From a virus (lineage: Duplodnaviria > Caudoviricetes), in the IMG/VR virus record IMGVR_UViG_3300025015_000075, positions 1 to 36,622 of that record: DNA of 36,622 nucleotides, one strand, 5' to 3'. The translations under genes were made by a program, and so were the position numbers. Every line of letters begins with the position of its first letter. The first letter of the stretch is position 1. Below are positions 1-36,622 of this stretch, in pieces. The notes beneath the pieces were generated by a model. The model made no database searches. It was given only the letters and a program-made list of their open reading frames with translations, and had not been told where the DNA came from.

Positions 1-1545
1 GCCGATGTCGTGAGAAAGCTTGGAAGCGGTGATGTAAACACGGCTGTTGGCGTCAGCTCGCATGCCACGCACATGCTCATTGCCTGTAAGAGTGGCGTAG
101 TAGTAAGTCTCCGCGCCCTTGGGAGAGTCGCGGTCCCAGTACCGGATGGCGTGCCACTGGTCTTCTTTGCACTTGATAATGAAGTCGTCCATCTGTGACA
201 GGGGCCAGTCGAAGGGTAGATGGGCTTGCTCTGCGCCGATGACGTTGGCAGTACCCGTGCCCTGAGCTGCTTCGGTGTAGTTCTCGCCTAGGAGCCAGCG
301 TGAAGGCTTTGCCTTCTCGAACGCTTCCTTGGCCTCGTCGTAGACCTTCATCAGGAGTTCGCTGGCTTGTACGGGCCACTGGTAGAGCTTGCCCTGAGTG
401 ACTGTAATTTCGCCTGAGTCTACTTCCGGCGTCTTCATCACAGGCGACTGCCAGAACTCGTCGGGTATGCGTGGGATTGCCTCACTGGGGATCGTGCTGG
501 CGTCAAGATACACACGCTCAGTAGAGGAGTCGCGGTTGGCCAGCGTGTGCAGCGTGGCGCGGCACCAGTTCATCACCGTCGCTTCCACGTAGAGGCGGAA
601 GAGCAAAGGACGGTAGTAGAAGTGGGGGTCGTCCTTGTCCAGGTCGTTCGTGCGGCCAGCAATGAGACGCATCGTGCCTGCATGACGATATGGGAGCGTG
701 TATTCCTGGACAATGAGCCCTGTGCTGGGGTCAGCGTTAGAAGCGTTACGGATGATCTCTATGCCACTCCACATAGGGTGATGATCCGGGCAGATAGGGC
801 ATAGGTTGTCGAAGTCGCGGTATTCGCACAGGGTGACACGTATCTTGTGACCTAATTGAGACGAAGTATCAGCGGCAATGTCCTCTGCCAGCCATCCTAA
901 TTTGCCATCATTCTGCACTGTAGGGTAGTAAGTCTCGTCCTTGGATTTGCCAATCTTGAGCCCGTCCGTGGCATAGTCCTCACGAGCCGACAGGTACGGG
1001 ACTTCGTAGTCGTAGAGAATGGCCTGAACCTGGTTAGAACGTGTGATTGTGCCACAGGCGAGGTCAGCCATGGACTCGAAGTACCAGGGATGTGGGCGCT
1101 GTTGGTACTCCTTCTTACGCTTGTCTAGGTCATCGGTGTCCGGCTCTGATTGGTCGTGGCAGAGCATGCGTAGCCACTTAAGACCGTAGCGAGCAGCGCC
1201 GGCAGCATAGGCACGGTCGAGCCAGCGGCCCTGGTTCTCGATGTCCCAGGTGCGTGCTGCCCAGAGCACAGCGTCCTTCACGTCCTGGAGTACGTCAGTG
1301 TCTACGTCTAGAGGTGCGCCACCGAAGCGCGTGGGCGACATCGTGAGGATGTCGATAACGTCGTGTTCGCTGTCCTCAAGGTCGGCAGTGCGGAAGTCGT
1401 CTACCTCTGCGCCTAGCTTGAGATTGATAAAGGGCTTGGACTTACGATGGACGAGGTTGTCTAGCTTGCGACGCTCACTGACCGCTGTTGACCAGAGGGA
1501 CTGGACTTCACGGAGCCAGGTGTCTACTTGTGTGGGCTTAACCAT
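1..1545 (-). CDS. Probable portal protein (3' end off window)
   Basis: Manually translated stop-free frame from ATG at 1545 (MVKPTQVDTWLREVQSLWST...) to position 1, 515 codons; directly downstream of TerL; absent from the ORF track because no stop lies in the window. Function inferred from position and size. Confidence 0.7.
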   Translation of the reverse strand, partial: MVKPTQVDTWLREVQSLWSTAVSERRKLDNLVHRKSKPFINLKLGAEVDDFRTADLEDSEHDVIDILTMSPTRFGGAPLDVDTDVLQDVKDAVLWAARTWDIENQGRWLDRAYAAGAARYGLKWLRMLCHDQSEPDTDDLDKRKKEYQQRPHPWYFESMADLACGTITRSNQVQAILYDYEVPYLSAREDYATDGLKIGKSKDETYYPTVQNDGKLGWLAEDIAADTSSQLGHKIRVTLCEYRDFDNLCPICPDHHPMWSGIEIIRNASNADPSTGLIVQEYTLPYRHAGTMRLIAGRTNDLDKDDPHFYYRPLLFRLYVEATVMNWCRATLHTLANRDSSTERVYLDASTIPSEAIPRIPDEFWQSPVMKTPEVDSGEITVTQGKLYQWPVQASELLMKVYDEAKEAFEKAKPSRWLLGENYTEAAQGTGTANVIGAEQAHLPFDWPLSQMDDFIIKCKEDQWHAIRYWDRDSPKGAETYYYATLTGNEHVRGMRADANSRVYITASKLSHDIG

Positions 1546-1659
1546 TTACTCACCCACTGAATGGCGCGCTGCATAAAGCTGAGCTGTTTCTTTGGCTGGA
1601 CAAGCAGGAAGTCTGTTACATAAGTGGTTGACGAGGCAGTCGTAGTCGTGTTCAACCAT
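1546..1659 (-). CDS. Small hypothetical protein between TerL and portal (37 aa; alternative frame 1524-1664, 46 aa)
   Basis: GAGGTG RBS after the TerL stop; the MVEHDYDCLV...VGE* stop abuts the portal ATG; frame choice ambiguous. Confidence 0.35.
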   Translation of the reverse strand: MVEHDYDCLVNHLCNRLPACPAKETAQLYAARHSVGE

Positions 1660-1674
1660 GGCATAGTCTTCACC

Positions 1675-2991
1675 TCAGATGCTAGTGTACAGCCCTTGCA
1701 CAAAAGAGCGTTGGGAGTTTGCTAGCTTCGCCCGTGTGGGCATTGTGCGCTGGCGCGTGACTTCCATTAGCTCCTCAACAGCGTACTCCATGGCGGCTAC
1801 ACGGTCTTCGGCGATACGCACGGGCTGAAGCTCCTCAATCGTGGCAGACTCGCGCTTCTCCCAGTGGTAGAGATTAAGCTCTGTCCACAGGTCCTCTATG
1901 CCTTCAGCGTCTTTGGCCAGGACAAGCGTGGAAGGGGTTGAGTTGAACAGAGTGTCTACCTGATCGATGCGCTGTTTACGCGTGCCAGGGCCACGCTTGG
2001 CTACTTTGCCACCGTGATCGTGTGCGAGACGCGACTGGTTGGGGTCGGTACGGATGCGCGTAATCTTGAAACGCTGCTTCATGCCACGAATGATTGAATC
2101 CAACTCAGTGTTGTCACGAGTTGTGCGGCATTCGCGTACCCACCAGCGACCCGTGGGGCCAATCTGTATAGCCACGACCGCGTTAGGGTGAACGTCGCCA
2201 TAGTCTACGCCAATAGCGCCCAGGCCCCACTCGTGAGGGAGCACGTTACAGGGGACGATGTGCTTGTCGCGTTCGAGTGTGTAGATGGCATTCTCCATTC
2301 CTACCCATTCGCCCTTACGGAAGCGCTGGTAGTTGGTGCCTTTAAGACGTTCTAGCTTTCTGAGATAGTCTACGCCTTCTTCAGTGGGAGTACCGTCATC
2401 ATTAAAGAAGAAGGGGTTGTCCTCCAGGAATGTGCATATCCGGCGAGTTAGCCCTTCAACACAACGCAAGTTTAGCCAGTGGCGGTCGAACACGGGGTTA
2501 CAGTCGCCCCAGAGTTGCTTCTTCTTGATTGGCCCATAGCGTAGACGCGTTGTGAGCTTCTCCCAGTCGTCTAGTGTGCCCTCAGTAGCTTCGTTGAAGT
2601 AGGCCCAACTGTACTGAGAGGAGAGTATCTTGTCGGGGTCGTCCATGCCTCCAACAATGATGGATGAACCATTGGGATAGCGGTAACTAGCAGGCTCTGA
2701 CTTGGAGCCACCAAAGAACTTCACACCATCGGCAGGGTGCAGGACTTCGCGGTTGAACGTGTCGAGACAAGTTGATGTAAGGTTGACCTGGTACTTGCGC
2801 ACTATGAGTCCCTTTGTGCCTGGGTACTGGAGATTGATTAAGTGAGCTGTCGTAAGGATAGTAAACGTCTTGCCGGTTCCTGATCCGCCTTCTAATAGCA
2901 CTTCATCATCTAGTGCCTCAGTGAACTCAGCATTACCACCCCTAAACTTGAGGGAGAGTCTGACTTCTTTAGGCGCTGTTTGTGTAGTCAA
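1675..2991 (-). CDS. terL: Terminase large subunit (PBSX/SPP1-like)
   Basis: Walker A EGGSGTGKT, Walker B-like AYFNEATE, coupling motif DCNP, RFRKGEW, nuclease GVDYG and C-terminal EDRVAAMEY. Confidence 0.93.
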   Translation of the reverse strand: MTTQTAPKEVRLSLKFRGGNAEFTEALDDEVLLEGGSGTGKTFTILTTAHLINLQYPGTKGLIVRKYQVNLTSTCLDTFNREVLHPADGVKFFGGSKSEPASYRYPNGSSIIVGGMDDPDKILSSQYSWAYFNEATEGTLDDWEKLTTRLRYGPIKKKQLWGDCNPVFDRHWLNLRCVEGLTRRICTFLEDNPFFFNDDGTPTEEGVDYLRKLERLKGTNYQRFRKGEWVGMENAIYTLERDKHIVPCNVLPHEWGLGAIGVDYGDVHPNAVVAIQIGPTGRWWVRECRTTRDNTELDSIIRGMKQRFKITRIRTDPNQSRLAHDHGGKVAKRGPGTRKQRIDQVDTLFNSTPSTLVLAKDAEGIEDLWTELNLYHWEKRESATIEELQPVRIAEDRVAAMEYAVEELMEVTRQRTMPTRAKLANSQRSFVQGLYTSI

Positions 2992-3175
2992 TTGATTCTA
3001 TTATGAGGCCTGCGTGATCCCCATCTGTTAAGGGGTCGCTCCACGTCTCGTTAAATGGCAGGGGTTCGTCCTTCCAAATGCCTTCCAATAATTTAGCAAA
3101 CCGGGGTTCGTCCTTTATCTCTTCGACGTGCTCACAGGGAAAGTACGCGCCACAGACTATGCAGAGTTCATTCAT
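2969..3175 (-). CDS. Hypothetical protein with CxxC...CxH motif
   Basis: ORF coupled by ATGA overlap; internal KDEP repeat (ggggttcgtcctt at 3061 and 3103). Confidence 0.55.
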   Translation of the reverse strand: MNELCIVCGAYFPCEHVEEIKDEPRFAKLLEGIWKDEPLPFNETWSDPLTDGDHAGLIIESIDYTNSA

Positions 3176-3423
3176 TGGTGGCGCTCCTTAAACCATGCCT
3201 CATCCTGCCAGATGTCTTCTAGCAACTCTGCGTCTACTTGGCTGATATAGCGCTCATCTCCCGCCCAACAAATCATGCAAACATGCGCCCAGCCATCAGG
3301 TCTCCACCACATGTGCTCAGGGCAGCAGTCACAACATTCGTAAGTCGCATGGGTAATCTCTAGGGGATATGAAGCTGCACTCCACATCTCCATACCTTCG
3401 ACTAATGTAGAGGATGTAATCAT
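3172..3423 (-). CDS. Hypothetical Cys-rich protein
   Basis: Start reassigned to ATG 3423 (ATGA overlap with upstream stop); CCDCC...CMIC. Confidence 0.55.
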   Translation of the reverse strand: MITSSTLVEGMEMWSAASYPLEITHATYECCDCCPEHMWWRPDGWAHVCMICWAGDERYISQVDAELLEDIWQDEAWFKERHQ

Positions 3424-3623
3424 TGAGGCATACTCTCTGTACTCAGGATGGCGCTTGTGCATACTACAGTTGATAATTCTTCAACTGTAGAACGGCTTTC
3501 GTGACAAACAACACACCATGCAGCTTTGCTATCTGCAATAATGCAGATGTGGTTGCTAGTCCATATTTCTTCATGGTCTATAGATACAGGAACGCCAAAG
3601 ACTGTGCTAATTAGTTCATTCAT
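3420..3623 (-). CDS. Hypothetical protein
   Basis: Start reassigned to ATG 3623 (MNELIST..., ATGA overlap); ends ESMPQ. Confidence 0.55.
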   Translation of the reverse strand: MNELISTVFGVPVSIDHEEIWTSNHICIIADSKAAWCVVCHESRSTVEELSTVVCTSAILSTESMPQ

Positions 3624-3637
3624 TGAGGCATACTCTC
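3420..3637. repeat. 18-bp direct repeat tcattgaggcatactctc (3420-3437, 3620-3637)
   Basis: Exact copies 200 bp apart bracketing one gene; a second repeat agttcattcattg lies at 3165-3177 and 3613-3625. Confidence 0.95.
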
Positions 3638-3808
3638 CTGCATAACTGCGCCAAAGAGCCACAGGATGTCGTTGCCATATTCAGCTATGATGATGTCCTT
3701 CTGCTTGATAAGATAGGCGAGTTCTTTATATGCGAGCCTGTCTGCCGGGTTGCGCTCCAAAGCGGCGTTTGTGTAGGCAACGCGCTCCCACCAAAAAGAG
3801 AGGTTCAA
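3620..3808 (-). CDS. Hypothetical protein
   Basis: TTG start overlapping upstream stop; also ends ESMPQ. Confidence 0.5.
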   Translation of the reverse strand: MNLSFWWERVAYTNAALERNPADRLAYKELAYLIKQKDIIIAEYGNDILWLFGAVMQESMPQ

Positions 3809-3957
3809 TGGTTGCTATTTCCTGTGGCAACATGCGCGGTGTAGCGTAGGTGCCCACATTGACGGCAGACGACCTGGACTGACCTGCCAACTGGCAGATA
3901 GATTGGCCACGAAGGTGGACAGCCGAACAATCTGTGCCAGATACGCTGGAAAATCAT
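3805..3957 (-). CDS. Small Zn-ribbon-like protein (50 aa)
   Basis: Manual translation MIFQRIWHRLFGCPP...VCRQCGHL; GAGGTG RBS. Confidence 0.55.
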   Translation of the reverse strand: MIFQRIWHRLFGCPPSWPIYLPVGRSVQVVCRQCGHLRYTAHVATGNSNH

Positions 3958-3967
3958 TGAGACACCT

Positions 3968-4048
3968 CTACAAGGCGTACATTACCACGACCGCGCAGAT
4001 TCCGCACACAAAACCCACGAGGAAGCCGAGAACCCAGGTGCTACTCAT
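3968..4048 (-). CDS. Single-TM micropeptide (26 aa)
   Basis: MSSTWVLGFLVGFVCGICAVVVMYAL; start overlaps upstream stop region. Confidence 0.5.
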   Translation of the reverse strand: MSSTWVLGFLVGFVCGICAVVVMYAL

Positions 4049-4394
4049 GCCTGGTCCGTCGCCTTATGAAGTCCTGCCAGTTATGGACTTTGCGCAGGTC
4101 TAGAACGGAAGCCACTATCGTATCTGGCGTAACTGGAGGGCGCAGCTCAGGGATACGCTTCATCAACCCATGCGGCACAACCCACACGACCGGGGAGTCG
4201 TCGTCGCTCGGTGTCCAGATTGACTGCCAGATGACATCCTCTTCGTCGTTTAGCCATACGCGAAGGGTGCCAGTATTTTGCAGGGTTAGTGTGCCACAGA
4301 GACAACGCACAGATTCGCGGTCTTGAGGCTCGTAGGCGAATTTGTGCCGCCATTCAGTAATTTGGCCCTCAGTGTCGTATGCGTAAGTACACAT
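4041..4394 (-). CDS. Hypothetical protein
   Basis: 117-aa ORF with GAGGAG RBS. Confidence 0.65.
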   Translation of the reverse strand: MCTYAYDTEGQITEWRHKFAYEPQDRESVRCLCGTLTLQNTGTLRVWLNDEEDVIWQSIWTPSDDDSPVVWVVPHGLMKRIPELRPPVTPDTIVASVLDLRKVHNWQDFIRRRTRHE

Positions 4395-4404
4395 CGCCCT
4401 CTCC

Positions 4405-4482
4405 TCAGCGCGCCCACATAATCACTAGCGCGAATATAACACTCAGAGCGAAGACCGTCCACTCAACCCGTGTCCACTTCAC
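4405..4482 (-). CDS. Single-TM micropeptide (25 aa)
   Basis: MKWTRVEWTVFALSVIFALVIMWAR; GTGA coupling to upstream stop. Confidence 0.5.
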   Translation of the reverse strand: MKWTRVEWTVFALSVIFALVIMWAR

Positions 4483-4643
4483 TTCGCGCCGTACCAGTGT
4501 TTACGCCACTTGAGCCGCGAATCTGGCGCAGGGAGCTGCCCCTCCAGGTAAGCTGAGCGCTCGGCCAAACAGGCGCAGATTAGCACCCCGCACGACGGGC
4601 AAGGACGTAACTCGGAGCCGCAGACTTCACAAGTGAATACCAT
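4479..4643 (-). CDS. Small Zn-finger protein (54 aa)
   Basis: MVFTCEVCGSELRPCPSCGVLICAC...; GGAGG RBS. Confidence 0.55.
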   Translation of the reverse strand: MVFTCEVCGSELRPCPSCGVLICACLAERSAYLEGQLPAPDSRLKWRKHWYGAK

Positions 4644-4689
4644 TATGTCAACTAACCTCCAGGATTTTGAGTGGGAAAGTACCAGAAGT

Positions 4690-4906
4690 ACGAGTTATAT
4701 ATATATATACTATATACCTAAGAGAGAGGGTGGCTAACGTTTATAGTTAGCATGGTGGGACTGCGCCGCTGGGCGCGCGCTACAGTGTATAGATAGAATC
4801 TATAGCTTAACGTGATAGGCATAGACGACAATATCGCCACATTCTGAAAACGACGTCGTGTAGTACTACACACAAGGACCCTATGTAGTAGTTAACGTGT
4901 TAACTA
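4690..4906. other. AT-rich, palindrome-dense non-coding region (candidate pac/terminus or origin)
   Basis: (TA)n tract ~4697-4716; palindrome gtgtagtactacac 4858-4871; inverted repeat tagttaac-gt-gttaacta 4889-4906; immediately downstream of terS. Confidence 0.5.
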
Positions 4907-5425
4907 TCGCTCTATGTGTACGTTGATCTCGCGGATTAGTACGACGTTTCCGGGTGCGGTGTCGCCTGCGCGCGGCAGCTGCCCGAGCTCTTCAGCGAGC
5001 GCGTGATGATATTGGCGCGCTTCTGCTAGAAGGTCTTTGTCGATGCGTTCAATCTCGGCTAGCAGGTTGCCATCCTTGTCGTAACGTCTCTCGACCTGGG
5101 TCACGCCTTCGTGGATGCGTGAGTCCAATTCACGCGTAGCGTAGTCCATAGAGGCGAGTCGATTCCCCTTGTTACCGAATCCGTAGCGCGTGATGTCGTC
5201 TAACTGTTGGGCCTTAATTGAATCTACGCGCGCCTTGAAAATAGGATTCGCCTTCTGCAGCTGGACCCAGTCCCTCGAACGCGAGCACTGCCGAGCGACC
5301 TCGGCGTCATAGTGCCCGGCGAGCAGAAGCTCTAAACACTGTATGCGCCGTTTGGTCCAATAACGTGCTAACTGTTGTGGAACAGGTGAGGTCGATTCAT
5401 GCGTCTCGGGCAGCAATGCAACCAT
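4904..5425 (-). CDS. terS: Terminase small subunit
   Basis: N-terminal HTH (DAEVARQCSRSRDWV...NPIFKARV), helical middle, ALAEELGQL and C-terminal beta-strand; first gene of the late operon leading to terL. Confidence 0.75.
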   Translation of the reverse strand: MVALLPETHESTSPVPQQLARYWTKRRIQCLELLLAGHYDAEVARQCSRSRDWVQLQKANPIFKARVDSIKAQQLDDITRYGFGNKGNRLASMDYATRELDSRIHEGVTQVERRYDKDGNLLAEIERIDKDLLAEARQYHHALAEELGQLPRAGDTAPGNVVLIREINVHIER

Positions 5426-5431
5426 GGTTTA

Positions 5432-5480
5432 AGGCTAAACGATCACGTACTGTGCACACAAGTGCGCAGATTTGCACAGA
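5432..5480 (-). promoter_or_regulatory. Putative late promoter for terS: three 10-bp-phased TGCRCASA repeats plus -10 TAGCCT, leaderless start
   Basis: tgcacaca/tgcgcaga/tgcacaga at 5453, 5463, 5473; minus-strand TAGCCT 6 nt before the ATG; no SD. Confidence 0.45.
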
Positions 5481-5499
5481 ATTATCCTTACATCGGGAC

Positions 5500-5527
5500 T
5501 TGACAGTATAGCTATAAGGGTTATAGT
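5500..5527 (+). promoter_or_regulatory. Early sigma70-type promoter P1
   Basis: TTGACA(5500-5505)-16 nt-TATAGT(5522-5527); palindrome TATAGCTATA in spacer. Confidence 0.8.
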
Positions 5528-5569
5528 ACGAGTACTGGACGGTTAGTTAGCAGCAAGGGAGTAAGCACA

Positions 5570-5788
5570 GTGGAGATCAACGGAACCTACTTCAGCAACG
5601 CGGATCAGGCAGAGCTAGCCAACCTTTACCATCTGGCGCGCACTGCGCTGGCTGGACTCGACCACGTTCCCACGCGGCACGAACGTCTCATCTGGGCTTC
5701 AGACGCATTCAGTAAAGCCAATGGCGGCGCTGAAGCCGGATACCCTTCGATTCGCTGCTATAAAGCAATCACGCGCGTTCTGGCCTAG
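5570..5788 (+). CDS. Early hypothetical protein
   Basis: AAGGGAG RBS; first gene after P1. Confidence 0.75.
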   Translation: MEINGTYFSNADQAELANLYHLARTALAGLDHVPTRHERLIWASDAFSKANGGAEAGYPSIRCYKAITRVLA

Positions 5789-5833
5789 GCACGCTCAACT
5801 ACTGGACGGTTGATTAAGGCAAAGGAGTAGGGA

Positions 5834-6040
5834 ATGGCTTTTGCAACTGGTGACTATGACAGCTTCACGGAAACGCGCTTCAAGGGCTTAGGTGTCGCCA
5901 AATGGGGCAATGCTCATTGGTTCTTCGTTGACTGCATGAACAGGGAGGACGTAGCGAAGATTGGCCCGTCCTACCGAACTAAGACTGAAGCCCTAGCCGA
6001 TGCCCATCGATTCGCCGGCGAACGCGGATACCGCGCCTAG
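5834..6040 (+). CDS. Early hypothetical protein
   Basis: AAAGGAG RBS; IGPSYRTKTEALADA motif. Confidence 0.8.
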   Translation: MAFATGDYDSFTETRFKGLGVAKWGNAHWFFVDCMNREDVAKIGPSYRTKTEALADAHRFAGERGYRA

Positions 6041-6116
6041 CGCATTCTGGCTAGCTCTACTCTAGGGCTGGCATGAGCGCACTAGCTCAAGATTAAGCAG
6101 GCAAGGAGTTAAGGCA

Positions 6117-6314
6117 ATGGCTGATTTCAGCGTCAATGATCAGGGAAGCATCGTACTAATCGAGCCAGTCTCGCAGGCTGCGGTTGACTGGGTCGAGGAG
6201 TTCATCGGCCAGGACAACGGCTTCCAACCCTACTGGCCTACGGTGGTAATCGAGCACCGATACGCGGACGACGTGATCGAAGGAATGATTAGCGACGGGC
6301 TAGAGCCCGCTTAG
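6117..6314 (+). CDS. Early acidic hypothetical protein
   Basis: AAGGAG RBS; GSIVLIEP...VIEHRYADDVIEGM. Confidence 0.8.
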   Translation: MADFSVNDQGSIVLIEPVSQAAVDWVEEFIGQDNGFQPYWPTVVIEHRYADDVIEGMISDGLEPA

Positions 6315-6367
6315 CATCCCCATGAGCTGCTAAAGGTTGGCAGTCAAGCTTGAAGGGAGTAGGCACC

Positions 6368-6943
6368 ATGGTTATTGACTACGCGAGAGAGCAGGCACAG
6401 GCGCAGCTTGAAAGCATCAAGGAGATGCTAGCCAGGCTGGAACATGCGCAGGAGTGCGACGGCGACGACGTTGACACTTGTGAGCTACTGAACGAGACAG
6501 ACTGCCCGTTTGGGCAGCCCAAACTCAAGTGTCCAGAACAGGATGCCGGGTGTTACGAGGAACTGAAGGAAGCAATCGAGGCAGGCGAGACACCTTGCGA
6601 TGTATGTGGGATGCCTGCCTCATGGCATGAAAGCGAACAGGATGAGTTTGACGACTACCACGATGAGGACGCAGCCAAGCAGGCCATCAATGAGGACCCG
6701 CTAAGCGTAGAAGTACGCTCAAGCTGGCAGTCCCAGGGCGAAGAGCTGGAGCCTGCCGAGTACATGATCCTCCTCTGCACTGGCGGGCCAGCAGCCCGCA
6801 TCATCGGCGACCTGAACCAGCATGGCGGCGCAGGTAGCGCACGGCTTGAGTATCAGGACTGGGGAACGCCCTGGACTGAGTACTTCGAGGATGGCGCTGG
6901 CTCCACGCTACTTGACTACGCGAATTATTTCCTGAGGCTCTAG
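6368..6943 (+). CDS. Acidic phage protein (LCTGGPAARI...YQDWGTPW type) with Cys-rich segment
   Basis: AAGGGAG RBS before ATG 6368; very acidic. Confidence 0.8.
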   Translation: MVIDYAREQAQAQLESIKEMLARLEHAQECDGDDVDTCELLNETDCPFGQPKLKCPEQDAGCYEELKEAIEAGETPCDVCGMPASWHESEQDEFDDYHDEDAAKQAINEDPLSVEVRSSWQSQGEELEPAEYMILLCTGGPAARIIGDLNQHGGAGSARLEYQDWGTPWTEYFEDGAGSTLLDYANYFLRL

Positions 6944-7024
6944 TTCACGCCGGCTGCCTGCCTCGCAGGGATACGGGCAGCCGGAGCGCCCTAAAGCTCA
7001 CGTGATTAGCAAGGAGTAAACACA

Positions 7025-7504
7025 ATGGCAATCCTAATGCACGGCCATCACGCAGGCAGTCTGTTTACGGTTGGCCGCGAGCTCGGCGAGAGAGTAGAGC
7101 AGATTAAGCGAGAGAAGCCTGTAGCGGAACAGGCGCTAAGGCTGGCCCTCATCCAAGACGTGACGGCCCTACTGCCACAGACCAAGGCGAGGGCCGCGCA
7201 CGACGAGGCGTTGGCCGCGCTCGACAAGGCGTGGGCCGCGCTCGACAAGGCGAGGGCCGCGCTCGACAAGGCGAGGGCCGCGCTCGACAAGGCGTGGGCC
7301 GCGCTCGACAAGGCGAGGGCCGCGTACGACAAGGCGAGGACCGCGTTCGACGAGGCGTTGGCCGCGCACGACGAGGCGTGGACCGCGTACGTCGTGAGCT
7401 TCGATACCGAGGCGTTCCACCGCGAGCACTGTCACCCTAACTGCCCGTGGGACGGTAAGACGATATTCGCTAAGGGCACAAGCATCGAAGTGCTGGAAGG
7501 ATAG
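7025..7504 (+). CDS. Heptad-repeat (A-R/W/L-A-A-L-D-K) coiled-coil protein
   Basis: AAGGAG RBS; 10 tandem 7-aa units; C-terminal HREHCHPNCPWDGKTIF. Confidence 0.85.
   Translation: MAILMHGHHAGSLFTVGRELGERVEQIKREKPVAEQALRLALIQDVTALLPQTKARAAHDEALAALDKAWAALDKARAALDKARAALDKAWAALDKARAAYDKARTAFDEALAAHDEAWTAYVVSFDTEAFHREHCHPNCPWDGKTIFAKGTSIEVLEG
7187..7396 (+). repeat. 10 x 21-bp coding tandem repeat
   Basis: Consensus gcg agg gcc gcg ctc gac aag with substitutions at fixed codons. Confidence 0.95.
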
Positions 7505-7511
7505 GAATCAG

Positions 7512-7742
7512 ATGACATCGCACGTTTACCACGAGGACATACACGACACTGGCTTAGCAGATGGCTGCGCCAGATGCGAGGAGCTGGCAGATTACCCGTT
7601 CACCTTGCTCGATGACCGCATGCTTGGCGCACTCATTGACCGCTGTGAGCAAGGGCTGGATGCGCGCTCGAACAATGAGCGTCACGCCATGCTCATAGTC
7701 GAGAACGCCATGCTTCGGTTGCGTCAACTGAGCTGCGCGTAA
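7512..7742 (+). CDS. Hypothetical protein
   Basis: AGGA RBS; CxxC motif. Confidence 0.7.
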   Translation: MTSHVYHEDIHDTGLADGCARCEELADYPFTLLDDRMLGALIDRCEQGLDARSNNERHAMLIVENAMLRLRQLSCA

Positions 7743-7808
7743 ATGGAGCTCGCACTCGTAGCTATCGCCTGGTGCGTGTTCGCTTGGTTGATATTGAAAG
7801 GAAGATGA
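7743..7808 (+). CDS. Single-TM micropeptide (21 aa)
   Basis: MELALVAIAWCVFAWLILKGR fills the gap between neighbours. Confidence 0.5.
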   Translation: MELALVAIAWCVFAWLILKGR

Positions 7809-7809
7809 G

Positions 7810-8424
7810 ATGATTGCATACCACTGGCTCAAAGAGGATATGACTTCTGAGTATGGCAGCGGGAAGCCATGGAAGATAGGTGACAAACGCACTATTCGCG
7901 GATCAATTGAGTTATGTCGGCGCGGGTATCACTCTTCACCCACGCCATTCGATGGGTTGGAATATGCGCCCGGTCCTGTGCTGTGCTTGGTAGAAGTGAG
8001 CCGGCCTGTTGAAAGTGACACCACCAAACAGGTCAGCCACACGCGCAAGCTCCTCGCCTACGTCAACGTCAGGCGTGAGTTGCGCCAGTTTGTTATCGAT
8101 TGCGTAACACGAGCGCTTATGAAAGAGCGCGAAGCAGAACGCGAACCAAGCCCCCGATCATTTGCCGCCGTGCAAGCAGCACAAGACTACCTCAATGAAC
8201 TTATCAGCACAGAAGAGTTAGGGATGGCGAGGAGCGCGACGAGTGCGGTGTGGGTGACGAGGGTGACGAGGGCGGCGTGGGCGGCGTGGGCGGCGAGTGC
8301 GACGGAGGCGACGAGTGCGGTGTGGGCGGCGAGTGCAGCGTGGGCGGCGGAGGAGAATAAGTGGCAATCCGTACACTTCAACGAACTCGTCACCTGCAAG
8401 CTAAATGAGGTAACACGTGTCTGA
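7810..8424 (+). CDS. Phage protein with N-terminal C..GYH domain and Ala/Trp (AAWAA) low-complexity repeats
   Basis: IELCRRGYHSS...YAPGPVLCLVEV followed by 9-bp-based repeats ~8230-8350. Confidence 0.8.
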   Translation: MIAYHWLKEDMTSEYGSGKPWKIGDKRTIRGSIELCRRGYHSSPTPFDGLEYAPGPVLCLVEVSRPVESDTTKQVSHTRKLLAYVNVRRELRQFVIDCVTRALMKEREAEREPSPRSFAAVQAAQDYLNELISTEELGMARSATSAVWVTRVTRAAWAAWAASATEATSAVWAASAAWAAEENKWQSVHFNELVTCKLNEVTRV

Positions 8425-8497
8425 TCCTCTACTCATCTGCATTTTCGTCGTCGTAGTCACGGCCTTTGCCCTGTACTGGGGAATACCGTGGGACTAA
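8417..8497 (+). CDS. Single-TM micropeptide (26 aa)
   Basis: GAGG RBS; MSDPLLICIFVVVVTAFALYWGIPWD. Confidence 0.5.
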   Translation: MSDPLLICIFVVVVTAFALYWGIPWD

Positions 8498-8520
8498 GAA
8501 TACTCTAATGGCTTTTACTG

Positions 8521-8760
8521 ATGGTCAATCTTGGATTGTTATTGGGGGATACCATGGGAATGATTCGCGAACTCGACTGGACTCTCTGGATGCCAGCGTG
8601 TAACGGTGGTGAAGTCAAGCCATATTTTCTACGCCGCTGGCATCCTACGGCAGACTGCTATGCCAGGGATAAAGCGGGTAAACTCCGTCGTTTCAAGACC
8701 TATGCCAGTGCGAAGCGAGCAGCAGACAAGGAGAATCATGGAGCCACTAGAGCCGGCTAG
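8521..8760 (+). CDS. Hypothetical basic protein (start uncertain)
   Basis: C-terminal GKLRRFKTYASAKRAADKEN looks protein-like. Confidence 0.55.
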   Translation: MVNLGLLLGDTMGMIRELDWTLWMPACNGGEVKPYFLRRWHPTADCYARDKAGKLRRFKTYASAKRAADKENHGATRAG

Positions 8761-8859
8761 ACCAGAGCCTTCGATCAGCCGCCTTATATCTGAGCGGCTT
8801 GGCTAAGGCATGGGGCCATCACGTCGTCTATGTAACCAGGGAGGGAAAGGTGATAGACC

Positions 8860-9069
8860 TTGGAACCCGCTAGTTGGACCACACCGCCTGAGCCCGTTGA
8901 CCTGACAGATGTGGACCTGCCTCGCCACTGTGAGTGTGGTGCCTTCCTCCCTTACTCAAACAAGTGGGAAGTCGAGGAAGATGATGAACTCATAGCGTCT
9001 GTTCAGTGTCGTAAATGTGGGGCAGCCGTATCCCGTGTGTTGACTACAAGGAGCAACAGCAGGTTTTAA
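8860..9069 (+). CDS. Zn-ribbon protein
   Basis: CECG...CRKCG; AAGGTG RBS. Confidence 0.7.
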   Translation: MEPASWTTPPEPVDLTDVDLPRHCECGAFLPYSNKWEVEEDDELIASVQCRKCGAAVSRVLTTRSNSRF

Positions 9070-9123
9070 CTGTGAAAGTGGGTTGCCCTAGCCATATGCG
9101 GGAATATGCGGTAACATGCGGGT

Positions 9124-9486
9124 ATGTTCTGCTACTACTGCGGGCTACCTGCCGACAGCATCGATCATGTGGTTCCCCAGTCCATTCTGGAAGCAGCAGT
9201 CATGGCCGGTGACATGGAGTCTTACCTCGGCCTGATTGGTTGGGGACGTACGCTCATTGTCAAGTCATGCCGCCAATGCAACTCACTACTAGGCGCTTCG
9301 CTTCAGCACACACTGGCCGAGCGCAAGGCAGAGTTAAAAGCCAGGCTCAAGCGCAAGTTGGCACGAGACTTGAATATGCCGGACTGGACTGAGGTTGAGT
9401 TAGAAGAACTTGGCCCACGTCTACGACAAGTAGTAACAGATGGGTTGGAGCGCAAGCACCAAGCCCAAGCGAGGTTGAGATGGTAA
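9124..9486 (+). CDS. HNH endonuclease
   Basis: CYYCG...DHVVP...CRQCNSLLG. Confidence 0.85.
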   Translation: MFCYYCGLPADSIDHVVPQSILEAAVMAGDMESYLGLIGWGRTLIVKSCRQCNSLLGASLQHTLAERKAELKARLKRKLARDLNMPDWTEVELEELGPRLRQVVTDGLERKHQAQARLRW

Positions 9487-9632
9487 AGACCATGAACCAA
9501 AAGCGGTGGCGACGCAACACAGTCGAAGTCAAGTGCGCCTACTGCGGCAGTCCATTCATGCAGCAGACCCCATGGCAGAGGTTCTGCTGTGACTCGCATA
9601 AGACGATGGCCCTTCGTGAGAAGAAGTCGTGA
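9480..9632 (+). CDS. Small Zn-finger protein (50 aa)
   Basis: Manual translation ...VKCAYCGSPFMQQTPWQRFCCDSHK...; GAGG RBS. Confidence 0.65.
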   Translation: MVKTMNQKRWRRNTVEVKCAYCGSPFMQQTPWQRFCCDSHKTMALREKKS

Positions 9633-9830
9633 GTGATGGCACGTATCGAGGGCCTCCCGCACTGGACGAACACGAGAGAGGGACATAAGCCTTCGAAGAC
9701 CCGGTTTGGGCCGAGTCACGAGGTCAAGGCCGGCGCACACGCACACGGCAAGAAGCTGCGTAATCGGCAGCAGAGAAGGAGAGAACGCAGATGGCTCAAG
9801 CCACAGATCTACACGTCCGTTGGTGTGTGA
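9633..9830 (+). CDS. Small basic hypothetical protein
   Basis: Arg/Lys-rich ORF in operon. Confidence 0.55.
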   Translation: MMARIEGLPHWTNTREGHKPSKTRFGPSHEVKAGAHAHGKKLRNRQQRRRERRWLKPQIYTSVGV

Positions 9831-9940
9831 AGTGCAAGGACGACCGGGTTCATCGGGTCTACATGGAAGGCGACGAGAACGTGGTGACAGTCAAGACTGT
9901 GTGCCTGGCCTGTGGTTGGGATGAAGAGAGAGTGTGTTAA
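9827..9940 (+). CDS. Small Zn-ribbon-like protein (37 aa)
   Basis: GTGA coupling; MKCKDDRVH...VCLACGWDEERVC. Confidence 0.5.
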   Translation: MKCKDDRVHRVYMEGDENVVTVKTVCLACGWDEERVC

Positions 9941-9965
9941 GCTAGGCCTGGCTTCGCCCTCGACA

Positions 9966-9997
9966 GCAGCGCCGCCTCACAAGGGCGGCGTCTTGCT
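9966..9997. terminator. GC-rich hairpin between convergent transcription units
   Basis: cgccgcct-cacaa-gggcggcg. Confidence 0.5.
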
Positions 9998-10092
9998 ATC
10001 CAAGTACAGTCTTTAGTCCTTCGTACACGAGATAACCAAGCAACCGAGCATCTTATATCCCTATAGGGAGAAAAGAAGAGGACTTTGCATGG

Positions 10093-11181
10093 TTAGCTTT
10101 CAAGTCGTGTCTTGAGGTCTTCGACCCATTCATCCTGATAACTTGTCTTCTCACAGGCCAGGAGCAAGAGGACTGGTGTAGGGTAAATCCAATTGCGCCC
10201 ACCAGACCTCGCCATCTTGAGTCCCAGAGTCCTGATGTCAGACGCTACTTGCCAAGCATTAATGTCTGGGTAGCCATTACGCCGTAGATATTCACTCACG
10301 TCTGTGCTTACATTGAGACGGTGCCAGCCAAGCGTCCTATCCCAGGGTTCTTGGTCAGCTAGCAGTTCAATTACTCGCCCCAAGATAACTGCCTTCCGGT
10401 CGTAAGCAGCAGCTTCGAGCAGTCCCTCTTGGTGAAATGCGATCTGCGCCTCGGCCCATGCAATCCATTCGTTGTCACCTAAACTCTTGGCAACATGTAG
10501 CACTGGCCACCATGTTGACTCGATACGTCCGTTAACCGACAGCTCGGTGCTGACAGAGATAGAGGTAGCAAGCGCCGCGATCTCATTGCAATTAGCAAGG
10601 AAAGGCGGATAAGGGGGAGATCGATGTGTCGTTGTAATCGTGAGAAATCGCGAAACAATAGCTGGATCAATTAACTCATTGCGTGAGTGAACTACAGTAG
10701 CGCCAAAAACATTGACTTCTGTACGCTCGAATGGTCCATTGGTAAACTTCTGCTGCTTGAGTGCAATGGTGCTAAGAGCCCGTTCAGTTCGGCTATGAAA
10801 GAACGTATAAGCCGATGATGGATCGTTGAGTTGGTCAAATTCCTCACAGAATGCCGTCTTCTCATACGCATCTCCCAACTTGTCGCGTGTCTCGGGCGTA
10901 CTTAACCGGATACAAGAGAAGGAGACGGCGGAAGATTCATCCATCGCCTTAAGGGCATCGATGATAGTGGACTTTCCTGAACCTGAAGGACCAACAATAG
11001 CCAGTCCTGGGAAAGTTTGCATCTGCTTGATGTTGATGCTAGCTATTCGCCAATAGATAGCCTTCTTAGCCTGATTAACGTCGAGTTTGGCTGATGCACA
11101 TAAGCCTTCAATGATTGCAGACACCGATGTCAATGGAGTTGTAATCATTTTGCTCTCTCTTCCTCGCGGCATGACGCACAT
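10093..11181 (-). CDS. P-loop/AAA+ ATPase with probable C-terminal winged helix (replication helicase-like)
   Basis: Walker A GPSGSGKST, Walker B AFCEEFD, Arg-finger-like IVSRF; real start possibly the ATG at 11148. Confidence 0.75.
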   Translation of the reverse strand: MCVMPRGRESKMITTPLTSVSAIIEGLCASAKLDVNQAKKAIYWRIASINIKQMQTFPGLAIVGPSGSGKSTIIDALKAMDESSAVSFSCIRLSTPETRDKLGDAYEKTAFCEEFDQLNDPSSAYTFFHSRTERALSTIALKQQKFTNGPFERTEVNVFGATVVHSRNELIDPAIVSRFLTITTTHRSPPYPPFLANCNEIAALATSISVSTELSVNGRIESTWWPVLHVAKSLGDNEWIAWAEAQIAFHQEGLLEAAAYDRKAVILGRVIELLADQEPWDRTLGWHRLNVSTDVSEYLRRNGYPDINAWQVASDIRTLGLKMARSGGRNWIYPTPVLLLLACEKTSYQDEWVEDLKTRLES

Positions 11182-11663
11182 TGTCCATAGGCAATAAACA
11201 GTGGGCCAATCACAACAGCGGATGGATAAACTCCATCGGCATCATAAGAGCCACAGAGATCACAGGTAGAGTCTTCGTGTTTGGAAAGCGGCTTTGGCAT
11301 CGTGCAGCCACAATGAAGGAAGTCCTCCCAAAGTGCTATGGCTACAGGTCGAGGCCCTGCATCTTTGGTAAGATGCTTGCAATGCGGGATGCTGCCACTC
11401 AGAAGCCCGGCCAGCACCCAATCAATTTTCTTCTGCAACCGTGGGCCTGCCTCATGATAGGCTTTCTCGTAATCAGGGTTATTGTTTGACCAAGTGAGAA
11501 TACGCTGTTCTAAATCACTGCCAGCAGCCTGTACTTGATCCTGCACATGTAACGGGAGCGTATCCCTCATTGCCTTGGCTAACCTAGATCGCTGATCATC
11601 ACTAAGTTGGCTGATGTTACGAGCCATCTCTTGTCGTGTTCTTCGGTTCAAAAGGAAAACCAC
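11145..11663 (-). CDS. Cys-rich Zn-binding hypothetical protein
   Basis: CKH...CGC...CDLC...CASC; coupled to the ATPase. Confidence 0.7.
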   Translation of the reverse strand: MVFLLNRRTRQEMARNISQLSDDQRSRLAKAMRDTLPLHVQDQVQAAGSDLEQRILTWSNNNPDYEKAYHEAGPRLQKKIDWVLAGLLSGSIPHCKHLTKDAGPRPVAIALWEDFLHCGCTMPKPLSKHEDSTCDLCGSYDADGVYPSAVVIGPLFIAYGQCASCREEERAK

Positions 11664-11759
11664 CTATCCATCAGTCATCCAAGACTGAGCGCTTCCACAC
11701 ACCCAGCGAGGACGACCAGTGGAAGGTGGCCAGTTCCTGTCTCTGATTATACGCCCTCC

Positions 11760-12005
11760 TCAGGCGGGCGCAATTTCCTTTATCAGTGCTTCCTCGTACC
11801 GCTTCATCAGCTTCAGGCTCCACATACGCTTACCCAGCTCCAGGTCGGAGAGGTACGGCTGGGTGTAGCCCATGCGCACGGCCAGTTGAAGCAGCGTGAG
11901 TCCGCGCTGCCTGCGTGCGTTGCGCATGTGCGCGCCCACCTTCTTCGAGTCCGGCAGCTGGCCTGTGCCCTGGCAGTGAGGGCACTCACGAATTAACTGG
12001 GCCAA
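11760..12005 (-). CDS. XRE/Cro-C1 HTH regulator with N-terminal CxxCxGxG knuckle
   Basis: MRNARRQRGLTLLQLAVRMGYTQPYLSDLELGKR; CPHCQGTG; divergent from P2. Confidence 0.88.
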   Translation of the reverse strand: MAQLIRECPHCQGTGQLPDSKKVGAHMRNARRQRGLTLLQLAVRMGYTQPYLSDLELGKRMWSLKLMKRYEEALIKEIAPA

Positions 12006-12020
12006 AGGTGTTTCTCCCTC

Positions 12021-12048
12021 TTGACACTAGAGCTAACATGGTTATACT
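12021..12048 (+). promoter_or_regulatory. Sigma70-type promoter P2
   Basis: TTGACA-16 nt-TATACT; 23/29 identical to the P1 region. Confidence 0.8.
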
Positions 12049-12082
12049 CGCAGGAGTTGAATCTGTCAAGGAGGGGTGAAGT

Positions 12083-12397
12083 GTGAAGGCGAAGCGGTGG
12101 CGGTACGAAAAACTGGCCCTCGGTGGATGGGTGGTGAGCGATAACCGAGCAGGCGATGCATTTATCTGCGACTCAGAGGCAGCAGCCGCACGTGCCGTTG
12201 TCATCCTCAATACACTCGAGGCTGAGGCTGCTAGGTGGAGGGAGTTAGCTGAAGGATTACAGCACGCTCTTCGAGTAGCTGGTCATGAGCCAGTGAGGTG
12301 GAACGGGGATAAGAAGCTACCAGCACAGCACGGGATGTTCTGTGCGACCTGCCGTATGCTGGCCGACTACAACCAGGCCATGAGGGGTGAAGGGTGA
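12083..12397 (+). CDS. Hypothetical protein
   Basis: AAGGAGG RBS. Confidence 0.75.
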   Translation: MKAKRWRYEKLALGGWVVSDNRAGDAFICDSEAAAARAVVILNTLEAEAARWRELAEGLQHALRVAGHEPVRWNGDKKLPAQHGMFCATCRMLADYNQAMRGEG

Positions 12398-12966
12398 GCG
12401 AGACATGGGTTAAGCGCGGTGCTCAGGGACAACACGACGAAGAAGGTTGGATTATCGAGATTGGTGGTGGGTTAAGACTTCGCACCCCTTCCCTCTACGA
12501 CGTAGCGCATGCAATGGGAAAGTCACATCACGATACCGAAGTATGGCAGCGGTACAACGCCCTACCTAACGAGATGGTTGCAATGCAGGCCGACCTAAAG
12601 CAGGCGCGCGACCGCAGCGAGGAGCTAAAGCTAGCGTTGGATAAAGCTCGTGAGGTACTTGCTGTCCGAGCTCACGATGGTACGGACATGAATGCCGTGG
12701 CGCTGTACAACAAGCGGCTTGCAGACGAGGCAGGGGCCCGCATCGAGGCGCTGGAGCACGACCGAGACGGTTACAAGCAGGCGCTAGATGACGCTCACCG
12801 TAGTTACAAGGCCACCATCGAGGCGCTGGAGCAGGAGAACGAGCGGCTTGCGGCGGCGCTGGACATGACGCTATCGAACGCCGTATCGGTCTCACGCAAG
12901 GAAGAAGTCGCTCGCGCTGCCCTCGCTGACTACCGCGCCCACCAGGGCAAGGAGGAGAAGGGATGA
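12394..12966 (+). CDS. Coiled-coil hypothetical protein
   Basis: GTGA coupling; repeated IEALE segments. Confidence 0.75.
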   Translation: MSETWVKRGAQGQHDEEGWIIEIGGGLRLRTPSLYDVAHAMGKSHHDTEVWQRYNALPNEMVAMQADLKQARDRSEELKLALDKAREVLAVRAHDGTDMNAVALYNKRLADEAGARIEALEHDRDGYKQALDDAHRSYKATIEALEQENERLAAALDMTLSNAVSVSRKEEVARAALADYRAHQGKEEKG

Positions 12967-13187
12967 ACCTGATAACTGACGTGCTTCGTTGTGTCTCCTG
13001 CGATGTGCGCCCCATCGATGGAACCTGCCCATTCTGTGGTAAGGCAATGTGTAATGGCTGCGGACGATTTCATCACTGCCTCAACGAGGCGGACCGGTGC
13101 CCCGACTGCGGCGGTGCTGGCGGAATCGATGAGCCGTGCGACGTCTGTGGTAGGATAGCAGCCTGCCCGCCAGGAGCCAGCCGGTGA
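12963..13187 (+). CDS. Cys-rich multi-Zn-finger protein
   Basis: Multiple CxxC; ATGA coupling; AAGGAGG RBS. Confidence 0.7.
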   Translation: MNLITDVLRCVSCDVRPIDGTCPFCGKAMCNGCGRFHHCLNEADRCPDCGGAGGIDEPCDVCGRIAACPPGASR

Positions 13188-13331
13188 GTAACACGCGAAT
13201 AACAAAGCGCGATTAAGCCAGCCCTATGACGAGGGATGGCGTTCGATTCTTGCTCGCTTGGATATGCTTTGGCGCTACGAGCATGGGCATGATTTGCAGT
13301 GGGCAGGTGTTGGCGCAATGAGGAAACGGCC

Positions 13332-13547
13332 ATGAGTGAGCCAGCACCTGTCTACTACACAAACGACCTGATGCGCCGGCTCGTGCGCTTCCTTGCAGCT
13401 CAGCACTACGGGCGCATATACATCAAGCATCCCCGCCTGCACAACGTCCACACCTACCACATAGAAGGCCAGGATTGTGAAGCGTGTAAGCTCTGGCGTG
13501 AACTCAAGGCGTACGTGGAGTTAACCTCTGCGCCACAAGAACGTTAA
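13332..13547 (+). CDS. Hypothetical protein
   Basis: GAGGA RBS before ATG 13332; H...CxxC. Confidence 0.6.
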   Translation: MSEPAPVYYTNDLMRRLVRFLAAQHYGRIYIKHPRLHNVHTYHIEGQDCEACKLWRELKAYVELTSAPQER

Positions 13548-13658
13548 TACCTATGTGAAGGAGGTGATGACTCACGCCAAGACCGAGCGAGATGTCACAG
13601 CCAGGGGCTCACCGAGCTGGCTAATCTTAACGAGTGAGCATAGATGAAAGGACGCCAC

Positions 13659-14276
13659 ATGAAGAAAGCAATCCTCTTTACCGCAGTCGTGCTGCTCGCC
13701 GGCACCGTGTTCAATGGCACGGCCATCGCTGGCGGACCAGGTTCCCTCACCATCGTAGTTGAGACTTCGCCCCGTGACCGGGATGTGCGCTTCCACTACG
13801 ACACCAGCGAATCCCTCGGAGCCAGCTCAGTACCAGGCTTCACCCTCACGGACGATGACCGGCGTGATGCGCGGCGTAAGTTCGAAGAGCTGAGCGGCGG
13901 GCGCTACCGCATTACCCAGGACACCCCTTCAGGTTGGAACCTGGATGACGTAAACTGTGACGGTGACAAAGACACCGACATCGACATCGACGGCGAGCGC
14001 TTGACTATCACCCTGGATGGTGCAGAGAACATCACCTGCACGTTCTACAACACGAAGGATGAACCAACCCCGACTCCCACTGTGGTCCCTGTTAGCACTC
14101 CAGTGCCTCCTGCTCCTACTCGTGAGCCTACTGTTCCTTGTGTCATTGGCTCTGAGGTCGTTGTTCTAGTGGGGCTGCGCTGCCCACAGCCCACACCCAC
14201 GGCAACGGCGACGCCAGTTGTGCAGGTGGCCCAGATACGCCCTCCAGCCACAGGTGACGCGGGACTACTCCCATAG
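13659..14276 (+). CDS. Secreted prealbumin/SpaA-like Ig-fold protein with PT-rich linker and PPATG tail
   Basis: Signal peptide MKKAILFTAVVLLAG; GRYRITQDTPSGWNLDDVNC...ITCTFYN; PTPT linker; ends IRPPATGDAGLLP. Confidence 0.8.
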   Translation: MKKAILFTAVVLLAGTVFNGTAIAGGPGSLTIVVETSPRDRDVRFHYDTSESLGASSVPGFTLTDDDRRDARRKFEELSGGRYRITQDTPSGWNLDDVNCDGDKDTDIDIDGERLTITLDGAENITCTFYNTKDEPTPTPTVVPVSTPVPPAPTREPTVPCVIGSEVVVLVGLRCPQPTPTATATPVVQVAQIRPPATGDAGLLP

Positions 14277-14287
14277 AAAGGGTTGGA

Positions 14288-14581
14288 ATGTACACCGAAC
14301 GAATGGATCAAACGACCGGACGAATGGATCAAACGACCGGCGCTCCTGATCGCGTAGGCATGGAGGGCATAGTCTCTTATGCCGACCAGGTAGATGCGGC
14401 TGCACACGACGTAGAATCAGCCTGGGATTACTTCCAGAATGGCAGTAATGGGCGGTCATCATCCAGTGACTCCACGTCACCGCCACGCTCCAACGACAAA
14501 CTGGAGGCTACGCAGTCCACCTTACGGGAAGCTGTTAACCTACTGGCGAGAATTGCCCAGGACATTCGCAGTCGCGCATAG
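14288..14581 (+). CDS. Hypothetical protein with 21-bp tandem duplication (14299-14340)
   Basis: RMDQTTG x2; AAAGGG RBS. Confidence 0.65.
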   Translation: MYTERMDQTTGRMDQTTGAPDRVGMEGIVSYADQVDAAAHDVESAWDYFQNGSNGRSSSSDSTSPPRSNDKLEATQSTLREAVNLLARIAQDIRSRA

Positions 14582-14610
14582 GTGACACGGGGCTTCTGCC
14601 GTAGTACACT
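14582..14610 (+). promoter_or_regulatory. Sigma70-type promoter for candidate sRNA
   Basis: GTGACA-17 nt-TACACT. Confidence 0.65.
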
Positions 14611-14616
14611 AAACTC

Positions 14617-14695
14617 GGCGCAGGCGTGATTGCTGAGACCTGCACTACCTCCTTGCTGCCCCCGGTGGAGTCCCTTCTGCCGGGGGTAAACTTTT
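14617..14695 (+). ncRNA. Candidate ~80-nt small regulatory RNA with anti-Shine-Dalgarno linker
   Basis: Own promoter, 5' hairpin (GCAGG/CCUGC), single-stranded ACUACCUCCUUGCU, 13-bp terminator stem plus U tract; no plausible ORF. Confidence 0.6.
14658..14695 (+). terminator. Intrinsic terminator
   Basis: gcccccggtggag-tccc-ttctgccgggggt-aaactttt. Confidence 0.75.
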
Positions 14696-14729
14696 GTCTA
14701 AATGGGTAGATTTACACAGGTTTATCCCC

Positions 14730-14759
14730 TTGACTGTGCGCTGTACCAGAGTCCATACT
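14730..14759 (+). promoter_or_regulatory. Putative promoter of the recombination operon
   Basis: TTGACT-18 nt-CATACT with ctgtac repeats (14741, 14765). Confidence 0.5.
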
Positions 14760-14793
14760 CCACCCTGTACTACACGGAAGGAGGAGGTGCCTA

Positions 14794-14949
14794 TTGGCCA
14801 AGATTAAAGTGCCACGGCTCAAGTGTCAGCAGTGCGGCCATGACTGGACGCCACGCAATAGTGACGTGCGCCAGTGTCCTGGCTGCCATAGCGTATGGTG
14901 GGACAGGCCCAAGGAAGTAAAGGAGAATGCCCATGAACACAACGATTGA
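14794..14949 (+). CDS. Small Zn-ribbon DNA-binding protein (51 aa)
   Basis: GGAGGAGGTG RBS, TTG start; LKCQQCGHDWTPR...CPGCHSVWWDRPK; missed by ORF track. Confidence 0.8.
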   Translation: MAKIKVPRLKCQQCGHDWTPRNSDVRQCPGCHSVWWDRPKEVKENAHEHND

Positions 14950-15199
14950 AACTCCAAAAGTCATGAAGGAGCGCACCTTTAGCAGGAAAACACTCCAGTG
15001 GTTAGCAGAAGAGCGGCCACACCTTTACTCAGCCATTACCGAAGCCTACGCTGAGTGGAAGCGCAACGGCCCCAGAGCCAACTTCTTCCGTTCCTACAGC
15101 GCCGAGCAGTTGGCCAAGGCTGAAGCCATTGCACTCAGGAACCTTGCTGATGTGCAGGCTCGACTTGCTCGAATCGCTGCCGCTAAGGAAGGCAAGTAG
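14933..15199 (+). CDS. Hypothetical protein
   Basis: AAGGAG RBS; start 14927 or 14933. Confidence 0.7.
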   Translation: MNTTIETPKVMKERTFSRKTLQWLAEERPHLYSAITEAYAEWKRNGPRANFFRSYSAEQLAKAEAIALRNLADVQARLARIAAAKEGK

Positions 15200-15202
15200 A
15201 CC

Positions 15203-15838
15203 ATGAACGACCTGCTCGAAGAGCTCAACTCACTAACCCCTGAAGTCCTCGACCAGAACGAGCTACGTGCTGGTAGGCGTAAGGCCCCCTGGGTCAAGGT
15301 CTACAACGAGTTCGAAGCCGACACCACGTTCAGTGAAGGCGTCGGCAGGGATGGCAAACGCCTGCTTGTGCTCAAGTGGACGAACATGCGCATCCTCGAC
15401 AGCGATACCCCCTGGACTGGGACAGAGGACGAGGACGAGTTCCCCTTCAGCGACCGCGCCAACTCCAAGATGGGCTTCTTGATTAAGAGCGCTGCTACCC
15501 ACGGTGCCAGCCCAGTAACCAAGCTCAATGAACATCGCGTCCATTACAAGCTGGGTCTGTGGCAGCAAAAGAACGCGGACGGAACAGTACGACTCAATGA
15601 CAAGGGCTTCCCTGCCTACGAGTTATGGTACTGGGAGGTTATCGGCGTTGGTGCTGGCAACGTGAACGGTGCCAAGCCCGCGCTTAGTAACGAGGACTTC
15701 GAGGCCAAGCTACCACTCGTGGTGGGACAGACCCACGCCAGCGCTATCCAACTCGCCGGTGCCGAGGTCGTGAGCAAAGGGCTGCTCTCCAAGCGCATCT
15801 CCCAGGTTGACGGCGTGTACCAACTGGTGAGTGCGTAA
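15203..15838 (+). CDS. Putative ssDNA-binding/OB-fold protein
   Basis: Beta-rich, aromatic; position ahead of exonuclease/Sak4. Function is contextual inference. Confidence 0.45.
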   Translation: MNDLLEELNSLTPEVLDQNELRAGRRKAPWVKVYNEFEADTTFSEGVGRDGKRLLVLKWTNMRILDSDTPWTGTEDEDEFPFSDRANSKMGFLIKSAATHGASPVTKLNEHRVHYKLGLWQQKNADGTVRLNDKGFPAYELWYWEVIGVGAGNVNGAKPALSNEDFEAKLPLVVGQTHASAIQLAGAEVVSKGLLSKRISQVDGVYQLVSA

Positions 15839-16042
15839 CTCACCCCCGCTCCGCTGGCCGCCACGCAAGTTACGGCCAGGGGGGTAGGCAAGGTCGCGGT
15901 TGTGGCTGAATCGTAAGTCAGTCAACCCTACCAAGGAGTTCATTCGGTCGGGCTTTGTCACCATAAATGGGGGGTTAAAGGGCTTACTGTATACCTCGGT
16001 GGGGTACAGCCAGCCTCCCTCCACTTAGCAAAGGATGCATTA

Positions 16043-16834
16043 ATGATCGTAGAGCCATCACCTCATCTCCATGCTGAAATAATCCAGCTACTCAAGGATG
16101 AGCACCAGTTGACTGCTCAGCGTACAGGGATGCACGTGAGCGACCTCACTCACTGCCTCACGAAGTCATACTGGAACCGCGTTGACCCTGCGCCACCCAG
16201 TGACGACGAGGTCCTCTACTGGAGCATCGGCTGGGCAATGGAGCGTGTGCTTATCTCGCGTCTGCACATGGAGCCAATCATCCTGGACGGCATCACGGGT
16301 ACGCCAGACTTCAGCATCGATGGGCTACCTGCTGACCTGAAGACTACACGTATGCCACCTGAGTCTAGCGGTGGATGCCTCGTGTGTGGCGAGCCCTACG
16401 CCGGGCACACAAAGGGTAAGAACGGCCACGCCTATGAGAAGTCGCCGCCTGTGCCCTTCAAGTTGCCAGAGACATGGGTGAGGCAGTTCAAGGCGTATCG
16501 CTACATGCTGAACCGGACGGTCAAGACAGTCAGCTACGAATGGGTGCCGGCAGCGCTATTTGGTACTGAGCGAAAGCCATTGAACCAAAACACCTTTGCC
16601 GTCGTCATCATCCACCTTGTCCAGCCAGCGGTCCAAGTACTCACCCTGCACTTTACAGAGGGCGAGCTTGAATCCCACTGGGCCTGGATGGTAGACCGGA
16701 GCAACGCACTGGAGTCCATGTTGTCGCAGCATGACCCGATGGAGTACATGTGGAATGAGCCCTGGGAGTGCACCAACTGCGCCTACAGCCTGCGCTGTGG
16801 GTTGGCAGCTAGCTTGCAAGGAGTGAGTAAGTGA
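16043..16834 (+). CDS. Cas4-like PD-(D/E)XK exonuclease
   Basis: HVSDLTHC, GTPD, DLKTT, QFKAY, C-terminal CxxCxxxxxC (WECTNCAYSLRC). Confidence 0.85.
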   Translation: MIVEPSPHLHAEIIQLLKDEHQLTAQRTGMHVSDLTHCLTKSYWNRVDPAPPSDDEVLYWSIGWAMERVLISRLHMEPIILDGITGTPDFSIDGLPADLKTTRMPPESSGGCLVCGEPYAGHTKGKNGHAYEKSPPVPFKLPETWVRQFKAYRYMLNRTVKTVSYEWVPAALFGTERKPLNQNTFAVVIIHLVQPAVQVLTLHFTEGELESHWAWMVDRSNALESMLSQHDPMEYMWNEPWECTNCAYSLRCGLAASLQGVSK

Positions 16835-16914
16835 GTTGGCCTGAAGCTCTCGTATACATTGTCTGCATTGCGGCCGGTGCTGCCGTTGTTATTGCATTCA
16901 TGAGGAGTGAGTAA
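16831..16914 (+). CDS. Single-TM micropeptide (27 aa)
   Basis: MSWPEALVYIVCIAAGAAVVIAFMRSE; AAGGAG RBS; flanked by 18-bp direct repeats. Confidence 0.6.
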   Translation: MSWPEALVYIVCIAAGAAVVIAFMRSE

Positions 16915-17718
16915 ATGAGTCGGTTCTTCCTCGTGTTCGGTGAAAACGGTAGTGGTAAGACAACTTTTGCCCTGACCGGCGACAAGCCGATCAATTACTA
17001 CGAGTGGGACAGCGGCTCATGGGAGCGTGCTGCTACCTCGATGAACCTGGGTGAGGGCGACGTCCAGGTACGCCAGTATTACGCACCACTGACCAGTCTG
17101 CTTGACCCGGGACGTGTCTCTGTAGGCGACAGAGGTGGCATCGCGCCTGCTACCGCACACGTACTTGAAGGCTGGAACGACCTATTCTGGGGATTCGTCA
17201 AGGACTACCTGGGCGACCTCAAGGGCGCAGGCTACCCGGTGATTGATACGAGCACGAAGCTCTGGCTCGCTGTACGCCAGGCATTCCTTGAACAAGTACA
17301 ACAGGCTGCCGGCCCTGAGCGTGAGAGGCTCAATGCTCTCCAGTACACGGAGCCGAATGCCCGCATGAGCCAGATAGTCGAAGCTGCCAAGGCGCGAGGG
17401 AAAGACCTAGTGATGCTGGCCCATGAGGGCGAGGTCTACCTCAACGACAAACCCACGGGCATACTCAAACCAGACGGCTTCAAGGAACTGCCCAACATGG
17501 CGGACTGCACGCTGCGGTTCAGCCTGCGCAACAAGAAGCCCCTCGCTGTCATCTACAAGGCAGGCACTGGTGGGCTTGAGCTCGTAGGCCGGGAGATAGA
17601 AGAGCCGACGTTGCCCAACGTGAACGCCCTGCTCGATGCAGCGATTAAGCTGAGACGCGCGGGTATGCCCCTGCCAGGTTCGAATGATGATCTGTTGGCA
17701 CTGGCGGCTGCACTCTAA
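16915..17718 (+). CDS. Sak4-like (AAA_24) ATPase/ssDNA-annealing protein
   Basis: GENGSGKT at the N-terminus, VIDT Walker B, LVMLAHE, MADC motif. Confidence 0.8.
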   Translation: MSRFFLVFGENGSGKTTFALTGDKPINYYEWDSGSWERAATSMNLGEGDVQVRQYYAPLTSLLDPGRVSVGDRGGIAPATAHVLEGWNDLFWGFVKDYLGDLKGAGYPVIDTSTKLWLAVRQAFLEQVQQAAGPERERLNALQYTEPNARMSQIVEAAKARGKDLVMLAHEGEVYLNDKPTGILKPDGFKELPNMADCTLRFSLRNKKPLAVIYKAGTGGLELVGREIEEPTLPNVNALLDAAIKLRRAGMPLPGSNDDLLALAAAL

Positions 17719-17812
17719 TGAGCAGCCACCTTGAACAACACCACCGTTGCACTTCTGAGTCATTAACATGGGTAGAAGATTCTTCTAACCCAGCACAGCC
17801 ATTGATGCTGCA

Positions 17813-18571
17813 ATGATCTATCTCGATACCCACGAGTCCATTGAGCTAGAGCTACTGCTCTCTCAATGCGCGCCGGTGGAGCGCGCCTTACTCAACCCTG
17901 AACGTGGTGACGTGTGGTGGATAGATGCACAGGGCAGGCAGGTCAGCTTCGAGCTCAAACAGAATGGCGAGCTGCTTGGCTCCCTTGAGTCCGTCGAGGA
18001 GCAGTTGGCCCGTGAGATGCAGAACGTGGACTACCTGGGCCTTGGCATTCGTGGCATCATCACGCCCACAGTGAGCGGCTACTGCCAGACCTGGAAGGTG
18101 GCAGACGGCAACCCCAACATCATCCGCAAGGCGCAAGAGTATCGCCATTCATACAAGGGGCTCAGGGCATGGCTGGCGCGACTTCAGGAGTTAGGCATTG
18201 TGGTCATTGAGACGCCAGATGTCCACTCCATGGCCATCGCCCTTATTGCCCAGTATGAGAACTCGCTCAAGGCCGAGCAGGACCACCACACCTTCAAGCG
18301 CCTCATCACTACGAAGGCGTGGATCGCCGAGCTGGACACAGACAAGGCGCGCTTTACTAAGCAGCTCATGGCCATCGTGCCCGGCTGCGGTGAAGACATA
18401 GGTCTCGCGCTAGCTGACGTGTTCCCAGACCTCGCCACACTGCTCAATATCGTGGAGAGTGGCGCTGAGGATAAGGTGGCAGGCGTGCCCTTAAGGTTGA
18501 AGGAAGGGGTGCGCGGACGTACAGTGGGGCCGGCGTTTGTAAAGTCACTGAAGCGCGAGGTTGGACTATGA
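17813..18571 (+). CDS. ERCC4-family nuclease (probable resolvase) with HhH
   Basis: IYLDTHE, GDVW, FELKQ..ELLGS, HhH-like VPGCGEDIG and TVGP. Confidence 0.8.
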   Translation: MIYLDTHESIELELLLSQCAPVERALLNPERGDVWWIDAQGRQVSFELKQNGELLGSLESVEEQLAREMQNVDYLGLGIRGIITPTVSGYCQTWKVADGNPNIIRKAQEYRHSYKGLRAWLARLQELGIVVIETPDVHSMAIALIAQYENSLKAEQDHHTFKRLITTKAWIAELDTDKARFTKQLMAIVPGCGEDIGLALADVFPDLATLLNIVESGAEDKVAGVPLRLKEGVRGRTVGPAFVKSLKREVGL

Positions 18572-18834
18572 ACACTCGGCGTGGGTTTCTTAAAGGACTG
18601 GTTGGGCTGCCTGTGGCTTATGTTGTGGGGGCTGGTTTCACTGCCGAGCAGCCACCTACCCTACACAAAATAGGCAAGATAGCTGCTCGCTTTCGAATTG
18701 ATGGGGGTGAATGGCAAGAGGTAAGCATCCCTATCATGGCCGACACGGCAGGACACCACACTGCAGACCTTGACTACATCTATGTGGAGATCACTCCAGA
18801 CTTGAACTTGCGCTCAATGGGATTCAAGCCATGA
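18568..18834 (+). CDS. Small protein with twin-arginine-like N-terminus
   Basis: MNTRRGFLKGLVGLPVAYVVG. Confidence 0.7.
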   Translation: MNTRRGFLKGLVGLPVAYVVGAGFTAEQPPTLHKIGKIAARFRIDGGEWQEVSIPIMADTAGHHTADLDYIYVEITPDLNLRSMGFKP

Positions 18835-19115
18835 ACACTGCCACTCAAGAGTTGGTCGTCAACAAGGCAGGCCAAGAGCGCATACGCAGGACAGCAGTAT
18901 GCTCGACTCACGACCAGCGCAGCCACCAGTTCGTAGGCCCTGTCGCGCTCGGCTGGATGTTCGAATGTAGCGAGAACAGTGTCCACATGCGTCACTACTT
19001 CGTTGTTCACCCACCCAAGGACGCGCCCAGGACCGAGGCTGATATCGTCTTGTGGCTGGAGAGCAAACGCCAAGCTCGCATTAATAGTAAGGAAGTGAGG
19101 AAGCGCGGTGCCTGA
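18831..19115 (+). CDS. Hypothetical protein
   Basis: ATGA coupling. Confidence 0.7.
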   Translation: MNTATQELVVNKAGQERIRRTAVCSTHDQRSHQFVGPVALGWMFECSENSVHMRHYFVVHPPKDAPRTEADIVLWLESKRQARINSKEVRKRGA

Positions 19116-19284
19116 AATAGTAACTGATTGGTGTACGGTCTGTGCATATCCTAAGCCTACAAGCTGCGTAGTCTTCAATGACGAGCACGTTTGTATCGCC
19201 TGCATCCAGGATGCATGTGAGCTACTCGGCATCTCCCTTTCTGTGCCAGACGAGCCAGAAGAAGCCGAACTCGTAGAAGCATGA
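19108..19284 (+). CDS. C4 Zn-finger protein (58 aa)
   Basis: Manual translation ...WCTVC...HVCIACIQDACELL; GAGGA RBS. Confidence 0.65.
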   Translation: MPEIVTDWCTVCAYPKPTSCVVFNDEHVCIACIQDACELLGISLSVPDEPEEAELVEA

Positions 19285-19520
19285 GCTGCGCCCATCATGT
19301 TGCCACTCAGATGATTCAGCGCAGGCTTTCCATATGGCAACCCGCTTCATGGACCCAGGACGGAAAGTTCGTCAAGTACATAGGTCAACCAGTCCGGAAG
19401 TGGCAATATCTAAACTCTTGTGAACACTGGGTTTGGGAAGATGCCAATCACTGTGGTGAATGTGGCAGTATTTGTGATGTCCAAGGCGGGCCACCTCATT
19501 TGAGAGGAAAGAATAATTGA
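19281..19520 (+). CDS. Hypothetical protein
   Basis: ATGA coupling; CEHW...CGECG. Confidence 0.6.
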   Translation: MSCAHHVATQMIQRRLSIWQPASWTQDGKFVKYIGQPVRKWQYLNSCEHWVWEDANHCGECGSICDVQGGPPHLRGKNN

Positions 19521-19717
19521 CCACTCATATGAACTGCGCCCATCATTGGGTACTCGCCACACCCGCTGGCCCCATGGTTCATGGCGTCTGTGTGCTCTGT
19601 GGAGCTGAGCGCGATTACCCTACGACCATGGACAGCGACGACTGGAAGGATGTGCGTAACAAGGGCCGTGCTGCCGCGAAGTTGGCAAGAGAGCGCAAGC
19701 AATTCGAGTTGGGCTAG
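19517..19717 (+). CDS. Small Zn-ribbon protein (CAHHW...GVCxxCG)
   Basis: Start 19517 or 19529. Confidence 0.75.
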   Translation: MTTHMNCAHHWVLATPAGPMVHGVCVLCGAERDYPTTMDSDDWKDVRNKGRAAAKLARERKQFELG

Positions 19718-19722
19718 AGCGC

Positions 19723-19761
19723 CTGGAACCCAGGTTCCAGACCTCCTGGATGTGATATAGT
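19723..19761 (+). promoter_or_regulatory. Extended -10 promoter with upstream palindrome
   Basis: TGaTATAGT 19753-19761; ctggaacc-ca-ggttccag 19723-19740. Confidence 0.6.
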
Positions 19762-19837
19762 CAGCAAGTCGAGGGTGGCTCGACGGAACGGAAGGGGCTG
19801 CCAAGCGGTGGCCTCTTCGCTTATAGAAAGGGACAGA

Positions 19838-20284
19838 GTGAACACAAGCAGAATATCGAGATCGCAACGGTTCACAGTGCTCTTCAGGGACAAGTTCACC
19901 TGCCAGTATTGTGGACGTAAGGCACCAGATGTCATATTGCAGATTGACCACAAGGTCCCGCATCTCCTCGGAGGCGCAGATAGACTGGAGAACCTAGTCA
20001 CCGCCTGTGAGGACTGCAATCAAGGCAAGGGCACACTGGAGATAATCGCGGACCCGCCGCCGGCTTATGTTACGCCGGTAAGTCTGACACCTGAGCAACT
20101 AGAGCGCCTTGAAGCTGTACCCAGCAGCACTGTTTCAACTGAAGAAGTCATGCGCCTGCGCACTGTAAGTGGGTCATGGACTCGCAAGACACTGGAATCA
20201 TGGGACGTGCCATGGCCACCGCCGCGAGGATGGAAGGCCAAGCTTACTGGTGAGATGGACCCGCCAAGCGAAGCTGTGCCATAG
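19838..20284 (+). CDS. HNH endonuclease fused to small C-terminal WT..L..W.VPWPPP.GW domain
   Basis: RFTVLFRDKFTCQYCG...IDHKVP..GG...NLVTACEDCNQGK; AAAGGGA RBS before GTG 19838. Confidence 0.9.
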   Translation: MNTSRISRSQRFTVLFRDKFTCQYCGRKAPDVILQIDHKVPHLLGGADRLENLVTACEDCNQGKGTLEIIADPPPAYVTPVSLTPEQLERLEAVPSSTVSTEEVMRLRTVSGSWTRKTLESWDVPWPPPRGWKAKLTGEMDPPSEAVP

Positions 20285-20352
20285 GCTTTGCGCAGTCCCC
20301 TTCCGTTCCTTCCTGGTGGGGGGTCCGACTGCGGCGTTAGCCGCGCGAAGAG

Positions 20353-20526
20353 CTAAGTTGACTGTCCACTCTTGAACAGGAACGCTGTGAGGGTGAGGAA
20401 GTTGCCGATGCACATCATGATCACGGCAACCTGGTCACCGGTGAAGCTGACGACGCCGGCTATCTCCAGCACGGGGAACACGCTCTGTACGAAGGCGATG
20501 ATGGCGGCTCTTAGTTTGTCATTCAT
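20353..20526 (-). CDS. Holin (2 TM)
   Basis: MNDKLRAAIIAFVQSVFP...; ATGA-coupled to endolysin. Confidence 0.7.
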   Translation of the reverse strand: MNDKLRAAIIAFVQSVFPVLEIAGVVSFTGDQVAVIMMCIGNFLTLTAFLFKSGQST

Positions 20527-21146
20527 CCGTTTGCTCTCCTGTTCCAGTCTGCAATGATGGCCCTCTGCCAATCTACGAGGTCGGCCAGGTTCCAGCCTTG
20601 AGTGAGAAAGTGGCCAAGGTCTATTACGGTCTTGAGCTCTTCGAGTATGGATGATTCCATGGGCGCTGTGAGCCCATTGAGTAGCCTGTTCCAGTCGAAG
20701 AGGGCACCTGGGTCACTCTTACCTACGCGCTTGCCTTGGGGGGTCTCCTGGTGGCCTATGAAGCCGTGCATGAAGTGTTGTATTGGTACGCCAAAGTCCT
20801 CGACGTAGCCTCTGCACACGGCGACCAGGGCGTCCATCTGCGCATCCGTGAAGCCGTCGCTCTCTACGCCCTGTTCAAGCTCTATGCCCCAGTGAGTGGC
20901 GTTGTGCTCACCCGCGTGCCAGGCCACAAGGTCGTCGGCTACTATGCGTGCCTTGGTGCCATCGCGCCCAATGACCCAGTGCGAGCTGACCTGAGCGGCT
21001 GGGTTCTTGAACCAGTTGAGCGCGCCCTCGAACTCACTGGGGTTCATAGAGACGCTACTGCGTGTGGAGTGAATAACTACGCCCTGCCCACTGGGCTTCA
21101 TGTGAGAGAAATGGGGTGTAGTGCTTACGACGTCAGGGGTTATCAC
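20523..21146 (-). CDS. Endolysin, N-acetylmuramoyl-L-alanine amidase (Amidase_2)
   Basis: VVIHST, SSHWVI, AWHAG..N, GIELE, IGHQE, KSDPG. Confidence 0.92.
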   Translation of the reverse strand: MITPDVVSTTPHFSHMKPSGQGVVIHSTRSSVSMNPSEFEGALNWFKNPAAQVSSHWVIGRDGTKARIVADDLVAWHAGEHNATHWGIELEQGVESDGFTDAQMDALVAVCRGYVEDFGVPIQHFMHGFIGHQETPQGKRVGKSDPGALFDWNRLLNGLTAPMESSILEELKTVIDLGHFLTQGWNLADLVDWQRAIIADWNRRANG

Positions 21147-21466
21147 GTGGAAATCTCCTCTGGTAAGCCTAGTTTGCCCTCGATGCGAGCTAGGCGTTGG
21201 GCGATAACTGAGCGCGCATTTACAGCTTCAGTGTAATGGGCCTCCACCTTGTCGCTCAGTGCATTCTGGGCAGAGTCGTGTCTTGCGAGCTCGGCGCGCA
21301 GCGTGCCTGCGCGTGGGTCGCTCTCTGCGCCAATGGACATTTCCACGCGCTCGACAGCGGCGAGTACATGGGCAACCTTGCGCACGATGTAGTAGACACC
21401 GCCGATGAATGACGCTGCAAGGGTGAGCACTTCAATGACCACTCGCACAATCTCAAGGTCTGTCAT
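21143..21466 (-). CDS. Membrane protein (TM + coiled coil), lysis module
   Basis: N-terminal TM; C-terminal LARIEGKL. Confidence 0.7.
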   Translation of the reverse strand: MTDLEIVRVVIEVLTLAASFIGGVYYIVRKVAHVLAAVERVEMSIGAESDPRAGTLRAELARHDSAQNALSDKVEAHYTEAVNARSVIAQRLARIEGKLGLPEEIST

Positions 21467-24400
21467 GCGGTTGCTCCCGGTACAACGCGGAATGTAATCA
21501 CGGCACTCTCTATCTCCTGCCAGTCACTCAACGTGGTTGAGCTACGTGGCTTAAACTTGATCTGCGTGCGCTCAGGGAGCCAGGCCATGGGCTTATCGTA
21601 CCCTGCGCCCAGCAATCGCTGCACGTTCTTCGTGTTCTGCAAGGTCGCAAGTCGGCTAAGGATGTTCTGCAAGGGCTCGTGCTGTTGGTCAGCGGGCAGA
21701 ACGAAGCTGACTTCTTCGTAGGCCGGCCACTGGCTAACGAAGGTGAAGAGCACGGGTAGCAGGTTAGGCGTCTCAGCGCTTGCTGCCTCATGGTCGCCTA
21801 TAAGCCTGATGCAGAGCGTGTCGAAGGTCACGCCGGGGTCAAGGCTGGTCTTGATGGTGGAGTCCACAAACGTTTCAGCTACCGCGTTGAAGGTGATGTC
21901 TACTTCGGCGCTGGTGATGGCGGTGTCGCGCCCGGTGTCCACGAGCACACGCAGGGAGCCGTAGCTCGTGTCGTCGTCTATCCGTAGTGACTGGCACGTC
22001 ACCTGGGTTAACGTCTTGAGCATCTCTGGTGGGCCACAGTCGAGCTGTACGACCTGCACATAGAGTGGCCCATCCTGTTTGACTACAGCAGTGTTGGTTA
22101 GGTGTGGGTCGTTAAAGGGGTCAGGTGGCACAAATTCACGGGTCACACTCAGTGATGTTGCGTCTACAGGTATGAAGCGATAAACAAATCCTTGCCCTGC
22201 TGGGTAAGGCGTTTCAGCCCAGTAGAGAGGTGTAATGAGATTGTAGCTTTGCGCTTTAGACTGCTGCGCCCAACTCGCGTGCCATTTGCCATCATGGTAG
22301 AGCCAGCGCTGAGGATCGAGCCCGCAAGTGTCTACGATGAGCACATCGTTAACTGCGAACATCTGGGTAATCTTGGTTGCGACTGAACCACTTGATGGAT
22401 GGTTCACAACTGCAGGAAAGCCTAAGTCTCTGGATAAGCCGTCAGAGCCAACAATCACAACTTGATTGTAGTTGTTGGATTTGCCTCCACCAGCTACGGC
22501 GACGCCACCAAGGTACGGGCAGGCAAGTCCTGCATAGCTTAGTCCAGTTTCTGGGTAGCTGATGGAGCCCACTCCTACGCTGGCGATGTCAAAGTAGGCA
22601 AGTACGCGCTTTTCAGTGATGGCCGTGGGGTCGTTAGTGCGCTCGGGCACGATGCCTACGATGCGATGGGAGTTGTTGGGTAGGGTAAAGAATGGCCCGC
22701 CGCCAGTGGGAAAGCTCAGCACACTCAGCGGCATGTACCAATAGACCGTGATGCTGATGTGGTCGAAGGTCAGCGCGTTCGCGTCGAGGTTGGCTTGCAC
22801 GATGAGGCCGAATCCTGGGTTGTTGATGTTCGCTGCCGTCCATGTCGTGCCCCATACGTCGGTGGCAGAGCCGTAGCTTACGGACTCGTCGGTAGTGCTG
22901 TACTCTAGATTGTTCGATTGCTGCTTGTTGTCGCCCACGGCGGTGAACGCCTGCATGAGCTGGATTGTCGAATCGTCCGCGTTGCCAGCGGCGTTACTCT
23001 CGGCTCGCTCTACGGTGGCGACGATGCCGCTGATGATGGCGTTGCGTGGCAGGCTAAACCCGTAGCCGTAGGTCCATATTTGCGTAGTCACGTCATCTGC
23101 GCCCGCGCCCGTTTGCCAGGTGGCGGTCGTGTCCGCGTCATCACTGGCGGTGATGTTGCTCAGGCTGACGAAGTATTCGCTTTGGGCTGTACGCTGTGTG
23201 TAGTTACCCACGGATTTGGTGACAGACTGAAGAGTAAGGCCGCGCTGATACCAGACTGTGAGCGCGATGGCGTCTACACTTATTGTGGCATTGCCGCCCG
23301 TTGCACCTGATTTCTCGAAGGCCACACCTACACCAAAGTCAGCATCGTTGACGATGGTGGGAGTAAGCGCCTCGCCCCACATTGAAGTCTGTCCACCAAA
23401 TACACTAGCTTGCACGACATCTGTAATAGGCGTCACGTCTGGCGGTGAGCCTATAGCTTGATCCTCACCGAAGAGTGCTGCACTGGCATTGAACAGGCGC
23501 ACGCTTTTGTAGTTCATATCGGCAAGGTTGCCGGCAGCGGGAGTATCTGACTTGGCAAACACCATGCACTCAACACCCACTACAAGGTCAGTAGACGCCA
23601 ATGCGAAGCCAAACGTGTCGGCGTAGAGATAATTGCTAACTTCGTTGTCATCCAGTAGCACGGTGGCGAAGCTGCCATCTAGTCCGCTGTTGATGTTCGT
23701 AGGGTTAGACCAGGCAATGGTGCCGATGCCTGTATTGTTCGCGCCCACGGTGGCGAAGGTCTGGTTAGTCGCGTAAGTCGTACTGGTGGGATTAACGCTC
23801 GTGCTCAGGTCAAAGGGCGTGGGCATCGTGAGTAGGGCGTCAGTGTCGTAGACGTAGCCCACCATGTTGATGCCGCTAAACGTGCCGATAAGCACATTGA
23901 TACTCAGGTCACGAATGTAGAGTAGACCCCAGCATGAATCGCCACTGGTGTAGGTGAATATCTGCGTCCAGGTGATACTGTTAGCCGTGGGGTCAGTTGT
24001 GCCGCGCACACCATCAGTCGTGCCGTCCATCGCGCCGATGGTTAGGCAGCGCGTGGAGTTGAACTTACAGTCACCTATCGCGCCCACATTATCAGTGATG
24101 TTGTCGTTTGTTGAAGGAACAATGAGCACGGGGCTAGACGTGCTCGTGTCTTTGACTAGGTAAGGGCCAAGACAAGCATACCAGCGCTGATTGTAGTTAA
24201 TGCCATGGACTCGCTTGTTAGCGGCGTTGTATCCACTAAAGTCAGCAGAGATGAGCGTAGTCTGATTGGTCGCTTTATAGGGCAATGCAGCAACTCCTGG
24301 CACATGACACTGAATGCCCTCGTTGTACCAGACGTGATGTTTATCCTTGCGCCAGTCGCCAATCGTAGCTGAGTCCCACAGGCCGCCACTGAGGTCGTCA

Positions 24401-24564
24401 ATAACCAGGGTGTTAATGCCTACGCGGGAGTCATGCTGTGCGTCCTGGAAGTGGCGTGGGGGGAACTGCTCGACATAGCGTAGGGGGTTAACGGCGCTGG
24501 CCTTGAAGTTGACCGCGCTGGTAGTTGTGCCCCACTCGATGTTGACTGACGGCTCATTAGCCAA
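21463..24564 (-). CDS. Probable tail nozzle/tubular protein B-like with inserted duplicated beta-sandwich
   Basis: 1033 aa, beta-rich; follows the adaptor-like gene; two internal homologous ~150-aa domains. Confidence 0.6.
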   Translation of the reverse strand: MANEPSVNIEWGTTTSAVNFKASAVNPLRYVEQFPPRHFQDAQHDSRVGINTLVIDDLSGGLWDSATIGDWRKDKHHVWYNEGIQCHVPGVAALPYKATNQTTLISADFSGYNAANKRVHGINYNQRWYACLGPYLVKDTSTSSPVLIVPSTNDNITDNVGAIGDCKFNSTRCLTIGAMDGTTDGVRGTTDPTANSITWTQIFTYTSGDSCWGLLYIRDLSINVLIGTFSGINMVGYVYDTDALLTMPTPFDLSTSVNPTSTTYATNQTFATVGANNTGIGTIAWSNPTNINSGLDGSFATVLLDDNEVSNYLYADTFGFALASTDLVVGVECMVFAKSDTPAAGNLADMNYKSVRLFNASAALFGEDQAIGSPPDVTPITDVVQASVFGGQTSMWGEALTPTIVNDADFGVGVAFEKSGATGGNATISVDAIALTVWYQRGLTLQSVTKSVGNYTQRTAQSEYFVSLSNITASDDADTTATWQTGAGADDVTTQIWTYGYGFSLPRNAIISGIVATVERAESNAAGNADDSTIQLMQAFTAVGDNKQQSNNLEYSTTDESVSYGSATDVWGTTWTAANINNPGFGLIVQANLDANALTFDHISITVYWYMPLSVLSFPTGGGPFFTLPNNSHRIVGIVPERTNDPTAITEKRVLAYFDIASVGVGSISYPETGLSYAGLACPYLGGVAVAGGGKSNNYNQVVIVGSDGLSRDLGFPAVVNHPSSGSVATKITQMFAVNDVLIVDTCGLDPQRWLYHDGKWHASWAQQSKAQSYNLITPLYWAETPYPAGQGFVYRFIPVDATSLSVTREFVPPDPFNDPHLTNTAVVKQDGPLYVQVVQLDCGPPEMLKTLTQVTCQSLRIDDDTSYGSLRVLVDTGRDTAITSAEVDITFNAVAETFVDSTIKTSLDPGVTFDTLCIRLIGDHEAASAETPNLLPVLFTFVSQWPAYEEVSFVLPADQQHEPLQNILSRLATLQNTKNVQRLLGAGYDKPMAWLPERTQIKFKPRSSTTLSDWQEIESAVITFRVVPGATA

Positions 24565-24683
24565 GTGTGATATACTCCCTTTGTTGCGCGAGGGTGAAAT
24601 CTATGGCTGTGAACATAGTCGAGTAGTCCTCTACTTCACAGGCGCAACCACGGGGCGGCACCGTATGGTGGCCGCTCCTCCAT

Positions 24684-24980
24684 TTAGTCAAAGTCTACAC
24701 CTATATCATTGAATCCGCGCTGGTTGTGCCAGTCCTGCAAGTCCTGCAAGTTCTCCCACTCGCGCCCCTGGAAGTCCAGGTCGATCATGGTGCCCATGAT
24801 GCGCCCTTGGTCACCACTGACGAGTGACTCACCGGCTGCGGGCACCCGCTCACGGGTGATCCTGTTGGCGAAGGGCTGAGTAGGCGCACCATTGAGGACG
24901 CGCAATCCTTGTAGAGCCATCTCGCGGTTGGAGGGTAGTCCATTGAGCAGTCGTACAGTGCGCAGACGGACGTGGCTCAT
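24684..24980 (-). CDS. Hypothetical protein
   Basis: ATGA coupling. Confidence 0.65.
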   Translation of the reverse strand: MSHVRLRTVRLLNGLPSNREMALQGLRVLNGAPTQPFANRITRERVPAAGESLVSGDQGRIMGTMIDLDFQGREWENLQDLQDWHNQRGFNDIGVDFD

Positions 24981-25168
24981 GCTATGCGATGAACAGGAAT
25001 GCTGTGAACACGAATAAAGAAAGCGTCAACGACTCCCTTGGAGGTAACATCGCTATAGACGCCAACCATGGTCTTGCCGTGGGCAACGACCATATCGTCC
25101 TTAATCGCAATCCATTGCCCTGCGTATTGTTCGATAAGCTCATCTATGTGCTCCGCGTGCCAATTCAT
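24977..25168 (-). CDS. DUF5678-like small protein
   Basis: W..EH..EL..QYAGQWIAI.D..VVAHG pattern. Confidence 0.75.
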   Translation of the reverse strand: MNWHAEHIDELIEQYAGQWIAIKDDMVVAHGKTMVGVYSDVTSKGVVDAFFIRVHSIPVHRIA

Positions 25169-26472
25169 ATATTCACTCCGCCCATCGCACCCTGCCAGCG
25201 CATCAGCGTAGGTCGCTCGGTACGCCGTGCCAGCCAGCGCTCCTTGTACTCACGCTCACCCAGCGCCTCCAACTTGCTCCACTTGGCCACGTCTGCGCCA
25301 TACCTGCGCCCCAGAAGTATCTTGCTGTAGGCGGTGAGCACATGCGCTGGCACCACGGTCGTATCACTGTCTGCTGTGAAGATGGTGCTAACACCATAGG
25401 GGGCGCTGGCAGGGCACTCTACCGTGAGGAATACAGGCTCACTGATGTAGCACTGGTTAATCATCTCAAGCCAGGTAGGATTGGCATCCTGGTAACGGGC
25501 ACTAAGCCTGTAGTCGGCGCCCTCACGCAAGCTGGTGTAACTCAGCGCTGCTGCAAGATACTGGTCATCACCCCTACCAGCCTGTCGTAGCTGAGCAAAA
25601 CTCACAGCCTTGAGCTTAAAGCGCTCATCCAGCCATGTGGGTAGCTTGAAGTGGTTGCTCCAGGTCTTGATAATCCATCCAGCCTGTACGTCTGCCTGGT
25701 CATTGTTGGTAGTGCCAACGAAGCGAAGGATAACGCCCTCGTCGTCAGTGGCCATGCTAAATACCTTACGCGTGATTATCCAGTCCTCCTCAGTGACACT
25801 GATGTCCTGCGAGAGTGTGTTGCTGGATTGGTCCATGTAGCGCACGGTCCACGTGCCGGTGTCGGCCTTGAGGATGGCGAAGGCTATGACCTGTCCGCCC
25901 TGCTCGATAGGCACAGTCGTGGACGTAGCCGTACCACCGTCTGCTGTAGCAGTGAGACTCATGTTGCGGGCACCGAACATCAATTGTGCGGCTGTGGTCT
26001 GCTTGGCAATCGTGCAGTTAGAGGCTGTCCATGCTGTGGTTGCGCTGTCTTGTGTGTGCCAGTCGTCTGGCCCATGAGCGAGTGGCACCATGCATTCGAT
26101 AGGTATGTACTCCAGCGCGTCGTTGAGGATAGCCTTGATCTTCGCCACAGGGATGCGTAGGAGATAGAACGTGGAGCTGGTATCTGCTGTGTAGTTCGCG
26201 CCCAGGTTGGTGATGGTCGCCGTGCCGGCAGAGACACTCAGTGTGCCTACGGGACGTTCCTCAGTGTTGTCACTCGCGTAGCCGAACCAGCCTTGAAAGC
26301 GGGTAGCCGGGCCGTTCGCACCTAGCTTGACTATCTCCGCGTCAGTGGTAGTAAGTGAAGTCGTGCCTACGTTGGCCGTGAACTTGTAGCCAAGCGCACC
26401 CTCCTCGATGTTGAGGGCGGTCACCTCGTCAAGAAGTTGGTCGAGCGCCACCAGGAACGTAGTCGTTGGCAC
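25165..26472 (-). CDS. Probable head-tail adaptor/tubular protein A-like with inserted carbohydrate-binding-like domain
   Basis: IKAILNDAL helix and C-terminal helical segment around a beta-rich insert; position upstream of nozzle. Confidence 0.55.
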   Translation of the reverse strand: MPTTTFLVALDQLLDEVTALNIEEGALGYKFTANVGTTSLTTTDAEIVKLGANGPATRFQGWFGYASDNTEERPVGTLSVSAGTATITNLGANYTADTSSTFYLLRIPVAKIKAILNDALEYIPIECMVPLAHGPDDWHTQDSATTAWTASNCTIAKQTTAAQLMFGARNMSLTATADGGTATSTTVPIEQGGQVIAFAILKADTGTWTVRYMDQSSNTLSQDISVTEEDWIITRKVFSMATDDEGVILRFVGTTNNDQADVQAGWIIKTWSNHFKLPTWLDERFKLKAVSFAQLRQAGRGDDQYLAAALSYTSLREGADYRLSARYQDANPTWLEMINQCYISEPVFLTVECPASAPYGVSTIFTADSDTTVVPAHVLTAYSKILLGRRYGADVAKWSKLEALGEREYKERWLARRTERPTLMRWQGAMGGVNI

Positions 26473-26476
26473 TTAG

Positions 26477-26626
26477 CTAACCTTTGACCTTCTTCAAGTT
26501 GGGATTCTTGCGCTTGGCAGCAGGACTGGCCTTGCGTGAGGCAGCAGCTACGATGGCCGCGCCTTTCTTGTAGTTGCCCTTGCCAGCGGACATCGCCGCA
26601 GCCTTGAAGCCCATTCCTTTAGGCAT
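26477..26626 (-). CDS. Small basic protein (49 aa)
   Basis: MPKGMGFKAAAMSAGKGNYKKGAAIVAAASRKASPAAKRKNPNLKKVKG. Confidence 0.75.
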   Translation of the reverse strand: MPKGMGFKAAAMSAGKGNYKKGAAIVAAASRKASPAAKRKNPNLKKVKG

Positions 26627-26628
26627 AG

Positions 26629-26766
26629 CTACATGCCCTTCATGGGCATACCCTTGGGCGGCATACCCTTCATGGGCATCTTGCCCTTCTTGGCGAAGGG
26701 GTTACCCTTGGGCGCGCCCTTTTTGCCCTTCTTCACCATCGCAGGTGGCATAGTCTTCTTGGCCAT
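26629..26766 (-). CDS. Small K/M/G/P-rich basic protein (45 aa)
   Basis: MAKKTMPPAMVKKGKKGAPKGNPFAKKGKMPMKGMPPKGMPMKGM. Confidence 0.75.
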   Translation of the reverse strand: MAKKTMPPAMVKKGKKGAPKGNPFAKKGKMPMKGMPPKGMPMKGM

Positions 26767-27099
26767 CTAACACGTCCTTCCATTCTTGCTTGCTACAGCG
26801 CTGATATCGAGAATACTAATTACGCCGTCGTCATCCTGGTCGAACCAGAAGGGCGCGTCATTGCGTCCGAACCAGTCGCTAATAAGCTTGAGGTCAATAG
26901 CGTTGACACCACCGTTGAAGCTGAGGTCGGCTCGTTGACAGGCGCTCACATCCTGGTAGTTGCGAATGACACGTCGCACATCACCATCGTCGGTTCTATG
27001 AGAGGCGTAGATTTCTGACGCTGGCCCAACAAGAACAACGAGGGCGATTGCAGCTATTAACAGAATCCTCTGTGCAGTGGTCATGGAACTCCTGTTCAT
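26767..27099 (-). CDS. Secreted dockerin-like (double EF-hand-type) protein
   Basis: Signal peptide; ADLSFNGGVNAIDL and DQDDDGVISILDI repeats. Confidence 0.8.
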   Translation of the reverse strand: MNRSSMTTAQRILLIAAIALVVLVGPASEIYASHRTDDGDVRRVIRNYQDVSACQRADLSFNGGVNAIDLKLISDWFGRNDAPFWFDQDDDGVISILDISAVASKNGRTC

Positions 27100-27156
27100 C
27101 GTGTGTCCTCATCCGCCTATATATTACATCGTATGGCGGGCGCGAAGGTTACGGGG

Positions 27157-27414
27157 TTAAGACAGCTTCGATACTGTCGCATCGTCCCACTCCTTTTGCG
27201 GTGCTACGGCCCACGAAGCGCCTGCACCCGCTGGCACCTGGATGCTGCAAAGCCCTGGCGGCTCGCAGGCTATAAGCACGTAGCCCGGCGCGAGGTAGAC
27301 CGAGCCCGACTCGATGAAGTACGTGCCAGGCGCGAGTACGAGCCTGCCACCCTTTGCCTTGGCGCGCTCGATAGCGACCTTGTTGCGTACGGAAATCGTG
27401 TCGTTAGTTGCCAT
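27157..27414 (-). pseudogene. Short tailspike/pectate-lyase-like N-terminal fragment
   Basis: AIERAKAKGGRLVLAPGTYFI motif but stops after ~85 aa. Confidence 0.45.
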
Positions 27415-27416
27415 AG

Positions 27417-28622
27417 TTAGCGCCGCCTCGTGAATACGCCGCTTGTCGCGTCCCATAGGGCGGTTGGATGGCCGGGTAGTCCTGTAAGGCGTGGCGGGCC
27501 AGCGTTGCCAAGAGAGTGCAAGTAGGCTGCGTCTGAGTTGGCCAGAAAGCCTTTGCCGCAGACGAACCAGAGTATGTCGCTAGAGATGACTTGTGTGCCG
27601 CTACCATCTGTCCCAAGGTCGCTATTTACTGGAAGCCCAATAGGCACAAATGGGCAGGCTAATGAGGAGAAGGCGCCGCCATTGTAGCTAATGTATAAAG
27701 TATCTTCTGTCCATGTAACAGTTACGGTGAAGACATCACCCAATATAAAGGGTGCTGCGACGGTCACAATTCTGCCGTCAGGACCAGGTAGGCCAACTCG
27801 TGCAAAGGCAAGTAAACTAGTGCTAGCTATAGAGTACAGTTCCATCCGAGAGTTCGTGTCGGTTCTATGCTGAAAATAGTACGAATTTTCAAATGGCGCT
27901 GTCCCAATGGCGTGGCCCGCTCTTATGCGGTAAGTCATCCAGCCTTGCGATGGCGTGAACAACCGCGCAACATCAGGTATCTGTATTCGCGCCGCGCTGC
28001 TCGCCGCCGTAGCACCATCAGTCAGCACGTGCGGCGTTGCAACCGCGCCGGTTTGCGCCATCCAGCGCCCGTGAGTGACCGTAATCGCCTGCTGGCTGTC
28101 GGTCTCCCAACCCACCGTCTGCGTGGTGCTCGCCGCGCCGGTCGTGGCCGTGACGCTGTACTTTGTCGGTGTGGCGGTTAGCGTGATTTGCGCGCCAAGT
28201 TGCTTGCCGCTAACCGAGTCGGAGATATAAAGCTTAACCGTGCCAGTGCCCGCGAGCCACACCGAAAACGTGTACTGCGTGCCAGCCGCGCCACCGCTGA
28301 TGAGCTGCGATGTGCCTTCAGCGGTTGCAGCGTTGGCGGTGACGGTTGAGAAGTGAGTGGTGTCAGCGCCGACGAGTCCGGACGCCACGCGGGAGGTTGT
28401 TGCGCCCACGTCGATGATGTCATCGGTACCGCTGGTCTTGGCGTTACTGTTGATAGCGCGGTTAGTCGCGGCGGGCCAGACTCCGAATGAGCCGTCGTTA
28501 GTTAGCCCGTCGCCCTGGTCAGGCAGCGTACGGATGTAATCGGTGACTTCGTTGCCACTGAGGGTCAGCAGGTCGTACTGCTGGGCCTGGGCCATCATCA
28601 GCTGTTGGGCAGTAGTCAGCAT
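27417..28622 (-). CDS. Virion/tail protein with carbohydrate-binding and LamG-like domains
   Basis: GTQYTFSVWLAGTG (CBM4/9-like) plus beta-sandwich FTVTVTW...LYISYNG. Confidence 0.7.
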   Translation of the reverse strand: MLTTAQQLMMAQAQQYDLLTLSGNEVTDYIRTLPDQGDGLTNDGSFGVWPAATNRAINSNAKTSGTDDIIDVGATTSRVASGLVGADTTHFSTVTANAATAEGTSQLISGGAAGTQYTFSVWLAGTGTVKLYISDSVSGKQLGAQITLTATPTKYSVTATTGAASTTQTVGWETDSQQAITVTHGRWMAQTGAVATPHVLTDGATAASSAARIQIPDVARLFTPSQGWMTYRIRAGHAIGTAPFENSYYFQHRTDTNSRMELYSIASTSLLAFARVGLPGPDGRIVTVAAPFILGDVFTVTVTWTEDTLYISYNGGAFSSLACPFVPIGLPVNSDLGTDGSGTQVISSDILWFVCGKGFLANSDAAYLHSLGNAGPPRLTGLPGHPTALWDATSGVFTRRR

Positions 28623-28625
28623 GGT

Positions 28626-29327
28626 TTAGTAGACGTAGAAGTCGAGGTCGATGGTCATGCCTGCCGACTCGTTTGTCTCGGCGGTCTCAGTAACAAGCAC
28701 AAGCCAAAGCCCAGTTTCGCCAGGTGCGCAATGAACTGGCTCTACCAGTCCAACTGTATCAGAGGTTGAACCCAGCGTGCCTCGGTCTACGAAGGAACTA
28801 CCAAGGAAGGTGCCAACATGCAAGCCACGACCAGTCGCTGTAACGAGGTCGAAGGGCGCGTTGTCATCCATCTCTACATCAGCAGCGGCAGGGGCAGCAC
28901 TGAACCAGTGAAAGCGCGGTGCGAGCAATACGGCATCTTCGGAGCAGCGCGCACGAATCGCAGCGAAGTTGGCAATCCCGCCCGGCGTTCGTGCCAGGTT
29001 GGGGACGTAAGTTGCCCGTCCTGCGGTATCCGTGGCGCTGGCACTCAGGACATCGCCAGCGAGGTAGTTGCCAGCCGCCGCGCAAGTGATTTTGGCTGTT
29101 CCTGCATAGTGGACGGGCTCTTGAATTGCCGCTATCAGCCCTGCCATGCTCACTGGCATGGGGTTGCCCTCATCTACACCTACAGCCTCAGTCGTGCCAT
29201 CAGGGGTGAAGTAAAGGCCAACAGGTAGCGCGTGCTGCTCGTCTACAGGACGGGCAGGTTCGTGCTTGTGAAGCTCGCGCTCCTCAAGGTCGGCAGGCTC
29301 GCGGGTTTTCCAGTAAACAGTGCTCAA
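28626..29327 (-). CDS. Virion-associated hypothetical protein
   Basis: AAGGAG RBS; structural operon. Confidence 0.7.
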   Translation of the reverse strand: MSTVYWKTREPADLEERELHKHEPARPVDEQHALPVGLYFTPDGTTEAVGVDEGNPMPVSMAGLIAAIQEPVHYAGTAKITCAAAGNYLAGDVLSASATDTAGRATYVPNLARTPGGIANFAAIRARCSEDAVLLAPRFHWFSAAPAAADVEMDDNAPFDLVTATGRGLHVGTFLGSSFVDRGTLGSTSDTVGLVEPVHCAPGETGLWLVLVTETAETNESAGMTIDLDFYVY

Positions 29328-29370
29328 CGGATTACTCCTTCTTCTGCGCAGTGTCCGCTTGCGCTATGTG

Positions 29371-30045
29371 TTAGGTCAACTCAGGGAACACCATTGCGAT
29401 AATGACGAAGCCCGTGGTGGCCTGGCAGGACATAAACACGTTTAGTCGGGTAAAGGTGCTCGTGTTGTACATGATTGGCCAGATGCCGGTTTGAGTTGCA
29501 GACCAGTTGTACTGCGACGGTCCGATAGAGCTGTCATCGTCAGCGGTGCCGATAGTCACCATCTTGTTGTGTTGGTGACGCATGAACTCGACCGCGTCAT
29601 CCATGTAGACAGCGCCCGTGCCCGTACCGCCAGCAGTGATGCCAAAGGTCTGGTCGGCAATGTCCGTGCGTGCGTTCTGAGCGGTGAAGGTGTCGAGTGA
29701 GGTTGGCGTGTACGTGCCACCGGAGCCAATGGCCGCGACTGATTCAAACAGCGCCGTGGTACCGTAAGCTTCGATACCGATCTGAATATTGAACGGGATG
29801 GCCAGCACGCCAGCTGGCACCCTGATGTCCACGTCAGGCGTAGTGTTCACGTATGCGCCAGCCGAGGTGATGGGCGCGGTGCCTGTGCCAGCGTTGATGA
29901 TGACCACACGGCCCTCAAGTGCCTGCCGTGCCAGCCAGTCAGCAGTGAACAGCGTACCATCCTTGAGCCCTTTGACAGGCACAGGAGAGGTCGCTGAGCC
30001 AGCGCCAAGTACACGCGTGCTAGGAGTAAGTCTCAAATCAGCCAT
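29371..30045 (-). CDS. Virion structural protein (unknown)
   Basis: T/G/A-rich beta protein; AAAGGGA RBS. Confidence 0.7.
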   Translation of the reverse strand: MADLRLTPSTRVLGAGSATSPVPVKGLKDGTLFTADWLARQALEGRVVIINAGTGTAPITSAGAYVNTTPDVDIRVPAGVLAIPFNIQIGIEAYGTTALFESVAAIGSGGTYTPTSLDTFTAQNARTDIADQTFGITAGGTGTGAVYMDDAVEFMRHQHNKMVTIGTADDDSSIGPSQYNWSATQTGIWPIMYNTSTFTRLNVFMSCQATTGFVIIAMVFPELT

Positions 30046-30089
30046 TGGTTCAGTCCCTTTCTATCTTGTGGAACTCTGCTAAGTGCGCG

Positions 30090-30731
30090 CTATTCGAGGC
30101 TAGCGGGCTCTGCCGTGATGTGTGAGCGCTTGTGGGCAGCGAGCCCTGCCGCGCTCTTGGAAGTGATGCCACAGACATCACAGGTGAAGTCTTCAACGGG
30201 GGCAACGCTATGGCTGGCGAGCTGCATCATGGCGCTAGTCATTTGTTCTTGACGCGCATCAGTCTCAGCCTGCGTCTTCTCAGCGAGGTACTCCTGGAGC
30301 ATGGCCCAGGACTGCCCATGACGGTTCTGTGCGTGCTGGCGCTTGCTGTACATCGAGCCCAGTTTTTGCGCAGGACAGGGTGCAAGATGGCCAATACCCG
30401 CTTCGTCCAGCAACCCACTCTTGCGCTCAGGACTGTCTACTGCGAGGAAACAACGAGTGGAGCCGTGGTGCTCAGGCGGGGCCTTGGCTGCATCCGTGGT
30501 GAACATGAACTCGCCACTGGGTAGGCGCTTGCGCATGGCCGACTCAGCCTGGTAGCGCGGGAGTTGAATCTTCTCGCCCGTCTCCATGGAGTAGAGCGTG
30601 ACGACTACACGGCCAGGGCTCCACTCGCGGAATACCCAGGGCGCGTTCTCCTGTGACATCTCACCAATCTGGGTGCGCAGGTCGCGCTCCAACTCCATGC
30701 GCTGAGCAATGGCCGTAGTCTCGTTGGTCAT
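30090..30731 (-). CDS. Hypothetical protein with C-terminal C2H2 zinc finger
   Basis: FTCDVCGITSKSAAGLAAHKRSH. Confidence 0.75.
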   Translation of the reverse strand: MTNETTAIAQRMELERDLRTQIGEMSQENAPWVFREWSPGRVVVTLYSMETGEKIQLPRYQAESAMRKRLPSGEFMFTTDAAKAPPEHHGSTRCFLAVDSPERKSGLLDEAGIGHLAPCPAQKLGSMYSKRQHAQNRHGQSWAMLQEYLAEKTQAETDARQEQMTSAMMQLASHSVAPVEDFTCDVCGITSKSAAGLAAHKRSHITAEPASLE

Positions 30732-31186
30732 AGTTGAATCTTTCCTGTTCTGCGGTGGCGCTCATCGTTCCAGTTGCGCCAGGTTGTGATATGTGAGTAG
30801 CCGTTGCGCTGTGTAGACTGCGCAGGCCCAAAGTTGGACCTGTTGCGAATTACCGCATCCATCTGTTCGCGCTGGCGGATGGCATCTTCAATAATCGTGG
30901 AAGCCTCAAGATGCTCTACACGTCGGCGCAGCCAGTGGTAGTCGTGAATGTGCTTCTCGCCAAACTCGCGCATCAGGCCCACCTTATTCTCACCGAAGCT
31001 GGGCATCAGCAGTGGAGGTACGTGCTCGTAGTCCTCGATGGGGCCGAAGACGTGCTCGTACTTGGCGATGGCATCACCACGAATGACGAATATCCACTCC
31101 ACGAGGTTCCCGTTGTACTCGCGCACACAGTAGCCGTGGCAGGGCTCGTCGTCGCTGACTTCTTGGGTGATGATGCTAAGAGGCAA
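30728..31186 (-). CDS. Hypothetical protein
   Basis: Coupled ORF. Confidence 0.7.
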   Translation of the reverse strand: MPLSIITQEVSDDEPCHGYCVREYNGNLVEWIFVIRGDAIAKYEHVFGPIEDYEHVPPLLMPSFGENKVGLMREFGEKHIHDYHWLRRRVEHLEASTIIEDAIRQREQMDAVIRNRSNFGPAQSTQRNGYSHITTWRNWNDERHRRTGKIQL

Positions 31187-31712
31187 AGCAGGCCAGTCCT
31201 TCTTCGTCTACGTGCGCTACACCATCTACGAAGATGTGAGAACCACGGTCGAAGTAGTTAACGTTGACTGGCCCACGGTAGCCATTGACGAACCAGAGCT
31301 CGCCAGTGCGCTCATCACGTAATCGCCAGTAGTCATCCTGCCCTGTCTCTGCGCGTTCACGGGCGTAGCAGAGTCGCCAGTGGGATTCGCGCCCATTAGG
31401 GAAGGGGTAGCCGGTGCCAACCATGCAGGTTGAATGGTCATGCGCCGGCGTGATGTCGCAAGCGCCGCCTTCAACATGCGATGGCGATACCCCAGGGAGG
31501 TATACATAGGCAGTCTCCCCCTTCACTTGGAGCAGGCAGCGCACCTGGCAACGTCCGCTACGCTCTTGAGACTCGAAGTCCCATTGACCCACGAGACGGT
31601 CAGCCAGCCACTCCTGCCCGTTGAGGCGAAAGCGCATCTTGCCCGTGCTGCGGCTGTAGTCGAAGGAATAAGTCTCGATGCTCTTAGGAGGCGCGCTTGC
31701 CATTGTGACCAC
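31176..31712 (-). CDS. Hypothetical protein
   Basis: GAGGAGG RBS; coupled ORF. Confidence 0.7.
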   Translation of the reverse strand: MVTMASAPPKSIETYSFDYSRSTGKMRFRLNGQEWLADRLVGQWDFESQERSGRCQVRCLLQVKGETAYVYLPGVSPSHVEGGACDITPAHDHSTCMVGTGYPFPNGRESHWRLCYARERAETGQDDYWRLRDERTGELWFVNGYRGPVNVNYFDRGSHIFVDGVAHVDEEGLACFAS

Positions 31713-31911
31713 TGACTACCTCCTCTGCTACGGGTAGCGCAGGCACGAATTCCCAGCCATTATCGGTGACGACAAGTTGGTCGATAGTGACTTCGCCTGC
31801 CTTGAGAGCCTTGAAGTCCTCGATGGCCTTCTTCTGCCCTGTTTCCAGCGTATCGATGGTGTTAAGAGCAGTGGCGTAATTCTGCAAGAGCATCTGATTG
31901 ACGATAGCCAT
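31684..31911 (-). CDS. Small coiled-coil protein, possible tail-fibre chaperone
   Basis: Directly after the fibre gene (TAATG coupling). Confidence 0.6.
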   Translation of the reverse strand: MAIVNQMLLQNYATALNTIDTLETGQKKAIEDFKALKAGEVTIDQLVVTDNGWEFVPALPVAEEVVSGHNGKRAS

Positions 31912-33059
31912 TAGTTGCGAGCCTCCAAAGCTTCAAGTCGCTTGTTCAGAGCCTGGATTGAGGCGGTCAGCGCGCCAACTGAATTGATCGTGGAGATCGC
32001 TTGCTTGCGTGCGCCCTGCATTGCCCACGGAGCCTCTTCACCGAAAATACCGACAAACTCGCACTCACCAGCCCACTGACCAGTCGGGAGCTTGTCGCGG
32101 TTGTAAGTGAAGCGGTGTACCGGTGCATTGACTACGGCCTGGAGCATCTCGTTTGTGCAGACCACTCCAAGATCATTCTTGTAAGCACCAACAGAGGCAG
32201 CAGCCCAGGACAGCGCACCTGAAGTATTGCAGGTAAGCTGCATCCCGCTACAGGCGGCATAGGCAGCGGGGAAAACATAGTTCAGGCACGCACCAGCGGC
32301 AGAAGCAGCCGAGAGTTTAATCGTGCCTGAAGTTACGCCCGCAAGAACCAGCGACCCAGTGCTTGTGCCTGCTGTCCCGAGTTGCACCTGCGCCACAGTC
32401 GTAGCACCAGCTAGGACAGTCATGCGTGTGGCAGGAGTCTGTGTGGCGTCAGGCGAAGTCTGGAAGAGAATGCGCCCTGGCATATCACAACTCGCGCCGG
32501 GAGTTCCAGCTACCTCAGCGATAATCGCAGCAGCAGGGTCGAAGCCGGTTGAGCCGTCTGCACCTAGCCACTGGATGCCGCCCAGTGAGTCACCGGAAGC
32601 AACGATGGTGTTGGTGCCTAGCGTGGCACTCTTGCTGCGGAAGAAGTTAAGCAGCGGTCCATTGCCTGCCGTCGAGCTGTAGAGGCCAACAGCTGCTGCA
32701 CCGTCCACTCCAACCGTGCTGCCCACCACCTGAAATTCAGGGACGAGAGCGTTCATGGTGATCTGTGCGGAATGGCCGATGACCTGCCCAAAGCCATTGG
32801 CAGTAAGCACGTCACTGTTAAAGGTTGTTGCCGTGGCGCTGTTGAACACAGGCGTTGCCGTGAAGGTTGCAACACCAGTGACAAGGAGCGTGGTATCCAT
32901 TGTGACGCCGGCTGAGAAGGTAGTCGCGGGGGTCACTACCATGTCATTGGCATCGAAGTCGAAGACCTCGGTGCCGTTGTACACGGCAGCAAGGCGGTTG
33001 TTCACCTGGTCAAAGAACCAGCCACGATGCCGGTGTCGAGCAGTGGCTACGTTAGGCAT
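31911..33059 (-). CDS. Tail fibre with C-terminal intramolecular chaperone (Peptidase_S74-like)
   Basis: GRILFQT...RMT fibre motifs; S..YKNDL...VHRFTY...GIFGEE...LTASIQALNKRLEALE. Confidence 0.8.
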   Translation of the reverse strand: MPNVATARHRHRGWFFDQVNNRLAAVYNGTEVFDFDANDMVVTPATTFSAGVTMDTTLLVTGVATFTATPVFNSATATTFNSDVLTANGFGQVIGHSAQITMNALVPEFQVVGSTVGVDGAAAVGLYSSTAGNGPLLNFFRSKSATLGTNTIVASGDSLGGIQWLGADGSTGFDPAAAIIAEVAGTPGASCDMPGRILFQTSPDATQTPATRMTVLAGATTVAQVQLGTAGTSTGSLVLAGVTSGTIKLSAASAAGACLNYVFPAAYAACSGMQLTCNTSGALSWAAASVGAYKNDLGVVCTNEMLQAVVNAPVHRFTYNRDKLPTGQWAGECEFVGIFGEEAPWAMQGARKQAISTINSVGALTASIQALNKRLEALEARN

Positions 33060-33104
33060 TTGTTAGCTCCTTCCTGGTTCGCCAGGACGTGAAAGGGGGA
33101 CTCC

Positions 33105-33224
33105 TTAGACTTCTCTGCCACATATCCCGCAGTTAGGGTTTATGCGTGTGCCATCTGTCCAGCCGGGGGAGTGACCGTTGCGACGGCAGACGAACAGGTA
33201 GCGGATTAGTCCAAGGAGTCCCAT
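33105..33224 (-). CDS. 39-aa Zn-binding peptide enclosed in a 15-bp inverted repeat
   Basis: MGLLGLIRYLFVCRRNGHSPGWTDGTRINPNCGICGREV; arms at 33097-33111 and 33208-33222. Confidence 0.55.
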   Translation of the reverse strand: MGLLGLIRYLFVCRRNGHSPGWTDGTRINPNCGICGREV

Positions 33225-33226
33225 GA

Positions 33227-34048
33227 TTACGCCGCCCAGTCGCGGTTGTAGGTGTAACCGAGGTAGTCGATTTCCAGCAATGGGTCGCCCGTGGAGCTAG
33301 CCGCCAGAATCACTATCGGGTAGTAGAGAGCAGTCGTGCTGAGTGTGCCGGGCTGAAGCTCAGCTACCAGCGTGAGGCCGTTGCGGTTGCCCATTGTGGT
33401 GTGGCCGAAGTAGCCGCGAGCGCGACCGTCAGGGCCGACCTCGACACGGGCGATGTACCACGAGTCGGCAGTTATGGTGCAGCCAGCACGAATGCCAAGT
33501 GAGCCGAGAGTCGTGGCGTTGGAGTTGAGTCCAGCGACTAGTGGGCCACAACGAACAGCAGCGCCCGTATCAGCTGTACCTGCCGCTGATGCCATGAAGC
33601 GGAAGTCGTCCGTAGTGGCAGCCGTGTCAGTGTAGAAGCCAACTACTTCGCCACCGTTGTTCGCGGTAAGGGTCGTGCCTGAGAGTGTGAACGGGTTCAC
33701 CGTCTCAGCAAGGTCAACTGTCTCCTGCCAGCCCACGAAGGCACGCAGGTCAGTAGCAGATGCGCCCTTGAAGCGGGCCTCGATGACCATTGTGCCGTTA
33801 CTCGTAGGCACAGCAGGCGCGCCAAAGATGGACACGCCATCAGCAGCACCACCAGCGCCACTGAAGGATGCAACACCACCGGACTCATCCACGGTGTTGA
33901 TGAAGTCAACCGCGCCACTGAGGGCGACGATGCAGAGTTCGTTGTAGCGAGTACCCCCGGTGGCGTCGGCAATTGAGGCTGTGGCCCCGTAACCCTGGAA
34001 GTCCTCGAAGACCGAGACTTTGCCGAAGGTGCTTTGAATGTTGGGCAT
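33227..34048 (-). CDS. Probable capsid decoration/minor virion protein
   Basis: Immediately after MCP; FEDF...IDY lectin-like beta-sandwich pattern. Confidence 0.6.
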   Translation of the reverse strand: MPNIQSTFGKVSVFEDFQGYGATASIADATGGTRYNELCIVALSGAVDFINTVDESGGVASFSGAGGAADGVSIFGAPAVPTSNGTMVIEARFKGASATDLRAFVGWQETVDLAETVNPFTLSGTTLTANNGGEVVGFYTDTAATTDDFRFMASAAGTADTGAAVRCGPLVAGLNSNATTLGSLGIRAGCTITADSWYIARVEVGPDGRARGYFGHTTMGNRNGLTLVAELQPGTLSTTALYYPIVILAASSTGDPLLEIDYLGYTYNRDWAA

Positions 34049-34086
34049 TAGTTTACTCCTGCGCTTTCTTCGCTAGGGTTGGTGCC

Positions 34087-34971
34087 TTACGAGGCTGGCG
34101 CGGTAGCGTCTGACAGGTGGGTGTAGAGCCACACCTGGGTTGTGCCGCTGGTCCGCTCGAAGAAGCCATAGTCGTCCACCATAGAGAGAACATCCGCACC
34201 ACCACCGAAGTAGAGGTCACGGTCTTTCTCTGTCTTGATTGCCATGGCGGAGAGAGCGACGACGCCACCACGAGAGTGCGTTGCGCCGCGTGCATCAGGC
34301 GTTGAGTTCACGGTGATGTTGCCATCCGTGAAGACGTTGGAGCCTGCCACGGTGCCAGACCAGCCCTTGCGGTAGACCTCTTCGCTGAGGCCCTGCATCA
34401 TGTAGGTGCCCACAGGAGCCGTGACCTCGATTTGCAGATCGTACTTCTGGAAACCGTGGATGACGGTGGAGATGAGGTCCATCGAGGGCTCAGTCGTGTT
34501 GCCCTGGATGTTCGCCACGGAAGCGGCGATGTGGCCGTGTGACAGTGGGTTGCCCGTGCCAGGGGACGTGGTTGTCGCAGCGGAAGAAAAGAGCGCCAGG
34601 TAGTCCTGGTCTTTCTTCGTTGCCATCGCCTGGCCCGCAAGAGAGCCGAATTTGCCTGTGACTACGTTGGGCAGCTTGCGCATCGTCTCGTCCGTAATCT
34701 TTAGGATCACCTGGGTCATGGACGGGGTGCCAGTGAGCAGCGTGCCTGTGATTTGCTGGTAGGTGCCGTTTAGTGTCTCGCCACCGATGTCAGCAGACTG
34801 CACCTGGGAGACGGCAAATTCGTTCCAGGTGTTGCCATTGCCGGTGCCGAGTTGCTGCACTTCACAGGTGCGCATCCAGGTGCCGTCGTAGGCTTTGATG
34901 ATTCGCGCTTGCCCAATGATCGTTGGTTCAGCCGCACTTAGTGAATTGAAGGTCGTTTCGCCGGTAGCCAT
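34087..34971 (-). CDS. Major capsid protein (HK97 fold)
   Basis: After scaffold; AGQAMATKKDQDYLALF backbone helix, VIHGFQKYDL, GTVAGSNVFTDGNI, DDYG. Confidence 0.82.
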   Translation of the reverse strand: MATGETTFNSLSAAEPTIIGQARIIKAYDGTWMRTCEVQQLGTGNGNTWNEFAVSQVQSADIGGETLNGTYQQITGTLLTGTPSMTQVILKITDETMRKLPNVVTGKFGSLAGQAMATKKDQDYLALFSSAATTTSPGTGNPLSHGHIAASVANIQGNTTEPSMDLISTVIHGFQKYDLQIEVTAPVGTYMMQGLSEEVYRKGWSGTVAGSNVFTDGNITVNSTPDARGATHSRGGVVALSAMAIKTEKDRDLYFGGGADVLSMVDDYGFFERTSGTTQVWLYTHLSDATAPAS

Positions 34972-34980
34972 GTGTTACTC

Positions 34981-35796
34981 CTAAGTAAGACCACGCGAGC
35001 GCATGATCTCTTGGACTTTGGTGATTGGGGTGTTGGGGTCAAGCAGCAACTCGTCTTCAGTGCGAGTGTCTGCGACTCCTCTGATGTGAGAGGTTGGCTG
35101 AGTGCCACGTGCGCCAGGTGCCTGTGCAGCCCGTTTGCCACGGATGTAGGCCAGCGCCTCTTTCTCTTCAAGCTGAAGCTTCGTGTAGTGACCAGTAGTC
35201 GCTGCCTTTTGGCTCGCTTCGATGATGCGGTCGAGCAACTGGGGGAAGGACTCGAACTTGGCTGCGTTGTAGTCGGCAAGGATAGACTTGGCTGATGCTT
35301 CGTCTAGCTTGCGCACGGCGTAGTCGATAGTACCGTCCCAGTATTCCTTGGACACGACTACTGAAGACTGGGCGTGGTGGGCGTTAAATGTGGCTACGAG
35401 CCGTTCAGCATCTTCAGGTTCGAGGCCCTTGTCACGAGCGAACCCGCGAATAGCCTGAGCGGTTTCACGGAAGGCTTTCTCTATACCCTCTACGCGGTTA
35501 CGCTGCTCGCGGGCCGTAGCTTCGGCCTCGTGGGACTTGCGTTCGGCTTCACGCCCACGCGCTTCAGCTTCCTCAGCAGCGGCAGCCTTAGCCGCGTCGA
35601 GAAGTGTCTTTACGTCGTCGTCTACCTGGGGTTCTGTACCTGTGCTCGCGGGTTCTGTACTGGCGCCCTGAGTCTCCAGCCCTAGAGCAGTACGCGCTTC
35701 TGCAAGCTCGTCCGCGCTGGGCGTGGATTCTGTAACGTCAGCCGGGGTAACTGGAGCACTGGCCTGGGTTGCGTCGGTTAAGACTTCAGTGGTCAC
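34981..35796 (-). CDS. Capsid scaffolding protein
   Basis: Acidic disordered N-terminus, coiled coil, directly upstream of MCP. Confidence 0.72.
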   Translation of the reverse strand: MTTEVLTDATQASAPVTPADVTESTPSADELAEARTALGLETQGASTEPASTGTEPQVDDDVKTLLDAAKAAAAEEAEARGREAERKSHEAEATAREQRNRVEGIEKAFRETAQAIRGFARDKGLEPEDAERLVATFNAHHAQSSVVVSKEYWDGTIDYAVRKLDEASAKSILADYNAAKFESFPQLLDRIIEASQKAATTGHYTKLQLEEKEALAYIRGKRAAQAPGARGTQPTSHIRGVADTRTEDELLLDPNTPITKVQEIMRSRGLT

Positions 35797-35872
35797 GCAT
35801 GGCCTCAGTAGAACTGCGCTACTGGGCCGTCTGCGCTAGGGCCGCTTATTTATGTGCAGAGTACAGCGCGAA

Positions 35873-36058
35873 TTAGAACTTGGCAACTGTGTTGCAGTTC
35901 TTGCACGCAGGAATCGTAACTCCCTGGAGTTGCTGGATGCTTGGAACGATGGCGATAAGCCGTCCGCAGACTTGACCTTTACGCGGGCCACGCAAGACTG
36001 TGCCCGTACAGCGGACTTCTACCATGCCGGTAATGCGTGGGGGAGACTCAGTGGTCAC
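35873..36058 (-). CDS. Mu Com-like Zn-ribbon regulator
   Basis: EVRC...CGRLIA...TIPACKNCNTV; GTGA-coupled start at 36058; upstream of scaffold. Confidence 0.65.
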   Translation of the reverse strand: MTTESPPRITGMVEVRCTGTVLRGPRKGQVCGRLIAIVPSIQQLQGVTIPACKNCNTVAKF

Positions 36059-36267
36059 TTGCGCTTCAGCTCCCGTTCTTGTTCCCACAGCACAGTTAGC
36101 GCACGACCCATCCACACAGCACAGCCAGCGCGCCACTTAGCCATCCGCCAAAATTGCCAACGCGGAGGCCGTGCAGGAGGTAGTTCAGTAGAACTATAGA
36201 ACTCAATCAGCAATTCTTGATCATGCTTATTCAGCATCGCTTGTGCAGCTATCTCAGAATAATTCAT
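36055..36267 (-). CDS. Hypothetical protein
   Basis: GAGGA RBS; ATG abuts upstream TAA. Confidence 0.6.
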   Translation of the reverse strand: MNYSEIAAQAMLNKHDQELLIEFYSSTELPPARPPRWQFWRMAKWRAGCAVWMGRALTVLWEQERELKRK

Positions 36268-36621
36268 TTACTTCCTCTTCATGCTCATCAGGACACGTTT
36301 GGGATCGAGGAGTTGCACAGGGCGCTTGGACTGTGGGTAAGGCGCATTCATCGGTGGCGCACTCATGGGAGTGAAGTTCACCATCTCAGGGCCAGCTTCA
36401 CCGGCTACGAACTTGGGATCGATTTGCCCTTGTGTTAATCCTTTAAGTCCAACGCCAACTACTGGCTCGCCCAAAACTTGCGCCCCGCCGTTGGCAAAGC
36501 GTGGAGCATAGCCCACTGAACGGGTAGCCCCACGAGGTTGAGGCTCTACGCCTGCCTGGGGGAACGCGTTACCGGCTAGTGCGTTAGTGTTCTCCTCGCG
36601 CTCGGGCTCAATGCGCTCAAT
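36268..36621 (-). CDS. C-terminus of a larger virion (possibly ejection/internal) protein; 5' end off window
   Basis: Frame is open to the window edge; FANGG...VAGEAGPE motif typical of tape-measure/internal virion proteins. Confidence 0.6.
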   Translation of the reverse strand: MERIEPEREENTNALAGNAFPQAGVEPQPRGATRSVGYAPRFANGGAQVLGEPVVGVGLKGLTQGQIDPKFVAGEAGPEMVNFTPMSAPPMNAPYPQSKRPVQLLDPKRVLMSMKRK

Positions 36622-36622
36622 A

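Follow-up and report, generated by a model that had tools for sequence, protein, structure and literature searches.

A conserved promoter-to-terminator unit in a groundwater phage and its putative role as antisense reader of a ribosome-binding-site tag

The locus and the predicted RNA

The window, by which is meant the whole stretch of 36,622 nt analysed here, is one contig of a phage from groundwater metagenomes, a longer record of which holds ~7 kb extra. A search of its 50 proteins against PHROGs and Pfam revealed a terminase (1675-2991, minus strand), an amidase, a tail fibre and Sak4-like and Cas4-like proteins, and no antirepressor family; five ORFs of the longer record gave no PHROG family. 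The structural genes are located on the minus strand, and small genes on the plus strand are found downstream of two strong promoters at 5500 and 12021 (both 11/12 consensus). No integrase family appeared among the scanned proteins of the phage, and the lysogeny role that an earlier note on this DNA had offered for the unit described below is therefore unsupported. Host look-up via Atlas and NCBIfam gave no usable taxon.

Several other features were noticed in these regions. The 16-nt spacers of the strong promoters (5500-5527 and 12021-12048) both contain TA.AGCTA..A.GGT, a possible operator, and an XRE-type HTH gene (11760-11927, minus strand) is divergent from the promoter at 12021. The plus strand early region is broken up by an AAA-domain gene and its partner (10093-11663, minus strand), and the early ORFs 7025 and 7810 carry tandem coding repeats of 21 nt and 9 nt (7183-7387 and 8217-8358). 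At 13659-14276 a secreted-looking protein of prealbumin fold (SpaA_4) is encoded, which has a tract rich in Pro/Thr, ends in an RPPATG motif near the C-terminus and is present in the second phage (G001, below) too; it brings to mind surface proteins of Chloroflexota.

The unit under study is situated directly upstream of a Zn-ribbon gene and is made up of the following features:

14582..14610, plus strand: sigma70-like promoter GTGACA-17-TACACT, 9/12 consensus
14617..14698, plus strand: predicted small RNA of ~80 nt, proposed from promoter, terminator and fold, its start inferred from the -10 box
14617..14647, plus strand: 5' segment with a weak hairpin, unconserved and replaced in G001
14648..14656, plus strand: exposed seed CCUCCUUGC, the sole sequence in common with the unit of G001
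14657..14698, plus strand: intrinsic terminator with a 14-pair stem and a short U tail, found by terminator scan
14730..14759, plus strand: next promoter, TTGACT-18-CATACT, before the Zn-ribbon ORF 14794-14949, arranged alike in G001

The promoter named in the earlier note is present at 14582-14610, begins directly after the stop of ORF 14288-14581 and holds a short inverted repeat (ACGG..CCGT) in its spacer; promoter-like sites of such quality number 13 in positions 1-20000 compared to 10.2 +/- 2.7 in shuffles, which alone is not significant. The strong terminator was likewise confirmed, as a 14-pair stem at 14657-14688 followed by AACTTTTG, and it would also stop an operon running from promoter 12021. 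Less is left of the 5' hairpin, which can be folded but is weak (z -0.41 for 14617-14665), unpaired in the centroid and not kept in G001, the z of -2.49 for the 91-nt fold being due to the terminator. The linker ACTACCTCCTTGCTGC is indeed found at 14644-14659, but it is not exposed over its full length since UGC (14657-14659) is paired into the terminator stem, leaving 14644-14656 as the exposed part; opening the seed CCUCCUUGC costs 0.44 kcal/mol. Against Rfam, nothing in the window reached the gathering score, and relaxing the cut-off to E 10 brought up a single weak and irrelevant hit.

A reading in cis or as coding sequence, with the motif serving as ribosome-binding site (RBS) of a minus-strand mini-gene or a read-through RNA sequestering the RBS of the downstream Zn-ribbon gene, would draw on a 36-codon minus-strand frame that follows the inverted motif and on AAGGAGGAGG at 14778. 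This frame starts only 3 nt past the motif, however, and has no counterpart in G001, and the Zn-ribbon RBS lacks, in both phages, the GC of the tag treated below and is ~315 nt from the motif in G001. Such a reading appears extremely improbable.

The counterpart in a second phage

Searches with the neighbouring proteins revealed one other phage, G001 (L037/L038, 43 kb), with 65-74% nucleotide identity in core genes. The two genes upstream of the unit are in swapped order compared to the window, and a different 358-aa gene is located where the window has the minus-strand AAA-domain gene (10093-11663). The gap before the Zn-ribbon gene of G001 contains TAGACA-17-TAATAT followed by CCTCCTTGC, a terminator and the next promoter. 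The first of these promoters is a 9/12 match to the consensus, as in the window, and includes a 7-bp inverted repeat, the promoter spacer being palindromic in both phages. The terminator, unlisted by the terminator scan tool, was found by a custom script together with a fold. Within the syntenic gap blastn detected no similarity between the window and G001, and an automatic two-sequence alignment of the units was discarded with the seeds out of register. The 9-mer in G001 forms the loop of a GCAGU/ACUGC hairpin (z -4.7) with an opening cost of 1.59 kcal/mol.

These observations bear on the explanation that there is no regulatory RNA: the locus would simply terminate the middle operon, its motif would be incidental, and GCAAGGAG would be an RBS habit of the lineage. 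It would account for single promoter matches at chance level, for a 5' part that is unstructured and unconserved, for the restriction to two genomes and for the five out of nine GCAAGGAG tags that overlap the end of an upstream ORF. It does not account for an exact 9-mer, exposed in both folds, in an otherwise unalignable gap (the chance of CCUCCUUGC in a given 110-nt gap is ~5e-4), nor for the promoter-like site that G001 has in the corresponding position or the lack of the tag among the late genes of both phages, and we find it unlikely. As a sequence pattern, a promoter and an intrinsic terminator flank a non-coding stretch in both phages. The unit at 14582-14698 is a real, conserved element.

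When 18 genomes were scanned without reference to the motif, 9 non-coding promoter-to-terminator units appeared, and the two with the seed are the syntenic pair of the window and G001. The unit is carried by these two independent genomes only, 16 more distant capsid-related phages being without a homologous unit, and structural covariation is therefore not countable. A scan of the 16 phages for repeated tags of their own gave nothing clear. Close relatives sought with protein queries were limited to the same phage and G001, together with a contig of 1.8 kb that does not contain the region, and from soil runs with small shares only short pieces were recovered.

Pattern searches were also performed and their candidates rejected. 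The exact linker occurs in 31 stretches of viral contigs, homologous only in L010 (the same phage). The loose pattern GCGCAG..CCTCCTTGC, estimated at ~2700 stretches, was uninformative, none of its loci being similar to the window by tblastx, and a seed-plus-hairpin pattern gave 33 stretches, of which two are the window's phage and G001 and most others reverse-strand RBSs or coding. An unrelated phage fragment of 48% GC (L181:3934-4045) combines TATACT, a hairpin, CCTCCTTGC and a terminator, with no other GCAAGGAG in 15.9 kb.

In run X6 a second strain, ~90% identical nearby, leaves the window sequence after 14469 and rejoins it at 14640-14648, the start of the seed. Its 5' segment appears to be replaced up to the seed, which is a weak hint; long identical stretches follow downstream, and X6 is a possible source of the window. 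Over 13790-15688 this run contains two strains in one sample, ~90% identical in patches and identical elsewhere.

Another promoter-RNA-terminator unit, unrelated to the present one, was noticed just upstream of a Zn-ribbon gene in G011 (C1:36130-36224, minus strand; L255). It contains UAUGCGUCCCC, part of which is predicted to be paired and which is the complement of GGGGACGCAUG, found at two sites in G011 and at single sites in G009, G010 and G014.

The tag before early and middle genes and its predicted pairing

In the window GCAAGGAG is present on the plus strand at 6101, 7009, 12947 and 16816, in each case ending 7-8 nt before a start codon, and once on the minus strand, as the linker itself. 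These five copies compare to 1.73 +/- 1.43 in shuffles, a modest excess as 5/100 shuffles reach five. The 8/8 matches at the four plus-strand positions and CAAGGAGG at 12067 had been reported in the earlier note and all were recovered, as was the 13/14 pairing at 5550, which consists of 12 Watson-Crick pairs and one G.U (-19.8 kcal/mol). The sites are:

5550..5563, plus strand: predicted target site GCAGCAAGGGAGTA, upstream of ORF 5570, which comes first behind promoter 5500
6101..6108, plus strand: tag GCAAGGAG, before ORF 6117
7009..7016, plus strand: tag GCAAGGAG, before ORF 7025, with the best net energy when accessibility is included
12067..12074, plus strand: partial tag CAAGGAGG, before ORF 12083
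12947..12955, plus strand: tag GCAAGGAGG, before ORF 12963, 9/9 complementary to the seed
16816..16823, plus strand: tag GCAAGGAG, before a 27-codon hydrophobic ORF (16831-16914)
31715..31731, minus strand: late-gene site GTAGCAGAGGAGGTAGT, before ORF 31712, inside the coding end of the upstream ORF

As regards the inverted repeats (ESAS) that are linked to the start-associated sequences discussed below, a general repeat search gave only a loose 21-nt family at 5705, 6101 and 7009. Around the 27-codon ORF, GGAGTGAGTAA(G/A)TGAGT is duplicated (16816-16834 and 16900-16919), which gives it the look of a small inserted gene.

To compare gene classes, hand-curated start regions were used, with early and late classes assigned by strand and position; the minus-strand genes at 10093-11927 of the window were left unclassified and outside the early/late counts, the G001 counts leave out five automatic calls (34, 6558, 7510, 41931 and 42255), and two misplaced G001 hand starts are part of the raw-duplex comparison and left out of the tag counts. 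GCAAGG was found in 5/33 early/middle and 0/33 late start regions of the window, the latter in agreement with the earlier note, and in 7/30 versus 1/32 of those in G001 (p 0.024), a genome not used to form the idea. Pooling both phages gives 12/63 versus 1/65 (p 0.00095). Among AAGG sites alone the proportions are 12/36 and 1/23 (p 0.0099), an early enrichment beyond generic anti-Shine-Dalgarno pairing. The lack of this enrichment, or a homologue that kept only the terminator, had been named beforehand as evidence against a regulatory RNA; neither was found where the sequences allow a test, and G001 keeps the seed and the promoter-like site as well.

As an outside control, 20 of 27 capsid-related loci were taken as whole records, the 7 on short contigs being left out. 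Dropping the two carriers' records, among them G020 from the same phage as the window, and two duplicates, G016 (of G015) and G019 (of G012), gave the 16 relatives, which share little with the carriers beyond capsid-region genes. In these relatives, all without the unit, GC precedes AAGG in 19/316 sites, a rate against which G001 (7/29, p 0.0014) stands out and the window (4/28) gives p 0.085. GC before AAGGAG followed by an ORF occurs in 9/32 cases in the two carriers compared to 12/229 in the relatives (p 2e-4). Because hosts may differ among the 16 relatives, more weight is given to the within-genome late control.

The window and G001 carry the tag on different genes, with no homology between the two sets. 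Those of G001 include an exoribonuclease-like gene and a Sak4-like gene, and the Sak4-like gene of the window is untagged. By sequence the tag is restricted to non-structural starts; it is also short and marks only 5/33 (window) and 7/30 (G001) of the early/middle genes, which limits the reading. Two further minus-strand copies in G001 are located inside coding sequence.

A one-sided motif of this kind could also be a protein site, for a CsrA/Rsm-type RNA-binding repressor or as an asymmetric DNA operator, with the inverted copy as a DNA site or a minus-strand decoy. The consensus of CsrA/Rsm proteins is CANGGA. In the G001 unit, AAGGAG could be displayed in a loop of the minus strand, and the start-associated sequences of mycobacteriophages, discussed below, have been proposed as RNA or protein sites in the accessible text of PMC3203893. 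The promoter and U-tailed terminator, however, indicate the plus strand in each of the phages, the promoter scan giving none on the opposite strand there; moreover, the unit holds a single motif and no CsrA/Rsm-type family is present among the scanned proteins. A protein site is accordingly given very little weight by us.

Pairing was then considered over entire start regions, a genome-wide duplex scan without accessibility having been set aside as dominated by long G.U-rich pairings. The longest exact antisense words of the G001 RNA genome-wide are three 11-mers, all at plus-strand starts (4957, 5496 and 38127) of early/middle genes, and with CCTCCTT fixed and the flanks randomised this gives p 0.0003. 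In the window the same fixed-core test found three sites with 9-nt matches (p 0.035) and none with 10 nt, no early start having an exact match of at least 10 nt. When corrected for accessibility, the top four sites in G001 are all tagged genes and the top ten are all on the plus strand (p 0.0004); in the window the top five are 7025, 16831, 19108, 5570 and 6117, four of them tagged genes, and the difference in net energy between early and late sites has p 0.06.

CCUCCUU is the ordinary anti-Shine-Dalgarno core, and it could be argued that the RNA is real but acts as a generic decoy against host messages or all strong sites, the phage tags being a by-product. Untagged strong sites do pair as well (40435, 1278 and 2649 in G001; 19108 and 31712 in the window), and early sites have stronger Shine-Dalgarno cores anyway (core-only p 0.0003 in G001), to which part of their pairing advantage is due. 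What the decoy leaves unexplained is the conservation of the non-generic GC, whose complement shows enrichment only at early/middle starts and only in the two carriers, and it is regarded as improbable.

The matches given in the earlier note are all at RBSs of early and middle genes, and it missed the strongest raw duplex among the 66 start regions of the window, which is at the late gene 31712 (minus strand; -25.0 kcal/mol, 10-nt exact match). Not all late genes would escape the predicted RNA, the exceptions being 31712 in the window and 20710 in G001. The product of 31712 is a 178-aa protein, well conserved in G001, with no Pfam family above cut-off. Covering a Shine-Dalgarno sequence normally blocks initiation, which argues against a variant of the proposal where pairing takes place but tagged messages are opened or stabilised, or where 31712 is the main target. 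The energy and match length of 31712 favour this variant, and stabilisation through binding at an RBS is considered possible in the accessible text of PMC10470900. The 31712 site is, however, costly to open and ranks seventh after accessibility, it encodes the end of the upstream protein, and in G001 the 16 best sites do not include that of the orthologue, so that a different outcome of the pairing has a very low probability in our view.

Covariation between seed flanks and targets in the two genomes is only suggestive and not significant (cognate 17 versus cross 6 of 24, permutation p 0.058, post hoc), the 3' flank alone giving p 0.11-0.14. By raw energy the RNA of the other phage pairs better at 5/12 tagged sites. 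In each phage there is one tag whose core is the weaker GGGAG, and it is at this tag that the match to the phage's own RNA extends farthest upstream (3 and 5 bases).

A proposed trans-acting RNA and its relation to known systems

Taken together, the seed, promoter-like site and terminator in place in G001, and the tag on its non-homologous early/middle genes, argue for the trans-acting anti-RBS RNA proposed in the earlier note, and we consider it on balance probable that such an RNA covers tagged RBSs of the phage's own early/middle genes. The predicted ~80-nt RNA would most likely be made by the host polymerase from its own host-type promoter, the palindromic spacer of which could bind a regulator, or alternatively be the 3' end of the middle operon starting at 12021. 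Through its exposed seed, CCUCCUUGC, the RNA would base-pair in trans with the subset of early/middle RBSs that carry the GCAAGG(A/G)G tag, selectivity being supplied by two bases (GC) past the usual anti-Shine-Dalgarno sequence, and late-message sites would mostly pair through the generic core only. The seed would thereby cover the Shine-Dalgarno sequence of tagged messages, block initiation and lower these genes as a group. From the position of the gene we infer that the RNA would probably accumulate in the middle phase and damp early proteins, releasing ribosomes to late messages in an early-to-late hand-over.

That initiation would be blocked is likely by analogy to B11 and c4. In the accessible text of PMC12197685 the c4 antisense RNA of P1/P7 is a trans-acting 77-nt RNA that blocks translation through pairing of looped sequences near the RBS. 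The RNA predicted here is of similar size and its pairing would likewise be at or near the RBS, but c4 targets one message (ant, antirepressor) whereas several unrelated, dispersed genes are predicted here, the unit has no Rfam match and the window no antirepressor family. B11/6C of mycobacteria exposes a C-rich sequence through which it represses many mRNAs by pairing at their RBSs (PMC10470900, accessible part). A like arrangement is predicted here, but B11/6C is host-encoded with two C-rich loops, while the unit, again without an Rfam match, is phage-encoded with one seed and predicted targets among the phage's own genes. The RegB endoribonuclease of T4 shuts off early messages via a GGAG-based extended motif at Shine-Dalgarno sites (PMC3014915, accessible part). 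The predicted outcome is the same, early messages being turned off through an extended Shine-Dalgarno motif, but RegB is a protein nuclease needing S1 and recognition here would be by RNA base pairing. One RNA reading a gene class by its RBS tag would be the RNA counterpart of RegB, and a simple way of timing gene expression in a mosaic early region.

Among the phage RNAs treated in the accessible text of PMC12197685, c4, sar and OOP act on one phage message each and VpdS and PreS on mixed host and phage targets. A literature search, with most subscription papers outside its coverage, found no paper on a phage RNA silencing its own gene class via an RBS tag. The unit is probably a form of base-pairing sRNA control and not a member of c4, 6C or the start-associated sequences (SAS) proper.

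SAS are described in cluster K mycobacteriophages (PMC3203893, PMC11373665, PMC12699233) and cluster EF Microbacterium phages (PMC7302621), and in the accessible text of the 2024 and 2025 papers (PMC11373665, PMC12699233) their role is given as unknown; one inverted SAS is reported in four K1 phages (PMC3203893, accessible part). SAS resemble the tag in being an extended RBS sequence a few bases before non-structural starts (3-9 bp in SAS, 7-8 nt in the window), with copies that share one orientation apart from a single inverted one lacking a start; the window has four tags on the plus strand and one inverted on the minus strand. They differ in having a 13-bp consensus, GGGATAGGAGCCC, in 11-19 copies, the tag here being a different one of 6-9 nt in 5-7 copies, and there is no homology.

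In Adephagia the inverted SAS, between genes 92 and 93, was found to be a hairpin loop (z -5.3) behind a TAGACT -10 box, and the box is present in 15/16 aligned cluster K sequences (GAGACT in Nergal). The loop of the third hairpin in subcluster K1, CCUCCUAUCC, matches the SAS core exactly in antisense, and K3 and others are without this loop. Of the 16 aligned cluster K sequences, 6 have a loop that is the exact SAS complement and 2 have one that is C/U-rich; the other 8 have none, among them Pixie, with 18 SAS in the stretch that was read. Two-sided changes affect 2/19 stem pairs in the 8 loop-bearing sequences. As far as the sequences go, the parallel between the unit and the K1 SAS hairpin is real but not universal.

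A more general proposal, which we put forward only tentatively and think rather less likely than otherwise, is a phage programme of tagging and silencing, where a private Shine-Dalgarno extension marks a gene class and one antisense RNA reads it, the unit of the window being a minimal form and the inverted SAS loop of K1 the same device. If this were true, a newly acquired gene would join the regulon by gaining two or three bases, and the SAS question, open since 2011, would gain a direct test in a cultured phage. The phage of the window is uncultured and beyond in vivo tests, but its leaders can be tested in reporters, and through the Adephagia parallel the idea can be tested in culture and bears on the unexplained SAS. 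The Adephagia hairpin region matches 197 phage records, and the stretch L276:30560-30800 (Adephagia JF704105, ~58.56-58.8 kb) is an unannotated candidate for a conserved structured RNA in cluster K mycobacteriophages.
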